DNA from: a virus
Length of the DNA: 64,000 nt
Virus record (IMG/VR): IMGVR_UViG_3300008255_000099
Span: 96,001 to 160,000 of that record
Strand: one strand, 5' to 3'
Below the pieces are notes generated by a model that had not been told where the DNA came from, did not search any database, and was given only the letters and a program-made list of their open reading frames with translations. Numbering within the stretch: the stretch's first letter is position 1; each line of letters begins with the position of its first letter. Below, piece after piece: positions 1-64,000 of the stretch. The position numbers and the translations under genes were made by a program.

Positions 1-596
1 CCAAGTGCTGATTTACACATACTTAAAACAATAAATTTAGGTGTTGATCTTCCTAGATCTATAGAATCGTCAGATCCCCATCTTCTTCGATAATTTCTCC
101 AAAGGACTTCATTAATATAATCCCTCATTGGGGATCCTTCAGGTTTTGTAAATAAAATAGCAATTGATTCAACTGGTGTTTTTGAATATCTAGTTATCTT
201 TCGAACATTCTCTCTACTTTTTCTTCCAAGATTAGTTGCATCAAAAATCACATCTTGATAATTACCCCAATGATTAATCATATCATTTCTTAATGGATTT
301 AATTTATCAGAAAAATTAAAGATTAAAGTATCTAATTGAGACACGGTTTCTATTGGCTCAATATCAAATGCGTCTCTGATGTTTTGTAAAACAACCTCGT
401 CTTTGATTGAGCAAACAGGTCTCCTAAAAAATGAATCATAACTAAAATCAGCTTCGCTTGAGTTTTGGTATTGTGGGACAAGTTTAGCTCTAAGAATGTC
501 GGGACTTACTGTTTTAGCGGTCGGGAATTCGCTATCCAAATAGGTACTTTTCCCAACCCCTGAAGGTCCGATGGGAAAAATGAGTTTTGGCATCAT
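1..596 (-). CDS. Polynucleotide kinase-like P-loop kinase (AAA_33/PNK type), truncated by window start
   Basis: Not in ORF track; translated by hand from ATG at 596: MMPKLIFPIGPSGVGKSTYL...SPDILRAKL...VIFDATNLGRKSRENVRK, i.e. Walker A, SxDxxR and DATN motifs of PNK kinase domains; frame stays open to position 1. Confidence 0.75.
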   Translation of the reverse strand, partial: MMPKLIFPIGPSGVGKSTYLDSEFPTAKTVSPDILRAKLVPQYQNSSEADFSYDSFFRRPVCSIKDEVVLQNIRDAFDIEPIETVSQLDTLIFNFSDKLNPLRNDMINHWGNYQDVIFDATNLGRKSRENVRKITRYSKTPVESIAILFTKPEGSPMRDYINEVLWRNYRRRWGSDDSIDLGRSTPKFIVLSMCKSAL

Positions 597-611
597 ATGT
601 TCCTCTCTCTG

Positions 612-1064
612 TCAAAATTTTACGATATCACACATTAAAAAAATTTCTGAATTTCTTTTATAATTAAGCATTTCTATTTTTAATCTATCAGATCCGAACA
701 ATGAAAAGCTAGAAGTATATTCTTTTTCACTTCTAAATGATGCCACAAATGGCCGAGGAATTTGACAAAATCTTTCATATCCATTTTTTAAAAAACTATT
801 GTCATCTATTTCTCTTGTTTGAGAGAAATTGTTGCCGTTCCCACGATTCCAACCAAAACCATTCCTACGGCCCCTGTTCATTCGGCTTATATCTCTTTCA
901 CGAAGAGAATAACCACCGAACAAAGTGGCTAGACCTGGGGCATAAGCATAATTAAGTTTAATTGTTTCATATCTTTTTGCAGAAATTGTTGGGGCACCAA
1001 CTTCTTGTGCTTTTGAACCACAAATTAAACCCAAAATCAATAAAATAATAAATAAATTTTTCAT
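612..1064 (-). CDS. Hypothetical protein with N-terminal signal peptide
   Basis: 150 aa; MKNLFIILLILGLICGSKA|QE is a basic-hydrophobic-SxA signal peptide pattern. Confidence 0.6.
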   Translation of the reverse strand: MKNLFIILLILGLICGSKAQEVGAPTISAKRYETIKLNYAYAPGLATLFGGYSLRERDISRMNRGRRNGFGWNRGNGNNFSQTREIDDNSFLKNGYERFCQIPRPFVASFRSEKEYTSSFSLFGSDRLKIEMLNYKRNSEIFLMCDIVKF

Positions 1065-1089
1065 TTTGAAATCCTTTTATCTAAACCGT

Positions 1090-1761
1090 TTATCTAAACC
1101 CAACAACACCACCAGGGCTATCAACACTTCTCCAGTTATTCCAAAGATTTTCTGTTAAATCACCGTGTTTATTATTAGAAGGTGTAGCAGAAGGTCCATC
1201 TCTCCAAATATAACCAAATCCAGGTGTCGAAGGATTTCCATTAACCTCAAAAATACCTTTCTGATCACCAGCGGTATCTTTAATCCTTCCCATTATCTTA
1301 TACCCATTTTCTCCATTCTGAACAATTACAAATTGCCAATTTCTTATTTCTTTGACAACATCATCGAATTCAGATGGCAATTCTTCTGCTCTTATTTCGT
1401 TTGAATTTTCATCAAAAAGCAACAAACAAGCTTTTTCTTTTCTTTCTGGAACAGTTATTATCTTTATTTCATTGGGGTTTTTCCCATAAAATAAATCCTT
1501 AACTTCTTTAACTGTTTGCCATTCCCCATCATCTGAAATCTCTGCTGCTTCTCCGATTGGAACATATTCTGGATGATACCTAAATTGGTCCCTAATAAAC
1601 TCCCCCATGTTATCATCTTCGCTGTAAGGATACCATCTTGGACCGCCGTATTTTGCGCTTAAACTAAATCCATAGAATTGACCACCACCAGACGGACCCA
1701 ATCCGCCAAGACTCTGTGCTTCTTTTATTCTAATTTCATTTATTGCTAATTTTAACCACAT
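1090..1761 (-). CDS. Hypothetical protein, MWLKLA N-terminus (possible virion/internal protein)
   Basis: 223-aa ORF; first six residues and 21 nt around the start are identical to those of the adjacent gene. Confidence 0.7.
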   Translation of the reverse strand: MWLKLAINEIRIKEAQSLGGLGPSGGGQFYGFSLSAKYGGPRWYPYSEDDNMGEFIRDQFRYHPEYVPIGEAAEISDDGEWQTVKEVKDLFYGKNPNEIKIITVPERKEKACLLLFDENSNEIRAEELPSEFDDVVKEIRNWQFVIVQNGENGYKIMGRIKDTAGDQKGIFEVNGNPSTPGFGYIWRDGPSATPSNNKHGDLTENLWNNWRSVDSPGGVVGFR

Positions 1762-1763
1762 AT

Positions 1764-2207
1764 TTATTCCTCAATCGTTGGGAAACCGAATGGTGGGGCT
1801 GATAAATCAATATCTTTCATTAACCAATCGCTTAAATGATCTTTATACATTTCAGCCTCTGTTAAAAATATATCATTTTCAGATATATCAGAATCTATTA
1901 ATTCTAATGGCTCATCCAATAACTCATCAATATAATTGTTAAAAATTGTTTTAAATTTAGAATAATCACTAAAAAAATCATTATTAAAAGAAATATTATT
2001 ATCATATCCATGAGTAATTAACCGATTGATTAACCACTCCAAATCTTCTTCTGTGTAACACCATTCTTTCAATGGTGTTCTTTCCATTTTTTCTTCTATT
2101 TTAGATTTATACAAACTCCACCAGTTAGAAATTCTAATTGCTCTTTTCTTTATTTCATTCGCACTTTCATATTGACTTAATTTTACGAATGCTAATTTTA
2201 ACCACAT
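1764..2207 (-). CDS. Hypothetical acidic protein, MWLKLA N-terminus
   Basis: 147-aa ORF, stop 2 nt from the next start. Confidence 0.7.
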   Translation of the reverse strand: MWLKLAFVKLSQYESANEIKKRAIRISNWWSLYKSKIEEKMERTPLKEWCYTEEDLEWLINRLITHGYDNNISFNNDFFSDYSKFKTIFNNYIDELLDEPLELIDSDISENDIFLTEAEMYKDHLSDWLMKDIDLSAPPFGFPTIEE

Positions 2208-2240
2208 ATTTCCACCATAAAAGATACTTCTTATTTTTTT

Positions 2241-3260
2241 TCAAGAATCCTCCTCAACCATCTTTAACATTTTTTCATATGAATCAACTGAAATTTCTTC
2301 TGACTTTTCAATTAACTCTTTTACTTTAGGCCAGTTAGGATTTCCTTTTGATTTTTTACCCATGGTTTTAATTATGTTCTCCGTTGCAATACCTTGAGAT
2401 TTTAAAAAATTAAATTGTTCTGCATGGGAATGTCTTTCTGTTAAGATGTTATAATATTCTTTAGAATATTCATCAAGTTTATTTGTCACAATTTGGATTC
2501 TTTTCAACAAAGAGGTTGGTAACCCAAGAGCTTTTGCTATTCCATCCAAACCATCATATTTTTCATACCCTTCAATAATTGCAGCTAATTCTGAAAAGTC
2601 TTCTTTTGTCATTCCGGTTTCATCAGGTGTTAAAAGAATTTTTTTCTGATGTTGGAAATGGTGGAAATATTCGTGGACGGCAATACAATTGGACCAAGGA
2701 GTCTCATAGTTCTCTCTTGCAGGGAAAACCATATGTAATTTGCTTGGGCTATAATAGGCATAAGCATTTACTAGTCCATATGTAGCCCACAAAGGTTCTG
2801 GAATTGATAAAACGGAAAGATTCTCATCAACGCCAGAAGTCTCACCATATTTTTCAACTAAAACTCTCTCAAGATATTCTTTTGCTTTGGGGTACAAAGT
2901 TATATTTGTCTCTAAGACATCTTTTGAGTAAAGATATATTTTATGTTGTTTTAACTCATTGATAAATTCTTTTTTGATTGAATTCGTTAATTCTTTAGGG
3001 GATTCTGTGGCTGTCTTTATTTCTGGCCCACATAAAAATTCTACTTCTATAATTTTAAATGTATAATTTAATTTAATCTTTATCCAAGCAATAGCATCCC
3101 TATGAATTGGTTTATCTATGATTTTAAAAGTATCTGTATCATAGTAATAATCTCGCCAAACGCTATAGGTCTCCTCCAAATAATCGCTTGAAAAACTCCA
3201 ATAGAAACGAAACATTGAGTTTGCGCTTTTGATTGGGATGATGATGTCAGTGACTTCCAT
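2241..3260 (-). CDS. Zincin-like (HExxH) metallopeptidase-domain protein
   Basis: IAVHEYFHHFQH motif; ORF-track start 3299 lies inside a GC-rich RNA-like structure, in-frame ATG at 3260 (MEVTD) preferred but start uncertain. Confidence 0.55.
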   Translation of the reverse strand: MEVTDIIIPIKSANSMFRFYWSFSSDYLEETYSVWRDYYYDTDTFKIIDKPIHRDAIAWIKIKLNYTFKIIEVEFLCGPEIKTATESPKELTNSIKKEFINELKQHKIYLYSKDVLETNITLYPKAKEYLERVLVEKYGETSGVDENLSVLSIPEPLWATYGLVNAYAYYSPSKLHMVFPARENYETPWSNCIAVHEYFHHFQHQKKILLTPDETGMTKEDFSELAAIIEGYEKYDGLDGIAKALGLPTSLLKRIQIVTNKLDEYSKEYYNILTERHSHAEQFNFLKSQGIATENIIKTMGKKSKGNPNWPKVKELIEKSEEISVDSYEKMLKMVEEDS

Positions 3261-3263
3261 GGT

Positions 3264-3329
3264 GGCTCTAAACCTCGACTCCCGAGGGGATTCTACCATA
3301 GAATCGTGGGGATCGTGCCCCTAGAACTG
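3264..3329. ncRNA. tRNA-like cloverleaf structure (non-canonical; function unknown)
   Basis: 7-bp closing stem plus three hairpins: CCTCG/CGAGG, GATTC-7nt-GAATC, GGGG/CCCC; lacks canonical TTC loop and U33; ACCA follows the closing stem on the minus strand. Confidence 0.35.
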
Positions 3330-3335
3330 GTGGAA

Positions 3336-4796
3336 TTAAAATCTTGAGTGAGAATGCTCTGCAAAACCAGGGATTTCTGATTCTTCGTCATTTATGTCAA
3401 TTGTTTCATCCCTTATTTTTCTTTTATCATCGTCAAAAGAATGCAACATCTCCATAGCCTTCCCTAATGGAATATCTTTAAGAGAAACTCCTTCCAACAT
3501 TTCAGGGACATATTTACTTCCAATACCCGATTGATTATTCTCATTATCTGGATCTTCTTGATTCATCCTCAAGCTATGTGGGCCGTCAAAAACATTTACA
3601 GATGGTGAATCTTCTGTCTTATAAGACAATTCCTCATGTGAGGCACCAGTTTCATTCCCCTTTGATTCGGAATCAAAGAGGTGATCAAACCATCCTTTTG
3701 GAAGAGAGGCCGAGGCTGCTTCCCCTGGTGTTGGTGGCCTTCTCCATTCGTTTTCATCAAATCTTGAATAAGGGCTTAAATCAGGATCGCTAGGAGAAAG
3801 ATTTCTTCTGGATGGTGCTTCTGTGTCAATCATTGGTGAATGACGTGCAATTTTTCTTAATTTTGAATTTAATTCATCTTTTTTAGAATGTTGTCTTAAT
3901 GTTGAAAGATTAGCATACCAATCTGGAAGTCTTTCATGTTGTCGTGTATAATTCATTGCAAATTCAGAAGGATCTGTTTGCCGTTTGCTTTGCATCCTAT
4001 TCTCAAGATTGTCATAATGAATAGCACTTTTTTCTTCATTCATTCGAATAAATTCAGGTGAATTTTCCTTTTCTTTTTTTCTTTCATTAGCTTGACTTTC
4101 TAATAATCTTTGAAGTCTATGTAAATTTTTCTTTTTTATTCTTTCAGACCAAGTTAAATTATAATTATCTTCAGAACGCTCTTTGTCTTTATGTCCTAAT
4201 CTTTCTTCTGGTCTTTCATGTAGAGATTCTTCTGTTGATTTAAACCAAGAATCTTTTGGCCCTCTAACAGTATCCAACATCGTATCAAAAGTTACATTTG
4301 CTGGATAACGACCCCATTGGTTAATATCCCCTTTTTCTAATCCAAAAACTGTTTCACCACGGCCTTTTGCAGAATCCGGCATGTTCCCCATGCCTCCCCA
4401 TTGAGCAAATCTTAAAGTTAAAAGGCCATTATCATCGAAATCATTTTTAATCATTTGAGAAAGTTTAAGGATAGAAGAAGTATCTAAATTTGGTTTCTTT
4501 TCTTCCGAAAGCTTCAAAAGAATAGATTGAACTCTTTGTTGAAGATCTCCCTCTTTTTCATTTAAGGCTAATTTTTTAAGAGAATCATCACTATAAAGAC
4601 AAGAATTATCACTAACTAAAACAAGATCTAAATTTTCTTCTTTATTTGCTGTTTTTATTTTTGGATTCATAATTTTTGCGAACAAAGAATGATTATCTTC
4701 ATCAAGAATTTTAATAATATTACCTTGTTTTAGAATTATTTTATTTTCTTTATTATGGAAACCATCTGAAAGTTTCATTAAATCTTCAAGTCTCAT
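3336..4796 (-). CDS. Hypothetical protein, hydrophilic/low-complexity C-terminal half
   Basis: 486-aa ORF with GGAG SD; no recognisable catalytic motif. Confidence 0.7.
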   Translation of the reverse strand: MRLEDLMKLSDGFHNKENKIILKQGNIIKILDEDNHSLFAKIMNPKIKTANKEENLDLVLVSDNSCLYSDDSLKKLALNEKEGDLQQRVQSILLKLSEEKKPNLDTSSILKLSQMIKNDFDDNGLLTLRFAQWGGMGNMPDSAKGRGETVFGLEKGDINQWGRYPANVTFDTMLDTVRGPKDSWFKSTEESLHERPEERLGHKDKERSEDNYNLTWSERIKKKNLHRLQRLLESQANERKKEKENSPEFIRMNEEKSAIHYDNLENRMQSKRQTDPSEFAMNYTRQHERLPDWYANLSTLRQHSKKDELNSKLRKIARHSPMIDTEAPSRRNLSPSDPDLSPYSRFDENEWRRPPTPGEAASASLPKGWFDHLFDSESKGNETGASHEELSYKTEDSPSVNVFDGPHSLRMNQEDPDNENNQSGIGSKYVPEMLEGVSLKDIPLGKAMEMLHSFDDDKRKIRDETIDINDEESEIPGFAEHSHSRF

Positions 4797-4844
4797 AGTT
4801 TTCTCCAGTAAATGTTATTTCTTATGATTTTTATATTTTCCTGC

Positions 4845-4886
4845 AAAACAAAAAAGCTGTGGCAATTGCCACAGCTTTTTTGTTTT
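4845..4886. terminator. Perfect 42-bp palindrome, probable bidirectional intrinsic terminator
   Basis: AAAACAAAAAAGCTGTGGCAA|TTGCCACAGCTTTTTTGTTTT, 15 nt downstream of the 4902 stop; T-tracts on both strands. Confidence 0.75.
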
Positions 4887-4901
4887 TTTGAGATGTCTTA
4901 A

Positions 4902-6449
4902 TTAGATATCTAACCCAATTAGTTGAAGTTCAACAGTTGCAAGAGCGTCTGTTTCGGCTTCTGTTTCTCCAACATGGAGATTGAGATAATCACTTGCTTC
5001 GATTGTTTGATTTATAGGAACAAAATATTCTCTAGGAATAGTTGCGCTATAAACAACACCAAGTTGATCTAAATCAACACCAGCGGTTAGAGTACCACTA
5101 ACTTCAACCCTTGTCCAATAAAGGTCTTCGGTTGAAATTGTGGTTGGGGGTGTTGCACCAAGCAAGGTTGAACTTGCTGCTACTCTTCTCCAATCTGCGG
5201 GAATTGCAAATGTTATGGCACCATCAATAGCGAGCATTGCTCCACCACTAGCTGTTCCATCAGTTGCGCTTGCATCAACCCATTCAAAACCATTCCAATA
5301 ACTTAAAGTTATTGTTTCTGCGGCTGCGTTTGGAGTTGTCCCGACATCAACTACAATTCCACCATAAATGCTTGAATGACCTATGTAAACATAGTCAGAT
5401 GTTGTCCATTGAGTGACAATGTTAGAAACACCGGCACCACCATCAGCAAGAGCAGAAGTAATATCAGCTAAAGTGGCATTATCGCTGCTAACAACAGCAT
5501 CAAAATCTCCACCATAACCAATTGCTTCAATCCCCACTAATGGCTCTTCATCTGGAATAACAATTCTTTCTATTTCAACATCGGCGTCAAAGTTTGCAGA
5601 TGACACAATTTGAATCCAATAAGCTTCAGCAGTCCCCGAGAGTTTAGTTAATTCCCAATCGCCTGGTTTTTCGTACCAAGCAATCCAACCGCTTTGAGCT
5701 AATGTAATTCCTCCAGCAGTTGTTAAATCATCAACATTATCGAAATCGGTCCAAGCTGAACCATTCCAATATCTAATTGTTAATGAGCTTGTTGTGCTGT
5801 TAACACTTGCTGTCATATCAACATAAACACCAGCAAATTTTCTTGTTGGAGATCCAAGATAAAGAGCATTATCTTCATCTGCGTTCCCCACAAAAAGGTC
5901 TAATGTTGTTGTTGTGTCTGGGAGACCGATACTTGTGACAACATCATATTCATCAATATAACCAAATGTTGTGATCTGTTCAAGATATTCTCCTGGGTTT
6001 CCCTTTGTTAATAACATATGAACTTTGTTGTCAAGGTTTAAAACACCAGAACCATCGTCAACTGCTGGCAATGTTGTGGCTTTCAAAACAACTTTTGTCA
6101 AAGCTAAAGATCGTCTTGGTCTTAAATAAGCTAATGGCATTCTTGAAGCTGTATCAAAAGCGGTATCAGCTAATTGGATATCTAATGTGACTAAAGGTAA
6201 ATAATTTCTTTTAACAGCATCAGATTTCCCAAGGCGATAACTGGCTGCATTTGATGAGAAACCACCAGTTTCTGAATCATCAATTTCGCCAATATGCTGA
6301 AGTTTACCGGCTCTAATGTGTGGGATAACTAATTCCACCTGATCGGCTGGTAAAACAAATGTTTCACCATAACCGAAGTTGTTGCCTTTAACTCCAACTT
6401 TCCCTGGTCCTCTATGTGTTACTTGAAATTTATGTAGGTTCACTGACAT
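4902..6449 (-). CDS. Probable virion structural/decoration protein with two beta-rich repeats (paralog A)
   Basis: 515 aa, G/T/D/A-rich, two YWNGxxW-containing units; aligns end to end with 6462..8021; GGAGG SD; higher GC than flanks. Confidence 0.6.
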   Translation of the reverse strand: MSVNLHKFQVTHRGPGKVGVKGNNFGYGETFVLPADQVELVIPHIRAGKLQHIGEIDDSETGGFSSNAASYRLGKSDAVKRNYLPLVTLDIQLADTAFDTASRMPLAYLRPRRSLALTKVVLKATTLPAVDDGSGVLNLDNKVHMLLTKGNPGEYLEQITTFGYIDEYDVVTSIGLPDTTTTLDLFVGNADEDNALYLGSPTRKFAGVYVDMTASVNSTTSSLTIRYWNGSAWTDFDNVDDLTTAGGITLAQSGWIAWYEKPGDWELTKLSGTAEAYWIQIVSSANFDADVEIERIVIPDEEPLVGIEAIGYGGDFDAVVSSDNATLADITSALADGGAGVSNIVTQWTTSDYVYIGHSSIYGGIVVDVGTTPNAAAETITLSYWNGFEWVDASATDGTASGGAMLAIDGAITFAIPADWRRVAASSTLLGATPPTTISTEDLYWTRVEVSGTLTAGVDLDQLGVVYSATIPREYFVPINQTIEASDYLNLHVGETEAETDALATVELQLIGLDI

Positions 6450-6461
6450 AATTGACCTCCT

Positions 6462-8021
6462 TTATACATCAATTCCAATTAATTGCAATTCGACTCCTGA
6501 AAGTGCATCGGTTTCAGCTTCTACTTCTCCGACATAGAGATTAAGATAATCACTTGCTGCGATGTAAGTATTAACTGGTGCCTCAAATTCGATTGGCATC
6601 TGTGCGCTTCTAGCAATTCTTATTAGATCCAAATCAAAGCTTGGGGTTAGGTTCCCGTCAACCACTAATTTTAACCAATAAAGTTCATCAGTTGAAATTG
6701 TAGTTGGGGGTGTTGCACCTAAAACAGTTGAACTTGCTGCTGCTTTTCTCCAGTCTGCTGGAATTGCAAACGTTACAGTTCCGTCAACTTTCATTGTATC
6801 TGCAACAGAATTTGTTCCGTCAGTTGCACTAGTATCAACCCATTCGAAACCATTCCAATAACTAACTGTCATTGTTGAAACAGCGTCGTTAACGGTTGTC
6901 CCCACATCAATTGTTAGTCCACCATGAGCTGCTGCTGAACCAAAATACATTGCATCGTCTGCCGCTGCCCATTGGGTGCCAAGCATATTTTGCAAACCAG
7001 AGCCACCAGTCGCTAAATCTGAAGTGACATCAGAAAGGGTTGTATCATCTTCAAGAACGATAGCATCAAAATCGCCACCATTCAAAACAACATCCATACC
7101 TACGACTGGTTGATCGTCTGGGATAACAATTCTTTCGATTTCAGTGTCAGCGTCAAGGTTGCCGGAAACAACAATTTGAACCCAATAAGCTTCTTCTGTC
7201 GTTCCAGATACTGAACCACTAACAGTTGATTTTTCCCAGTTGGAAGGGAATTCATACCAAGCAATCCAACCGCTTTGTGCCAAAGTGGCTCCTGCTTTTT
7301 GTGTCAGGTCATTGACATTATCAAACTCAACCCAAGTAGAACCATTGTAATACTTAATTGTTGAGATAACTGATGCATTTGAGTTTGGAGTTGCTGTCAT
7401 ATCAACATAAACACCTGAGAATTTTTCAGAGTTTCCAAGATAAATCTTGTCTGTTGCTGCAACCATTGCGTCGATAACAGTACCTGTGTCTGGAAGACCC
7501 AAACTTGTCATAACACCAGCATCATCAAGATAACCATAAGTTGTAATCTGAGTTGGTGTTGCTCCTGGGTCGCCTTTTGTTAACAACATTGAAACTTGGT
7601 TGTCAATGTTGAGTGTTCCAGAGCCGTTTCCATCAGATGGAAGAACTGCTGCTTTTAACGAAACTTTATGTAAAGCCATTGATCGTCTTGGCCTTAAATA
7701 AGCCAATGCAACAGTTGCAGGTGTGTCAAAAGCTGTATCATCTAGGTCAATATCTAAAGTGACCATCGGCCAGAAGTTTCTTTTAACAGCATCACCCTTG
7801 CCTCTAATATAGTTTAACATTGCAGTTGAAACAACTGAATCATTATCATCAACTTCACCACGATAGGCGATTTTTCTTGTAACTATATCATTGACTTTAA
7901 CTCGTTGGAGTTGATCTGCTGGCAAGTAAAAAACATCTCCATAAGATAGAAGCTTACCACCAACATTAGTGTTGCCTGGGCCTCTAAATACACATTCAAA
8001 TTTATGAATATTTGTGGACAT
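6462..8021 (-). CDS. Probable virion structural/decoration protein with two beta-rich repeats (paralog B)
   Basis: 519 aa; shares GKxDAVKRN, DTAFDT, LAYLRPRRS, AQSGWIAWYE, YWNGFEWVD, ASDYLNL, VELQLIG with paralog A; AGGAGG SD. Confidence 0.6.
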   Translation of the reverse strand: MSTNIHKFECVFRGPGNTNVGGKLLSYGDVFYLPADQLQRVKVNDIVTRKIAYRGEVDDNDSVVSTAMLNYIRGKGDAVKRNFWPMVTLDIDLDDTAFDTPATVALAYLRPRRSMALHKVSLKAAVLPSDGNGSGTLNIDNQVSMLLTKGDPGATPTQITTYGYLDDAGVMTSLGLPDTGTVIDAMVAATDKIYLGNSEKFSGVYVDMTATPNSNASVISTIKYYNGSTWVEFDNVNDLTQKAGATLAQSGWIAWYEFPSNWEKSTVSGSVSGTTEEAYWVQIVVSGNLDADTEIERIVIPDDQPVVGMDVVLNGGDFDAIVLEDDTTLSDVTSDLATGGSGLQNMLGTQWAAADDAMYFGSAAAHGGLTIDVGTTVNDAVSTMTVSYWNGFEWVDTSATDGTNSVADTMKVDGTVTFAIPADWRKAAASSTVLGATPPTTISTDELYWLKLVVDGNLTPSFDLDLIRIARSAQMPIEFEAPVNTYIAASDYLNLYVGEVEAETDALSGVELQLIGIDV

Positions 8022-8201
8022 ACTTTGCCTCCTATTTTCTTTCTAACGAACAATATTGCTCACTATCCAGTCAATTATATATGGATTTCAAAAACTCCTT
8101 CTTTTTTTCAAAAAAATTTTGGTTTTTTGGGTTTGGCTACGGTAAAATATTCCAATTTTTCAAAAAAGGTGAAAATCTATAGATTTAATAAATTAAGAAT
8201 T

Positions 8202-9032
8202 ATGATTTCATTAAAATTTTCAGAGAAACTAGATCAATTTGGGATGAACAAAGAAAGTGATTTCTTTATGAAAATCGCTATGTCAGACAGAATTTCAAGG
8301 CTTGCTGATAAAGATTCAACTCAAATTATTAAAAAAATTAAAGAACACATTCTAAAACGCAATGAAGCTCAACCATATTTTTCTGAAAATTCATTTTCGC
8401 TAAAATACATCTCGGAAACAATTGGAAAAATCGGAATTTATGTAGATACAGTTTTTCAAAGTGTTAAAAAATTTGATGATATTGCCGTTGTTGATGGCAG
8501 ATCTAGTGGAAAAAGAGATGAGGACGAGGAAAATATTATAGAACTAAAAATAGAAACACATAGAAATAATTTTTTAAAAAGTGAAGTTTTAATTAAAAAA
8601 TTAATGTTTAGGATTTCTTTCACGGTAAGGCATGAGGTTGAACATTTATATCAAGTTTATTTTGGTATAATTGATAAAGATTATGAGCCAGAACATTCAG
8701 CCACCGAAAAATATTATTTAGATTCAATAGAAATAAAAGCTAACGCCGCAGCATTAGCCTTTGTTTCTGGCCTGATTAAATCAGAAGATATTATTTCATA
8801 TGAAGAGTTTTATACAATAATGAAAAAAGAATATATGAATTTATATAATGAGCTTCCAGATCTTGAATATGTTAGGGGGAAATATAAAGAATTTATTTTT
8901 GAAAAAACCCCAGAAATAGTAGAGTTAATTCAAAAATTTGTAATTCATTTTTCAGATCAATTTTTAAGAATAGCTGTCTACAATGAAATATTAGATGAAT
9001 TAAAAAACAGATTCCCAGAATTATTTGAATAG
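8202..9032 (+). CDS. Zincin-like (HExxH) protein
   Basis: RHEVEHLYQ followed downstream by EIKANA (possible third ligand); track start 8004 overlaps the divergent gene so a later ATG (8202 or downstream) is preferred. Confidence 0.55.
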   Translation: MISLKFSEKLDQFGMNKESDFFMKIAMSDRISRLADKDSTQIIKKIKEHILKRNEAQPYFSENSFSLKYISETIGKIGIYVDTVFQSVKKFDDIAVVDGRSSGKRDEDEENIIELKIETHRNNFLKSEVLIKKLMFRISFTVRHEVEHLYQVYFGIIDKDYEPEHSATEKYYLDSIEIKANAAALAFVSGLIKSEDIISYEEFYTIMKKEYMNLYNELPDLEYVRGKYKEFIFEKTPEIVELIQKFVIHFSDQFLRIAVYNEILDELKNRFPELFE

Positions 9033-9044
9033 ATCAATTAAAAT

Positions 9045-11066
9045 TTAACCATTTTTACTTTTTCTGGTTCCGTAAATTCTTTGACCATTCCCTTGTGTCA
9101 TACTTGAAGCGAGCATTCTTTCTGCTGGATCTGCATAAAGTCTAGCGGTAACTGTTTTAGGTAATCTAATACTCCCAGAGCCACCTTTTAATGCTTGATA
9201 TGCAGCAGAAGCAATACAATCTGGGATATCATCGAATTGCCCAGATGCTGCTTCAATTCTAAATCCATTTCTAGAATATTTCTTTTGAAGATATTTAAAT
9301 TGTTGTTTTGCATGTTTTGCGTTATCGCCGAATTCATAGATATCAATTAATCCATCTTGAAAAAGATTGAGAAGAGTTGTGTAAATTTCTTGGATATAAT
9401 TACTTGTAAATTTTGTTTCACGACAAGGGAGACCTAGTGATTTCATTTTTTGTAATGATGTGGTGGAGCCCCATTGATCATATGTCAAACTTATGATGTT
9501 AAATTTATTGACACAAGCATCTATTATATATTGATCCACATCGTTGATAATAACTTGTCCTGTTTTTTTAGGTTCCCATAGTTTTATATGATCTACAATT
9601 ATTTTTTTCTTCCATCCGAATTTTGGATGTCTAATATCAGAGTTTTCGACATGGAGAACAACAAAAGCATAATTATCTGAGGTGTGTGCTGGGTCAGCAT
9701 GTGCAAAATAAATCTCATCAGGAATTCCATACTCTTTTCTTGAATAATTTTTAAATGCCATATCTATGAGAACAGAAGGAATTAACGGTTCTTTTGCACC
9801 ATCGTTGAATTCCGCACCATACTGCATCGCCCAAACGTCTGAATCTTTTTCTTTTTCTTCTTCTAGGAATTCACTGGAAATTGCTGGGTTGCAAATTTTT
9901 GTTGGCAACTGAAACATTAACGGGTTTTTCATGGTAAAACTATCATTATAAAGTTTCCACAAAAGGCCCTCTTGAGCGAGCGGGTTAGAGATTGCAATAA
10001 CACGTCCATCATTGCCGAATGTTGAAATTGATGGCTTTAGTTTATTATAAAGTTCAAAATCACTACTTTTTGAATCTTCTTTAGTAATCATTTCTGCAAC
10101 TTCGTCCATAATCACAACAGCTACAGTTTTACCTACCTGAGATGCTGAGTTGGATGTTCCTGAAAGAATTTGAATTGAACCATCAGTTGTAGGAAGTCCA
10201 GTTGCTATTAATTCTTTATTCCTTTCAATATCTTTTTCTGTAAAAAGCCTCATTGATTGAACACCCATTTTTTTGGGATTTATTTTTGTTTTAAAATAAG
10301 CAGAATCCAAGGCAAGTGTTTTTATCTTTTCAAACACAGATTCTTTTGCCTGATCTTCAGCCACAGCAACATTTAGGATGGTGATGGGTTCACCAGAAAG
10401 CAACTTTTTCTTTGCATGGGGATCGCCCATTTCTATCAAGCGATATGCTTCATAAAGAGCTATTGTTGCAGTTAGTAACGATTTCCCCGAGCGTCGTCCC
10501 AGGACTAAAACCAGTTCTTTGAATGATTTCCCGACTTTATCAAGAATCTGTTTTTTAACATCTGGTTTATCTGCTAAATCTCTTTCAATTAAATCAACCT
10601 CATTAATAAAATTATCATTAAACTCAATTATATCAAGCCAATCCGAAATCTCTTCTTTTGTTAATTCTCCATCAGAAATCTGATTGATGAAAAAGTCCTC
10701 TCTCATTTTTTCATTAAAATTAATACAACTTAAGCATGGTGATTCAAATTTTGGAAGTTCTATATTATTCCAGACACAATTAATACATTTATGTTCTTGT
10801 GAGTCGTTGAGTTTTACATGTCTATTCCCAGATGCCCCCATATAAAAAATTTTAAGAATTAATTTTTGCCATGGTCTAAGAGTTAATCCAAGAAAATATG
10901 AGCTTTCACAGAATGTCTCAATATCTACATATCTAAAAGGGTTATCATCAGAAACATCACCGACATTTCTTTTTTGTTGATCTTTTACAATCTCTTCTTC
11001 AAAAAACGAATCAAAAACATCACCTGCTGTATTTGCTATTGATCCTTTATCTATATTTTTTCTCAT
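9045..11066 (-). CDS. terL: Terminase large subunit
   Basis: LRPWQ, LVLGRRSGKS (Walker A), IMDEVAE (Walker B), ISNP, nuclease motifs HADPAHTSDNYA, YDQWGS, DDIPDCIASA; ATG 11066 with AGGA SD. Confidence 0.9.
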   Translation of the reverse strand: MRKNIDKGSIANTAGDVFDSFFEEEIVKDQQKRNVGDVSDDNPFRYVDIETFCESSYFLGLTLRPWQKLILKIFYMGASGNRHVKLNDSQEHKCINCVWNNIELPKFESPCLSCINFNEKMREDFFINQISDGELTKEEISDWLDIIEFNDNFINEVDLIERDLADKPDVKKQILDKVGKSFKELVLVLGRRSGKSLLTATIALYEAYRLIEMGDPHAKKKLLSGEPITILNVAVAEDQAKESVFEKIKTLALDSAYFKTKINPKKMGVQSMRLFTEKDIERNKELIATGLPTTDGSIQILSGTSNSASQVGKTVAVVIMDEVAEMITKEDSKSSDFELYNKLKPSISTFGNDGRVIAISNPLAQEGLLWKLYNDSFTMKNPLMFQLPTKICNPAISSEFLEEEKEKDSDVWAMQYGAEFNDGAKEPLIPSVLIDMAFKNYSRKEYGIPDEIYFAHADPAHTSDNYAFVVLHVENSDIRHPKFGWKKKIIVDHIKLWEPKKTGQVIINDVDQYIIDACVNKFNIISLTYDQWGSTTSLQKMKSLGLPCRETKFTSNYIQEIYTTLLNLFQDGLIDIYEFGDNAKHAKQQFKYLQKKYSRNGFRIEAASGQFDDIPDCIASAAYQALKGGSGSIRLPKTVTARLYADPAERMLASSMTQGNGQRIYGTRKSKNG

Positions 11067-11082
11067 TTTATTTTCCTGAAAG

Positions 11083-11808
11083 CTACACATTCCGTTTTTG
11101 ATCAAAAACGTCCTTCAATTCAAGGACTTTTCGATCAATTAAATCTCTTGTGTCTTCGTCTTTAATTTCCTGTTTTAATTCTAACATTTTCCCAAGAAAC
11201 ATTTGTGTCACTTCTGAAATTGCTTGTTCTGTTTCATCTTGTAATCCAGAAATTTCATATTTTATTTTAACAAAAGAAACAATTGTTTTTAAAATTCCAT
11301 TGACCGTGTTTGCTACTTTTTCTGTTGTCCCAAGATCATCAGATGTGTCAAACCCTTTAACCTCACCAACCAATTCCCAAAGTGCCGCCATACCATAATC
11401 AATTGATTCTTTTTGAAATTCTCGCATATCATTTTTTGCGTTTTTTACTTTTTCTAACCAATCTATCTTAATCGGAGACCAATCACAATGTTTCCTTAAA
11501 TGATTTGAAAGAGAAGGATAAGTATAAGTCAATCCTTTTTCATTAAAATATTCTTTAATTTTATTAACATTCCATCCACGTATATACATCTCTTCTATTT
11601 GTCTTGCGTGAGGGCAATTGCAAATCCTGCATTGACCAACTTTCTTTACATCATAAGGAACTTTTTCAAAATTATCCAACAAAATAGTTTCAGAATCAGG
11701 AGTCAGTGCTTCAACATCTCTTTCAAACTTTTCTATGTCTGACATCATGCTAGATGTTTCTTTCAAATTTGAAAGTAAATCTTTTACATCATCTTCTTGT
11801 TCTCTCAT
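11083..11808 (-). CDS. Candidate terminase small subunit (Cys/His cluster plus HTH, helical C-terminus)
   Basis: Immediately upstream of terL; CRICNCPHARQIEEMY...YPSLSNHLRKHC; position and size fit TerS, no definitive motif. Confidence 0.45.
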   Translation of the reverse strand: MREQEDDVKDLLSNLKETSSMMSDIEKFERDVEALTPDSETILLDNFEKVPYDVKKVGQCRICNCPHARQIEEMYIRGWNVNKIKEYFNEKGLTYTYPSLSNHLRKHCDWSPIKIDWLEKVKNAKNDMREFQKESIDYGMAALWELVGEVKGFDTSDDLGTTEKVANTVNGILKTIVSFVKIKYEISGLQDETEQAISEVTQMFLGKMLELKQEIKDEDTRDLIDRKVLELKDVFDQKRNV

Positions 11809-11929
11809 TTTAGGTCTCCAATCTTTAAAGGTTTATAGGTTACAATTCAAACTTTTTCTTAATATTCCTTTTTTGAAGGAAAAAGCAAAACTTTATAGAA
11901 TAAAAATAGAAAAAATTGGAGTTAAATTC

Positions 11930-12679
11930 ATGGAATTAGAAAGAGATGATATAATTGGAACTAATTTAGAATCATTAATCGCAAAAGTTAGAAAAATGAA
12001 GGTTTTATCTCAGGCTTTTGAATATGAGACAGATTCCCCAGGGGCTGTTGATGAAATTTCACAAAACATTGGTGAATCAAATCCCTCTGGTGTTCAAACA
12101 CAGGGCCTTTTTGTTAAACTTAATGAAATCCCTCAATTCCAATCAACAGTTGAGAATTTAAATCAACAATTAAATGTTGATGAGATTCTTCAAAAAGTTA
12201 TGGCTGGTCAGGATGTTAATAGCGTTCTTCAACAATCATGGGTGGATCTTGGTGTGATTATAAATTGGGCAAAATGGTTAAGAGATAATTTTGGGATGAA
12301 AGATTATAAGAAATTTATGCAAGTTGTTCAAAATCCTGTATCTGAATTTGTTATTTATCCACAAGGGAGAGAAGATATTAAACAACATGAACTTTCAGAG
12401 CAAAGAGGCGATAAAGTAAATAGTGGCTTTGTCAGCAATTTAGCAAAACAATATTTATCTCCTGATATTCCTGATGAATGGAAGCAATATTATTCTGATT
12501 ATTTCCATAAATTGCAACAACAAAGACTTTATGATATGGGATATTCAGATAATTTAGATCAAGAATTTGCAGCAAGATATAATCAAGGCGGGGACGAGGG
12601 ATTAGATGCAGCAGCAAAAGAATATTCTGATATTGTTAATTCTGAATATAAAAAATTTATGGAACAAAAAGACAAATAA
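11930..12679 (+). CDS. Hypothetical protein
   Basis: In-frame ATG 11930 (MELERDD) with GGAG SD preferred over track start 11735, which overlaps the divergent gene. Confidence 0.65.
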   Translation: MELERDDIIGTNLESLIAKVRKMKVLSQAFEYETDSPGAVDEISQNIGESNPSGVQTQGLFVKLNEIPQFQSTVENLNQQLNVDEILQKVMAGQDVNSVLQQSWVDLGVIINWAKWLRDNFGMKDYKKFMQVVQNPVSEFVIYPQGREDIKQHELSEQRGDKVNSGFVSNLAKQYLSPDIPDEWKQYYSDYFHKLQQQRLYDMGYSDNLDQEFAARYNQGGDEGLDAAAKEYSDIVNSEYKKFMEQKDK

Positions 12680-12732
12680 ATAAAATATTCCAGTTGATGC
12701 CTCTCTCGATTCTGTGTTAGCCTTTTGGTCGG

Positions 12733-13137
12733 ATGGCCACGGCCGAGGGAGTCCTAATCATGTCCAGTGAACCGGAAGAAGCACAAGGCGGAAACACGAG
12801 CAAAGATGAAGCCACAGATAAATTTCTCGCCGATATTACGAAATCTTTGAATGCATTAAAAGAAAAAGAAAAATCTATCACAAAGATTCTTATTATTGAA
12901 AAGGTTCTTCGAAGAATTAGTTATATTGTGATGGGCGGGGTAGTCGGTTATGCCGTTTCTAAATTGGCTAATCTTGGGACGATCTTTAAAATTATCTGCA
13001 CCTTATGCGGTTCGCAAATTTCTGAAGATCTTTTAATTAGAATTGAAAAGGAAGAGAGAAGAGCTTATCAATCAGATCAAAAAAATGAAGAAATAATGGA
13101 TTTTATGATAGGTAAAACACAAGAAAGACTCAATTAA
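12733..13137 (+). CDS. Hypothetical membrane protein (possible holin-like)
   Basis: Hydrophobic stretch ISYIVMGGVVGYAVSKLANLGTIFKIICTLCG flanked by charged coiled segments; start may be 12760. Confidence 0.5.
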   Translation: MATAEGVLIMSSEPEEAQGGNTSKDEATDKFLADITKSLNALKEKEKSITKILIIEKVLRRISYIVMGGVVGYAVSKLANLGTIFKIICTLCGSQISEDLLIRIEKEERRAYQSDQKNEEIMDFMIGKTQERLN

Positions 13138-13138
13138 T

Positions 13139-13348
13139 CTAATTTTGTTCTTCAAGTATTTGATCTAATTCATCTGCTAAACCGAACCATTCAAAAAGTT
13201 CCCTTATGGGGGGTTGATGAAGATCCCTGTTGGCGTCGTCGAGCGCCAACGGGGACCTTTTTTTTGACATCATGTCTGTTGGTTTATAGGTTAAAAAACC
13301 TTCTTCAAAAACAGCAGATATCTTTATTTTTTCAAACTTTTTCTTCAT
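13139..13348 (-). CDS. Hypothetical protein
   Basis: 69 aa; start overlaps the upstream stop by 4 nt (ATGA coupling). Confidence 0.45.
   Translation of the reverse strand: MKKKFEKIKISAVFEEGFLTYKPTDMMSKKRSPLALDDANRDLHQPPIRELFEWFGLADELDQILEEQN
13224..13265 (+). terminator. Intrinsic terminator for the plus-strand genes, embedded in the antisense ORF
   Basis: TCCCTGTTGGCG-8nt-CGCCAACGGGGA (12 bp, one G.U) followed by CC and T8. Confidence 0.65.
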
Positions 13349-14151
13349 TCCTGTTTATATCCTATCATTTCGTCAATATTTTGATCATAAAATACTTCGT
13401 TCACAATAATCATATGTTCGCATGGCAACCCTATCTTTTCAAAGTTACCTTTAACAAATCTATCACAATTACATGTTTTTATATTAGGATCAACTGTTAC
13501 TACCTTCTCATCATCTAAAATATTATAAGAATTAACTGATAAATCTGTGCTGAGGCGTGAGATTTTTACCTTGTCTTTTTTAATTTTAGCGTTAAGAGAA
13601 GATCTCAAAAGTTCTTCTTCAACGAAAGGTCTTATTTTTTCATGAATTTGAGTCCATGCCGCAGGATGATTGTCGTTCTTTGCGATACTTGCAAGTTTTA
13701 CCAAATTAGTATAAGATTCTTTTGTCGCTAATTTAACTATCCCATTTTTTGCATTATCATTAGATGTTATAAATTTAATAGAATCTTTAGGCAATTCGCT
13801 TTTAATTAAATCTTCTATATTCTCTTTTAAGTCATTATAGCTATTAGCAATTATATTCTTTTTATTTGAATTAGCAGAAAAAATTAATGAAATGTTTTCT
13901 TTTGAAAATCCATCAGACAAGAGGACTTCTTCTATTTCTTCTTCATTAAGACCTAGTGCTTTATTCTCAACTATAATCGAGGCAATTTTTGATAATTCTT
14001 CTTGCCTAGAATCTTTTTTTGGTTGAGCCCAATTAAGAGCAATTAAATTGGTAGAAACAGATGGTAAATTTGCCTCTCTTTCCCTGTTGGAATCAATTCC
14101 TGATTTTTGTATAAAATCCAATATAGCATTATCTGTTTGTATTTCTCTCAT
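13345..14151 (-). CDS. SWIM zinc-finger protein
   Basis: C-terminal TCNCDRFVKGNFEKIGLPCEHMI = CxC-xn-CxH SWIM pattern. Confidence 0.65.
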   Translation of the reverse strand: MREIQTDNAILDFIQKSGIDSNREREANLPSVSTNLIALNWAQPKKDSRQEELSKIASIIVENKALGLNEEEIEEVLLSDGFSKENISLIFSANSNKKNIIANSYNDLKENIEDLIKSELPKDSIKFITSNDNAKNGIVKLATKESYTNLVKLASIAKNDNHPAAWTQIHEKIRPFVEEELLRSSLNAKIKKDKVKISRLSTDLSVNSYNILDDEKVVTVDPNIKTCNCDRFVKGNFEKIGLPCEHMIIVNEVFYDQNIDEMIGYKQE

Positions 14152-14182
14152 TTAGAACCTCCGAATTATTGATTAAATCTAA

Positions 14183-14479
14183 TTAATCTTCTTCTTGTGT
14201 ATTATTTCTATACTTAATTGGATAATTCCTTTGTTTAATAACATCAATATACCAAACGGCTCCACATATCGGACATCCAATCTGCCAAAACATTACTCTA
14301 ATCTTTTGATCTTTACCTCTTTTTTTAAAATCTACAATATCAAAAAATTTACTATGCCTATTTGTACACTTGGGATTTATGCATTCTTTAACCACTGGTT
14401 GTCTTATTCTTTTATTGCCATCTAAAAAAATAAAATCATATTCTACTTCTGAATAATTATTTTTTGTTGGTTTATTCAT
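14183..14479 (-). CDS. Small zinc-ribbon protein
   Basis: CINPKC...CPICG; in-frame ATG 14479 overlapping the upstream stop. Confidence 0.55.
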   Translation of the reverse strand: MNKPTKNNYSEVEYDFIFLDGNKRIRQPVVKECINPKCTNRHSKFFDIVDFKKRGKDQKIRVMFWQIGCPICGAVWYIDVIKQRNYPIKYRNNTQEED

Positions 14480-15146
14480 CTTGAATTTTTTTCTCCTCAA
14501 TTTCTAATATTTCAAATTCTATTTCTATATCATTAGCATAACAAAAAGCCACACAAAAACCTATTGCGTCGGCTTCATGTGTGAACTTTCCTGTTTTACT
14601 AACTCTTCTATCTTCTAGTTTTTTACCAAAAAGATATTTAGCCATTTCACATGTTTCTGTTTTTTTAACACTTCTGCGTTTGCTTCCACTGTCACTAAAA
14701 AGTAAACTCATAGAAGTAGTCATAACTGGTTTAGCAATTGCATTGTTATTAAAAGCTACCTGTTTAATTACACATTGATTTTCACCTAATGTCTCTCTTA
14801 CAAAAATATTACCTCTCCCCAACGCCCTTTCAAAAGAAAATATTTTTAAAGGTGAATATTTTTCACATAAATCTTTTAAAAATTTTTCTAATTCTTTTAA
14901 TCTTTCTTTTTCATTGCTTCCTGATTTTAATTTTTCTGTTAAAGATTCAATATAAAAAGCCTTTTTATCTTTGTATTGAAAAATGCACCAACCAAGATTT
15001 GTTGTTGTTGGCGGATCAAGTCCGATGATGTAATCACCATCTGAAATCTCAGATCTATCAATTAAAAATTGTTTTTTAGCATTTTTTATTTTTTCGTCAT
15101 AAGGGACTGTCTTTTTAGCAGGTCTCTTCTTTTTTTTGTAAGCCAT
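14472..15146 (-). CDS. ruvC: RuvC-like Holliday junction resolvase
   Basis: IIGLDPPTTTNLGWCIF, FSFER, KKTET, HEADAIG match the RuvC/RNase H-fold acidic tetrad layout. Confidence 0.75.
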   Translation of the reverse strand: MAYKKKKRPAKKTVPYDEKIKNAKKQFLIDRSEISDGDYIIGLDPPTTTNLGWCIFQYKDKKAFYIESLTEKLKSGSNEKERLKELEKFLKDLCEKYSPLKIFSFERALGRGNIFVRETLGENQCVIKQVAFNNNAIAKPVMTTSMSLLFSDSGSKRRSVKKTETCEMAKYLFGKKLEDRRVSKTGKFTHEADAIGFCVAFCYANDIEIEFEILEIEEKKIQDE

Positions 15147-15202
15147 AATTTATTTACCTTTGGAAACAATTATATAAAAAAGTTAGTAAAAGAAGAAAAC
15201 CA

Positions 15203-15244
15203 AAAAAACAAGGCGTGGACGAATTCGTCCACGCCTTGTTTTTT
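15203..15244. terminator. Perfect 42-bp palindrome, probable terminator after ligA
   Basis: AAAAAACAAGGCGTGGACGAA|TTCGTCCACGCCTTGTTTTTT, no loop, T-tracts both strands. Confidence 0.75.
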
Positions 15245-15253
15245 GAAATATAT

Positions 15254-15283
15254 GTTTTAGTTGTTTTAGTTGTTTTAGTTGTT
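15254..15283 (-). repeat. 9-bp tandem repeat (AACAACTAA)x3 at the ligA stop
   Basis: Minus strand reads AAC AAC TAA AAC AAC TAA AAC AAC TAA AAC. Confidence 0.9.
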
Positions 15284-17302
15284 TAACATTCCAATAAATT
15301 CTTTCTCTGTAATTATTTTAACCCCTAATTTCTGTGCTTTTGATAATTTTGAGCCGGCTTTTTCACCAGCTAAAACATAGTCCGTTTTAGCACTGACAGA
15401 AGAGGATGTGCGCCCCCCTGCTGCCTCGATGGTGGCTTCCGCACCCTTCCTATCAAACTCTTCTAGGGTGCCTGTTACAACGAACGTGAGACCTTCTAGT
15501 GGACGTTCTGACAGCCCTTCAATAGTGTCTTCAACTCTCTGTGGGGCAACCCCAACTTCTATTAGGTTCTTAATAATTGATTTTCCATAATCACTCAACA
15601 TATATTTTTTAAATGATTCTATAATTTCTGGACCTATCCCATCTATTTCAGATATTTTGTCAAAATCGTTAAATTCAATAAATTTTTCAATTTTTTTGAC
15701 TTCTTCTGAAATTAATTTTGAGACTGTTTTTCCAACTAGCTCTATTCCTAATGAATATATGAATTTGTTCAAATCTGGTGTTTTAGAGCTTTCAATAGAA
15801 GAGAGGGCGTTGATTGCCGACTTCTCCCCTTGTCTTGGTAATGATGCAATTTCTTCTTTCGTTAGTTTAAATAAATCTGAAAATTCTTTAATCTTTCCAG
15901 AAACAACTAATTCTCTAATTAATTTTTGACCGACACCATCAATATTCATTGCATTTCTTGAAATAAAATGACTTATTCTTCCAATTATCTGTTCTTGACA
16001 ACCTTCTGAATTAGGACAGGTCCAAACTGATCCTTCTTTTCCAGTGCTTGTTTCATGTTTGACTAATTTTTCTCCACAAGAAGGACATATTTCTGGGAAA
16101 AACCATGGATAACAAGAACTATTTCTTTTTTCTTCGACAACACTAACAACTTTTGGAATAATCTCTCCTGATTTTTTAATAATAATTGTGTCACCAATCA
16201 AAACACCAAGTCTATTAATTTCACCTTCATTATGTAAAGTTGCTCTAGAAACCACAGATCCTGATAAAGTAACCGAATCAAAAACAGCGACTGGTGTTAC
16301 ACTCCCCATTCTACCGATTCCAAGCTCTATGTCTTTTAAAATTGTTTCAGCTTCTTCTGCTTGGAATTTAAATGCAATTGCCCATCTTGGGGATCTTGAT
16401 CTAAATCCTAAAACTTCTTGCTCTTTAAAATTATTTACTTTTATAACTACACCATCTATATCGTATGAAATTTTATTTCTCATTTGTGAAATTTGATTAT
16501 GATAACTAACAATTTCATCTAAATCACATAAAATCTGATTAAAATTACTTGTTTTAAATCCACACCAATCAAGCCAATTCATAAAATCAGATTGTGATTT
16601 TATTTCTAAATCATCACTATGAAAACCAAGAGAATATGCTATAAAATCAAGCCTTCTCAATGCTGTTACACTTGGATCCAATTGTCTCAATGCGCCAGAG
16701 GCTGCATTCCTTGGATTCGAATAAAGATCTTCTCCGTTCTCTTCTCTAATTGAATTAATTCTATCTAATTCTTCCCGAGTCATAAATACTTCACCACGGA
16801 TTTCCACTTCTGGAATATTTATTGCTGATATTTTGAGCGGAACTGATTTAATTGTTAAAGCATTTTTTGTTACATCTTCTCCAACTGTGCCGTCACCACG
16901 AGTAACCGCTTTAACCAAATAACCATCTTTGTAAATCAAAGATAAACCAAGACCATCAATTTTTGGTTCACCAAAAAATTCACAAGAAGGAATTGACTTT
17001 TTAACTCTATTGTAAAATTCTGTTATTTCATCATCATTCATGGCATTTGACAATGAAAGCATTGGTGATTTATGTTCATATTTTTCAAATTCATCAGATG
17101 GCTCAATACCAACTCTTCTGGTTGGGCTATCATCTTGAATCAAATGGGGGAAATTACTTTCAAGTTCTTGAAGCTCACGAAAAGAAGCATCATACTTTGC
17201 GTCCGAAATTGTAGGGCTTGATTTAACATAATAATCATAATTAGCCCTATTTATTTTATCTGTTAAAGATAAAATAATGAGTTTAGCATTGTCTTCTGTC
17301 AT
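15275..17302 (-). CDS. ligA: NAD+-dependent DNA ligase
   Basis: YDYY...ISDAKYD, HKSPMLSLSN, EPKIDG (adenylation K), TRGDG, EIRGEV, DGVVIK, RWAIAFKF, Zn finger CPSCG...CPNSEGC, C-terminal BRCT (FVVTGTL, SSSVSAKTDYVLAG); ATG 17302 with GAGG SD. Confidence 0.97.
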   Translation of the reverse strand: MTEDNAKLIILSLTDKINRANYDYYVKSSPTISDAKYDASFRELQELESNFPHLIQDDSPTRRVGIEPSDEFEKYEHKSPMLSLSNAMNDDEITEFYNRVKKSIPSCEFFGEPKIDGLGLSLIYKDGYLVKAVTRGDGTVGEDVTKNALTIKSVPLKISAINIPEVEIRGEVFMTREELDRINSIREENGEDLYSNPRNAASGALRQLDPSVTALRRLDFIAYSLGFHSDDLEIKSQSDFMNWLDWCGFKTSNFNQILCDLDEIVSYHNQISQMRNKISYDIDGVVIKVNNFKEQEVLGFRSRSPRWAIAFKFQAEEAETILKDIELGIGRMGSVTPVAVFDSVTLSGSVVSRATLHNEGEINRLGVLIGDTIIIKKSGEIIPKVVSVVEEKRNSSCYPWFFPEICPSCGEKLVKHETSTGKEGSVWTCPNSEGCQEQIIGRISHFISRNAMNIDGVGQKLIRELVVSGKIKEFSDLFKLTKEEIASLPRQGEKSAINALSSIESSKTPDLNKFIYSLGIELVGKTVSKLISEEVKKIEKFIEFNDFDKISEIDGIGPEIIESFKKYMLSDYGKSIIKNLIEVGVAPQRVEDTIEGLSERPLEGLTFVVTGTLEEFDRKGAEATIEAAGGRTSSSVSAKTDYVLAGEKAGSKLSKAQKLGVKIITEKEFIGMLNN

Positions 17303-17313
17303 GGTTTGTCTCC

Positions 17314-18321
17314 TCACGATTCACACAACTCATACAACAGGTTGGTTAAAAGATTTTCGTATGGTTTGCTTTGTCTTAATTCTATTAAACATCCCAAGGA
17401 ATAATTTAGCATGTTCTTAATTGTATCTTTGTTATAATTTTTGCTTATAAAAAACATCTTTTTAATTCTATAAGGGTGGTATTGTATTCTTGGTGTAGAT
17501 TCATCTGCTGTGACATTCATTAAATACTTATCTTTCCACACATTTTTTGACAATATTTTTATAACATCTCTTTCAGTATCTAAATCATATAATTCAACAA
17601 GATTCGAAACAACAAGCAATAGCCTTATTTCAGAAATTATCAATCCGACAATTTTCATAGCATCATCTAATGACGAAGAGCATAGAAAATAGTTTTTAAC
17701 AGCAATCAAATAGTTTTTTGAAAATATCCCATCTATTATTTTCCAATAAGATGATAAATACTCTCTCTCAACAAGTTCCTGAACTTCTTCTTTTTTTATT
17801 TCACCATTTGATGATATCTCTAATTTCTCTAATTCTGAGTATATTTTTTGAAGATTCCAAACTAATACATTCTTTTTATCTATCTTTTTTTCTATTGGAC
17901 ACATTCTACTTACAAATTCATTCAATGCAGCTTTTTCTATGTCCACAATTTGGTTTATGAAATTAAACAATGAATTTTTATCTGCATACTCCAAATAACC
18001 AGAGTTAATTATTTTTGTGTTGTTCTTTTTGTAAAAAGACATTCTGCCATCTGGTGCTGAACTATCTAATAAAATAGATATAAATTTTAAACTAGAAAAA
18101 GATTTTATATTTTTTTCAATAAAATCAAGGACTTCTTTTTTTGGGTCATGGATGATGTACATTGATCTTTCATCAAAAATTGATCCATCAAGCAAAGCCC
18201 CAATTTCTTCAAAATTTTCATATATGTTAAACGTGTTTTGAATTTCGTTCTCTTTCGAGAAGTTTTTAATTCTTGATTCTGATAAAAATTTATCTCCAAC
18301 ATAAATTTTTAGATCACTCAT
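17314..18321 (-). CDS. holA: DNA polymerase III delta (HolA)-like clamp-loader subunit
   Basis: 335 aa between ligA and the clamp; NLQKIYSELEKL, WKIIDGIF, IVGLIISEIRLL, HPYRIKK resemble HolA layout. Confidence 0.65.
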   Translation of the reverse strand: MSDLKIYVGDKFLSESRIKNFSKENEIQNTFNIYENFEEIGALLDGSIFDERSMYIIHDPKKEVLDFIEKNIKSFSSLKFISILLDSSAPDGRMSFYKKNNTKIINSGYLEYADKNSLFNFINQIVDIEKAALNEFVSRMCPIEKKIDKKNVLVWNLQKIYSELEKLEISSNGEIKKEEVQELVEREYLSSYWKIIDGIFSKNYLIAVKNYFLCSSSLDDAMKIVGLIISEIRLLLVVSNLVELYDLDTERDVIKILSKNVWKDKYLMNVTADESTPRIQYHPYRIKKMFFISKNYNKDTIKNMLNYSLGCLIELRQSKPYENLLTNLLYELCES

Positions 18322-19537
18322 AATTTTCTTCTATTTCTTCTGTCTCTTCTGGTTGTGATTCTTCCTCTACTTTTTCAACAATCGGTAAAATCAAATGCTT
18401 CCAATCAAAACCATTGATATCTTTCCGTGGTTTAATTGAAAGAAAACTTTTTGCTGATTCTATATTTGTAGAGATTAATGCAATTTCAAGATAATCTGTG
18501 TCTATGACTTTTAAAGTATCCATAAATTCTTTGATTGGTATTGTAATTTCGATATCTTCTATAACTTCTTTAATGCAATCACTCATTACTATTGTCTCAA
18601 CTGTATCACCAAGATCTTGATTAGTTGAGATTGTAATATAACCATCACTGAATTTTAATTTTGCATTTATGTTTTTTGTAAATGTTTGGGCTAAAGATAA
18701 TACTTCTGACAAATCTTCCACATCAACAACTCCACCGATTTGAAGATCGCCGGACCAGAACTTTGAAAGCGATGGGAAATCTCTTGCCCCAACTTCTTGT
18801 GGACTGTAAAAAAAGAAATTATCACCACTCATCATATAAAACATTCTATCAGAAAATTTAATAGAAACACCTTCCCCATAAGGAAGTAATCTTGTCTTTT
18901 CAAAAATTGGTTTAGAAATTCTAAAAGATAATGGGGTTTCAACCAAATCCTCTGTCCGATATATTGTTTGAGTTACTCTCTTAACATCAGTTGAAGAAGC
19001 AACTAGTTTTTCCTTATCAATATAAACAGAAACACTTGTTAAAGGAACTCTAACACTAATAGGATGTACAGAAAAAATTGTTTGATTTAAGCATTCTCTA
19101 AAAATATCTGATTTCATTTGGATGTCAGATAAATCATCATATGAATTAAAATCAGGTGTTTCAGGGACATCTATGTTTGATAGATTAAATGTATATTTCC
19201 CACGTCTTCCCTTAACCCCAATGACCAATTTGGAACCTTCTAAAACAAACCCTATTTCATCTGAAGAGATAGTATTTATCAAAGTGTAAAATTGAGTGAA
19301 CGGAAGGCACAACGGATCTAACTCTTCATCGTTCTCCTCTACCATTTTAACTTTATCTATTGGACAAACCTCAGCATAGCATTGTTGTGTGTCTTGTGTG
19401 ATGAATTTAATTCTTTGATCTACACATAAAACCATCCAAAAAGTCTTTTGTGGTAAATATCCAGTTGACCCATCTGCTACTTTACTAATCGCATCTAACG
19501 CCATTTTGATGGCAGTCCTATTGTATATGAACTTCAT
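18314..19537 (-). CDS. dnaN: DNA polymerase III beta sliding clamp
   Basis: 407 acidic aa; ALDAISKVA, CLNQTIFSV...RVPLTSV, LVASSTDVKRV, DFPSL, terminal HLILPI match the three-domain beta-clamp pattern. Confidence 0.8.
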   Translation of the reverse strand: MKFIYNRTAIKMALDAISKVADGSTGYLPQKTFWMVLCVDQRIKFITQDTQQCYAEVCPIDKVKMVEENDEELDPLCLPFTQFYTLINTISSDEIGFVLEGSKLVIGVKGRRGKYTFNLSNIDVPETPDFNSYDDLSDIQMKSDIFRECLNQTIFSVHPISVRVPLTSVSVYIDKEKLVASSTDVKRVTQTIYRTEDLVETPLSFRISKPIFEKTRLLPYGEGVSIKFSDRMFYMMSGDNFFFYSPQEVGARDFPSLSKFWSGDLQIGGVVDVEDLSEVLSLAQTFTKNINAKLKFSDGYITISTNQDLGDTVETIVMSDCIKEVIEDIEITIPIKEFMDTLKVIDTDYLEIALISTNIESAKSFLSIKPRKDINGFDWKHLILPIVEKVEEESQPEETEEIEENYE

Positions 19538-19597
19538 TTCAATAATTCCTTACTACAGATAACCATCATAGATTCCTGCACCATGATTATACCCCAG

Positions 19598-19645
19598 AAA
19601 CGCAAATGCTCCCGTGTGGAATTAAACACGGGAGCATTTGCGTTT
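19598..19645. terminator. 20-bp stem hairpin after the sigma gene, just upstream of a GGTATAAT promoter-like site (19586..19593, minus)
   Basis: AAACGCAAATGCTCCCGTGT-GGAATTAA-ACACGGGAGCATTTGCGTTT. Confidence 0.65.
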
Positions 19646-19654
19646 TTCAAAATT

Positions 19655-20326
19655 CTAATCATCTTCGAAATTAAAATCATATAAACCACCACAAACTGAT
19701 TTTAACTTTTTCCTAACCCTACCTAACGAATTATCAACACATTTTGTCGATATGTCAAGCTTTCTTGCAATTCCTTTATATGTTTTTTCTTCTTCTCTAG
19801 CCTCTAACACAGAAGCCTCTAAATCTGTTAACTTACCATATAAAGCTAATCTTAATTCATCTATCTCTTCTTCGTGAAGAAGCTTGTTTAAAGGATCCCC
19901 CTCTTCATCAACAATATAATCACACATGGTTGATGAATTATCGTTTTCATAATCCCCCCCTAATGGAGTATCTAAAGATTTTGCTGTATTTAAAGGGAGA
20001 TGCTTTTGTCTTTGAGTCCTATATATTTCTGTTATTAATCTTTTTCTAATACATATTTTTAATGCAAAATGCTCAAATGTTGTATTTTTATCATCTGAAA
20101 AATCTTGAACTGCTCTATACAAAGTTATTCTAGCAATCTGTAAAATATCTTCTTTGTCAAATCCAGGTAAATAATATTTGTGACACATGTTTTTAATATG
20201 TGGGTCTAAATGATTTAATAATTTATCAAACGATTCTTGGTCCCCATTTTTTGCTTTTCGAACTAATTTTAAAATATATAGGTTGTTTTGTTCAATGTCA
20301 TCACTAGATATTTCATTAATTGTCAC
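19655..20326 (-). CDS. sigH: SigH-like RNA polymerase sigma factor
   Basis: YYLPGFDKEDILQ...LYRAVQDF...FEHFALKICIRKRLITEI...RQKHLPLNTAKSLD...KCVDNSLGRVRKKL follows SigH signatures (RQKHxPLN, xDNALQRVxRKL); GTG 20326 with AAGGAGG SD preferred over track start 20416. Confidence 0.85.
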   Translation of the reverse strand: MTINEISSDDIEQNNLYILKLVRKAKNGDQESFDKLLNHLDPHIKNMCHKYYLPGFDKEDILQIARITLYRAVQDFSDDKNTTFEHFALKICIRKRLITEIYRTQRQKHLPLNTAKSLDTPLGGDYENDNSSTMCDYIVDEEGDPLNKLLHEEEIDELRLALYGKLTDLEASVLEAREEEKTYKGIARKLDISTKCVDNSLGRVRKKLKSVCGGLYDFNFEDD

Positions 20327-20466
20327 TAATCCCTCCTTGTTAAAAAACAGAAGGTCGAGAACATTTAATGACAAATAACTACAGATACAATATAACCTTC
20401 TTAAAAATATTTCCACAACAAACTTTTTAAATTCTAATAATTAATCATAAGTTCCTTTTAAAATTT

Positions 20467-21570
20467 CTATGAATTTATAATTGAATTCAATTCTATTAAT
20501 CCGGTCGATAAGACTAAATCTTGAGAGACATTTCTATAATTAATTGTATTAAAAAGTTCTAGAATAACCTTCGATCCTCTATAAATTTGTCCTTTTGATA
20601 ATTTTTCTTCAATTTCCTTGAGTCTATTAAAAGTTTCTGGCGAGACATCTACTTCAACCCCACATTTAATTTTTTGAATATCCCTAAAATTATTTGACAT
20701 ATATTTAAGAATTATCTGAATATCTTTCCCTTCTGAATTAACAGCATCTATTATCTGCATTATATCTTTTAATTTAGAATTTACAACATTTTCCAAAATA
20801 TCTAAACTTAATCCACGATTTGTTATTCCAATGATTTCTTCAACATCTTTAGCTGTGATTTTATCCGCACAAATTTGATCTAATTTTGTTACAGAGTCTC
20901 TTGGGGATCCATCTGCTGAAATAGCTATCATTTCTAATGCTTCTGGTTCATATTCCCATCCTTCATTGACACAAATTTCTTCAAGATTTGAGATTAATAA
21001 TCCCAATTCACATTTTTTAAATTTGAATTTGTGTGCTCTATTTAAAATGGTTCCTATCAAACTATCTACCTCTGTCGTACACATTATAAATCTGACATGC
21101 TCTGGCGGCTCTTCTAGCACTTTAAGTAAAGAATTTTGAGCACTTGAACTTAATTTGTGAGACTCATCAAGAATGAAGACCCGATATTCTCCAAACATTG
21201 GGAATAGATTGATAATATCTTTTATTTCAGTCTCAACATCTTGTTTGCCAGTTTTTTCAGATGAATTTATTTCAATCACATCACTATCTGGAGTCCTGTT
21301 GAGGATTTTTTTGCAACTAGGACATGATAAGCATGGCTCAATGCCATCTTTCTTTAAACAATTCATAGCCATTGAATAAATTCTAGCCATACTTGTTTTC
21401 CCACCACCAGAGCCACCCTCGAAAATTGTTAACGGGGGGACTCTTTTAAATTCTATCGCATTTGATAATGCTTTAACTATATGTGGTTGAAAAGTGTCTT
21501 TGAATCTTAATGGCCTATATTTTTGGTGTAGCGGTTGCAAACTCACGTCTTGCCTCTTTCTTTTTATCAA
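20467..21570 (-). CDS. dnaX: DNA polymerase III gamma/tau clamp-loader ATPase (short form)
   Basis: LHQKYRP, GGSGGGKTS, CLSCPSC, ILDESHKLS, LLKVLEEPP, DGSPRD; TTG start. Confidence 0.93.
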   Translation of the reverse strand: MIKRKRQDVSLQPLHQKYRPLRFKDTFQPHIVKALSNAIEFKRVPPLTIFEGGSGGGKTSMARIYSMAMNCLKKDGIEPCLSCPSCKKILNRTPDSDVIEINSSEKTGKQDVETEIKDIINLFPMFGEYRVFILDESHKLSSSAQNSLLKVLEEPPEHVRFIMCTTEVDSLIGTILNRAHKFKFKKCELGLLISNLEEICVNEGWEYEPEALEMIAISADGSPRDSVTKLDQICADKITAKDVEEIIGITNRGLSLDILENVVNSKLKDIMQIIDAVNSEGKDIQIILKYMSNNFRDIQKIKCGVEVDVSPETFNRLKEIEEKLSKGQIYRGSKVILELFNTINYRNVSQDLVLSTGLIELNSIINS

Positions 21571-21743
21571 CTATCTCGTTTGATTTTTTCTTTGTTGGCA
21601 ATTTCTTTAAATTTCTTCCATGCATTTTCACTTAAAAGTGGAAGTCTTTTTTCTAATTGGGAAAGGAAACCTTTTTCTGTACTATTAACTTCTTCTGGTC
21701 CTTTGATAGCTGTTTTATCTACTTTTGCCATTTTCCAAGCCAT
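21567..21743 (-). CDS. Small basic protein (58 aa)
   Basis: Not in ORF track; AGGGGG SD, MAWKMAKVDK...KIKRDS*, TGA overlaps the dnaX TTG. Confidence 0.55.
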   Translation of the reverse strand: MAWKMAKVDKTAIKGPEEVNSTEKGFLSQLEKRLPLLSENAWKKFKEIANKEKIKRDS

Positions 21744-21788
21744 GTTGTCCCCCTTTGCTAAAAGTTAATTATACAAAGAAGGACAACA
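21743..21788 (-). promoter_or_regulatory. Imperfect inverted repeat overlapping a TGTATAAT motif; downstream arm covers the SD of the 58-aa gene
   Basis: TGTTGTCCCCCTTTG (21743-21757) / CAAAGAAGGACAACA (21774-21788); motif at 21768-21775. Confidence 0.55.
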
Positions 21789-21797
21789 CGCCTTTAA

Positions 21798-22331
21798 TTA
21801 TATTTTTATCGGGATTGGTTTTTCAACCAATTCATCCAATGGGTCTGCCTCTTCGTTCGGGTCAAACGAAGAATCTTCGTCGTCTTCCATCGGTACTGGC
21901 ATTTTAGCTATAGTGTCATCATCTGTCAACCTTGGAAGAACTGTTCCTTTTTCATTTGCTTCTCTCCAATTTGCGCCATACCCTATGGCATCAATGATAA
22001 AACTATAATCGAGGATGTCTTGCTTAACTTTTTTAATTTTAAGCATTGCCGTAAATAATTCCCATTCTTTTCTATCCCGATCCCAATCATACCAATCGTC
22101 TTGATAAATTGCAACCAGCCAAATCTGTTTTGCTGTTTCTTTGACCCAATCTTTTGTGATTGAATCTGAAATAACAGGGATAGCATTTTTCGCTTTTTCA
22201 CTTGTTATCAATGAGAATCTAATTAAATCTGGTTCCAATTCTGGAATCCAAGGTGTAACAAATTGCAACACCTCTTCTGCTAACTCTCTCATTTCAGGAG
22301 AATCTTGAAATTCTCGTCTTGTTCTTCCCAT
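21798..22331 (-). CDS. Hypothetical protein, resembles phage metallopeptidase-like family but without HExxH
   Basis: ELAEEV...IRF...WLVAIYQDDWYDW...WELFTAMLKI; acidic tail. Confidence 0.45.
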   Translation of the reverse strand: MGRTRREFQDSPEMRELAEEVLQFVTPWIPELEPDLIRFSLITSEKAKNAIPVISDSITKDWVKETAKQIWLVAIYQDDWYDWDRDRKEWELFTAMLKIKKVKQDILDYSFIIDAIGYGANWREANEKGTVLPRLTDDDTIAKMPVPMEDDEDSSFDPNEEADPLDELVEKPIPIKI

Positions 22332-22345
22332 TTTTATCTTCCATT

Positions 22346-22771
22346 CTACTCAAATTCTTTTTTGAGTTCTTCGAATTGTTTTTTTCTTTTTTCTTTTTCT
22401 GAATCTTTAAGATATTTTTTATATTCTATTTCCGAATCATTAATTTTCTTGATAAGATCTTTTGCGTTTAGTTTTACTAATTCAATTGACTCTTCAAAAT
22501 TTAAAACTTTTGATTTATCATCATCTATAATAACAATTTTTAAATCATTGATAGAATAAATATCTTCTTTATTCTGTTTTAAAAATATTTTTTTCATTTC
22601 ACCTTTTATTGAAAATGATTTAACATCTTTAATTTTTAAATAAAAATTTTCAACAAATTCTTTAAATTCTTGTGAATTTTCGTCAAAGCAGACACAATCA
22701 AAAGAAGTGATTCCAAACTCCATACATCCATCAAATGCATAAACAAAAATATATTTTTTCATTTTAGTCAC
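22346..22771 (-). CDS. Hypothetical protein
   Basis: 141-aa ORF in operon context. Confidence 0.6.
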   Translation of the reverse strand: MTKMKKYIFVYAFDGCMEFGITSFDCVCFDENSQEFKEFVENFYLKIKDVKSFSIKGEMKKIFLKQNKEDIYSINDLKIVIIDDDKSKVLNFEESIELVKLNAKDLIKKINDSEIEYKKYLKDSEKEKRKKQFEELKKEFE

Positions 22772-22776
22772 CTAAA

Positions 22777-23670
22777 TCATTTTAATCCAGTTGTCCCAAA
22801 CCCGCCTCTGTTTTCATTTTGCGGTGGTTCTAATAATTCTTCCCAAACTATGTCTGGGGTTGGCAAAATAATCATTTGGGCTATTCTATCCCCTTTTTCA
22901 ATAGTAAATGGGATCTTGCTCCCACCGAAGCTGTGATTTACAACTATCACTTTTATTTCATCAGATGGACCGCAGTAATCACGATCAATTGTTCCTGGGG
23001 TATTTAAAACACTAATTCCATTTTTAACTGCTAATCCAGATCTTGGAATAATAAAAGCTCCATATCCATCAGGGACTTTAATGATTATGTTGCAAGGAAC
23101 AGCCTCATATTGTCCAGGTCTAATGGTTGACATTGTTCTTGCATAAAGATCAACTGCAACTGCTCCATTTGAGTTGTAAACAGGCAACGGAAGAGATTTG
23201 TCAATTCTATAAATTTGCAAATTAATAGTTGGAGTTGATGCCTGTTTCTTCTCTTCAACTACCTCCTCATCTAAATCGTCTAAATCATCTAAATCGTCTA
23301 AATCATCTAAATCTTCAGTTTCTGGGATTTCAGTTTTAGGTATATCTTTTTCATATTCTTCTTTCCACATACCCTTGACTAAATCCCTAATCCTTGACTT
23401 TTTGATTTGACAAACAATAGCAAGCTTTTCCAAATCTCTTTCAAAATCTTCACCTACTGAAAGATCAATAAAACTTTGTGCTAAATCAAGAAGATCCGAT
23501 TGTTCTATCTCTCTATCTCTTTTCTTAAAGATTGGTTCTTTTTTAAAAAGATGATATCTAATGTTTTCTTCTGTACATTCAAAACGCTCGGCTATTTCTT
23601 TTATTTTGGCTTCTTTACCATAATAAAGAAGCGCCAGATCACTATTTACAACTGTTGCCATATTTTTCAT
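22777..23670 (-). CDS. dut: Trimeric dUTPase with ~150-aa N-terminal extension
   Basis: AVAVDL, IIPRSGLA, NTPGTIDRDYCG, GDRIAQM, NRGGFGTTG (motifs I-V); N-terminal KIKEIAERFECTEENIRYHL HTH-like segment. Confidence 0.92.
   Translation of the reverse strand: MKNMATVVNSDLALLYYGKEAKIKEIAERFECTEENIRYHLFKKEPIFKKRDREIEQSDLLDLAQSFIDLSVGEDFERDLEKLAIVCQIKKSRIRDLVKGMWKEEYEKDIPKTEIPETEDLDDLDDLDDLDDLDEEVVEEKKQASTPTINLQIYRIDKSLPLPVYNSNGAVAVDLYARTMSTIRPGQYEAVPCNIIIKVPDGYGAFIIPRSGLAVKNGISVLNTPGTIDRDYCGPSDEIKVIVVNHSFGGSKIPFTIEKGDRIAQMIILPTPDIVWEELLEPPQNENRGGFGTTGLK
23267..23313. repeat. 9-bp coding tandem repeat encoding DLD repeats in the dut linker
   Basis: TCATCTAAA/TCGTCTAAA alternating, 5 units. Confidence 0.9.
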
Positions 23671-23675
23671 CCTTT

Positions 23676-24035
23676 TTAATCAATAATTACTTTTTCTAGA
23701 GAGGAAATATCTGCTGCTGATAGAACACAATTATCTCCTAATTCTGAAATATTAATTGGTGTAAATTCCATTTCAACTTCTTCTTGAAGTAATTCATTCA
23801 ATTCTTCTGTAAATTTCTTTATCTCTTCTTTTTTGACAGAGGTTTTCCCATCTTCTGTCTTTTCACCATATTTATTAACCAAATCAATTCTTACAGATTC
23901 AATTTGTGCATATTCTTCATTAAGTTTACTCACAAGTTTTTTTAACTTCCAAGCTGTTTTAATTGGCAAATCTTGCCTAATAAGTTTGGTTAACGCTTCA
24001 CTCATATTAAAAATTTCAACTAATTTTAATTTCAT
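23676..24035 (-). CDS. Conserved phage coiled-coil protein (DUF1617-like)
   Basis: ALTKLIRQDLPIKTAWKLKK...RIDLVNKYGEK...ELNELLQEEVE; ATG 24035 with AAGGA SD. Confidence 0.55.
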   Translation of the reverse strand: MKLKLVEIFNMSEALTKLIRQDLPIKTAWKLKKLVSKLNEEYAQIESVRIDLVNKYGEKTEDGKTSVKKEEIKKFTEELNELLQEEVEMEFTPINISELGDNCVLSAADISSLEKVIID

Positions 24036-24052
24036 GTTTTTATCCTTCCTTT

Positions 24053-27000
24053 TTATCCGCCACAAGTTTCATAATCTTCAAACTTGCATTGTCTACATCT
24101 AATTGCACAAGATCCTGGCAGTTTGACAGTATCACGGCTCCCACATTGAGGGCATGATTTCCCTGCTGGCTTTTCTCTTTTTGAAACACCATTTTGTGTC
24201 TTGTTTTTAGTTTTTATTGCATGAACAACTTTTGCCTCTTGTGGGTCTCTATCGTCATCATCTTCATCTGGGACTTCAACCGCATCTTTATCCCCAAGAT
24301 ATTCATAAGCTAAAACCCTTCCAATTACATCATACATAGATTTTGCCCATTTTATATTATCGTGAAGAACTTGCCCCCTCGGATCTTGTGTGATCGTCCT
24401 CATTGCATCAGTAAATTCTTCCAATGGGACATTGTACTGCAATGAGATGGAGACACACCTTGCAAGCAACCCTAATGTGGTTCTAGCAAAAGCATCTTCC
24501 TCTGCATAATCAATAAATATTTCACCAAGTCTTCCATCTGGATACTCACCTGTCCTCAAAAACATTTTATGTCTTGGTCCATTATACCCACCAATTTCAA
24601 ATTCGTGAGTATAACCAATCCTTTTTCTTGGTAATCTGTGCCGAATCGCTTCTTGGAAAGCTTCAACAGAAAACTCTGCATCTACCTGTTGATCTGTTAA
24701 ATCTGCATTTAACAACAATTTTTCATAATCAATTCCAGAGACAGAATTCAAAGGTTGTGAAAGTTTTGAACCATCACGATATAATGAGATGCATTTTAAT
24801 CCAGACTTGTGAGCTTCAAAATGACAATTTTCTACTTCTTTAATCGTTATTTCATTCGGTGCATTAATTGTATTGTGGTTTATTATTCCGTTTGATATAA
24901 AAGCATGACTATTTGGGACAGAAATATCGAAGACTTCTTTTATCCCATCTTGCTCAGAATATATAACCTTAGAGAAATGTATATTGTTTTCGACTATATC
25001 TATTAGGTTTTTTGGAATATCTATTTTATCATTAATCATATTTTTTATAGTATTAAATGATACATTAGACGTTCTTTTATCCGATAAATAATTATACTTT
25101 ATTCTTAATTCTTTTGGAACCAAACTATATAAATATTTCAAGTTTTGATTAGGAATTATATCAGACGTTGATGGAAAATAATTAGACTCTTTAATTTTTA
25201 TTAATTTTTTATTTCTATACTCTTCATTAAACATCATTATGTTAGATAATAATTGTGCATAATACCCAGAGCAATATAATTCATAATAATTTCTTTTATA
25301 TTTTTTATTATATTTTGCAATTATATTTGATAACACCCCAAGGTTTGATAATATATTTTTTAAATCTAATATTATAGATTTTGAGTTTAAGCAAATTCCA
25401 ATCTTTGAATTATATTTTTCATAAACCACATAACCATCTGACATCAATCCATTTATAAAATAAATTATATTATTTTTTGTTGATTGTAATATACAATCTG
25501 GAATTGTTTTTTCATATGATATATTGCCAATATTTATATTATTAAAAAATTCACAAAGATATTTAGACGAAATCCTAAGACAAGGGCATTTGTTTTCTGT
25601 CTCAATTATTTTACCATCTATATTAAATATGCTTTTAAACATATTGTTTGCTTTATCTAAAAGATCAATACAACTATTAGTAATTTGTATTGTATAGTTA
25701 GATTTTGAGATATTGCCTTCTGCCATATAGAATCCAATTAACCACGACAAATCATCACTCATTTTATCTGGAATATTTATTTCTTTTTGAGCCCCCCATT
25801 TTTTTGATAATTTAAAATTAAATTCATTTGATAATTTAAAATTAAATTCATTTGAAGACCATAAATCAGATCCTATTTTAGTCGCAACATAATCTTTGTT
25901 TTGAATATTATATAGTTGTTTCCATTCTAAATTTCCATCATCATTCATACAATACAAGGGGTGATTAAATGTTCCAGTAATTTCACTGCCGTCTTTTAAA
26001 ATTATTTTCTTAACTGGTTTAAATCCACCATAATAAAAAGAATCTGTATTTTCACGAGAATCAATTGAATCAATTTTAATATTACAATTAGAAAAGGTAT
26101 TGGGTAATTCATTGCTCCGCAGAGAACCTATTCTTAATAATCCTCTATCCGTAAATAAGAGACTTTCACCAGTTATACATTTTGAAATAGATCCACTTAG
26201 GAATGGTTGGACAGCACTAACAGCACGGATATGGGCTAGATAAGGGATATATCTAGTGCCATAATCCCCACACTTACTAGCACAATCAAAAATGACATAA
26301 TGATCTTCATTTAAGTATGGTGCCCCTTCTACTGTACCTCTACCACAAATGTAATCGTTAGCCTCTCTTATTTCTTCTTCTGAAAATCCTAGATAATTTA
26401 TAATTGAAAAATAATCATCTGCTAACATTTCTTCTGGTATTTTTAAAACATCCTTACAAAAACTTTCTCCAAGGACAAACTTGTTAAATGAATTAGAGAT
26501 GTGATAAGCTCCATCTAATGATTTATTTAATGATTCAATTTGTTCTATTGAGAATTTTTTTCTAATTAATGTTTCGATATTGATATTCGGACATTTATCA
26601 TCTATAATCTTTTTACCAATGATATAATCTATAATTTCTATTATCTGATTTTCTGTATAACCAAGATTTTTCAGAGCAATTGGGACACTGTTGTTAGCTA
26701 TTTTCATATATCCACCACCAGAAAGCTTTTTGTATTTAATTAAAGCAAAATCTGGTTCAATTCCCAATGTGTCACAATTCATAACAAGCCCAATTGTTCC
26801 GACTGGTGCAATCACAGAAACAAAAGAGTTCCTAAATCCGAATTCTTCGCCAAGTTCTAAAACCTGATCCCAAATTTGCCTTGCTTTAACCAAAAGGTAT
26901 TCTGGGCAATAATCTATATCTATTCCTCGTGGAGCAACATTTAAATCTTCATATTCTTCTGACAAAGAATTGTAAGAAGCCCTCCGGTGGTTTCTAATAA

Positions 27001-29587
27001 CCTTCAACATACAATCTTGGTTGTCTTCATATCTTGGGAAGGGACCAATTTCCTTTGAAAGCATTGCACTTGTTTTGTATGCTTGACTTGTCATCAATGA
27101 TGTAACAACACCCATCCAAGCTAAAGCCTCTTCACTATCATAAGGTATCCCTTGTCTCATTAGCAAAGCACCTAGATCAGTGTAGCCAACTCCGATTGTT
27201 CTATAATTATATGTCCCCTGTGCAATCCCAGGTGTTGAAAGAATAGCACCTTCGACAGACATTTCCAGTGCAATTGTTACTAAGTTGCATAGATGAAGAA
27301 ATTTTTCAATATCAAATTCTTCATCAAAAAACTTGGTCAATCTGATTGAACAAAGGTTACAGGCAGTATCATCCAAAAAATGATATTCTCCACAGTTAGA
27401 AACAACAATCCCATTAGCAACAAAATAATGTGTATAATTTTCAGTTAGATCATACACATCTTCATTGATATTATTATCTTCGAAAGAGACAATAACATCA
27501 GTTAAATCGTCTGAATAAAATTCATATTTCAATATTTCTTCAAGTTTGTTTTGTTTATCACTAGACTTATGTAAACTTATCTCATTATAAAACTTTATAA
27601 TATTTTCTTTATAAATTCTTAAAGAGTATTCTTCTGTTTTTAAAATTTTTGATTTTATTCCAAAAGAAAGAAGAAGTAGTTGAACTTGTTTTAATAAATT
27701 AAGAGATTTTAGATTTAATGAAACATCTATTACCCCACTTGACAAATTGAACGCAACTATTCCATCGGAGATAAATAAATCTGAGATAATAGACGCAACA
27801 GATTCTTTATTTAATGAAAAAACCTCATCTATAAAAGATTCTTGATTAATCTCAGAATTTAAAATTATGTATTCTTTTCGATTGTCAATTTCTTTTTCCC
27901 CGAATGGGGATCCTATTAGATTTATTTTGTCTTCTCCTAAAACTATTTCACTAGCTTTAACTTTTCCTTTGCCTATAACTCCTAATTTATGATCTTCTGT
28001 TAAATCAATTTCATAGCCACAACTTGTCGTTAATTTATATGTTCTCTTATTACCTGTTAAAACAATATTCGTAGCACGATGAAGTTCTCCATCAGAACCT
28101 ATGATATCAATCTCTTTCCCAATTATATCTTTAATTTTTTGTAGCCCATTTTCTGTCGCTACAAATGTCTCCCCACTAACACAAGGGTTACTTGACACAA
28201 TTCTTCCGTCGTTTGAACAAGTGTTCCAAGAATTAATTGTTGTGTCAAAGAAAACACCAGGATCTGCACAAGACCATGAGGATTGATTTATCTTATCCCA
28301 AAGACTTCTAGCCTTCATTGTCTTGAAAACTTTTTTATCAATCCTGTTAACTAAATTCCAATCAACATCTTGTTCAACTGCCTTTAAAAACTCATCTGTT
28401 AAACTAACAGAATTGTTAGAATTTTGTCCAGAAACAGTTCGATATGCATCGCCGTTAAAAGAATTGTTTAATTCACAAAAATCAAAAGATTTAACTCCTT
28501 GTTTTGCAAGAGATATCGCTCTAAATACATAATTAAGTTCAACTTCATTTTCTTTTGCTTCTTGAATTAAGTTAAGAATGTTAGGATGTTCTTCTGAAGC
28601 CTCTTCACCAAGATCATTCCATTCTTTAATTATTTTGTTCAAAATTCTGTTGTTAATTTTAGATCCTGTGATCAAACTAGCAACTTTCTGCTCTTCCTTT
28701 GATTTCCAATCAATAAATTCCTCAATCTCTGGGTGATCTACATTCAGAACAACAATTTTTGCCGCCCTGCGGCTTACTCCACCTGATTTTACAGAATCAG
28801 CAGAACGATCAAAAATCTTCAAGAAGCTCATTAATCCACTTGATTGTCCTCCACCACTCAAACCTTCATTAGCACCTCTCAACTTCGAGAAATTTGAGCC
28901 CACCCCAGAACCTCTTTTGAAAACTTTTGCTTCTGTTGATAATTGCTCATAAATGCTATTTTCTCCGAACATAGAATCTTCTATTGGAAGGATGAAGCAC
29001 GCTTGGCTTTGCTGTCTAACAATGGATTCTTCTGGATTTAAAGAAGCCTCTTTGATTGTTCCTGTTTTTGGATCAAAATAAAAATAACCAGGATCTTTAT
29101 TTTCAATTCCGTAAGCCCAACCCAATCCAGTGTTAAACCATTGAGGAGAATTCGGAGCCCACATCTGATGAATTAAACCATAAGCCAATTCATCAAAAAA
29201 ACAATCTGCCTCTTCAATTGTTTTCACTAACTTGCTTTTAATTAACCAATATGTCCAAGTCCCAACCATCCTGTCAATGCATTGTTTTAAAGAATTCTCT
29301 CCTGAAAATTCTGCTCCTTCTGCTGGGACAGAACGATAATATTTTTCAAATCCTTCAAGCTCTTTTTCTACGACTTTAATTGTTGAATTCGGAACTTGTT
29401 TTCTTCTGAAATATTTAGAAGCTAAAATATTGATTGCATTTTGTTCCCAAAAATCTGGGACTTCAACATTGTCTTGTTTAAAAATAATAAGACCAGATTC
29501 ATCCAACACCTCTGCAACACAGGACTTCCATACGACTTCATCATAAACACTTCCATCACCTTTTGTAAAAACTCTCTTAAACTCCAT
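24053..29587 (-). CDS. nrdJ: Class II (adenosylcobalamin-dependent) ribonucleotide reductase with two inteins
   Basis: APNSPQWFNTG, QSQACFI, GSGVGSN, RRAAKI, reconstituted NP-CGE and TACNL, SVIAPVGTIG, GIEPDF, SISK-TIN, YRDGSK, C-terminal RLPRKR...GEYPDGRLGEIF and Zn ribbon. Confidence 0.96.
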   Translation of the reverse strand: MEFKRVFTKGDGSVYDEVVWKSCVAEVLDESGLIIFKQDNVEVPDFWEQNAINILASKYFRRKQVPNSTIKVVEKELEGFEKYYRSVPAEGAEFSGENSLKQCIDRMVGTWTYWLIKSKLVKTIEEADCFFDELAYGLIHQMWAPNSPQWFNTGLGWAYGIENKDPGYFYFDPKTGTIKEASLNPEESIVRQQSQACFILPIEDSMFGENSIYEQLSTEAKVFKRGSGVGSNFSKLRGANEGLSGGGQSSGLMSFLKIFDRSADSVKSGGVSRRAAKIVVLNVDHPEIEEFIDWKSKEEQKVASLITGSKINNRILNKIIKEWNDLGEEASEEHPNILNLIQEAKENEVELNYVFRAISLAKQGVKSFDFCELNNSFNGDAYRTVSGQNSNNSVSLTDEFLKAVEQDVDWNLVNRIDKKVFKTMKARSLWDKINQSSWSCADPGVFFDTTINSWNTCSNDGRIVSSNPCVSGETFVATENGLQKIKDIIGKEIDIIGSDGELHRATNIVLTGNKRTYKLTTSCGYEIDLTEDHKLGVIGKGKVKASEIVLGEDKINLIGSPFGEKEIDNRKEYIILNSEINQESFIDEVFSLNKESVASIISDLFISDGIVAFNLSSGVIDVSLNLKSLNLLKQVQLLLLSFGIKSKILKTEEYSLRIYKENIIKFYNEISLHKSSDKQNKLEEILKYEFYSDDLTDVIVSFEDNNINEDVYDLTENYTHYFVANGIVVSNCGEYHFLDDTACNLCSIRLTKFFDEEFDIEKFLHLCNLVTIALEMSVEGAILSTPGIAQGTYNYRTIGVGYTDLGALLMRQGIPYDSEEALAWMGVVTSLMTSQAYKTSAMLSKEIGPFPRYEDNQDCMLKVIRNHRRASYNSLSEEYEDLNVAPRGIDIDYCPEYLLVKARQIWDQVLELGEEFGFRNSFVSVIAPVGTIGLVMNCDTLGIEPDFALIKYKKLSGGGYMKIANNSVPIALKNLGYTENQIIEIIDYIIGKKIIDDKCPNINIETLIRKKFSIEQIESLNKSLDGAYHISNSFNKFVLGESFCKDVLKIPEEMLADDYFSIINYLGFSEEEIREANDYICGRGTVEGAPYLNEDHYVIFDCASKCGDYGTRYIPYLAHIRAVSAVQPFLSGSISKCITGESLLFTDRGLLRIGSLRSNELPNTFSNCNIKIDSIDSRENTDSFYYGGFKPVKKIILKDGSEITGTFNHPLYCMNDDGNLEWKQLYNIQNKDYVATKIGSDLWSSNEFNFKLSNEFNFKLSKKWGAQKEINIPDKMSDDLSWLIGFYMAEGNISKSNYTIQITNSCIDLLDKANNMFKSIFNIDGKIIETENKCPCLRISSKYLCEFFNNINIGNISYEKTIPDCILQSTKNNIIYFINGLMSDGYVVYEKYNSKIGICLNSKSIILDLKNILSNLGVLSNIIAKYNKKYKRNYYELYCSGYYAQLLSNIMMFNEEYRNKKLIKIKESNYFPSTSDIIPNQNLKYLYSLVPKELRIKYNYLSDKRTSNVSFNTIKNMINDKIDIPKNLIDIVENNIHFSKVIYSEQDGIKEVFDISVPNSHAFISNGIINHNTINAPNEITIKEVENCHFEAHKSGLKCISLYRDGSKLSQPLNSVSGIDYEKLLLNADLTDQQVDAEFSVEAFQEAIRHRLPRKRIGYTHEFEIGGYNGPRHKMFLRTGEYPDGRLGEIFIDYAEEDAFARTTLGLLARCVSISLQYNVPLEEFTDAMRTITQDPRGQVLHDNIKWAKSMYDVIGRVLAYEYLGDKDAVEVPDEDDDDRDPQEAKVVHAIKTKNKTQNGVSKREKPAGKSCPQCGSRDTVKLPGSCAIRCRQCKFEDYETCGG
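24872..26179 (-). mobile_element. Intein 2 in NrdJ (436 aa) with LAGLIDADG endonuclease
   Basis: SISK|CITGESLL...SNGIINHN|TINAP; blocks LIGFYMAEG and FINGLMSDG. Confidence 0.93.
25803..25855. repeat. Perfect 24-bp tandem duplication inside intein 2
   Basis: TGATAATTTAAAATTAAATTCATT x2, giving SNEFNFKL twice. Confidence 0.9.
27395..28183 (-). mobile_element. Intein 1 in NrdJ (263 aa), endonuclease partly deleted
   Basis: SSNP|CVSGETFV...ANGIVVSN|CGEYH; only one LAGLIDADG-like block (ISDLFISDG) visible; ends SN, not HN. Confidence 0.9.
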
Positions 29588-29687
29588 TTTTTCTCCTATT
29601 TTTATTTATCGACAATTATCACGTCAAAAAAATAAACTTAAAAATTGCAACACCTCGAACCAACGTCACACTACGAGAGGCACGCTC

Positions 29688-29695
29688 ATTATACA
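29688..29695 (-). promoter_or_regulatory. TGTATAAT promoter-like motif upstream of nrdJ
   Basis: Same 8-mer and orientation as six other intergenic sites; variant CGTGATAAT at 29615-29623. Confidence 0.55.
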
Positions 29696-29705
29696 CCAAG
29701 AAAAT

Positions 29706-30134
29706 TTATAATCCACTTGGTTTTTCTTCGCTCATATCTCTAATTTTAAAGCAAAATGCTTGAACAGCTTTTTTGGATTTTAGCTTTAAATATTCAATTG
29801 CTATGTTGATAAAAATTGTCAAACCCGTCAGATCCACACCTCGCCATTTAAAAGCAACACTAAACTCTCTAATTAAAAATAGTCCAGTAATAGTTAAACC
29901 TATGTTAATAACAGGAGAGATGGAAGGGATGCAAGACAGCAACAACATAAAAATATATGAAATAATACTACCTAAAAATCTTTTAGAAAAAATAACTAAA
30001 TCAAAATCATCAACTTCTGATGAAAATGCAATGTTATCTAATGCTGCGATTAAACTAATAATTGCAATTACAAATATTGTAAAAAATTGTGGTCTTAAAA
30101 AACTATCGACAATTATGCTAATATAACTATTCAT
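29706..30134 (-). CDS. Hypothetical integral membrane protein
   Basis: 142 aa with three to four hydrophobic stretches. Confidence 0.6.
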   Translation of the reverse strand: MNSYISIIVDSFLRPQFFTIFVIAIISLIAALDNIAFSSEVDDFDLVIFSKRFLGSIISYIFMLLLSCIPSISPVINIGLTITGLFLIREFSVAFKWRGVDLTGLTIFINIAIEYLKLKSKKAVQAFCFKIRDMSEEKPSGL

Positions 30135-30146
30135 TTAATAGACTCC

Positions 30147-30383
30147 CTATGCTAATTCGTAGCTAAATCTTTTAATATATTTTATTTGATCTATTGGGGA
30201 AGATTTTCTCATAGCCATCATAACTAATTGCTTTGGAAAATCACTTTCAAGTTCAACATCTTCTTCAAGTTCAATTTCTGTTTGTTTCTTTAGTGCAGCA
30301 GAATAAAGTATTTCTTCTTTTATATCTTTGGGGGCAGTTTTCATAGCATTCTCAAATTCTATCCAGGGTTTTGAAATCCTCAT
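30147..30383 (-). CDS. Hypothetical protein
   Basis: 78 aa, AAGGAG SD. Confidence 0.6.
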   Translation of the reverse strand: MRISKPWIEFENAMKTAPKDIKEEILYSAALKKQTEIELEEDVELESDFPKQLVMMAMRKSSPIDQIKYIKRFSYELA

Positions 30384-30514
30384 CAGTCTCTCCTTCGAAT
30401 CATAATTCTAACTCATATCATTCTTTTTGTATCTTATTATTGCTACAATCAAAAAATTTATACCTCTTTGGTTTAATTAATTTTTGGAATTTTTTTATAC
30501 TTTTTTTGGTTTAG

Positions 30515-30522
30515 TGTATAAT
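30515..30522 (+). promoter_or_regulatory. TGTATAAT promoter-like motif for the prkA cassette
   Basis: 78 nt upstream of prkA ATG; TTTATA 17 nt upstream of the TATAAT. Confidence 0.6.
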
Positions 30523-30599
30523 ACATCAAACGACACCGAATATCATTTAAATTGTGGAAAAACAGATCGGCGTTAATGATTCTTGAAAGGAGCATATGA

Positions 30600-32603
30600 A
30601 TGAACATTTTTGATGTTATCAAACAAGAAAAAGGTAAGATAAATGAAGAAAGCAACAAACTAAAATGGTCTGGAACTATGGAAGAATATGTACAATTAGT
30701 TTTAGACAACCCTAACGTAGCAGCCCTATCACATAAAAGAATGGAGAATATGGTCATTAATAATGGTACGGAATGGGTTGATAAAGAAGACGGGAGAGGG
30801 AAAAGAATAAAATATAAATTCTTTGAAGATAAATTGTTTGGTGTCGAAGATACTATTGAAAAAATAGTTGATTATTTCAAGTCTGGTGGTCAAAGACTTC
30901 CGACTAGAAAAAGAATACTTCTTTTGATGGGTCCTCCTGGTGGCGGGAAATCAACAATTGTAATTTCCTTAAAAGAAGGATTAGAAGAATACACTAAAAC
31001 AGATGAAGGAGCTATCTATAAAATCAAAGGATGCCCAATGAACGAAGAGCCTCTTCATGCTCTTCCAAAATCAGTTCATGATATTTTGCTTGAAGAGCAT
31101 AAAATTTTCACAGAGGGAACTTTGTGCCCTGTCTGTAAATGGCGATTGGACAATGAGTTTGATGGTGATTGGACAAAATTCGAAGTCGAAAGATTTATTT
31201 TTGACGAACAAACCAGAAACGGGATTGGAACCTTTGCCCCATCTGACAGAAAAGTTCAAGACATTGCCGAATTGGTGGGTTCAATCAACCTTGCAAAAAT
31301 AGGTGATTTCGGAGATGAATCAGATCCAAGAACTTATGATTTCAACGGTGAATTAAACATTTCCAACAGAGGTATGGTTGAATTTATTGAGATGTTAAAA
31401 GCTGGTGATGAATTCCTTTATGCTTTGTTAACTCTTTCACAAGAAAACAACATAAAAACACCAAGGTTCTCTTTGATCTATGCAGACGAAGTAATCATTG
31501 CACATACCAACGAGACAGAATGGCAGAAATTCATTTCAAAACCAGAAAATGAAGCATTAAGAGATAGGGTTATTACAATAATTTCTCCTTATAACTTAAA
31601 ATTAAGAGATGAAGTTAAAATTAATGAAAAACTTCTTAATGAATCTGGGCAAAAAGATATTCATATCGCACCACATACATTAGAAGTAGCTTCTATGGTT
31701 GCAATTATGTCCAGACTCGATCTTCCGAAAGATACTTCAATTGATTTAATTAAAAAGATGAAAGCATACAATGATGAGGAAGTTGAAGGTTTAAGAAGAC
31801 AAGAAGTAGATGAAATGAAAAGCTCTTCTGAAAGAGAAGGGATGGATGGTCTTGGACCAAGATATATTTCTAACTGCCTCTCAAAAGCTATTACAAAATC
31901 AAGAGAAGAACTCAGAAAAAGAATATCTGAACAAGACACAAGTGATCTTTACGCTGTTAAGACAGAAGAGCTTGAGAAAATGAAGATTCCATTTGATCCA
32001 ATTATGATTATGCATAGCATTTTAAGTGAAATCCGTGAAGATCCTAAAATGCCACACGACCAAAAACAAAAACTTGAGAACATTGTTCAAATGGCAAAAG
32101 AAGAGTTCGACAGATTGGTAACAATTGATGTCCACAAGGCTTTTGTCTATGGTTTCGAAGATGAAGCTAAAGATATGTTCAAAAGTTATATTGATCATGC
32201 AATATCATATTGTCAAGATGACAAAGTTGTTAATCCGATAACTGGAGAAAAAGAAAATCCGAATGAAGAATTTATGCGCTCAATCGAAATGCACGCAAAT
32301 GTTAAAGAAGCAGCAAAAGATGAGTTCAGAACAGAAATTCTTCGCAGAATGGCCGCATATGGACATCAGAATAAAGAATTTAATTATAACACTCATAAAG
32401 CATTAAAAGAAGCAATTCAAAAAGAGATTTTTGATCGAAGAAAAGATGCTATTCATATGACAACAAATTCAATCAATCCTGATCCAGAACAATTAGAAGA
32501 ATTAAATCGGGTCATCAAGCGCATGTGTACAGAAATGAAATATGATCCAATCTCTGCAAACAGAGCATTGAGATATGTTAGTAGAATTAATTCAAGAGGA
32601 TAA
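30600..32603 (+). CDS. prkA: PrkA/YeaG family AAA+ ATPase (annotated serine kinase)
   Basis: KLFGVEDTIEKIVDYFKSGGQRL, LLLMGPPGGGKST, CPMNEEPLH, DIAELVGSI, SDPRTYDFNGELNISNRGMVEFIEMLK, AHTNETE, ALRDR, HIAPHTLE, EGMDGLGPRY. Confidence 0.96.
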   Translation: MNIFDVIKQEKGKINEESNKLKWSGTMEEYVQLVLDNPNVAALSHKRMENMVINNGTEWVDKEDGRGKRIKYKFFEDKLFGVEDTIEKIVDYFKSGGQRLPTRKRILLLMGPPGGGKSTIVISLKEGLEEYTKTDEGAIYKIKGCPMNEEPLHALPKSVHDILLEEHKIFTEGTLCPVCKWRLDNEFDGDWTKFEVERFIFDEQTRNGIGTFAPSDRKVQDIAELVGSINLAKIGDFGDESDPRTYDFNGELNISNRGMVEFIEMLKAGDEFLYALLTLSQENNIKTPRFSLIYADEVIIAHTNETEWQKFISKPENEALRDRVITIISPYNLKLRDEVKINEKLLNESGQKDIHIAPHTLEVASMVAIMSRLDLPKDTSIDLIKKMKAYNDEEVEGLRRQEVDEMKSSSEREGMDGLGPRYISNCLSKAITKSREELRKRISEQDTSDLYAVKTEELEKMKIPFDPIMIMHSILSEIREDPKMPHDQKQKLENIVQMAKEEFDRLVTIDVHKAFVYGFEDEAKDMFKSYIDHAISYCQDDKVVNPITGEKENPNEEFMRSIEMHANVKEAAKDEFRTEILRRMAAYGHQNKEFNYNTHKALKEAIQKEIFDRRKDAIHMTTNSINPDPEQLEELNRVIKRMCTEMKYDPISANRALRYVSRINSRG

Positions 32604-32607
32604 AAAC

Positions 32608-32844
32608 ATGACTTATGATATAATTATTCCAATTCAAGGAATGTGTTCAGAATCAAAAACAGATTTAGCCAAAAGGATTAAATCTATTTTGAAAGAAGAA
32701 TACAAACGGGTCGATGTTTTATGTGAAGATGACGATGGATTCCATGATGGTCTTTCTGAAAATGAAACAATTTTAATCAGGACAGTTCCAACCCCTGATG
32801 ATTATTATAATAACATACCTAAAGTAATTTATGGAGAGGTTTAG
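32608..32844 (+). CDS. Hypothetical protein inside the prkA cassette
   Basis: In-frame ATG 32608 with GAGGA SD. Confidence 0.6.
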   Translation: MTYDIIIPIQGMCSESKTDLAKRIKSILKEEYKRVDVLCEDDDGFHDGLSENETILIRTVPTPDDYYNNIPKVIYGEV

Positions 32845-32852
32845 AGGTTTAA

Positions 32853-33266
32853 ATGAGTTATTTAATTTTAAAATGTGAACATTTCAAAAAAGATTTAAAT
32901 GCAATACCAATTATTTATGATGAAGAGAATTCTTTTAAAGAAGCAAATAAAAAATTTGCTTCTTTAAAAGAATTAGAAAATCTTCAAAGTTTTTATATCG
33001 AAGTTGATGATGCTAAAAAGTTTAAATGGGACGAAGATTTGTTGATGTTAAGCATCTCAACAGATGATTTTTTATTTTTTAATTCAATACTTGATCAATT
33101 AAGAACTTTTAGAAGGCTTTTCCTTCCTTGTTTAACTCTTGAACCAATTTTTGGTGAAATGCAGAAAATAGAATTTTTAAACAATTTTTCAATTGATTTT
33201 TCATTAGAAGAAGTTTTAAACACACCATTAATTACAGTTGTTATGGTTGATTTGCTTGAGGAGTAG
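32853..33266 (+). CDS. Hypothetical protein inside the prkA cassette
   Basis: 137 aa, GAGG SD. Confidence 0.6.
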   Translation: MSYLILKCEHFKKDLNAIPIIYDEENSFKEANKKFASLKELENLQSFYIEVDDAKKFKWDEDLLMLSISTDDFLFFNSILDQLRTFRRLFLPCLTLEPIFGEMQKIEFLNNFSIDFSLEEVLNTPLITVVMVDLLEE

Positions 33267-33270
33267 AAAA

Positions 33271-33479
33271 ATGTCATTAATTGAAAGGAATAAATTTGAA
33301 GAAAAAGAGAAGACAATATCTGGGCATAATCCATTAGAAGGACGAGCTATTTTAAAATAATTGTTTTAGCAGATGATGGTTGTGATTATAATTGGGAAGA
33401 AAGGACATGGAGTCACATAGAAATGAATCCATCTGAAAAAATAGATATAGATAAATCTTTAAATAGTTTTTATAATTAA
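33271..33479 (+). pseudogene. Small ORF interrupted at a T_TTA_AAA_TAA site (possible -1 frameshift gene or 1-nt deletion)
   Basis: GAGGAG SD, 29 codons to TAA 33358; -1 frame continues IIVLADDGCDYNWEERTW...FYN* to 33479. Confidence 0.35.
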
Positions 33480-33497
33480 GAAAAGAAAGGTAAAAGA

Positions 33498-36158
33498 ATG
33501 CCAACACACAAAGTAGTTAGAGACTTCGAATTATTTCGAAGAATTAAAAAAGATGTTAAACGGCACAATGAAAGATTGAGAGATGCTATCAAGAAAAATC
33601 TACATGATATTATCGCTAATGAAAACATTATCACTAGTGATAAAAATAAAACATTAAAAGTTCCCATTCGACAATTAAAAACATGGCAATTCAACTATGA
33701 TTTTAAGAGAATGCAGAGGACAGGGCATGGAGATGGCCGTGGGACATTAATCAAAAAGGGCAAAAGAGCTAAAACACAATGCCCAACTTGTGGAGATATC
33801 TTTGAGGTAAATAGAGATAACGTGTTTTATCTTTTCGGCCCCACAAGGAACAATCTTATGAATTTCGACAATCAAAACGACCCAGACGCTTCAATGCAAG
33901 CTTCCGATGATAAATACGCCGAAGGCAAGGGCGGAAAAAGAAGAACGATCCCAGGGCATCTAATGGGGCGTGAGCAACAAGGTGGTGAAGGTGGAGATGG
34001 GGTACAGGGCGGTGAATTAGCTGGTGAAGAATACTATGAGACTGATGTCCCGTTGTCAGAAATAGAGAAAATACTATTTGAAGAATTGGGCTTGCCATAT
34101 TTAGAAGACAAAGGTCAAAAGAAAGTTAAAGCTCAAAATTATAAATTTGAGGAAATAGTAAAATCTGGACCTGTATCACATCTTGCAAAAAGACAATCTA
34201 TTAAAAGAAATATAAAAAGAAGAACTATTCTCAAACAAAAGGGAATAGGTCGTTTTTGGAATGAGGATCTTAGATATAGATCTTGGGAAGTAGACGAAGA
34301 AGAAGAGAGTTGTGCAGTTGTTATAGCAATGATTGATAGCTCGGGTTGTCTTACCGAAGGGCATATGATAGAAATGGCAAATGGTTCATATAAAGATATC
34401 TCAGAAATAAAAATAAATGATAAAGTAGCATGTATCGATTTAAATACACATAAAAAAACAACATCTTCTGTTTCAAATAAATTTGAATATATTGTTGATA
34501 AAACAATAAAAATAAAAACAGAAGATACAGAGCTTAGATCTACTGGTAATCATAAATTTTTTATAATTGATTCTAAAAATGGGATTATTGAAAAAAGAGC
34601 AGATGAAATACAAGAAGGGGATGAATTAATATTAGTTAATTCATGGGGAGATACGGCTATATCTCATTCGTCTGTTTTAACAGAAAATAAAGCATATTTA
34701 TTGGGGGCCATATTAGGAGATGGAATATTATATATTCCTAAAAAGAAAGGACAATATGAAACTTGTATAAGAATATTTGATAAAGATATTTCTAATCTTA
34801 ATAGATATAAAAAATTATTTAAAGAAGAATTTAATACAATTGGAATTATTAAAATAGATAGAAATGAAAATTGTCATAAAAATAGTTTACATTTAAATAA
34901 TTCAAAACTAACAAGAGAATTATCTAATGAATATCCTATGTTAATAAAAAAATCCAGAGAGACATATGTAGATAATATTATTTTTACAGAAGAACCAAAA
35001 ATAAGAGCTTCTTTTATCTCTGGGTTGTTTGATGCAGAAGGGTCCGTATCTGAGCATACGGTTAATATGTCGTCATCAAGCCATATGCTTGTTAAACAAA
35101 TAAAGTTATTATTATCCTATTGGGGAATAAGAGCAAGAATAATAGAAGAATATCAAAAAGACAGAAGTATTAATGGGCATGTATTACCAAATAATAAATA
35201 TTATTTATTATCAATTAATTCTAAAGATTGTATTTTATTTCAAAAATATATTAATTTTAGATCTATATCAAAGATAAATAAATTAAACAAATTAATCCGT
35301 AGGCAAGAATCCGGTATTAATGCTATGACGAGTAAATATATACCTAATTTTAGATGGAGAGAAGAATTGTCTAATATTCCAAAAACATCAAGGGTATATT
35401 CTTATTATAACAATGATAATTATGGTATATCTAAATCAGCATTAATGACAATATTATCAGATAATAAAATAACAAACATAGATAGGATAAAAATAGAAAA
35501 AACACTATCTAATAAACTTATAATATCTAAAGTTAAAAATGTTAATATAATTGATAGTACTACTAATGTATATGATTTTGAGGTTGAAAATTATCATAAT
35601 TATATAGTTGATGGGATATTAAGTCATAACTCAATGGACGAAAACAAAAAATTCTTGGCTCGATCTTTTTATCTTTGGATGGTTAGATTTCTTCAAAGTG
35701 AATATGATAACGTTGATATTGTGTTCATCAATCACCACACAGAAGCAAAAGAATGTACAGAAGAAGAGTTTTTCAAGAGGGGTGAAAGCGGTGGGACAAA
35801 ATTCTCTAGCGCTTATAAACTTGCTTTAGATATCCTGCGAGAAAGATATTCGCCGACAGATTGGAACTCATATTTGTTCCATTTTAGCGACGGTGAGAAC
35901 TGGTATGGAGATAATGAAATTTTATTCCCAATTATGAAAGAGATATTGAATTATCCGTGCAATCTATTGGGATATGGGGAAATTTCAGAAGATCAAGTTG
36001 AAAACCATCCAAATTGGTGGCATCCATCAACAAACTTTGCTGATATGCAAAAGAATTTCAAAGAACATGAAAGATTTATTGCAACAAAAATCCATAGTGT
36101 TAAAGATATTAAAGATGCTTTAACAATATTCTTTGATAAAACGAAACAAGCAAATTAA
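33498..36158 (+). CDS. yeaH: YeaH/YhbH (DUF444) vWA-domain protein with intein
   Basis: RHNERLRDAIKKNLHDII, KVPIRQL, EEYYETDVPL, ELGLPYL, EDLRYRSW, AMIDSSG|SM (MIDAS), FINHHTEAKE, ESGGTKFSSAY, YLFHFSDGENW, GYGEI. Confidence 0.93.
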   Translation: MPTHKVVRDFELFRRIKKDVKRHNERLRDAIKKNLHDIIANENIITSDKNKTLKVPIRQLKTWQFNYDFKRMQRTGHGDGRGTLIKKGKRAKTQCPTCGDIFEVNRDNVFYLFGPTRNNLMNFDNQNDPDASMQASDDKYAEGKGGKRRTIPGHLMGREQQGGEGGDGVQGGELAGEEYYETDVPLSEIEKILFEELGLPYLEDKGQKKVKAQNYKFEEIVKSGPVSHLAKRQSIKRNIKRRTILKQKGIGRFWNEDLRYRSWEVDEEEESCAVVIAMIDSSGCLTEGHMIEMANGSYKDISEIKINDKVACIDLNTHKKTTSSVSNKFEYIVDKTIKIKTEDTELRSTGNHKFFIIDSKNGIIEKRADEIQEGDELILVNSWGDTAISHSSVLTENKAYLLGAILGDGILYIPKKKGQYETCIRIFDKDISNLNRYKKLFKEEFNTIGIIKIDRNENCHKNSLHLNNSKLTRELSNEYPMLIKKSRETYVDNIIFTEEPKIRASFISGLFDAEGSVSEHTVNMSSSSHMLVKQIKLLLSYWGIRARIIEEYQKDRSINGHVLPNNKYYLLSINSKDCILFQKYINFRSISKINKLNKLIRRQESGINAMTSKYIPNFRWREELSNIPKTSRVYSYYNNDNYGISKSALMTILSDNKITNIDRIKIEKTLSNKLIISKVKNVNIIDSTTNVYDFEVENYHNYIVDGILSHNSMDENKKFLARSFYLWMVRFLQSEYDNVDIVFINHHTEAKECTEEEFFKRGESGGTKFSSAYKLALDILRERYSPTDWNSYLFHFSDGENWYGDNEILFPIMKEILNYPCNLLGYGEISEDQVENHPNWWHPSTNFADMQKNFKEHERFIATKIHSVKDIKDALTIFFDKTKQAN
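34347..35630 (+). mobile_element. Intein in YeaH (428 aa) with LAGLIDADG endonuclease
   Basis: DSSG|CLTEGHMIEMANG...VDGILSHN|SMDE; blocks LLGAILGDG and FISGLFDAEG. Confidence 0.93.
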
Positions 36159-36174
36159 CTGAAAGGAAATATTA

Positions 36175-38988
36175 ATGAGCTTCAATATAATATCTATTTC
36201 TGAACAAGATAAGAAATTAAATAAAGTAATAGAAGTAATTGACAAAAAAGCAAAAGAACTCGGACTAGAACATAATGATACAATTTTTGAGATTGTATCA
36301 CAAGATAGAATGAGGGAACTTTCAAGTTATGTTTTACCAATAAGATATCATCACTGGACATTCGGTCGTGATTACTACAAACATAGAACAATGGATAAAT
36401 ATGGTCGAGGTGGTAGGCTTTATGAAATGGTTATAAATAGCCAACCAGCTTATGCTTGGTTACTTGATTCAAATAGTTTAATGGAAAACAAACTTGTTGT
36501 AGCACATGTTTTCGGGCATGTTGATTTTAGCGAAAACAATATGCTGTTTAACACAACAGATAGAAGGATTGTTTCATCAGCAGCAAAAAATGCTGAAATT
36601 GTATCTGGTTATGCCTTTAAATATGGGGAAGAAGAAGTTGAACGATGGATAGATGCTTGTTTGTCACTTTCTTGGAACATAGAACTAAACACAACAAAAG
36701 TAGAAAGTAGAAAATGGATTACAAAAAAAGATTCATTGAATGTCAATGATATAAATTCAGATTTAAATAAAATGTTCGAAAATTTTGATGAGTTAGATCC
36801 TGTTTTTCTTGCTGAAAAGCTAAAAGAATTGTTGGTTTATAAACAAAAGTTAGAAGAACCAGAACCAATGATGGAAAAAGATCTTCTTCTTTATTTTATT
36901 TATAATGCAAAAAATCTTTCAAAATGGCAAAAAGATGTAATGTCAATCATCCGTGAAGAACAAAGATATTTTAGGCCAAATATTCAAACAAAAAATATTA
37001 ACGAGGGATGGAGTTGCATTACAAAAGATTCTCTAATCTCTACCAATAAAGGATTTATTCCTATTAAAGAATTATTTGAAATAAAAAATGATATTTTAAT
37101 TAGAAATTTAAATAAATTAACATCAATTAGTGATTTTTATACTTCTAATCAAGGAAAAATAATTAAATTAACACTTAGGAACGGGTTGATCATCAGGGGG
37201 CTAGAAGATCATAAAGTACAAATCTGGAATGGGGTTAATCAAGAAACCAAATTACTAAAAGACATAACAACAGATCACAAAGTTATAACTGGTCTAAACC
37301 AAAATATTTGGTCTAATAAAGATTCTAATGTAGATTTTAATATAAAATTTGATAAAAATGTTGGGGAATCTAAATTAATGCATTTGAATATGCCTGATAG
37401 AATTAATAAAGACATTTCAAGATTATTAGGATATATAGTTGCAGAAGGATGTTTTGCTAAAAGAGAAATAAGAATTGTTAATAAAGATATAAATCTACTT
37501 ATTGATGGATACAATATATGTAAAATTAACTTTAATTATGAACCAGTATTAAAAGCTAGAAAAGCTTTTAATGAAATTGGTGAATATGATTTAAAAATAT
37601 ATTCTTCTTATGTTAGAAGATTTTTTGAGTTATGTGGATTAAAAAATGTCAAATCTATTGACAAAGAGATTCCTTCCTTAATTCTTCAATCAACGAAAGA
37701 AACTATTTGTTCTTTTCTTTCAGGATTGTTTGAAGGGGATGGATGCATCTCAGTTAAGTCAAGACAATTAATTTTTATTAGTAAGTCTCAAAAGTTAGTT
37801 TTTCAAGTTGCCATGTTGATGAACAACCTTGGAATTAACACATCTTATGGTAAAAATAAAAAGAAAGGACATAAAGATTGCCATAGATTAACAATAAGCA
37901 CCAAGAAAAATCTTGAAAAATTCAGAGATGAAATTGGATTTATTTCAGACAATAAAATAGGGAAGCTTAATAATGCTATTAGTAGTTATATGTGGTCAAA
38001 GTCTAGGAATGAGCAGATAGAATTAGACGGGAACGACGAATGGCAAGCTACTGATGTTTTTTCAATTGAAGAAGATGGATTTGAAGAATGCTATGATATA
38101 ACTATTCCAGAAGGGCATGTTTATGTTGCTAATGGGATTCTTAATCATAATTCGTGGTGGCACAGAAAAATATTAATGGATTTAGATGTTGAGTGTGATT
38201 TTTTAAGAGAAGACGACGAAGACATGCATTTAAAATTTGCAGCTATGCATAGTAATGTTGTAAGCCCAACATCTCTTGGATCTTTTCATCCATATTTTGT
38301 TGGTTTTAAGATGTGGGATCATATCTTTCAAAAACTTCAAAATCCAGATGAGAATTTTAAGAAAAACCATGGAATTGAAAAACCACTAACAGAAAAAGAA
38401 GCTATTGAACAAATGAAAATTTATAGAGAGTTTAATAGTGACATTTCATTTTTTAGGAATTTTCTTGATGATGAATTAGTCGAAGAATTAGACTTATTTA
38501 ACTTCAGATTAATTCATGATGAATGGTTGGTTACCTCAAACAAACCTAAAGATGTTATAGAGAATTTATGTCATATCAAATCAAATGCTGAAATTCCACA
38601 AATTTTTATTGTTAATGACAATCATAATGATGATGGTGAACTTTATTTAATCCAAGATTATGACGGCAGATTGATAGAGGAAGAAACAATTAAAAAAGTT
38701 ATGGAATATATAGGAAAAATTTGGATTAAACCAATTCATTTAGAGTGTGTCCAAAGATATAATGATGAATTGGTTATAGATCTAAAAACAAATAAAAAAA
38801 GCTTAATAGAAGGAGACGAATATATCAAAGTATACACATATACTGGAAAAGACAAGTTAGATACTAAAACCATTCCTTTTTTCCCGAGGAGCATTTCAGA
38901 GAGAGCTAAACTTGAAGCGACCTCAACTCTTCGAAAAATTAAAGAGAATCGAAAAAGAATGGAAAATCAGATAAATAGCATCAATTAA
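36175..38988 (+). CDS. spoVR: SpoVR/YcgB family protein with intein
   Basis: LPIRYHHWTFG, LYEMVINSQPAYAWL, LVVAHVFGHVDFSENN, EKDLLLYF, KWQKDVMSIIREEQRYFRPNIQTKNINEGW, HPYFVGFKMW. Confidence 0.95.
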   Translation: MSFNIISISEQDKKLNKVIEVIDKKAKELGLEHNDTIFEIVSQDRMRELSSYVLPIRYHHWTFGRDYYKHRTMDKYGRGGRLYEMVINSQPAYAWLLDSNSLMENKLVVAHVFGHVDFSENNMLFNTTDRRIVSSAAKNAEIVSGYAFKYGEEEVERWIDACLSLSWNIELNTTKVESRKWITKKDSLNVNDINSDLNKMFENFDELDPVFLAEKLKELLVYKQKLEEPEPMMEKDLLLYFIYNAKNLSKWQKDVMSIIREEQRYFRPNIQTKNINEGWSCITKDSLISTNKGFIPIKELFEIKNDILIRNLNKLTSISDFYTSNQGKIIKLTLRNGLIIRGLEDHKVQIWNGVNQETKLLKDITTDHKVITGLNQNIWSNKDSNVDFNIKFDKNVGESKLMHLNMPDRINKDISRLLGYIVAEGCFAKREIRIVNKDINLLIDGYNICKINFNYEPVLKARKAFNEIGEYDLKIYSSYVRRFFELCGLKNVKSIDKEIPSLILQSTKETICSFLSGLFEGDGCISVKSRQLIFISKSQKLVFQVAMLMNNLGINTSYGKNKKKGHKDCHRLTISTKKNLEKFRDEIGFISDNKIGKLNNAISSYMWSKSRNEQIELDGNDEWQATDVFSIEEDGFEECYDITIPEGHVYVANGILNHNSWWHRKILMDLDVECDFLREDDEDMHLKFAAMHSNVVSPTSLGSFHPYFVGFKMWDHIFQKLQNPDENFKKNHGIEKPLTEKEAIEQMKIYREFNSDISFFRNFLDDELVEELDLFNFRLIHDEWLVTSNKPKDVIENLCHIKSNAEIPQIFIVNDNHNDDGELYLIQDYDGRLIEEETIKKVMEYIGKIWIKPIHLECVQRYNDELVIDLKTNKKSLIEGDEYIKVYTYTGKDKLDTKTIPFFPRSISERAKLEATSTLRKIKENRKRMENQINSIN
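37015..38151 (+). mobile_element. Intein in SpoVR (379 aa) with LAGLIDADG endonuclease
   Basis: NEGWS|CITKDSLI...ANGILNHN|SWWH; blocks LLGYIVAEG and FLSGLFEGDG. Confidence 0.93.
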
Positions 38989-39001
38989 GAATGGAGAAAA
39001 A

Positions 39002-39358
39002 ATGAACAAAGAAAATAAAATAGTTGATAACGAAGATATTGATTATGTAGAAGATGATGATGTAAAAGTTCTTTTAGTTAAGGGGGCAAATGCATCAAAA
39101 GATTCTGTGGTTAGGCTTGCAAGAGCAATAATGGTAAGTCTTCAACAACATAGTTATGCCGATCTTCAAGCAATAGCACCACCTGCAATCAACAGGCTTA
39201 TGAAAGCATATATAAAATCAAAGAGCATGTTTCAAGACTATGCTAATGGATACGGGTTAGTGATGCAGGCGAGTTATACAAAAACAGAAATAAATGGGAA
39301 TTTAACGACAGCAATTAGAGCAAGGATTTTTGCAGTCCCTAATGCTTATATTAGATAA
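39002..39358 (+). CDS. spoVS: SpoVS-like protein (Alba-type fold)
   Basis: VLLVK...SVVRLARAIM..LQQHSYADLQAIAPPAINRLMKA...GLVMQASY...INGNLTTAIRARI aligns with SpoVS LKV..SVAGAIA...AEIQAIGAGAVNQAVKA...DL...PAF...IDGEERTAI. Confidence 0.75.
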   Translation: MNKENKIVDNEDIDYVEDDDVKVLLVKGANASKDSVVRLARAIMVSLQQHSYADLQAIAPPAINRLMKAYIKSKSMFQDYANGYGLVMQASYTKTEINGNLTTAIRARIFAVPNAYIR

Positions 39359-39386
39359 AAAGTTAAATTAAAATATCATAAAAAAG

Positions 39387-39423
39387 ATCAGAGATACCAG
39401 AATTTGGTATCTCTGATTTTTTG
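39387..39423 (+). terminator. Intrinsic terminator closing the prkA-spoVS cassette
   Basis: ATCAGAGATACCA-GAATT-TGGTATCTCTGAT followed by T-tract; A-tract upstream makes it usable on both strands. Confidence 0.8.
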
Positions 39424-39626
39424 GTTCTTTAATTAAGTTTTCAGAAAAAGATTTTTCATAAAAAGATATGGTCTTTGTAATAATATTTTCTGGTACATAA
39501 GAATTAATCATTGAATAAGCGTCAACTGTTATGTTGCAACTTATATTATAATTAATTATCTAAAAAAAGTTGACCAAGCCTTTGTGGATCCAAAAAATCA
39601 GTGACGGTATTTGAAAAGTTTTGCAT

Positions 39627-40613
39627 TTAATCATCCAATCCTACGCACGACATTCGATCTTTTATATTTTTCATCGCTGCTATAAATCTTTTTTTAGGCA
39701 ATCCTACTTTTGTGTTTGTTAATTTCCCATTAGCAACAGTCTTAACATCAGAAGAAAGAATATATTCAACTATTTGTCTTTCATCTTCTGACATTTCTAT
39801 ATCAATAAAATAATTAAATGCTTCTGAATTATGAAAATTAATTGCTGAAATTTCACCGTCATTTTGAGTGTAATCTTCAGTTAAATTTATATATTCTTCT
39901 GATTGATCTTTTTGATATTCAGAAACACATTTTGTATGATCGTTAGAAATAAAATAATTAGGATAATCTTCTTTAAATTGCTCTAGAACAAGAGAGCTAT
40001 GAAAATTAGCAATATGCTCATAAATCTTATTCTTCTTTTTTTGTTCATCCAATCCATTAATTTTACATCTTTTTCTTGGGAGATGCTTTGGACATAGTGG
40101 GCACCCTTCATCAAATGAACTTGTTGTAATCCCTAATTCATAAAGTTTTTTGTCTGTTAACTGCTCAACATGATCTAATAAAATATGTGAAGATAGTGGT
40201 GACGTCTTTTTACTGCAAATAGGACAAATTTGTGTGGGATTTCTTTTTGCTGCATTTTGGTGTTTTATTTCATTTGAATAATGCTGCTGCAAAGTCTTAT
40301 AAAAATAGTTATTTAGAGTCCCTTGACCTTTTATTTCAACTCCACCACTTTTTAAATTTTCTTTTGTTTTAAAACAATTGATTGATTTAATAAAACAAAA
40401 TAAATAATCTGATTTAAAAACATCTTGATCAAAATTATACAACCAAGCATATTTCTTCCACCAAACATTATAATAATCTAATGGGTCGTAATGAAATATA
40501 ATTTCTTCATAAAAAGCTTCAGATTCTATATCATCATTTCTTTTTCTAGAATTTTGGTAACAAACAACAGATTCTTCAGCCGAAGAGGTTTTTATAAATT
40601 TCTTATCACTCAT
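39627..40613 (-). CDS. Divergent sigma70-like transcription factor with inserted C2H2-type zinc fingers
   Basis: DQDVFKSDYLFCFIKSINCF...LNNYFYKTLQQHYSNEIK..NAAKRNP (region-2-like), CPICSKKTSPLSSHILLDH and CPLC...HIANFH, then MSEDERQIVEYIL...(region-4-like); ATG 40613 with AGGAG SD. Confidence 0.5.
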   Translation of the reverse strand: MSDKKFIKTSSAEESVVCYQNSRKRNDDIESEAFYEEIIFHYDPLDYYNVWWKKYAWLYNFDQDVFKSDYLFCFIKSINCFKTKENLKSGGVEIKGQGTLNNYFYKTLQQHYSNEIKHQNAAKRNPTQICPICSKKTSPLSSHILLDHVEQLTDKKLYELGITTSSFDEGCPLCPKHLPRKRCKINGLDEQKKKNKIYEHIANFHSSLVLEQFKEDYPNYFISNDHTKCVSEYQKDQSEEYINLTEDYTQNDGEISAINFHNSEAFNYFIDIEMSEDERQIVEYILSSDVKTVANGKLTNTKVGLPKKRFIAAMKNIKDRMSCVGLDD

Positions 40614-40624
40614 AAGTCTCCTAA

Positions 40625-40954
40625 TCAAATTTCGATATTATCAAATTCATTCTTTTCTATTTCTTCAAAACTTTTCCCTATTATACTCGAAAAATGATCA
40701 ATTACAGACTTTTTTATAGTTTTTCCCATCATATTGTGAAATTGCAGGAAGTTGTATCTGTCGATCCCATCTGTTTTAAAGAATTCTGTGCTCCCTTTTC
40801 GGTAGGCATAAAATAATTCTGCTTCAAATCTTTCGACATCGTCACTACAATTAAAAAAATCAATTACATATAGATAATACCGTTTCCATGGCTCTTTACA
40901 AAAAGACATCCTATCTTCTTGTGATTCTGGATCACCCCAATTAGGTCTTGCCAT
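40625..40954 (-). CDS. Hypothetical protein
   Basis: 109 aa, overlaps upstream stop. Confidence 0.6.
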   Translation of the reverse strand: MARPNWGDPESQEDRMSFCKEPWKRYYLYVIDFFNCSDDVERFEAELFYAYRKGSTEFFKTDGIDRYNFLQFHNMMGKTIKKSVIDHFSSIIGKSFEEIEKNEFDNIEI

Positions 40955-42005
40955 TTTTTATTCCTTTAAGAACTTCTTCAAAAGCAGCGTCCGAAGATGG
41001 CCAACAGATATAATCGAATGGACAATAATAACAACCAAAACAATCTGCTCCATTTGCCCAAGATGGTTTTTTAGGTAATTTTCTTTTTTCAATCAAATCC
41101 CAAAGATTATTTGCTAGATTCTTTATCCCTTTAATTAAATCAGCATCTCTATCTTCAATAATATCTAAAATCTGTTGATTATCTTTGTTCTCGTACCAAA
41201 ATAAAACTTTTTCAACACTCATAGCATCCATATAGGCATTCGCCTGAATAATATGTTTTTTAATCGGTTTTCCAAGTGGATTGTGGCACCCGACTAAATG
41301 GCTGGCTAAATTTTCTCCATATTTCATGCCCTTCCCACAAATATGACATTTTTTATCTTCTGGTCTATCAAGCTGATAAGTGAATTTTGCTTGATCGTCA
41401 AAGAAAAGATACCAAAAACCTTTGTTGTTGATTGATTTTATTTCTAAAACAGTAGGCTCACCATGTTCCATAACTAAACCATCAACATGCCCAGCCAAAT
41501 GCATATCTGGCCATTCGAATGGGACCTCTGCTAAATACCACTTATCGCCTTCTCTTAATTCTTCAACTGGAGTCCATGGATTTTTTCTTTGACATCCTTC
41601 AAGCCAAACTTTTGTCCCTGGAATATAGGGGTAATCTCTGATCTTTCCTTTAATAATAATTCTTTCTTTTGGAATACGCTTATTATCTATCAAAACAAAT
41701 TCACCATCAACCATCTCAAAGGCTACTTTTGATTCTCCACTTGAAATAGAAACAACTTCGTCAAGCATTAGGACATTGGCATCTCGGCAATATGTCTGAA
41801 CTCGCTCATGCAACCAATGTCCAACATCGAATTTAAACAAATCAGATGCTGATATGTTATCATTTTCTGGGGTTGATGTTGCTTTGAAATACAAAGCTCT
41901 TGGGCATCCACCTATTTCACTTGGGTGCAAATAACTATAATCTCTATTATCATTTTCTTTTCGATCAATTAAAAGATCTGAAATCTTCATTAAAACATCG
42001 CCCAT
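40941..42005 (-). CDS. Cas4-like PD-(D/E)XK exonuclease with Fe-S cysteines
   Basis: LHPSEIGGCPR, GHWLHERVQ, AGHVDG, VLEIKS, HIIQANAYM, CFGCYYCPFDYIC. Confidence 0.85.
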   Translation of the reverse strand: MGDVLMKISDLLIDRKENDNRDYSYLHPSEIGGCPRALYFKATSTPENDNISASDLFKFDVGHWLHERVQTYCRDANVLMLDEVVSISSGESKVAFEMVDGEFVLIDNKRIPKERIIIKGKIRDYPYIPGTKVWLEGCQRKNPWTPVEELREGDKWYLAEVPFEWPDMHLAGHVDGLVMEHGEPTVLEIKSINNKGFWYLFFDDQAKFTYQLDRPEDKKCHICGKGMKYGENLASHLVGCHNPLGKPIKKHIIQANAYMDAMSVEKVLFWYENKDNQQILDIIEDRDADLIKGIKNLANNLWDLIEKRKLPKKPSWANGADCFGCYYCPFDYICWPSSDAAFEEVLKGIKNGKT

Positions 42006-42020
42006 TTGTAAACCACTCCT

Positions 42021-42788
42021 TTAACCAAGTTCTAAAATTCCATCTTTTGAATTGAGAAAATTATCAAATTGCTCCAGAAAATTATTTGTATTATTTTTTC
42101 TGAAGTAATCTTCTGCATCTAAACCCATTGGTAATAAAATTTTCTTGGATATTATCCCATATTTTTTTGTTTTCTCTGATATCTTTTCCGCAGCCTTAAT
42201 TCCAGCGTCATCAGAATCCGTCATTATTACAATTCTGTTACACAGTCTCAAAATTAAAGCTAATTGACTTTCTTTAAATGATGTTCCAGAAATAGCAACC
42301 ATTGTTTTAACACCATAATCCCAAAGTGTTATAACATCATAATATCCTTCTGTTAAAATAACATAATTATTTGAAAGAATATCTTTTCTGTTATTAAATA
42401 AACCAAATAAATTATTTGATTTTTTATAACTTTCATTAATCCATTTTCCTTTTTTCCATCTTTCAAATATCTTTTCGCCAGATTCCTCTCCATAATCTTC
42501 TAAAAAATATTTATGAACATTTTGTAAAGATTCATCCAGCCTTCTTCCGGCGAAAGCAATAATCTCTCCATATAAATTTTTTATTGGGATAATTAATCTT
42601 TCTCTCATAAATGGAGATGGGTATAAAACATCAAGAGGGCAATAACCAACAGACCAAAAGTTTATTGCGTCAGAAGATAATGGCCTATTCTCAAGAAATT
42701 TTTTTGGGGGGCCATCATCTTCTACCAAAGCTTTACAAAACATTTTTGAGATTTCTTCTCTGTCTATTTGATTTTTATTTTTATACAC
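42021..42788 (-). CDS. dnaG: DNA primase catalytic (TOPRIM) core without zinc-binding domain
   Basis: RLIIPI..GEIIAFAGR, KWINES, NLFGL, ILTEGYYDV, AISGTSF, MTDSDDAG; only 255 aa. Confidence 0.88.
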   Translation of the reverse strand: MYKNKNQIDREEISKMFCKALVEDDGPPKKFLENRPLSSDAINFWSVGYCPLDVLYPSPFMRERLIIPIKNLYGEIIAFAGRRLDESLQNVHKYFLEDYGEESGEKIFERWKKGKWINESYKKSNNLFGLFNNRKDILSNNYVILTEGYYDVITLWDYGVKTMVAISGTSFKESQLALILRLCNRIVIMTDSDDAGIKAAEKISEKTKKYGIISKKILLPMGLDAEDYFRKNNTNNFLEQFDNFLNSKDGILELG

Positions 42789-43018
42789 TTTGTTCTCTTT
42801 TCACCTCTTTCAGTATACCTCACATAGCTTGAAAGATCTACTGGAATTATTAAGTGCAAAATGAATATTAGAATCGAAGTTTCTCCATCTCTATCAATAA
42901 AATCTATTGGGATTGTTCTTCCTCCAATAGATGCTTTTATTTTCTCCGGGGAATCTAAAAGCCCCTGAATATTTCCGTCAAATTCGATTTCTATATTCAA
43001 GGGCTCTTGGATTTTCAT
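42764..43018 (-). CDS. Hypothetical protein
   Basis: 84 aa in operon between recA and primase core. Confidence 0.55.
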   Translation of the reverse strand: MKIQEPLNIEIEFDGNIQGLLDSPEKIKASIGGRTIPIDFIDRDGETSILIFILHLIIPVDLSSYVRYTERGEKRTKCIKIKIK

Positions 43019-43027
43019 GTCTATTTT

Positions 43028-44275
43028 TTACTCTTCGCTGATATCTTCTTCATCAAAAACATCATATGAATTTGATTCATCAAGATTTTCAGTTTCCATT
43101 CTTTTTTCATATGCAGCTATTACTTTGTTCTCATAATCTTCAACATCTGAAATCCCTAACTGTTCGATTAATTGTCCAAGTAAATCTTTTTCTATTAAAC
43201 CATCAAAAAATCTAAAGATATTTTTACTTGAAACTAATGCCTGATCTTTTCTCTCAACATTTGGATATTTATAAATTCCTCTTTTTGAATTAATCAATTG
43301 AGCATTAGAAATAAGATTATAAAAATTTGTGAATTCATCTGGTGGAGAATCTGTAAAGTAAATCGGGAAAAGCATTTCCCCCATCGGTCCTCTAAACCTT
43401 GTTTTTACAATTTTACAATGACTATAAGCTCCAACTAATTCTTCATCCTCATTGAAAATTCCGAATGAAGACCAACCTTGTTTAGCCATTTCATCGCTTG
43501 GTTTCCTATTTAAATAACTCTTCACAGCTAATCTAACAGATGGGAAAAATTTTAAAGCCCAACCACCAGTTGAACCTTCGTGCTGCCCAGCATAAGGATT
43601 TTGGATATTTTGAGCACGGATTTGGTTGATTAGAATCACACATATTTTTCTATTTCTCATTTTATGTGTTATTTTTCTAATTGCTTTTGACATCATAGCA
43701 GCATGTGAACCAGACTGTTGAGTGTCATCAAGTTTTCTAGTTTGTTCGATGTTAGGAGAAGCAGCAGCTATTGAATCTATTACGATTAAGCTAACATAAT
43801 CTTTTAAGTCTTTTGCATCTTCGCTCTCTTTATCTTCATCTATTCTCGGTGCAGCATCTACCAAATGAGAAACAAACTCAAAAGCTTGTTCACCACAATC
43901 AAAATAGCTTGCAACCTGAAAACTATCAGAATGGACATCTATCCCAATGTCTTTAGCCCTATCCGGGTTAAAGCTTCCTTCAAAATCGATCCAAACGGTG
44001 TTGCCACCCCTTTTTTGATTTTCAGCAGAGGTAGTCAAACCAATGTAGCTCTTTCCAGAAGCTTCTGGCCCAAAAATTTCTACTACAATTCCCATCAACG
44101 GAAACCCAGGGACATCTAAATTCATGTCCAATTCTTTAATCCCTGTTGAAATAACATCTACATTTTTTTCAAGATTATCTATATGTGTGTAATCTATAAA
44201 GGCATTCTCTTTTATTCCAGAGTCTTTTGCCGCATTCTTCAATAAAGCATCTAATGTCATCTTTGTTTTTGCCAT
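43028..44275 (-). CDS. recA: RecA/UvsX recombinase
   Basis: VISTG..ELD, VEIFGPEASGKS, WIDFEGSFNP, VIDSIAA, LINQIR, TGGWALKFFPSVRL, KIVKTRF. Confidence 0.93.
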   Translation of the reverse strand: MAKTKMTLDALLKNAAKDSGIKENAFIDYTHIDNLEKNVDVISTGIKELDMNLDVPGFPLMGIVVEIFGPEASGKSYIGLTTSAENQKRGGNTVWIDFEGSFNPDRAKDIGIDVHSDSFQVASYFDCGEQAFEFVSHLVDAAPRIDEDKESEDAKDLKDYVSLIVIDSIAAASPNIEQTRKLDDTQQSGSHAAMMSKAIRKITHKMRNRKICVILINQIRAQNIQNPYAGQHEGSTGGWALKFFPSVRLAVKSYLNRKPSDEMAKQGWSSFGIFNEDEELVGAYSHCKIVKTRFRGPMGEMLFPIYFTDSPPDEFTNFYNLISNAQLINSKRGIYKYPNVERKDQALVSSKNIFRFFDGLIEKDLLGQLIEQLGISDVEDYENKVIAAYEKRMETENLDESNSYDVFDEEDISEE

Positions 44276-44302
44276 ATCTATTCCTTTTAATTAAAAAAAA
44301 GA

Positions 44303-44334
44303 TCTTGGCTCTGGGATTTTTCCCAGAGCCAAGA
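44303..44334 (-). terminator. Intrinsic terminator after the SSB gene
   Basis: TCTTGGCTCTGGGA-4nt-TCCCAGAGCCAAGA; T8 follows on the minus strand. Confidence 0.8.
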
Positions 44335-44335
44335 G

Positions 44336-45193
44336 CTAAACAAGCCAATTAGACTCACTATCAGTAACAGCCTCTTCTTCGCCATCATCACCACTAAATT
44401 CATCTTCTGCTGATTTACTTAGTGCTCTTGATGCTCTGTCGAGGATTTCTTCATCATCATCTTCTTCTTCTGCTTCAGAAGGAGAACCAGTTGCCAACGG
44501 AGTTGGCTTTGACCAAGGAGCAATCGGCCAAAGCTTCAATGCTTCCTCTTTTGTCTTTGCATCAGGGTTAAGGGCGGTGATTGCATCCAGATCGCTTTCG
44601 GAAAGTGGTCCGATATTAGTTAAATCTGGGGTTACTTTGTAATCAGTTCCACCCTTTCTTGATGTCCTTGTTACGGTAATATCAAAATCGGGAACAGAAT
44701 CAGTCCAAGACGAAGGATCTAAGACTTTTCCTTTCGCTTCCATTTTTTCAACAAAATTTTGTATTTGATCTAAAACGGTTGCCGGAGCATCTAAAATCCT
44801 AACAGTTCCTGTCTCTCTATCTAAGACATTGCAAAGATATCTAAGCTGTCTTGAATAACCCCTTGAAGTCCAAGGACAATTCGGGTCTTCAATCGGCTTA
44901 CCTGTCTCTTCATCTATTTTGCAAAATGAATTTCTACTTTTAGATCTGTTGAATTCAGCATCAGGGAATGGTGCATCTTTCAAAATGTTCTTTCCATCTG
45001 GACCCTTAACCCTTTTCTTCCCCCAATGGACAAGAACAGGAGTCGGCACTTCTAGAAATCTAATAGTATATGAGGCAAAAGAACCTTGTTCTTTATCAAC
45101 ATATAATCTTAAAAACAATTCATTGAAATCAATTCCGCCACGATTGGCATTCATATTCTTACTGGTTAAACCAACTGTACTCCAACTTCTCAT
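44336..45193 (-). CDS. Single-stranded DNA-binding protein, T4 gp32-like
   Basis: IRFL...VHW, RYLCNVLDRE..VRILD, FDITVTR...GTDYKV, strongly acidic tail ending NWLV; upstream of recA; AAGGAGG SD. Confidence 0.7.
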   Translation of the reverse strand: MRSWSTVGLTSKNMNANRGGIDFNELFLRLYVDKEQGSFASYTIRFLEVPTPVLVHWGKKRVKGPDGKNILKDAPFPDAEFNRSKSRNSFCKIDEETGKPIEDPNCPWTSRGYSRQLRYLCNVLDRETGTVRILDAPATVLDQIQNFVEKMEAKGKVLDPSSWTDSVPDFDITVTRTSRKGGTDYKVTPDLTNIGPLSESDLDAITALNPDAKTKEEALKLWPIAPWSKPTPLATGSPSEAEEEDDDEEILDRASRALSKSAEDEFSGDDGEEEAVTDSESNWLV

Positions 45194-45328
45194 AATTTTC
45201 CTCCTTGATTTGGTTGAGCATTAAACTCACAATTTAAATTAATTTAGGTTTTTTAAGTTTTTTTAGTTTATTTTTGCATCTTTCGATTCAGTCGAATCGA
45301 TCCTTTGATGCTATCTTTCTATTATACA
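45194..45328 (-). promoter_or_regulatory. SSB promoter (TGTATAAT, 45321-45328) and long leader with hairpin plus A-rich tract
   Basis: GCATC/GATGC and TCGATTC/GAATCGA stems at 45276-45311, then AAACTAAAAAAACTTAAAAAACCTAAATTAATTTAAATT before the SD. Confidence 0.5.
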
Positions 45329-45346
45329 AAAGAACGAAATATTCCT

Positions 45347-46054
45347 CTATTTTTCTTTTATATTTTTGAGATTCCATGACTTATTTTGGCTATTTGCATT
45401 TGGTAATTCTGAGATTAATTCTTCGTATTCTTCAGGGTCATCATATTGTGATTCAGAACCAAATTGTTTTGTAACCATGTCGCCAGATCCCACAGTCGCC
45501 CCACTCATTCTACTCTGATTTTCAAAAGATCTAATGATCCCATTAATCATGTAGTATTGTTGGGTCATATCGTTATAAAGTTTATCAACAATTTCAGACG
45601 CATCATCTGCATCTCCTGATTTTCTAATAAATTCTGCTAATTTTTCTGATGCATATCCTTTCCTTCCGGTCTCATTTTTGACATCTGTTCTAGCCATCAG
45701 GATTGACTGCATCTCTTTTAAAGCTCTTTTCTTTTCATTAGAATTTTTTTTAATTAATAAAGCTATTTTACTTAAAGAATTGTATGCATTATAAATTCTA
45801 CTATAAATATATTTTGCCTCTTCATAATCCATATTTGATTCTATGTCTGGAAGATCAACAATATCAATTGCTCTTTTGATTAAAACATTATAATCTAGTT
45901 CTTTAATGTTGTTAAATGCTTTTTTCCAATTATAAATAATTTCATCATCTTCGACTTCTCTTGTTGCGTCTTCAAAATCTTCAGTTGAACCAAAGAGAAC
46001 ATCTAACCCATATTCTTCTTCAAAGTTTTTAATATTAGACATAGTATTCACCAA
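45347..46054 (-). CDS. Hypothetical helical protein (position compatible with a recombination mediator)
   Basis: 235 aa, coiled-coil character, upstream of SSB/recA; no diagnostic motif. Confidence 0.55.
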   Translation of the reverse strand: MVNTMSNIKNFEEEYGLDVLFGSTEDFEDATREVEDDEIIYNWKKAFNNIKELDYNVLIKRAIDIVDLPDIESNMDYEEAKYIYSRIYNAYNSLSKIALLIKKNSNEKKRALKEMQSILMARTDVKNETGRKGYASEKLAEFIRKSGDADDASEIVDKLYNDMTQQYYMINGIIRSFENQSRMSGATVGSGDMVTKQFGSESQYDDPEEYEELISELPNANSQNKSWNLKNIKEK

Positions 46055-46396
46055 TTATTCTATTTCCGGTAAAACTTCTTCAAGTTTAACAGAAGCGGCT
46101 GATGTTTTTGGTTTTTCAGCAAGCTTTTGTGGCATCCCGGTAGATGCTCTCCGATTATATTGTCTTTCAATAAAATTCCATTGTTTAATAATATCTTGAT
46201 TACAATCAAGAAATATATTTTTGTGTATTAAATTTGTTTCTTCGTCTGTTAAATCACCTTCGATTGTGACAGACCTCGAAGAATTAAGATCAACAGATTC
46301 AAAATTCCCCGTATTTATTTTTATAGTGAAAGAAACACCGACTGTTCTTTCTTTTACATTTTTGTCAGCCAGTATTTCTTCTAATTCACTTGACAT
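46055..46396 (-). CDS. Hypothetical protein
   Basis: 113 aa, GGAGG SD. Confidence 0.65.
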   Translation of the reverse strand: MSSELEEILADKNVKERTVGVSFTIKINTGNFESVDLNSSRSVTIEGDLTDEETNLIHKNIFLDCNQDIIKQWNFIERQYNRRASTGMPQKLAEKPKTSAASVKLEEVLPEIE

Positions 46397-46413
46397 AATT
46401 TCCTCCAGTCCTC

Positions 46414-46452
46414 GCTAATCAGTGGCTCTATTATACAACGGCACCGATTAGC
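46414..46452 (-). promoter_or_regulatory. Inverted repeat with TGTATAAT motif in the loop
   Basis: GCTAATCAGTG (46414-46424) / CACCGATTAGC (46442-46452); motif 46430-46437. Confidence 0.55.
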
Positions 46453-46464
46453 CATAATTTATTT

Positions 46465-49400
46465 CTAAAATGGAAGTTTATCTGAATCACCATCAATTAT
46501 TTCAGACCAATCGCTAGATAGATTAAATAAATCTGATAAATCTTCTGGTACATCTTTCTCAAATTCTTCCGTTTTCTTTATTTTTGTGATTTCATTTTTG
46601 ATATCGACTATCATTTCTTTCATTTGATTTCTACCGATATTCAATGCTACATCTGAAATAAAACAATCACAAGCACCACCATCAATTAGCTTTTCCAGAA
46701 CCATTTTGTTAGGTCTCGCTCTATAACAAAAATCTTTAAAATTCTTGTATTGTTGTGTCTCTCTTGATTCTATTACACTAATAGCATTTTTACCAATACC
46801 TTTAATGAAATTCAAAGGAAGGACGATTGCAAATTCACCAGAATTTTCATAATTATAATCGACAAAACAATCAAGTGTTGATGTATTAACATTTGGATAA
46901 ACAAAAAGAATATTAGCATTTGTTTGTTTGTTGATCTTGTTAATTTCATCTATGTACATCAAAACTTTATCTTCTTTTTCTATATCTTCATTGATGCTTG
47001 CTGCATACCATTCATGCGGGAAATAATTAAGAAGATAAGCGTTCCAATAAGCGCTTAATCCATAAACTGTGCTGTGAGCTTTGTTGAAACTATAACTAGC
47101 AAAATCTTGTGCTAAATTCCAAATTCTTTGAACTACATCTTTTGAATAATTATTTCTTTCTGCACCATCAAAAAATTTCTTTCTGCACCATTCGAAAAGA
47201 TCACCATCTTTTTTGCCAACTGCTTTTCTTAAAACATCGGCTTCTGAAAGTGTAAACCCTCCAACAACTTGAGCTATTTGCATGATCTGTTCTTGATAAA
47301 CTAAAATTCCATAAGTACTTTCAAGAATTGGTTCTAGATCTTTATGAATATATTTAATCTTGTCTGGATTCTTTTTGTTTTCAGCATAGGTAATCCCCGG
47401 TGTCCATTTAGGATCTTTCTCTGGATCCCTTTGTTTATCATACATGTCTTTTGAGATGTATTTCATTGGGCCAGGACGATTCAAAGCGTTGATTGCAACA
47501 ATATCATTAAAACTATCAACACCAACCTGCTGTGGCTTCAACATTTCTTTCACATGAGGCCGCCAAAATTGAAAAACAGTCGAGGTCCATCCTTGTGAAA
47601 AGATACTCAAAGCACCCTTATCATTTCTATCTACAGATCTAAAATCAATTTCGATGCCATCATCTGGCCTATTCTTAATATATTCTAAACATCTAGAAAG
47701 CTTTCCAACATTTGACAGACCAAGAAAATCGAATTTAATGTATCCTGCACTTTCCATGTCTGACAAATCAAACTGTGACACAATTGCATCTTTTGCTTTA
47801 TGAAGAGGAATTTTATCCATCAAATTATGTGGCGAAATGACTACCCCAGCAGCATGTTCAGAAACTGCACTAAAAGCAGATCCTTCAATAATCGCTGCGT
47901 TGTCCACCACAGAGCGTTTTACACCAAGCCGACGGAGCGCCTGTGAGACCTCCTTAGCCTTGAGAGCATCAACAATGCTCTCTGCCCCCTTCGGGATAGC
48001 CTTGGACACGCTGAGGGCATCCTCGTGGTTTATACCGGCATCCTTGAGCGCCCCAACGAGGCAAGAGCGGGTCGAGAAGCCCTGATAAGTTCCAATGTTA
48101 ACAACATGATCTTGTCCATACTTTTCAATGACATATTCAATAACTTCATGCCTTCTCTTATGATCAAAGTCAGAATCGACATCGGGCAAAGAGCCCATTT
48201 TGTAAACTTCGAGCGGGCCATCGGGTGCCTCTTGAACAAGATCTAGGCAATAAGCGATCCATGAGTTTACAGGGTTTCCATCAATCTGGATGTCTTTGCT
48301 AATCAAATCGTAGTAATAGTTATCAAGATTTTGATTTTCCAATGGCAATATTTCTCGAATTAAGCTTGGGGTGTATTGGCGGAATTGATCGCTTTCCATC
48401 ATCTTCCCAACAAGTTCTCTTAATTTACCAGTTGATTCTGTTTCGCCGCCATCTTCTTTCCATTGAGAAACCGGATATTCTTTAAATTCGAATTTGTATT
48501 GACTTGAACGACCAGGATTTAAGAATCTTTCAAACATCAGGTTGAGTTCTGGATCTAATGGATCAACGAAAGAAATCTCAAGCAGATAGAGGACAAGAGA
48601 ACCAGCGCCACTATTATGTACAACAAAATTTTGTGTTAAATATGAAGAATCATCATCAATTGATAAATCATAAACAAAATCATTTGTTGTTTCTGAAATA
48701 TTCTTAATTTTTATAAAATAACCATCTTCTAGATTTGAATGTTTTTTATCTTTTTCAAGTTCTAATCCCTTAAATCTTATCCTATATGATTCTTTACAAT
48801 TATAATTACCAATTTTATAAGGAGCACTCCTACTTATATAATTTGGTATTTTTAGGTATAATAAACATTCTCTTAAATCTAATAATAATCTATAACTAGT
48901 TGTATCTATATTCTCTCTTTTAATTTTTTTAGATAATTCATTACTTCCATTTGAATGTTTTAAACCCAATAACAATTGTCTTAATAAAGAATCTTTTACA
49001 TATTTAAATTTACCGATATATTTTGTAGATGAGGAAAATTTATAATCTTTAAATAGACATGAAAATAGTTTGGTTATAATTTTATTATAAATATGTACTT
49101 GAATAAGATTTTTGTCTTTATGTTTAGTTATTTTAGGATTTAATCCTAGTTTTTCTAAATAAAGACATATTCTATTTATTCCATTAAAATCTTCAGAATG
49201 AAAAGATATTCCTAATCTATATTTTTTTTCTTCTTCAGAATGCTCATACCATCCGTCTCCAATCCATCTCCCACAAAAATAAAACCAATCTTCATCTTGT
49301 TCTATATATCTAGAAAATCTTGTGGTCTCATTTTTTGTTAATGGATTAATTAATATTATTTCATCATCTGTTGTTTTATAATTACTATCAACAAATTCAG

Positions 49401-50946
49401 ATAAATCTATTTTTTCAAAATCTATTATTTTTCTATTTGGATATTTTACAAAAAGCATATCTCCAACAGTCAGTTCCTCCGCAGTAAACCATTCTGGATT
49501 TGGATTAAAATCATATTTTTTACACTTAAAAGGAAGAGACCAATTATTTTTTTGTGGTAATTTATATCTATGTGTTTCATATACTTTGGAACCTAAAATT
49601 TTATGATCTTTAGTTAAAGTAATTGAATCAAATGAATTTTCTGTTTTTATATTTAAAAGTTTTTCATTTAAAATATTATATTTAAAAGTATTTTTTACTT
49701 TTTGGCTTTTACCAGAGTGTGTAAATACTGAATCCCCAATTTTTATTTCATCCAATCTCTTAAAACCATCATCTTTTGTTAAAACAAGAGCATCTCCTGT
49801 TAAACAGCCACGCCCAGGACCTACGCCAATCCCTTTTTCTTTGCAAAATCTGAAGATATCCCAAAGAATTAGGAAGTATTCTTCTGTTCCCATCTCAAAA
49901 ATTTTATCAAGCTCAAATCTAGTTCTATCTTTATATTCCTGTTTTTCAAATAATGAAAATGTTTTTAATCCTTTGATTGCAAGATATTTTAAAAACGCTT
50001 GATGGTCTGTGAAATGAGGCATTTTAGATGCCTTCCAAGATTCAAATTCATCTGTTTTTTCAATTGAGAACGCTGGGAACTTCCAAGTTGTTTTGATTGG
50101 GAAACGATATTCACATTTTTCTGCTATTTCCATGGTGTTTTTGCAAGCATCCGGCACCTCTGAAAATAATTCGTACATTTCTTCTGCTGATCTTAAATAG
50201 AATTGATCTGAACCATATCCTATCCCACTATTCTCCGTGTTTTTCATTCGAAGATGTTTTAACAAAGTGTGGGCATTTGCATGATTTTGGAAGATATAAT
50301 GGACATCGTTTGCAGCTACAAGTTTAATTCCATGTTTTCTTGACATTTCAATCATAAACTTGATAATTGGTTTTTCTATTTCAAGACCATGATTTTGAAT
50401 TTCGAGATAATAATCTTCTCCAATAATTTCTCTCCATTCACAGATTATCTTTTCAGCAGCTTCAAAATTGCCCTTTAAGACTTCTTGTGGCGCAATTCCA
50501 GATGGGCATCCAGAAGTAACAACTAATCCATCTAATCTTTTTTCAACGACAGACCAATCAACCCTTGGTTCATAATAATAACCTTCTGTTGCACCAATGT
50601 TGGCCATCTCAACAAGATTTTTATATCCTGTCTCATTTTTGCAAAGCATTGTGATATGGTTGTGCTTTGGTCTCTTCATTTTTCCATCACGGAGAACATT
50701 TTGCTTTACTTTCATGTCTCCCTGATAAAAATAAATCTCATTCCCAACAATTCCTTCAATTCCAACTTCCGAACATCTTTTTGCAAATCTGATAATCCCA
50801 CCCATTCTTCCATGGTCAGTGATTGCTAGGTGTGAAAACCCTAACTCTTTTGCTCGATCAACAAGATCTTCTACCTTGTTCAAACCGTCATTAATTGAAA
50901 ACATCGTATGGCAGTGGAGGTGGCAGTATTGGTCTGATTTTATCAT
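46465..50946 (-). CDS. dnaE: DNA polymerase III alpha subunit (family C) with intein
   Basis: HLHCHTMFSINDG (PHP), AITDHG, ANDVHY, GPGRG|SGAGSLV, FERFLNPGR, PDVDSDF, HAAGVVI, KFDFLGL, TYGILVYQEQIMQ, YSFNKAHS. Confidence 0.96.
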   Translation of the reverse strand: MIKSDQYCHLHCHTMFSINDGLNKVEDLVDRAKELGFSHLAITDHGRMGGIIRFAKRCSEVGIEGIVGNEIYFYQGDMKVKQNVLRDGKMKRPKHNHITMLCKNETGYKNLVEMANIGATEGYYYEPRVDWSVVEKRLDGLVVTSGCPSGIAPQEVLKGNFEAAEKIICEWREIIGEDYYLEIQNHGLEIEKPIIKFMIEMSRKHGIKLVAANDVHYIFQNHANAHTLLKHLRMKNTENSGIGYGSDQFYLRSAEEMYELFSEVPDACKNTMEIAEKCEYRFPIKTTWKFPAFSIEKTDEFESWKASKMPHFTDHQAFLKYLAIKGLKTFSLFEKQEYKDRTRFELDKIFEMGTEEYFLILWDIFRFCKEKGIGVGPGRGCLTGDALVLTKDDGFKRLDEIKIGDSVFTHSGKSQKVKNTFKYNILNEKLLNIKTENSFDSITLTKDHKILGSKVYETHRYKLPQKNNWSLPFKCKKYDFNPNPEWFTAEELTVGDMLFVKYPNRKIIDFEKIDLSEFVDSNYKTTDDEIILINPLTKNETTRFSRYIEQDEDWFYFCGRWIGDGWYEHSEEEKKYRLGISFHSEDFNGINRICLYLEKLGLNPKITKHKDKNLIQVHIYNKIITKLFSCLFKDYKFSSSTKYIGKFKYVKDSLLRQLLLGLKHSNGSNELSKKIKRENIDTTSYRLLLDLRECLLYLKIPNYISRSAPYKIGNYNCKESYRIRFKGLELEKDKKHSNLEDGYFIKIKNISETTNDFVYDLSIDDDSSYLTQNFVVHNSGAGSLVLYLLEISFVDPLDPELNLMFERFLNPGRSSQYKFEFKEYPVSQWKEDGGETESTGKLRELVGKMMESDQFRQYTPSLIREILPLENQNLDNYYYDLISKDIQIDGNPVNSWIAYCLDLVQEAPDGPLEVYKMGSLPDVDSDFDHKRRHEVIEYVIEKYGQDHVVNIGTYQGFSTRSCLVGALKDAGINHEDALSVSKAIPKGAESIVDALKAKEVSQALRRLGVKRSVVDNAAIIEGSAFSAVSEHAAGVVISPHNLMDKIPLHKAKDAIVSQFDLSDMESAGYIKFDFLGLSNVGKLSRCLEYIKNRPDDGIEIDFRSVDRNDKGALSIFSQGWTSTVFQFWRPHVKEMLKPQQVGVDSFNDIVAINALNRPGPMKYISKDMYDKQRDPEKDPKWTPGITYAENKKNPDKIKYIHKDLEPILESTYGILVYQEQIMQIAQVVGGFTLSEADVLRKAVGKKDGDLFEWCRKKFFDGAERNNYSKDVVQRIWNLAQDFASYSFNKAHSTVYGLSAYWNAYLLNYFPHEWYAASINEDIEKEDKVLMYIDEINKINKQTNANILFVYPNVNTSTLDCFVDYNYENSGEFAIVLPLNFIKGIGKNAISVIESRETQQYKNFKDFCYRARPNKMVLEKLIDGGACDCFISDVALNIGRNQMKEMIVDIKNEITKIKKTEEFEKDVPEDLSDLFNLSSDWSEIIDGDSDKLPF
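48613..49806 (-). mobile_element. Intein in DnaE (398 aa)
   Basis: GPGRG|CLTGDALV...QNFVVHN|SGAGS; blocks FCGRWIGDG and LLLGLKHSNG (second block degenerate). Confidence 0.93.
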
Positions 50947-51075
50947 TTTCTCTCCTTTTTTGAGTGCTCTAAATTAGCCCCTCAAAATTTTCTTCCTGTG
51001 TTGCAGATTCTACCTCAAAACCAGAATCGTCAGCTTAGTTTCTTTCTGGAATTCTTGATGGGACATCTTTGAGTT

Positions 51076-51663
51076 TCATATTTTGTCTTCCCATGTTTCT
51101 ACTTTGTGGTGGTATCTTGTGATATTTCCAACAACATATCCAAGGATTTGATCTTCTGTTAAAACTTCTATTTCTTTCTCGGCTTTTGCTTCTGTATAAT
51201 AATCATCACATTTTTGAGTTCGGCCTTTGAATTTCCCTGTTGTGAAAAAGGGACTTGCTTCCGTGTCCCAATGATCACCAACACAATCAACAAATTTTTT
51301 ATGATATTCTATTTCTTTCTTTTTTTGTTCTTCTGTGAATTTAACGATGATATATTTTGTTTGACAATGTATTTCTTTACACCGACATTTTTCTTCAGAA
51401 ATTCTATCAAAATCATCGTCGGTAATTTCTCCATTTTCAAACTTGTCAAACAAATCATCTGATTCATTCATACAAAAATCACAAGCATCATAAACTCTGT
51501 TGGGGTCTTCTATCTTAAAAAAACATAAATCCTCATTAAAATTACAAGTTCCTGAAAGAATCCCATCCCAATAATCATGGACCCAAAGAAGACAAAAGTT
51601 TTTTGGATCAAGTTCTTTTAATTTTTCTATTTCTAAATCTTTTATCTCAAAATTAATCTTCAT
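51076..51663 (-). CDS. Hypothetical acidic protein
   Basis: 195 aa; CGTGATAAT promoter-like variant at 51699-51707. Confidence 0.65.
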   Translation of the reverse strand: MKINFEIKDLEIEKLKELDPKNFCLLWVHDYWDGILSGTCNFNEDLCFFKIEDPNRVYDACDFCMNESDDLFDKFENGEITDDDFDRISEEKCRCKEIHCQTKYIIVKFTEEQKKKEIEYHKKFVDCVGDHWDTEASPFFTTGKFKGRTQKCDDYYTEAKAEKEIEVLTEDQILGYVVGNITRYHHKVETWEDKI

Positions 51664-51720
51664 TTTTTCTTTTCTATAACTATTTTTGAAACAACATAAT
51701 TATCACGAGCAGCATCATCA

Positions 51721-52209
51721 TTAATTATTAGCATAATTATTTCTTAATGGAGCAATTTTTTTCCCACCTCTCAAATCATATCTAGCAAAAAGATTTTTTA
51801 CTGGTAAGTATTTTGTCTCCAATATTGGATACAAAGATATTAATTTATTTTCTTGTTTGTATATTGATAAATACTTAGTCCCATCTTTTTCTTTATTTAA
51901 ATGTTTTATTAATTCATCAAGATATAATTTTTTAAGAATTATTTTTGCTATTTCAGTGAAGGTGGAGTTTATTGGATATATAAAAAGTGGTTTCATTTCA
52001 ATTTTATTAGAATAAGCTGTTCCAAAGAAAAAGTATTCTTCCAATGTAGAAAGAGATATTAGTTTTACTGCACTTTTATTTCCGGTCAAATTTGTTTTTA
52101 AATACTCTTCTGTCCAAATAGTTAAAAAGTCACATTTTTCTATTTCTTCTATTTTTGGGAAATTAAAATCACTAAAAAGATTCATAACTTTTTCAATTTT
52201 TTCTTTCAT
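51721..52209 (-). CDS. Hypothetical protein
   Basis: 162 aa, AAGG SD. Confidence 0.6.
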   Translation of the reverse strand: MKEKIEKVMNLFSDFNFPKIEEIEKCDFLTIWTEEYLKTNLTGNKSAVKLISLSTLEEYFFFGTAYSNKIEMKPLFIYPINSTFTEIAKIILKKLYLDELIKHLNKEKDGTKYLSIYKQENKLISLYPILETKYLPVKNLFARYDLRGGKKIAPLRNNYANN

Positions 52210-52375
52210 TATTTAACCTTCTTTCTTGTTCTTACAATTTTGCGGGTCCATATTTTGGAACAAACCTTTTGGTGCTTCAAGATATATTCTTTTGAACTAG
52301 CACCAACGGGAATTGTACTATTTTTCTTACAAATTTATCCTATAATATAAATCTCTATTTCTTCTTTTAAGTCCT

Positions 52376-53311
52376 TCACACATCTCTAACAACTCCTTTC
52401 CACAATCTTGTACTAATTGTTTTGTTGCTTATAACTTCATTGTTCTTAATTGGATTCAAAGAAAAAACATCAACAAACTCGTAGTGACCATCTTCAGTTG
52501 GAATTGTTTTAATATGTTTCTTTTTGCCTTCAATATATTTTCTATTTCTTTTTATTTCATTCCCGAAAATATCAACTGCAATCCCAGGTTTTTCATTGAG
52601 AATTTTTTTGTTCAATCTTTTTTTAGATCTGGGACATTCGGTCATAGCAATTGAATAACTATTTGGCATTCTAAATAGAACAACTATATTTCCTTTGCCA
52701 TCTGAAGCAATAAAAAATTTATCTTTATTTAAATTGAATTTTTTTGAAATAGTTTGAACTTTCCCATTTGCTTCATCTATTGTCTTTTCAAAAGAGACTG
52801 GTGAAAAATTTGTCTTCTTGTTTAAAAGTTCACATTTTTTGATGTATTCAATTGCTGAATTTTTGCTAATTCCACAGTTTTTCGAAATTGCTTCGTAACT
52901 CTGTGGCTCGCTTCTACTTGCGACAAACATAGAAAAAAGCAATGATCTTCTTGAAGTTTTGTCACAAGCGAGAAGGCCGATGGGGAGAAGAAAGATTTTC
53001 TTTTGGATATTCTTCAAATCAAAAACAGAACATAATTTTTTTGAGCCATAAAGAAAAATCTTATCATTTTTATTTTCCCAAAAAAAACTTTCTCCTTCAC
53101 TTAAAATTCTATAAATAGAGGATCTGCTTAAACCAAAAACTATTGATAGATATTGAATAAATAATTCTTTTGGGAAACATCCCGTTGCATTATTTTTTTC
53201 TTTGTCTATCCCTTTGATAAACAACCAAATTGAATAAACATCTATTTTTTTTAATTTAAATGCAGCTTGAATTAAATCAGAATGAACACGAATTGTCTTA
53301 TTTTCAGACAT
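52376..53311 (-). CDS. Basic multi-HTH DNA-binding protein
   Basis: FGLSRSSIYRILSEG and SYEAISKNCGISKNSAIEYIKK HTH-like segments. Confidence 0.5.
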   Translation of the reverse strand: MSENKTIRVHSDLIQAAFKLKKIDVYSIWLFIKGIDKEKNNATGCFPKELFIQYLSIVFGLSRSSIYRILSEGESFFWENKNDKIFLYGSKKLCSVFDLKNIQKKIFLLPIGLLACDKTSRRSLLFSMFVASRSEPQSYEAISKNCGISKNSAIEYIKKCELLNKKTNFSPVSFEKTIDEANGKVQTISKKFNLNKDKFFIASDGKGNIVVLFRMPNSYSIAMTECPRSKKRLNKKILNEKPGIAVDIFGNEIKRNRKYIEGKKKHIKTIPTEDGHYEFVDVFSLNPIKNNEVISNKTISTRLWKGVVRDV

Positions 53312-53648
53312 TAACTAGATTATCCTCTTCTTGAATTGTGATTCCTAAATTGCTCAAAACTGCTTGTCTAACTAATCCTAATTTGTAAATTTCTAATGAA
53401 ATTGCTTCGTTGATTAAATATTCAAATGCTTCTTGTTCTGAATATTCTAAAATTTCACATAAAAATACTTGTATTATTTTCAGTCTCATTAGTTGTGAAC
53501 CTGATAACTTTAGGTCCAAACCAAAAGATTCAGTCCGATCCATGATCGAAGGATCGGACTGAATCTCACCGATTCTTTTCTCAATTTTATTTAGAGTCTT
53601 TTTTCTTAATTCTGGGTTTTTTGTAAATTCTTCTATCGTTCTTGCCAT
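53304..53648 (-). CDS. Hypothetical protein
   Basis: In-frame ATG 53648 with GGAG SD. Confidence 0.6.
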   Translation of the reverse strand: MARTIEEFTKNPELRKKTLNKIEKRIGEIQSDPSIMDRTESFGLDLKLSGSQLMRLKIIQVFLCEILEYSEQEAFEYLINEAISLEIYKLGLVRQAVLSNLGITIQEEDNLVNV

Positions 53649-53668
53649 AATTTCTCCAATTAAAATAA

Positions 53669-53893
53669 CTAGCCAAAGTTGACCCCTTGCCAAGTAGCCA
53701 AAGTTGTTTTTCTCGGCTTGGCATTTGGCTTTCGTTTCTTTGACATAACTTCAAATTCTGATTCTAAATCGGCGACTGCATCTTCTGCTGCTTTATGCCG
53801 CTGCTCCGAAAAAGCACCAGTTTCATAAGTTGTTACATCGCCGTCGAATTGAAACCAAACTTCACCAGCAGGTACAGTATATTCTTTTGCCAT
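53669..53893 (-). CDS. DUF2997-like small protein
   Basis: VWFQFDGDVTTYETGAFSEQRHKAAEDAVADLESEF pattern, directly downstream of a DUF1257-like gene. Confidence 0.45.
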   Translation of the reverse strand: MAKEYTVPAGEVWFQFDGDVTTYETGAFSEQRHKAAEDAVADLESEFEVMSKKRKPNAKPRKTTLATWQGVNFG

Positions 53894-53902
53894 CGTTTTA
53901 CC

Positions 53903-54229
53903 TCACATTCCTGTCCGAACAATCAACGTCTCCCGCTGGGTCGCAGGATGCTTACCCTTTCTAACCATAAAACCTTTCTTTTTAGCCCATGCTTTAACAG
54001 TTGCTCTCGAATACGCTTCTTTAATTTGATTAACTGTGGTCTCCAATCCTATAGTGTAAGTTATACTACCAGATGAATCAATTAAAATATCACCATACGA
54101 CGTTGGGACGGTAATATAATTTTCGTTGTAATTAAAATTCATTCCCATATCTTGAAGAGCTTTTTTCAATCTCTCCAAGTTCTTTATCTGGCTTGTAATT
54201 CTCATTTCCGTTGTTACGTAACAAGGCAT
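53903..54229 (-). CDS. DUF1257/Ycf35-like protein
   Basis: TSQIKNLERLKKALQDMG N-terminus and VNQIKEAYSRATVKAWAKKKGF C-terminus. Confidence 0.65.
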   Translation of the reverse strand: MPCYVTTEMRITSQIKNLERLKKALQDMGMNFNYNENYITVPTSYGDILIDSSGSITYTIGLETTVNQIKEAYSRATVKAWAKKKGFMVRKGKHPATQRETLIVRTGM

Positions 54230-54261
54230 AGTTTTGGACCTCCTCGGGTTTCTGTCTCTAG

Positions 54262-54269
54262 ATTATACA
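54262..54269 (-). promoter_or_regulatory. TGTATAAT promoter-like motif
   Basis: 33 nt upstream of the DUF1257-like ATG. Confidence 0.55.
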
Positions 54270-54304
54270 CCCCCGCATCACCTACAACAAGGTGGAAGAA
54301 AAAA

Positions 54305-54997
54305 TTAGTTTCTAATAAAAAAAATTGCTTTTTTGATGTGATTAAAAAATATATCCTGCTTTTCAGATTGTGACAAAGCCATCATTAATTGCCCTTTTGA
54401 TAAATCTTCTGTTTTTATTTTAAAAGTTCTTCCTGGCCTAATACAAAAAGAAGGATGAAAAACTGGTAAATAGCAACATTCAAAATCTATTGCTGGAATT
54501 TTCCAAGTTATCATCTTTCCAACCATTTCGGAAATCTTCTGATCTGATCCAAAAAGATACTTCAATGGTTTAGAACCACATCCTATAATTATTTTTGGTT
54601 TTATGATATCTATTTCTTTTCTTAAATAAAACAAACAAACATTAATAATTGCACTAATATCTTCTTTTGAAGAATCTGGGAATTTATTATTTTCTGGACG
54701 ACATCTAATAACATTAGAAATATATAATTCTTCTCCAGTTATATTTGTTTGTTTTAAAGAACTTCTGAGTAAAGCCCCAGATCTTCCCACAAATGGTTTG
54801 CCCTCTATTACTTCTTGTGCCCCAGGCGCTTCACCAATAATCATCACTTTGGCTTTTGATGAACCAATCCCAGGGACAGGACAACCATATTCTTTTGTAT
54901 TATTCTTTAAAGATAGTTGTTTATTTAACCCAGATAACTTGCATTTTTCACATTTAAGTATAGAACTTTTTATTTCATCTATTTGCGTATTATTCAT
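54305..54997 (-). CDS. udg: Uracil-DNA glycosylase family 4
   Basis: CEKCKL, MIIGEAPGAQE, PFVGRSG, SNVIRCRPENN, FHPSF. Confidence 0.92.
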   Translation of the reverse strand: MNNTQIDEIKSSILKCEKCKLSGLNKQLSLKNNTKEYGCPVPGIGSSKAKVMIIGEAPGAQEVIEGKPFVGRSGALLRSSLKQTNITGEELYISNVIRCRPENNKFPDSSKEDISAIINVCLFYLRKEIDIIKPKIIIGCGSKPLKYLFGSDQKISEMVGKMITWKIPAIDFECCYLPVFHPSFCIRPGRTFKIKTEDLSKGQLMMALSQSEKQDIFFNHIKKAIFFIRN

Positions 54998-55673
54998 TAC
55001 TTCCTTCTATCTTTAGCAATTCTGGCAAATTGTTAAACAAATCAGTTAATTCTGATTTATTTTGTTCTTCTATATACAAATCCAACCTTTTATAAATGGA
55101 AATTATCTTATCAATAGATTGTTTGTTTTTTATGTTCTTTCTTAAAAAATCTCCACATAATTTACTTATGATGATATTTATTGTATCCACATCCATTCCA
55201 AGGATTAAAAATTCATCTTTTTTATTATTTTGATCTTTATAAAATTTTTGTGTTTCATATTCTAATTTCGATTGTGTTGATTCTTGTTTTAGTCCACCTA
55301 TTTCTGCTAGAATTAAGATAGATTCCTTGAAGCTATTTGTTTTAGCTATTTTTTCAACAAAATTCAGAGCATTTCCACCTTCTGATTCGGCGAAACAATA
55401 CCACAATCCCTTTGAAAAATTAGCATAAAGATTTGGTGTTGATGTGTCTTGGTGAAATGGGCAAAAATATATTTTTTCTCCATTTGGCAACTCCAATTGA
55501 CAGTCCATTTGATAATAATCAAAAACTGTTTCTAGTTTAACACTTTCTATTACAATTTCTGCAAATTCTTTTGAAAAAATAACTTCATCTTTTTTATCGT
55601 CTATTTTTTCGTTAAAGTTTTGTGAGCATTTTTTTATAATAGCAGAAAATTTATTGTAAATCATCTTCGACAC
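54990..55673 (-). CDS. Stand-alone CHC2 zinc-finger (primase zinc-binding domain) protein
   Basis: CPFHQDTSTPNL...WYCFAESEGGNALNFV...SFKESILILAE. Confidence 0.8.
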   Translation of the reverse strand: MSKMIYNKFSAIIKKCSQNFNEKIDDKKDEVIFSKEFAEIVIESVKLETVFDYYQMDCQLELPNGEKIYFCPFHQDTSTPNLYANFSKGLWYCFAESEGGNALNFVEKIAKTNSFKESILILAEIGGLKQESTQSKLEYETQKFYKDQNNKKDEFLILGMDVDTINIIISKLCGDFLRKNIKNKQSIDKIISIYKRLDLYIEEQNKSELTDLFNNLPELLKIEGSNE

Positions 55674-57195
55674 CTACATCTACTGGAAGAACAACTTCTT
55701 CCAGTTCTTTTTCAATTTTTGTTGTCATTTCATTATAAACAGATGCCATTTCCGAGGTATCTCGTTTTCCTCCGAATGCAGTTACTGCTTTTTGATTTTT
55801 TTCAATTGGAACAATCTTACAGATTTCAGGATCATATGCTAAAAAGAAATTTTCAAAGAAGAAATCTCTAGCTTTAATGCAGTGTAGCCACATCAACAAA
55901 TGTGGTGAAGGTTCTGAAACTTCCTGTGGAGACAGGCCAACAACAATATCAGCATAATCCATTGTCTTTTTGGAATCAGCAATCATTTCACCATACCACT
56001 TAAAATTCTCTATGTCATTGCTTTCTTGTTTCTTTCTACTAGCTTTTAATCCTTCTCTATTTATCTGCTGTGCTGTAACCATCGGGATTTCATAGACTCT
56101 TGCCATTCTTCTCAATTCTCTTGTGGCTTTTGCTATTTTTTCATAATCTTTACCATCCTGCACACCACTCTCTTGAACCATATTCCCAAGATAATCAACG
56201 AATATAACATCTGGCTTATTTCCAGAAGAAATTAAGTTTTTAATATGAAATTCTATCTCTTCTGAACTACAATTATCTGGCTGATCAATAAAATAAAAAT
56301 AAGAATCACTTTCTTTTTCTTGTCTATCAAGAAATCTTTTCCAGATTTTATCTTGATTTTCATTTAGACTAAAATTCTTAAAGTTAGCATATGGAACCCC
56401 CGTATTTAACGAATAATATCTAGCCATACACTGCCACAAAGGCATTTCGAATGAAAAGAATAAAACATTCTTGTTTTCTTTGTGTGCATTTGATGCACAA
56501 TTCAACAAAACCGTTGACTTACCTTTCCCTGCTTCTCCTAAAAACACAACTAATTGTCCAGATTTAATTCCACCAGATGCTTCATCAAGTTCTGGGATAC
56601 CAAATTTTATAGTCCCTAATCTTTTAATCCTTTTTTCTTCTGCTTCCCAAAATTCAATAGCAGAATCTTTATCTGCCCCAACATCTAAAATCTTTGTCGG
56701 GATACCCTCCACAAAATGTGATGATTCTATTTCATACCAAAAATCTTTAGATTTTTTCGTTGCCTCATATGCATCTAAATTTGTAAACCAATCTTTCATT
56801 TTAGAGGGAAATTCAAAAGATTTTCTTTTCAAAGATCTCATCTTTAATTCTTCAATTAAATATTCAAAATTACTATTTTTTGTGTTCTGGGACATAACCT
56901 TGGCAAAAGAAGTATTTAAACCAATTAATCTTTCTTGATCTAATTGTCTTTTGTTTAATTCGTTCTGAAATGCTTCTTGGGTTATGCTGGAATTGAATTT
57001 ATAATAGAATTCAACAATAATTTTATAAATCCCAGAATAAAATGGGAATCTTGATTCTTCTGGAATAAAACAAAAATGTTTATAATTAAGCGCTTTATTA
57101 ACAGCTTGTCTAAGATTGTTCTCGTCTTCAAGAACAAAAGAAAGTATTTTTATTTCTAATTCTTCTTGTGGAATTACATCTTCTGATATGTTCAT
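55651..57195 (-). CDS. dnaB: DnaB-like replicative helicase
   Basis: IKFGIPELD, VFLGEAGKGKST, FFSFEM, IFVDYLGNM, LRRMAR, TAQQINREG, DYADIV, IKARD. Confidence 0.9.
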   Translation of the reverse strand: MNISEDVIPQEELEIKILSFVLEDENNLRQAVNKALNYKHFCFIPEESRFPFYSGIYKIIVEFYYKFNSSITQEAFQNELNKRQLDQERLIGLNTSFAKVMSQNTKNSNFEYLIEELKMRSLKRKSFEFPSKMKDWFTNLDAYEATKKSKDFWYEIESSHFVEGIPTKILDVGADKDSAIEFWEAEEKRIKRLGTIKFGIPELDEASGGIKSGQLVVFLGEAGKGKSTVLLNCASNAHKENKNVLFFSFEMPLWQCMARYYSLNTGVPYANFKNFSLNENQDKIWKRFLDRQEKESDSYFYFIDQPDNCSSEEIEFHIKNLISSGNKPDVIFVDYLGNMVQESGVQDGKDYEKIAKATRELRRMARVYEIPMVTAQQINREGLKASRKKQESNDIENFKWYGEMIADSKKTMDYADIVVGLSPQEVSEPSPHLLMWLHCIKARDFFFENFFLAYDPEICKIVPIEKNQKAVTAFGGKRDTSEMASVYNEMTTKIEKELEEVVLPVDVGVEDDLQ

Positions 57196-57207
57196 TTTAT
57201 CTCCTAA

Positions 57208-57951
57208 CTAATATGTCTTTGGCTCAAAGGTTGTATCACCTTGGGGTAAATATATAAAAATAGATTCCTGAATAAACCTTTGAGTAACAGGCCCGAACAT
57301 ATTTATTAATTCTGAATAGCTATTGGTCGTTGTAAAAATAGTTACTTTTCCATGAGTGCTCCTATATTCCATCATTGCTTCAAATTTTCTCTTAAAAGCA
57401 TTTGTAGGATCATAGTTTTTGTTATTAATTCCATCAATAGTAACAATCTGTTTGTTTTTAAACAAACTCTCTATTTCTTGTGTTTCTGAAATACTATTTG
57501 GATCTAGATGGTATTTCATAAAACCATCTAGGATGTAATACCAAGAAAAGAAAAAGGAACTATTTAAATTTATTGACGCAGCTTCTTTTGTCACAGCAGA
57601 AGCAAGTAGCGTTTTACCGGAAGATTTACCACCACAAAATATGATATTAAAGACATTGATGTTATCGTTATTACTATTTTTTATTGTAATAATTTCACCA
57701 TTTAAAATTTTGTTTAAGTTGTCTATGTATTGAATAACAAAATCTTTTGCTTTTGTCTTCATGTTCCTATCTACTATGCTTAATTCATTACCATAAGCAT
57801 CTTGTCGAATATTAAAATCTTCTATTGTATATCCCCAATATTCATGTGGTATATTGATTGTTTTATATTTTGATTCAATATAATGATCATAAATTTCATC
57901 ATTAAAAATTGCTTCTCCATTCTCATTAATTACAAATGGTTTTTTGTCCAT
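57208..57951 (-). CDS. DnaC/IstB-like helicase loader
   Basis: IPHEYWGYTIEDF, IFCGGKSSGKTLLASAV, VTIDGI, RSTHGKVTIFTT; directly upstream of dnaB. Confidence 0.75.
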   Translation of the reverse strand: MDKKPFVINENGEAIFNDEIYDHYIESKYKTINIPHEYWGYTIEDFNIRQDAYGNELSIVDRNMKTKAKDFVIQYIDNLNKILNGEIITIKNSNNDNINVFNIIFCGGKSSGKTLLASAVTKEAASINLNSSFFFSWYYILDGFMKYHLDPNSISETQEIESLFKNKQIVTIDGINNKNYDPTNAFKRKFEAMMEYRSTHGKVTIFTTTNSYSELINMFGPVTQRFIQESIFIYLPQGDTTFEPKTY

Positions 57952-57973
57952 AATTTTATACTCCTATCAGAAT

Positions 57974-58028
57974 CAACAAGGCCATCCGTTGCTCCAATTA
58001 TACACGAGAGCAACGGGTGGCCTTGTTG
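57974..58028 (-). promoter_or_regulatory. 21-bp inverted repeat with TGTATAAT motif in the loop
   Basis: CAACAAGGCCATCCGTTGCTC / GAGCAACGGGTGGCCTTGTTG (one mismatch), loop CAATTATACACGA; no U-tract on the coding strand. Confidence 0.65.
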
Positions 58029-58043
58029 GAAAAATAAATTAGA

Positions 58044-59786
58044 TTATTGAGTCATCAACCCATCAACAATTTCTTCTTCCCCGCTTTTTTCTGGCGCATC
58101 ATTGAAGTCAAGATCGTCCCCAATACTACGACCTTTGTCTTCGTCCTCGTCGTCTCTTCTCGTCTCGTTAGAGCCAGAAGTAGCGTATCTGGCTCTTTTC
58201 TTTGCCCACTCACGCAGAGTTTCAATGTCTTCTTTCATGGTTTTAGACAAAGGAATTGTTGCATTCAAAGCTACCATGATATCATCTGTGTTAAATTCTC
58301 TTTCTTCCGAAAATGCTTTAAACATACCTTCGATAATCGCCTGTTCAATTTCAGCCCCGGTATGCCCCAGGGAAGATTCTGCAAGAGCAGCAATATCATA
58401 GACTTTTGGATCCCTTTTTCGCTTTTGAATATGGATATCAAAAATAGACATTCTCTCTTCTTTGTTCGGCAAATCAACGAAGAAGATTTCGTCGAATCTA
58501 CCTTTTCTCAATAATTCCGGCGGCAGGCCAGAGATGTTGTTTGCCGTAGCAACAACAAAGACTGGTTGAGTCTTTTCGTTCATCCACGTCAAAAACGACC
58601 CGAAGACACGAGCGGCCGTGCCGGCGTCGGAGCGATCTGACGATTTTGTGCCCGCCATGCCTTTTTCAATTTCATCAATCCACAAAACACATGGGGCAAC
58701 AGCTTCAACAATTCGCTGCACCTCACGCATATTTGCTTCTGATTGACCAACAATCCCACCGAAAACACGCCCAACATCAAACCGCAGCAACGGCATTTGA
58801 TAGAGAGCGCTGGCGGCTTTTGCCGTCAAGCTCTTACCACAACCCTGAATCCCCACGAGAAGGACCCCCTTGGGGTTGGGCAACCCATATTCCCTTGCCC
58901 GATCAGAGAAGGCTTGTTTTCTTAACGTCAACCAATCCTTCATTTCGTCCAAGCCGCCAATTTGTTCGACGCCACCTTCCATTTTAACAAATTCGACCAA
59001 CCCAGATTTCCTAATTTGCTCTTCTTTAGCTGCAATAATCTTTTCAACTGACAAGCGATTATTGCGGACTATTTGATAGGCCAACACTGCTTTAAATTCA
59101 CATTCTGTAAGTCCCAAAGATCCATTAAGAATTGTTTCTTTTTCAACAGGATCAATTTCATCTTGGATATCTTTATTCTCAAGCTTACCTTGTTTCTTAC
59201 GATTTTTTACAGATTCTAACAAATTATCAATAATATTCGACAACAAATTTTTATCTGGCAACGGGAAATCAATAATTTGTACAACTTTATTCAGATCCGT
59301 CGGAATCTTTTGATCTGAAGAAACAATAAATAAGCATTTTCTTTGCAAAGAATTCGCAAAGTTTTTGATTCTCCTGATAATTGCGATAGCGCCAGGATCT
59401 TCATAGTTCCCCTGACCGCTTGAACCCCAAAACTTGTGGAAATCGTTCATAACGAAAATTCCACCTTCTTGCTCCTGGGAATATTGAATTGAATCTATAA
59501 ACTCAATGGCAGAAATCGGATCGACATAATCAGAAGGGTCTGTAATTTTGTTTGAGGATTTCGGATATTCTTGGTACAATCCATTAGCACAATCCCAAAA
59601 AAACAACTCTGTTTTTCTTGATCTTGCAATTTCAATCATTGCCTCTTTCACACGAGATTCTTCCCAAGAAATAATCATTGAAACTGGACGCCGAGCCTTA
59701 ACAGTTGAAACAATACATTGATATGCTTCCAACTCCTGTTCGGATTTGAGCCCATCAAACAGTTCTTGTTCGGTCTTTTCGGACAT
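58044..59786 (-). CDS. Ycf46-like AAA+ ATPase
   Basis: SWEESR, FVMNDFHKF, IDFPLPD, LGLTECE, IGGLDEMKDWL, KGVLLVGIQGCGKSLTAKA, VLWIDEIEKG, ATANNI..LPPELLRKGRFDEIFFVDLP; ATG 59786 with GAGG SD (GTG 59798 alternative). Confidence 0.88.
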   Translation of the reverse strand: MSEKTEQELFDGLKSEQELEAYQCIVSTVKARRPVSMIISWEESRVKEAMIEIARSRKTELFFWDCANGLYQEYPKSSNKITDPSDYVDPISAIEFIDSIQYSQEQEGGIFVMNDFHKFWGSSGQGNYEDPGAIAIIRRIKNFANSLQRKCLFIVSSDQKIPTDLNKVVQIIDFPLPDKNLLSNIIDNLLESVKNRKKQGKLENKDIQDEIDPVEKETILNGSLGLTECEFKAVLAYQIVRNNRLSVEKIIAAKEEQIRKSGLVEFVKMEGGVEQIGGLDEMKDWLTLRKQAFSDRAREYGLPNPKGVLLVGIQGCGKSLTAKAASALYQMPLLRFDVGRVFGGIVGQSEANMREVQRIVEAVAPCVLWIDEIEKGMAGTKSSDRSDAGTAARVFGSFLTWMNEKTQPVFVVATANNISGLPPELLRKGRFDEIFFVDLPNKEERMSIFDIHIQKRKRDPKVYDIAALAESSLGHTGAEIEQAIIEGMFKAFSEEREFNTDDIMVALNATIPLSKTMKEDIETLREWAKKRARYATSGSNETRRDDEDEDKGRSIGDDLDFNDAPEKSGEEEIVDGLMTQ

Positions 59787-59870
59787 CTTGTTTGCCACCT
59801 CTTACTTGGGATACCGCCGGGGGCCGGTTCGCCGGCACCACCTCTATATAGTACACCAAAGCCAAACACC

Positions 59871-60731
59871 TCAACCAGTGGAACATTTTTGTTTATTTTT
59901 TATGATTTGATTATAGTGCTCTGGTGCAGTTCCAGAATAATCATTATTTCTCCACCAAGATTCATGCTTCGATTCGCAAGAGGTTATAATCTGATCAAAA
60001 ATTTCTCTCCAATATAGAATCAGAAAATCATCTGGATAAGGACTCATATTAATGCTCTTTTTTATAATTTTGTTAACATCAATTATTTTTCCAGCTTTAA
60101 CAAGGCCATTCATTCGATTAAAAACTAAACTTATAATTTCTTCTTCTGTTTTATTAGCAAAATTAAATAAATAAGTCGCAGAGATTGGGATCCCATAATT
60201 TGACAAAAAATCCACAAGCGTCATATTCTCTGAGATTAATTTAGCCTTTAAATTATTTAAGAATTCAGCGTCGTTTATTTCTAGAACAGAATTATCTACG
60301 GAACTTGAATTTTCTGAAAGGAAGATGTTGATGTATTTCTTTAAATCAGGGATTAAAAATGTCAATGATGTTTTTAATACCATTTCTTTATTTTTAACAC
60401 ACCAATCAATTAAATCTTTTAGGACAACCTTTGAATTATGACCAGATTTTGAAATTGAAGATCTTAATTCTTTTATTGTTATTTTATCAGCACCCCAATT
60501 TTTAATAATATACTCATTACCAAAAATTTTCTTAAAAGCTTGACCAAAATAGATAATAAAATCTTTATCATTCCATTCCTCTAATGGTTTGATACTGTTT
60601 TTATTTTGTGCTATTTTCCATTTAGAAATTTTTTCATTATTCTTATTCTTTTCATTTGAATCTAATGAGATAGCTCTAATTAGAGATTCTATTTCATTAT
60701 TTTCTGTCTTTTTGTTAGTCATTTGTTTCAT
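59871..60731 (-). CDS. Hypothetical protein
   Basis: 286 aa; KPLEEWNDKDFIIYF type N-terminal motif; start may be 60722. Confidence 0.65.
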   Translation of the reverse strand: MKQMTNKKTENNEIESLIRAISLDSNEKNKNNEKISKWKIAQNKNSIKPLEEWNDKDFIIYFGQAFKKIFGNEYIIKNWGADKITIKELRSSISKSGHNSKVVLKDLIDWCVKNKEMVLKTSLTFLIPDLKKYINIFLSENSSSVDNSVLEINDAEFLNNLKAKLISENMTLVDFLSNYGIPISATYLFNFANKTEEEIISLVFNRMNGLVKAGKIIDVNKIIKKSINMSPYPDDFLILYWREIFDQIITSCESKHESWWRNNDYSGTAPEHYNQIIKNKQKCSTG

Positions 60732-61425
60732 TTACAATCTCCGTCATAGTTTGATCCAGTTCCTCAATGGTTGTTTTATCATTTCTTATTTTAAGCTGAA
60801 AAACCTTGTCAACATTATTTATTAATTCATCAGAATGTGTGGTAAATATCAATTGTCTACCATCACCTTCTGCCCCTTTTCCGTCAGGGTTTAAAGTCGC
60901 TCGCAAGACATCGGAACACCCTGGTAAACGATTTTTATCTAGATGTTTAAAAGTCTCGTCGGCCATCAACGGACCTTCTATTCTTGGGGATGTTATTTCA
61001 ATCATGGAAATTGCCAAGCACATAGATACTACATCAATCAAACCACCTCCTCGGTGTTCAAGTTTTGTTGTCGAATCTATCCCTGGCAAATCAACAAACA
61101 TAGGATTTGTGACCCTTATCTCTGCGTGTGATGAATTTCTTTTTTCAGAATAATCTATTCTAACTTCATAACCTTCACCAAAAGTACTTTTGAGCCCAAT
61201 TGTCCCTATTTCTTCAACAATAGTTTTTGAACGAAGCTTTCCTTGCTCAAGGTATTCAAAACATAAATTTCTTGCCTTCTCCGTTAATTTTCTTTTGGTA
61301 AGTGTTTTTTCGAATTCTATTTTTTCCTTTTCTATTTGCTTTTGGATGTTGTTTCTTTTTTCTTGTTTAATAATCAACTCTTGAAGTTGGTTGGTTACCT
61401 TTTTTTCTAAATCATCAATTGTCAT
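60715..61425 (-). CDS. SbcC/Rad50 C-terminal ATPase half
   Basis: Coiled coil then HRGGGLIDVVS (signature), PLMADETFKHLD (Walker B/D-loop), QLIFTTHS (H-loop). Confidence 0.85.
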   Translation of the reverse strand: MTIDDLEKKVTNQLQELIIKQEKRNNIQKQIEKEKIEFEKTLTKRKLTEKARNLCFEYLEQGKLRSKTIVEEIGTIGLKSTFGEGYEVRIDYSEKRNSSHAEIRVTNPMFVDLPGIDSTTKLEHRGGGLIDVVSMCLAISMIEITSPRIEGPLMADETFKHLDKNRLPGCSDVLRATLNPDGKGAEGDGRQLIFTTHSDELINNVDKVFQLKIRNDKTTIEELDQTMTEIVNETND

Positions 61426-61660
61426 TTAATTTTCTTTCTACTTCTTGGATCTTCTCTTCAAGTTCACTTTCCATCTCTGGAATTTTATCTTTAAGAATTT
61501 TTATTGAACAATTAAACTTCTCTTCACATTCTTTCATTAATTCATCTTTTTGATTTTCTATTTGAAAATATTCTCCTTGTAATCTTGCTATTTTACTTTG
61601 AGAATCTTCAATCATTGTTTTAAGTTCTTCTGTCTTTTTCAACATCTCTTCATAATCCAT
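61415..61660 (-). CDS. Small coiled-coil protein
   Basis: 81 aa heptad pattern between sbcD and the SbcC C-half. Confidence 0.65.
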   Translation of the reverse strand: MDYEEMLKKTEELKTMIEDSQSKIARLQGEYFQIENQKDELMKECEEKFNCSIKILKDKIPEMESELEEKIQEVERKLNDN

Positions 61661-61671
61661 TAAAATCTCCT

Positions 61672-62634
61672 TTATTCTGATGAAATTATTGACTGAAGTT
61701 CATCAATAACAATTGCTATTTCTTCCTCAGAAGCATCCATCTCTTTTGCAAATTTTATAAAATCTTGACATGGATCATCTGATTTTTCTTGAACATTTCT
61801 AACTCGTAGTTCAGCTATCTTCTCTCTTAAAGATTTTGCATCTAATCTTCGTTCTTTATTTACTTGAACTTTATTTAAATCAAAAATATCCTCTGAATTT
61901 TTTGCTGATTGTAATGGTTTGTACTCAATAGATATTTGATCTTTATCAACATCAACAACAGCAATTTGAATTTGTCTCTCAATATTAGCTTGAATTGCAC
62001 TTATTCTGCAAAGACTACCAGGATTTGCAAAAACCACATCATCTTCTCTAATAATTGGTGAATTTCCCGGATGATAATGCCCACTTATCACAAGTTTTGT
62101 GTTTTCATGTGTTTGAAAATCATTAATTAAAACATAATTGCCTTCAAAAAATGGATTTTCCAAAATATTTGCGTGCATAGCATAAATCAGAGCATCATTA
62201 GAAGACCAGTCTTGTTCTTCTATTTTGTTAATGTAATGTCCACAAAAAATAGAATATTTCTCTATGAAAGTTTCACATTTTACAATTCCAGAATCAATCA
62301 AAGTGCCCAATGCTGTCCTATAAATAGTGTCTGGGTTTTGTCCTGAAATATCATGATTCCCTACTACGACATATTTATCAAAAGACCAAGGGTTTCCGTC
62401 GGGTTTTTTATTAAATAGATTCAGGACCTCATTCCGAACAGAGCCAGAGGGTTCCTCTCTATCAAAGATATCACCAAGAAAAATAACACCATCACATTTA
62501 ATCTCCTCTGCCATCAAAAGAGACTCAATGACTAATGATTTTAATTCTTGTCGATAATCATCTTTTCTATTTATTGGGTTTTCCCATCTCCAATGGATAT
62601 CACCAATAAACATAATCTTATATTTTTCTAGCAT
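61672..62634 (-). CDS. sbcD: SbcD/Mre11-like nuclease (metallophosphoesterase)
   Basis: IGDIHW, LGDIFD, VVGNHD, AMH, ISGHYH, NPGSL. Confidence 0.88.
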   Translation of the reverse strand: MLEKYKIMFIGDIHWRWENPINRKDDYRQELKSLVIESLLMAEEIKCDGVIFLGDIFDREEPSGSVRNEVLNLFNKKPDGNPWSFDKYVVVGNHDISGQNPDTIYRTALGTLIDSGIVKCETFIEKYSIFCGHYINKIEEQDWSSNDALIYAMHANILENPFFEGNYVLINDFQTHENTKLVISGHYHPGNSPIIREDDVVFANPGSLCRISAIQANIERQIQIAVVDVDKDQISIEYKPLQSAKNSEDIFDLNKVQVNKERRLDAKSLREKIAELRVRNVQEKSDDPCQDFIKFAKEMDASEEEIAIVIDELQSIISSE

Positions 62635-62643
62635 TTAAAAACC

Positions 62644-62964
62644 TCACAAACTTAAATTCTTAAAACAACCCTGATCCACATAAAGTTTTTGTCCTTCTCT
62701 TTCTAAATTAATTAATCTAAATTGTTTAATAGTTATTTTTTGAAATCCAATTGTTTTATTCATCTCTGTCTTCTCGCCCAGGTTATAACACCTTCCTTCT
62801 ACAATAATCATTTCTGAAAGAGAAATTTTCGGATCTTTTATTTTTTTTAAAAATTCATTCCCTTCTTCATTTGAGACAACAATAGAAAAAGAGTTTCCTT
62901 CTGTTTGAATATTTAAATAGACCCCATCCTCGTTCAGAAAACTTTCATAGTAGCTAGATGACAC
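62644..62964 (-). CDS. Hypothetical protein
   Basis: 106 aa, GTG start with AGGAG SD. Confidence 0.55.
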   Translation of the reverse strand: MSSSYYESFLNEDGVYLNIQTEGNSFSIVVSNEEGNEFLKKIKDPKISLSEMIIVEGRCYNLGEKTEMNKTIGFQKITIKQFRLINLEREGQKLYVDQGCFKNLSL

Positions 62965-62988
62965 GTCACTTCTCCTGTTTGCTAAAAT

Positions 62989-64000
62989 CTAAATCTTTTT
63001 CATAACATTTTGAACACTAATTTCATCTAACTCTTGCTCGCAAGTCGGGCACTTACCAAATTTTTTAATCAATTCTATAATAAAATTGTGTTGCTCCTCA
63101 ATCAATCTGTCCCTATTTTCAGATTCTAATTGCAAACTATTTTTATTGTCTTTTATTTTTTTATCAACAATGTTCGATTTGCTGAAAATTGTTCTAGCTT
63201 CTTTTATTAAATCTATTAAACTTTGAATCTCTGAAACATCAATCCCAGCAATTCTTTCGTTTTTTTCTAAAAATACATCTATTTTATTCTGCTTATCTTC
63301 AATTAAAGATAATTTGTTTATAATATAAATTGCTGATTCTAAATTTTGTGCATCTTTCTCTATTTCAGATATAATTTTAGAATTTTTTAGAATTTCTTTG
63401 TTTAGATCTAATTCTTCTTTGATTAATGTTTCTTTTTGCTTTATTTTTATTGCACGGCCCAACAAATTACTTGCATCGTTGATGCTTAACTCTTTGTTTT
63501 TTAATATAGATATTTTTGGAGAAATATCTTTTGATAAAAATTCAATTGCTCTTGAAGAATCTTCGGTCTCAGAAAACTCTATTTCTAATTCATCAATTCG
63601 TTGTTTAATTATTTTTTCTTCTGTTACCAATTCACCTTTTGGGTGTACTTTTCTATTTAGATTTTTTAAGACATCCTCAAAATATTCAACACCATTAATT
63701 CTATTTAACAAAGAAGATAATCCAGCCCCTTGAAACTCTAATGCTAATGGAGAATTAAGTTGCGGAAGATAATTCATTTCAATATTTCTATTCCCAAAAG
63801 AAATCTTATCAAAACCAAGTACACTTTTTACTTCTTCTGGGACACCGACACCAAATCCATTGAGTTCAATTGAAACATCTTCTGGATTTGTTACAACATA
63901 TCTATTAACTCCTCCATTACCACGAGTTTTGGCCCTCTCAATTTTATATCCATTTGATAATTTTAGTTCTACACTACAGACAAAATTTTTGTTTGTTTTT
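62989..64000 (-). CDS. SbcC/Rad50 N-terminal half ending at the zinc hook, truncated by window end
   Basis: Frame stays open from 63777 to the window end (CSVELKL..KIERAK...GVPEEVKSVLG...NYLPQLNSP), coiled coil, C-terminal KCPTCEQEL hook. Confidence 0.8.
   Translation of the reverse strand, partial: KTNKNFVCSVELKLSNGYKIERAKTRGNGGVNRYVVTNPEDVSIELNGFGVGVPEEVKSVLGFDKISFGNRNIEMNYLPQLNSPLALEFQGAGLSSLLNRINGVEYFEDVLKNLNRKVHPKGELVTEEKIIKQRIDELEIEFSETEDSSRAIEFLSKDISPKISILKNKELSINDASNLLGRAIKIKQKETLIKEELDLNKEILKNSKIISEIEKDAQNLESAIYIINKLSLIEDKQNKIDVFLEKNERIAGIDVSEIQSLIDLIKEARTIFSKSNIVDKKIKDNKNSLQLESENRDRLIEEQHNFIIELIKKFGKCPTCEQELDEISVQNVMKKI

Follow-up and report, generated by a model that had tools for sequence, protein, structure and literature searches.

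Among the closest described counterparts of the locus analysed here is the very widespread bacterial prkA(yeaG/spdA)-yhbH(yeaH)-spoVR(ycgB) module. Its three genes show cofitness and function jointly, and it is widespread in non-sporulating bacteria as well (Price et al., 10.1101/072470). In starved E. coli, YeaG is required for the nonspecific degradation of cytoplasmic proteins (PMC13684143, PNAS 2026), and YeaG together with YeaH has been described as a metabolic brake (PMC10954441). The activity of PrkA itself, as a protease, a kinase or a mere unfoldase, is disputed. It has been presented as a protease (PMC9512850), a view opposed by work on the purified B. anthracis protein, which places it in clade III of the AAA+ proteins, describes a YME1-like pore loop and finds that it lacks a protease site (PMC13001217, J Bacteriol 2026); a partner peptidase would therefore be needed. 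SpoVS, the fourth family considered below, is predicted to be a nucleic-acid-binding protein of Alba fold (PMC2732212, PMC11621453). The trio is also present in deposited phage genomes, namely those of the Thermus phages phiYS40 (2006), TMA, Lalka8, phiLo and MN1, the Ralstonia jumbo phage RsoM2USA and the huge phage LR756511; in the accessible literature these phage copies are only listed, with no functional study (PMC8504454).

The present locus lies in a 64,000-nt window, the whole stretch of DNA that was analysed (positions 96,001 to 160,000 of IMG/VR virus record IMGVR_UViG_3300008255_000099), and all coordinates refer to this window. It carries the same trio extended with a SpoVS-like gene. 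The original prediction set the joined phage genes against two bacterial hosts in which the third gene lies at a separate locus. The co-linearity of the trio is nevertheless not a phage innovation: prkA, yeaH and spoVR form one operon in most bacteria, and of the 80 bacterial loci nearest to this one almost all have them side by side.

Organization and genomic setting of the cassette

The prkA-yeaH-spoVR-spoVS-like block is located on the + strand (30600-39358) amid replication genes of the - strand, with a class II RNR as its upstream neighbor and exonuclease, primase and RecA-like genes downstream. The ORF map and the GC skew, which changes sign across the cassette, both agree with the opposite orientation initially proposed. 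The possibility that the contig is bacterial or chimeric was also considered. The record contains terminase L, clamp, clamp loader, PolIII alpha and DnaB as viral markers, and the borders of the cassette are not chimeric since independent assemblies, including a contig of 272,967 bp, display the same 20 kb base for base.

The cassette had been credited with its own promoter and terminator. The latter is strong: a bidirectional intrinsic-terminator-like hairpin with a 19-bp stem and T runs on both strands is found between the convergent genes at 39382..39422. The promoter-like site TTTATA-17-TATAAT (30494..30522, + strand), in the 216-nt divergent intergenic region upstream of prkA, is real as a string and is followed by an AGGAG located 7 nt ahead of the prkA ATG. 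It is a consensus match only, devoid of the canonical TGn extended -10 spacing, and TATAAT-type matches are not enriched (46 found versus 54 expected from shuffled sequence). A second promoter-like site, TAGATA-17-TATAAT (33448..33476, + strand), likewise a consensus match only, lies in a 231-nt spacer ahead of yeaH. This spacer, two orphan ORFs and the two inteins described below had escaped the initial inventory, which was otherwise right about the four genes. Both orphan ORFs are situated between prkA and yeaH, the first (89 aa, 32575..32844, + strand) overlapping the end of prkA by 29 nt and the second (137 aa, 32853..33266, + strand) coming after it; neither has any match in Pfam, PHROG, NCBIfam or PADLOC. 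Both are missing from the sister phages, where yeaH directly follows prkA.

Gene products, inteins and the SpoVR fold

The identities proposed for the four genes are upheld by Pfam matches (PrkA, DUF444, SpoVR and SpoVS) that all exceed their cut-offs. The first gene (30600..32603, + strand) encodes a PrkA/YeaG-family AAA+ ATPase of 667 aa, free of inteins in this phage. It matches AAA_PrkA (PF08298, 1.8e-114, 383 bits for a cut-off of 25, profile positions 2-355 of 358) and PrkA_C (PF06798, 4.1e-58, 197.5 bits, profile positions 1-255 of 255), displays an intact Walker A motif, GPPGGGKST, at aa 111-119 and can be aligned with the solved structure 9xip over residues 17-662 (E 7.4e-118). The protein is assigned to the PrkA family on the AAA domain with its Walker A, the C-terminal domain and the full-length colinearity with a solved member, and is 44-47% identical to proteins of Acidobacteriota, Chloroflexota and Bacillota. 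The C-terminal domain (PF06798) is distantly kinase-like, and autophosphorylation of YeaG along with casein phosphorylation have been reported, as cited in 10.1101/072470 and PMC10954441; PrkA could on this basis be a Ser/Thr kinase acting on host or phage proteins, with YeaH and SpoVR as its regulators. Kinase activity was however not detected for B. subtilis PrkA, whose Hanks motifs are degenerate (PMC9512850), and we hold such a signalling role to be quite improbable.

The yeaH (33498-36158, 886 aa) and spoVR (36175-38988, 937 aa) ORFs are each about twice their normal size because each of them holds a LAGLIDADG intein. In YeaH/YhbH (DUF444, vWA), the N-extein (33498..34346, + strand) terminates in ...AMIDSSG and the C-extein (35631..36158, + strand) begins with SMDENKK. 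The 428-aa intein lying between them (34347..35630, + strand; aa 284-711) displays Cys1, a TGNH block B, two LAGLIDADG motifs and a ...SHN end followed by Ser+1. It is recognized by the Intein_splicing (81 bits, cut-off 35.8) and LAGLIDADG_3 (8.8e-13, 48.8 bits) models. The exteins match PF04285 (8e-80, 269 bits, cut-off 27) over the whole family length in 4 stretches broken up by the intein, and the best NCBIfam match is spore_yhbH (TIGR02877), whose 362 bits are under the 468-bit equivalog cut-off. The insertion lies inside the MIDAS motif (DSSG|intein|SM), which the predicted splicing would restore as DSSGSM; the further MIDAS residues T767 and D798 are invariant across 5 phage YeaH proteins. 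Alleles free of this intein occur in the related loci L006 and L010, where the alignment shows a single gap of exactly 428 aa with near-identical flanks, and a Blastocatellia MAG (L040) has at this site an intein that is 49% identical.

The SpoVR/YcgB precursor is arranged likewise, with an N-extein (36175..37014, + strand) that contains the invariant AHVFGHVDF and terminates in ...NINEGWS, a 379-aa intein (37015..38151, + strand; aa 281-659) with Cys1, two LAGLIDADG motifs and a ...NHN end followed by Ser+1, and a C-extein (38152..38988, + strand) that begins with SWWHRK. The family match (PF04293, 4e-89, 299.6 bits, cut-off 27) falls in two stretches, and that of the C-extein to SpoVR_C (PF24755) is weak, its 20.9 bits being below the 27.6-bit cut-off. 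The intein, inserted in NEGW(S)|intein|SWWH, is detected by LAGLIDADG_3 (3.1e-22, 79 bits), by the TIGR models intein_Nterm and intein_Cterm (25.6 bits for the latter, cut-off 15.6) and by Intein_splicing at 31 bits, below the 35.8-bit cut-off. The loci L006 and L010 again supply intein-free alleles with a single gap, of exactly 379 aa, between near-identical flanks, and inteins at the same site are present in the sister phage L007 and in the bacterial loci L045, L048 and L101.

Both inteins possess Cys1, a terminal His-Asn and a +1 nucleophile (C...SHN|S in YeaH, C...NHN|S in SpoVR), and these features as well as the insertion in the most conserved host motif are shared with known LAGLIDADG inteins. 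The claim that the Walker, MIDAS and SpoVR motifs are all intact holds for Walker A; MIDAS and NEGW are intact neither in the genes nor in the precursors because the inteins split both of them, and would become so only after the predicted protein splicing. Across the clade, the cassette has 4 intein insertion sites, including two in the PrkA of sister phages, and they occupy the most conserved motifs of prkA, yeaH and spoVR. Such a placement is the usual signature of genes that a phage cannot lose, and these natural insertions mark MIDAS, NEGW and the two PrkA motifs as indispensable. The host genes differ from those of known inteins in being phage auxiliary genes, not replication or packaging genes. 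A SpoVR-like intein of Chloroflexus aurantiacus is listed in InBase and a bacterial SpoVR intein is on record (bioRxiv 10.1101/2025.01.02.630785), while no published account of the MIDAS site in YeaH or of either PrkA site came up in a limited literature search.

The fold of SpoVR was approached by structure prediction. For the two models considered, the best 50 structural neighbors are essentially all zincin-fold proteins, mostly metallopeptidase catalytic domains, with 170-200 residues aligned and Z values of up to 11.7 and 10.6, in a range (Z ~10-12) that helical models can reach by chance. The invariant residues of the family are H111, H115 and D117 together with the N, E and G of the NEGW(A/S) motif; in the models, the invariant HV(L/F)GH sits within a helix and NEGWA opens a later one. 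Further comparisons did not extend this resemblance: hhalign of SpoVR against an M1 peptidase alignment gave a probability of 1.5% with only NEGWA/NEGFA aligned, no peptidase Pfam match was obtained among 38 SpoVR N-domains at E values up to 5, and Foldseek searches with the SpoVR models yielded no significant match. The zincin resemblance is accordingly rated as being of middling strength at the level of predicted structure.

SpoVR is not filed as a member of the zincin (HExxH) metallopeptidase clan, because its invariant motif reads H-V-(L/F)-G-H, with Val replacing the catalytic Glu; there is also no profile-level homology to peptidases. The protein may still work as a metal-binding hydrolase or some other metal enzyme, or it may be a pseudo-peptidase.

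The fourth gene, conservation and origin

The SpoVS-like gene (39002..39358, + strand, 118 aa) directly follows spoVR. Its product matches PF04232 (31.8 bits, cut-off 24, profile positions 7-82 of 83), and a profile of the clade's SpoVS-like proteins matches the T. thermophilus SpoVS 2eh1 over the whole 86-residue domain (E 8.7e-11). Its first 26 aa or so form an acidic tail (charge -6), which is followed by a basic core of Alba-fold type (pI ~10). The domain is shared with canonical SpoVS (PF04232; 2eh1/2ek0; B. subtilis SpoVS), which lacks the tail, 26-67 aa long in the phage clade. The gene is found after spoVR in L006, L007-9, L010, L106 and L107/8; it is present within 10 kb of prkA in none of the 80 nearest bacterial loci, where no linkage to spoVR comparable to that of the phage was found, and nowhere in the genomes of 5 other trio-bearing phages. 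It is also less conserved, with 42% identity to L006 versus 61-67% for the trio.

A basic, Alba-like SpoVS core in a cassette located within a replication region of early or middle type would suit a machine of targeted takeover or counter-defence, which removes or remodels a few specific host proteins, for instance defence proteins, transcription factors or nucleoid proteins, and is directed by the SpoVS-like protein to targets bound to nucleic acids. AAA+ proteins with vWA/MIDAS partners, such as MoxR-vWA or midasin, often act on specific complexes, and another AAA ATPase match is present elsewhere in the same phage. The turnover observed in E. coli is in contrast largely nonspecific (PMC13684143). 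PADLOC matched no defence-system model to the cassette proteins; its only hits were to homing-endonuclease models and fell on the SpoVR intein. Homology to anti-defence proteins is not known either. Targeted takeover is for these reasons judged unlikely.

That the four genes form one unit, as anticipated, is borne out by an identical gene order and genomic slot in at least six further lineages, whose PrkA proteins are 44-69% identical. In the comparison with L006, synonymous sites are saturated (pS 0.79-0.90) and pN amounts to 0.22 for PrkA, 0.25 for YeaH, 0.25 for SpoVR and 0.41 for the SpoVS-like protein. As estimated from these substitution rates, purifying selection on each of the four genes is strong, and the neutral evolution that would have undermined the original prediction is rejected. 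These data also bear on whether the cassette is passenger DNA of no benefit, kept as cargo or as a target site of homing inteins. In the laboratory, huge phages can often do without their auxiliary genes, and inteins are selfish elements. Purifying selection, the synteny kept across lineages with saturated synonymous divergence and the independent acquisition of the trio by several unrelated phage groups all speak against it, and inteins persist only where loss of the gene is costly. The passenger reading is thus disfavoured and appears very improbable.

In the PrkA tree, the 11 proteins of the clade form a monophyletic group (100 SH-aLRT) that sits on a long stem and is distinct from the Bacillota, Chloroflexota and Acidobacteriota sequences, which argues for a single acquisition by the clade. 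Two IMG/VR loci (L011 and L013) represent further independent phage lineages with the trio. Separate acquisitions are suggested since the trio phages fall on separate branches of the tree, which are long and of unsure placement. Such apparently independent acquisitions under strong selection argue that the module is directly useful for virion making.

Proposed function and comparison with known systems

The explanation that we favor, tentatively and at somewhat less than even confidence, is a phage-run version of the host YeaG/SpdA starvation protein-turnover module, acquired once and extended with the SpoVS-like protein. The ancestor of this clade of huge phages would have taken the module once from a Terrabacteria-type donor, the nucleic-acid-binding SpoVS-like (Alba-fold) protein being added afterwards. 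The cassette would be transcribed as its own unit within the replication region, and the YeaH and SpoVR precursors would splice out their LAGLIDADG inteins, rebuilding MIDAS and NEGW(A/S)-S-x-W-H. A complex would then be formed in which PrkA is the AAA+ motor, YeaH the vWA/MIDAS adaptor and SpoVR a zincin-like partner; like YeaG/SpdA during starvation of E. coli, it would promote or redirect the turnover of cytoplasmic proteins, here those of the host, so that amino acids and energy are freed, or host metabolism is silenced, to the profit of a phage replicating in nutrient-poor cells. This machine may be tied to DNA or RNA, or regulated, by the SpoVS-like protein. The data show the identities of the genes, the limits of the inteins, the synteny, the conservation in the clade, the purifying selection and the fold resemblance of SpoVR; what we infer is that a complex forms, that it leads to proteolysis, that the phage benefits and that SpoVS plays the part given to it here. 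The division of labor initially proposed, into motor, adaptor, effector and nucleic-acid binder, appears reasonable and is compatible with the predicted fold of SpoVR.

The same four families were originally linked to dormancy, the cassette sensing or overriding the entry of the host into quiescence or sporulation, or its exit, as a signalling device or brake rather than by bulk recycling. YeaG and YeaH do quiesce metabolism, and their mutants regrow faster (PMC10954441); Bacillus prkA, spoVR and spoVS mutants are defective in sporulation (PMC9512850, PMC13001217, PMC2732212). The best match of YeaH is to a Bacillota-type model, spore_yhbH, and SpoVS is found chiefly in spore-forming Firmicutes, Chloroflexi, Thermotogae and Deinococcus-Thermus. 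The nearest bacterial relatives of the module nevertheless include many non-spore-forming phyla, such as Acidobacteriota and Armatimonadota, phyla of this kind account for most relatives of these genes, the trio is common in non-sporulators (10.1101/072470), and no other sporulation gene or sigma factor is found among the annotated ORFs of the window. Dormancy control is consequently regarded as a minority possibility, with perhaps half the weight given to protein turnover. The two readings overlap and are not mutually exclusive.

The turnover reading can be carried further. The trio might be a split FtsH/YME1-like degrader, with a zincin-type metal site in SpoVR, PrkA as unfoldase and YeaH as MIDAS adaptor, by which independent phages cannibalise the proteome of starved hosts, with a SpoVS-like subunit gained in this clade and activation made dependent on splicing in this phage. 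We consider this extended form doubtful. If it were true, inteins in two metal-binding motifs could provide a timing or redox switch; if confirmed, a zincin-like SpoVR would be the missing catalytic partner. The SpoVS-like protein, as a fourth partner conserved in the clade, hints at a link to nucleic acids. Should the zincin lead fail, the cassette would be a well-documented but ordinary case of an auxiliary module for which phage examples exist already.

The likeness to the FtsH/YME1 AAA+ zinc metalloproteases is confined to a possible mode of working. PrkA is described as belonging to clade III of the AAA+ proteins and as having a pore loop like that of YME1 (PMC13001217). The models of SpoVR have almost exclusively zincin-fold neighbors, and its HV(L/F)GH resembles the HEAGH motif of FtsH. 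Unlike in FtsH/YME1, the parts of the phage trio reside on separate polypeptides, Glu is replaced by Val and membrane anchors are absent. The trio falls outside that family, with no significant similarity in sequence or Foldseek searches. The bacterial module shares families, gene order and strand with the phage as well as the conserved Walker A, MIDAS and HxxGH/NEGW motifs. The phage copy differs from it by its own deep PrkA clade, the added SpoVS-like gene, the inteins in YeaH and SpoVR and the two orphan ORFs.

The deposited phage trios have all three families adjacent in tailed-phage genomes, as here. Their PrkA proteins are only 27-35% identical to that of the present phage, no inteins were seen in their copies, and the gene order in Thermus phages is YeaH-SpoVR-(616-aa gene)-PrkA. 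The Thermus and Ralstonia phages provide compact and culturable test systems. The novelty in a virus initially attributed to the four-gene arrangement thus holds for the SpoVS-like addition, which is specific to the clade, and not for the trio, already deposited in GenBank phages. What was already known is the phage-borne trio; what is new is the SpoVS-like fourth gene, the inteins and the protease-like fold predicted for SpoVR.

Anatomy of the cassette and its inteins

The window corresponds to positions 96001-160000 of a 183-kb IMG/VR virus record, and its sequence recurs base for base in other assemblies, among them a 111-kb ENA contig and a 272,967-bp NCBI contig. The sequence therefore belongs to a phage of very large size, whose cassette borders are neither chimeric nor an assembly artefact. 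The minus strand of the window carries the genes of the terminase large subunit, sliding clamp, clamp loader, PolIII alpha, DnaB, primase, a RecA/UvsX-like protein, NAD ligase and a class II ribonucleotide reductase. The cassette is located on the plus strand, flanked by the reductase and by a Cas4-like exonuclease, with a reversed GC skew. Its anatomy is secure: PrkA (30600-32603, 667 aa), DUF444/YeaH (33498-36158, 886 aa) and SpoVR (36175-38988, 937 aa) all score far over the Pfam cut-offs and are followed by a SpoVS-like protein (39002-39358, 118 aa) with a modest score of 31.8 bits for a cut-off of 24. Two plus-strand orphan ORFs of 89 and 137 aa, matching no family in any library, are found between prkA and yeaH within 32575-33497; together with a 231-nt spacer containing a promoter-like site, they form an insertion restricted to this phage. 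The N-extein of YeaH also contains an insertion of about 75 residues (33750-33980, aa 86-160), with a CPTC pair and an acidic, Gly-rich segment, which is without counterpart in the other phage YeaH proteins. A further AAA match is located at 58044-59798. The original prediction had the genes and borders right but overlooked the additional ORFs and the inteins described below. The terminator that it assigned to the block corresponds to a hairpin at the 3' end, with a 19-bp stem and T runs on both strands. The promoter fared less well: a TATAAT string does exist, but shuffled sequence yields such matches at least as often.

The doubled length of YeaH and SpoVR is due to a LAGLIDADG homing endonuclease intein in each of the two. 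The YeaH intein spans aa 284-711 (34347-35630, plus strand; AMIDSSG/CLTEGH...GILSHN/SMDENKK, the slashes marking the junctions) and the SpoVR intein aa 281-659 (37015-38151, plus strand; NINEGWS/CITKDS...GILNHN/SWWHRK). Both display Cys1, a terminal His-Asn, Ser+1 and two LAGLIDADG motifs, and alignment with two sister phages, in which these genes are intein-free, leaves a single gap of exactly 428 (YeaH) and 379 (SpoVR) residues with near-identical flanks. The first intein interrupts the MIDAS motif, as DSSG-SM becomes DxSxS only on splicing, and the second interrupts the most conserved motif of SpoVR, NEGW(A/S)-(S/T)xWH. The motifs previously reported as intact are thus split in the genes, and the function of both proteins would depend on the predicted protein splicing. 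The two inteins share only about 26% identity, as does each of them with a reductase intein, and are therefore not recent copies of one another. A word-based homologue search with the long intein-bearing YeaH returned the query alone and was uninformative. Elsewhere, on the minus strand, a pair of LAGLIDADG-domain inteins is found in the reductase (24053-29587, 1844 aa) and a single intein in PolIII alpha (46465-50946, 1493 aa), so that the 64-kb window holds at least five inteins, including the two of the cassette.

The distribution of inteins varies among the sister phages. None is present in the three genes of locus L010; L006 carries one in PrkA only, and L007-9 carry one in PrkA and one in SpoVR, with none in YeaH. 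In L107/8 the SpoVR gene has an intein, YeaH (L108) has none and PrkA is not seen on the contig. In the present phage, YeaH and SpoVR are occupied and PrkA is free. The intein-bearing PrkA genes of the sister phages (L006:6337-9621 and L007:6976-10374) do not share an insertion site: one intein, of 427 aa, follows IEMLK close to the Walker-B-like region and the other, of 430 aa, follows PSDPK. Neither site is filled here. Together with the YeaH and SpoVR sites, this amounts to four insertion sites in the cassette, all within highly conserved motifs. No report of inteins in phage copies of these genes was found in literature searches.

Related inteins were also identified in bacteria. In a Blastocatellia MAG (L040:11985-14444, on a 2.3-Mb contig), the MIDAS site of YeaH is likewise occupied by an intein, which matches the phage one at 49% identity along the whole of its 428 residues. 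This match suggests that Acidobacteriota-like bacteria and this phage group have exchanged inteins, in one direction or the other. SpoVR inteins related to that of the phage (E 1e-20 to 1e-31) occupy the identical site, between NEGWA and S, in a Pyrinomonadaceae locus (L045), an Acidobacteriota locus (L048) and Ktedonobacter sp. SOSP1-85 (L101), and a Chloroflexus SpoVR-like intein is already listed in InBase (bioRxiv 10.1101/2025.01.02.630785). GC content was discarded as a clue to the direction of transfer, since most carriers, whether phages or bacteria, have inteins richer in AT than the exteins (an exception, by overall GC, being Ktedonobacter L101).

Conservation of the four-gene unit

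The nearest PrkA proteins, 44-69% identical, originate from metagenomic contigs in which gene order and neighbours are unchanged, with a reductase on one side and an exonuclease, a primase and a RecA-like protein on the other. In each of these contigs a SpoVS-like gene directly follows spoVR, and the grouping of the four genes as one unit is thereby borne out in sister lineages. Compared to the sister phage L006, synonymous sites are saturated (pS 0.79-0.90), and nonsynonymous differences per site amount to 0.22 for PrkA, 0.25 for YeaH, 0.25 for SpoVR and 0.41 for SpoVS. Owing to this saturation omega can be given as an upper bound only, and the lack of any difference between the window and the other assemblies precludes a population pN/pS. 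Low nonsynonymous and saturated synonymous change clearly indicate purifying selection on all four genes; neutral evolution, named in the original prediction as a refuting outcome, was not seen. The same data argue against the cassette being mere passenger DNA, an explanation that is accordingly disfavoured.

In a PrkA tree built by a quick IQ-TREE maximum-likelihood search, with SH-aLRT support only, the 11 PrkAs of the clade cluster together with 100 SH-aLRT, separated by a long stem from those of Bacillota, Chloroflexota and Acidobacteriota; the long branches of RsoM2USA, LR756511 and the Thermus phages are unreliable. This topology fits a single, old acquisition of the cassette by the clade. 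The GC content of clade members with the same synteny (L006, L007, L010, L106, L107) ranges from 30 to 56%, which suggests that their hosts differ widely in base composition. At nucleotide level, no match to the block turned up among 50,697 phage records. Neither scan of IMG/VR amounts to a census: the single-protein scan gave no match, and the alignment-based scan, resting on two short patterns, gave 5 loci.

The family assignment of the fourth gene is settled by the match of the clade profile to the solved SpoVS structure of Thermus thermophilus (8.7e-11). A word-based search with the single protein returned the query alone and was uninformative; the profile search retrieved 329 SpoVS-like representatives. 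Many of these, at about 200-220 aa, consist of two domains in tandem (P0125, P0136, P0144, P0147-P0152); one of them (L109) is located on a 1.5-kb contig. The linkage to the other three genes is present in all inspectable clade members. A SpoVS-like gene was found within 10 kb of bacterial prkA in 0 of 80 loci, and none was found in the whole records of phiYS40, Lalka8, RsoM2USA, LR756511 and one IMG/VR phage, all of which carry the prkA-yeaH-spoVR trio. These negatives are meaningful because the profile does detect canonical SpoVS. A paper on T. aquaticus hints at a spoVS near prkA. The phage proteins combine a basic core (pI 8-10) with an acidic N-terminal tail of 26-67 residues.

Fold of SpoVR and possible role of the cassette

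SpoVR was modelled from the intein-free protein of L006 with 38 homologues, in one run over its entire length (pLDDT 81) and in another for the N-terminal domain only (pLDDT 80). Foldseek returned nothing significant for either model, the top rows being at chance level. In an exhaustive VIA search the top 50 rows were, for both models, all zincin-fold proteins: M1 aminopeptidases, LTA4 hydrolase, M2, M3, M4, M9, M30, M32, M36 and M61 peptidases, as well as non-peptidases including TAF2 and, for the domain model only, YbeY. The matches fall on the catalytic domains, with Z up to 11.7 and 10.6 over 170-200 residues, values that helical models can reach by chance. The invariant H-V-(L/F)-G-H motif lies within a long helix and NEGWA at the start of a later one. 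The latter resembles NEGFA, the third-ligand motif of M1 enzymes, whereas the catalytic Glu of the zincin HExxH is replaced by Val. An hhalign comparison with M1 peptidases was not significant (1.5% probability), only the NEGWA/NEGFA motif being aligned, and a lax-threshold Pfam scan of SpoVR gave no peptidase family. With its backing drawn from the VIA alignments only, SpoVR is probably zincin-like in fold, whether as an enzyme or as a pseudo-enzyme.

In E. coli, YeaG is needed for a starvation-induced, largely nonspecific degradation of cytoplasmic proteins that yields amino acids and ATP (PMC13684143), and YeaG and YeaH act as a joint metabolic brake (PMC10954441). The B. subtilis PrkA was reported as a slow ATP-dependent protease (PMC9512850), but the carefully purified B. 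anthracis protein is a clade-III AAA+ with a YME1-like pore loop, devoid of protease activity or site (PMC13001217), in which case some partner should do the cutting. The cassette could be a phage-run copy of the host starvation system for protein turnover and quiescence, a tentative reading to which we give slightly less than an even chance. PrkA would act as the motor, YeaH as the MIDAS adaptor, SpoVR as the metal-site partner and the SpoVS-like protein as a clade-specific nucleic-acid-binding accessory; the phage might gain amino acids or energy, or silence host metabolism, in nutrient-poor cells. Rival readings would have particular host proteins removed by targeting, or the cassette engaged in kinase signalling, or, as in the original prediction, in the control of dormancy or sporulation. 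A PADLOC run on the cassette gave no defence-system match.

Comparison with known carriers of the trio

The co-linearity of prkA, yeaH and spoVR is not peculiar to phages; it is the standard bacterial arrangement. The trio forms one tightly cofit operon in most bacteria (Price et al., 10.1101/072470), and of the 80 nearest bacterial loci almost all those with enough flank have the three genes side by side. Neither is the trio new in phages: it occurs in the deposited Thermus phages phiYS40, TMA, Lalka8, phiLo and MN1, in the Ralstonia jumbo phage RsoM2USA and in several huge uncultured phages, and its genes were merely listed in one phage report (PMC8504454). Of the four-gene form, which the original prediction did not know to be characterised in a virus, literature searches gave no report. 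On a 105-kb 'viral' contig (L011, IMGVR_UViG_3300013772_000002), the PrkA of the trio groups with Thermomicrobium and not with any phage clade; this trio may be a recent capture, or the contig may be bacterial or a prophage. The phiYS40 cassette differs by an additional 616-aa gene, YS40_058 (L002:6091-7941), between spoVR and prkA; its product has no Pfam match and, lacking similarity to PrkA, was rejected as a PrkA paralogue. The worth of the present locus lies in a conserved SpoVS-like fourth gene, in inteins that map out indispensable motifs and in a testable clue to the nature of SpoVR.
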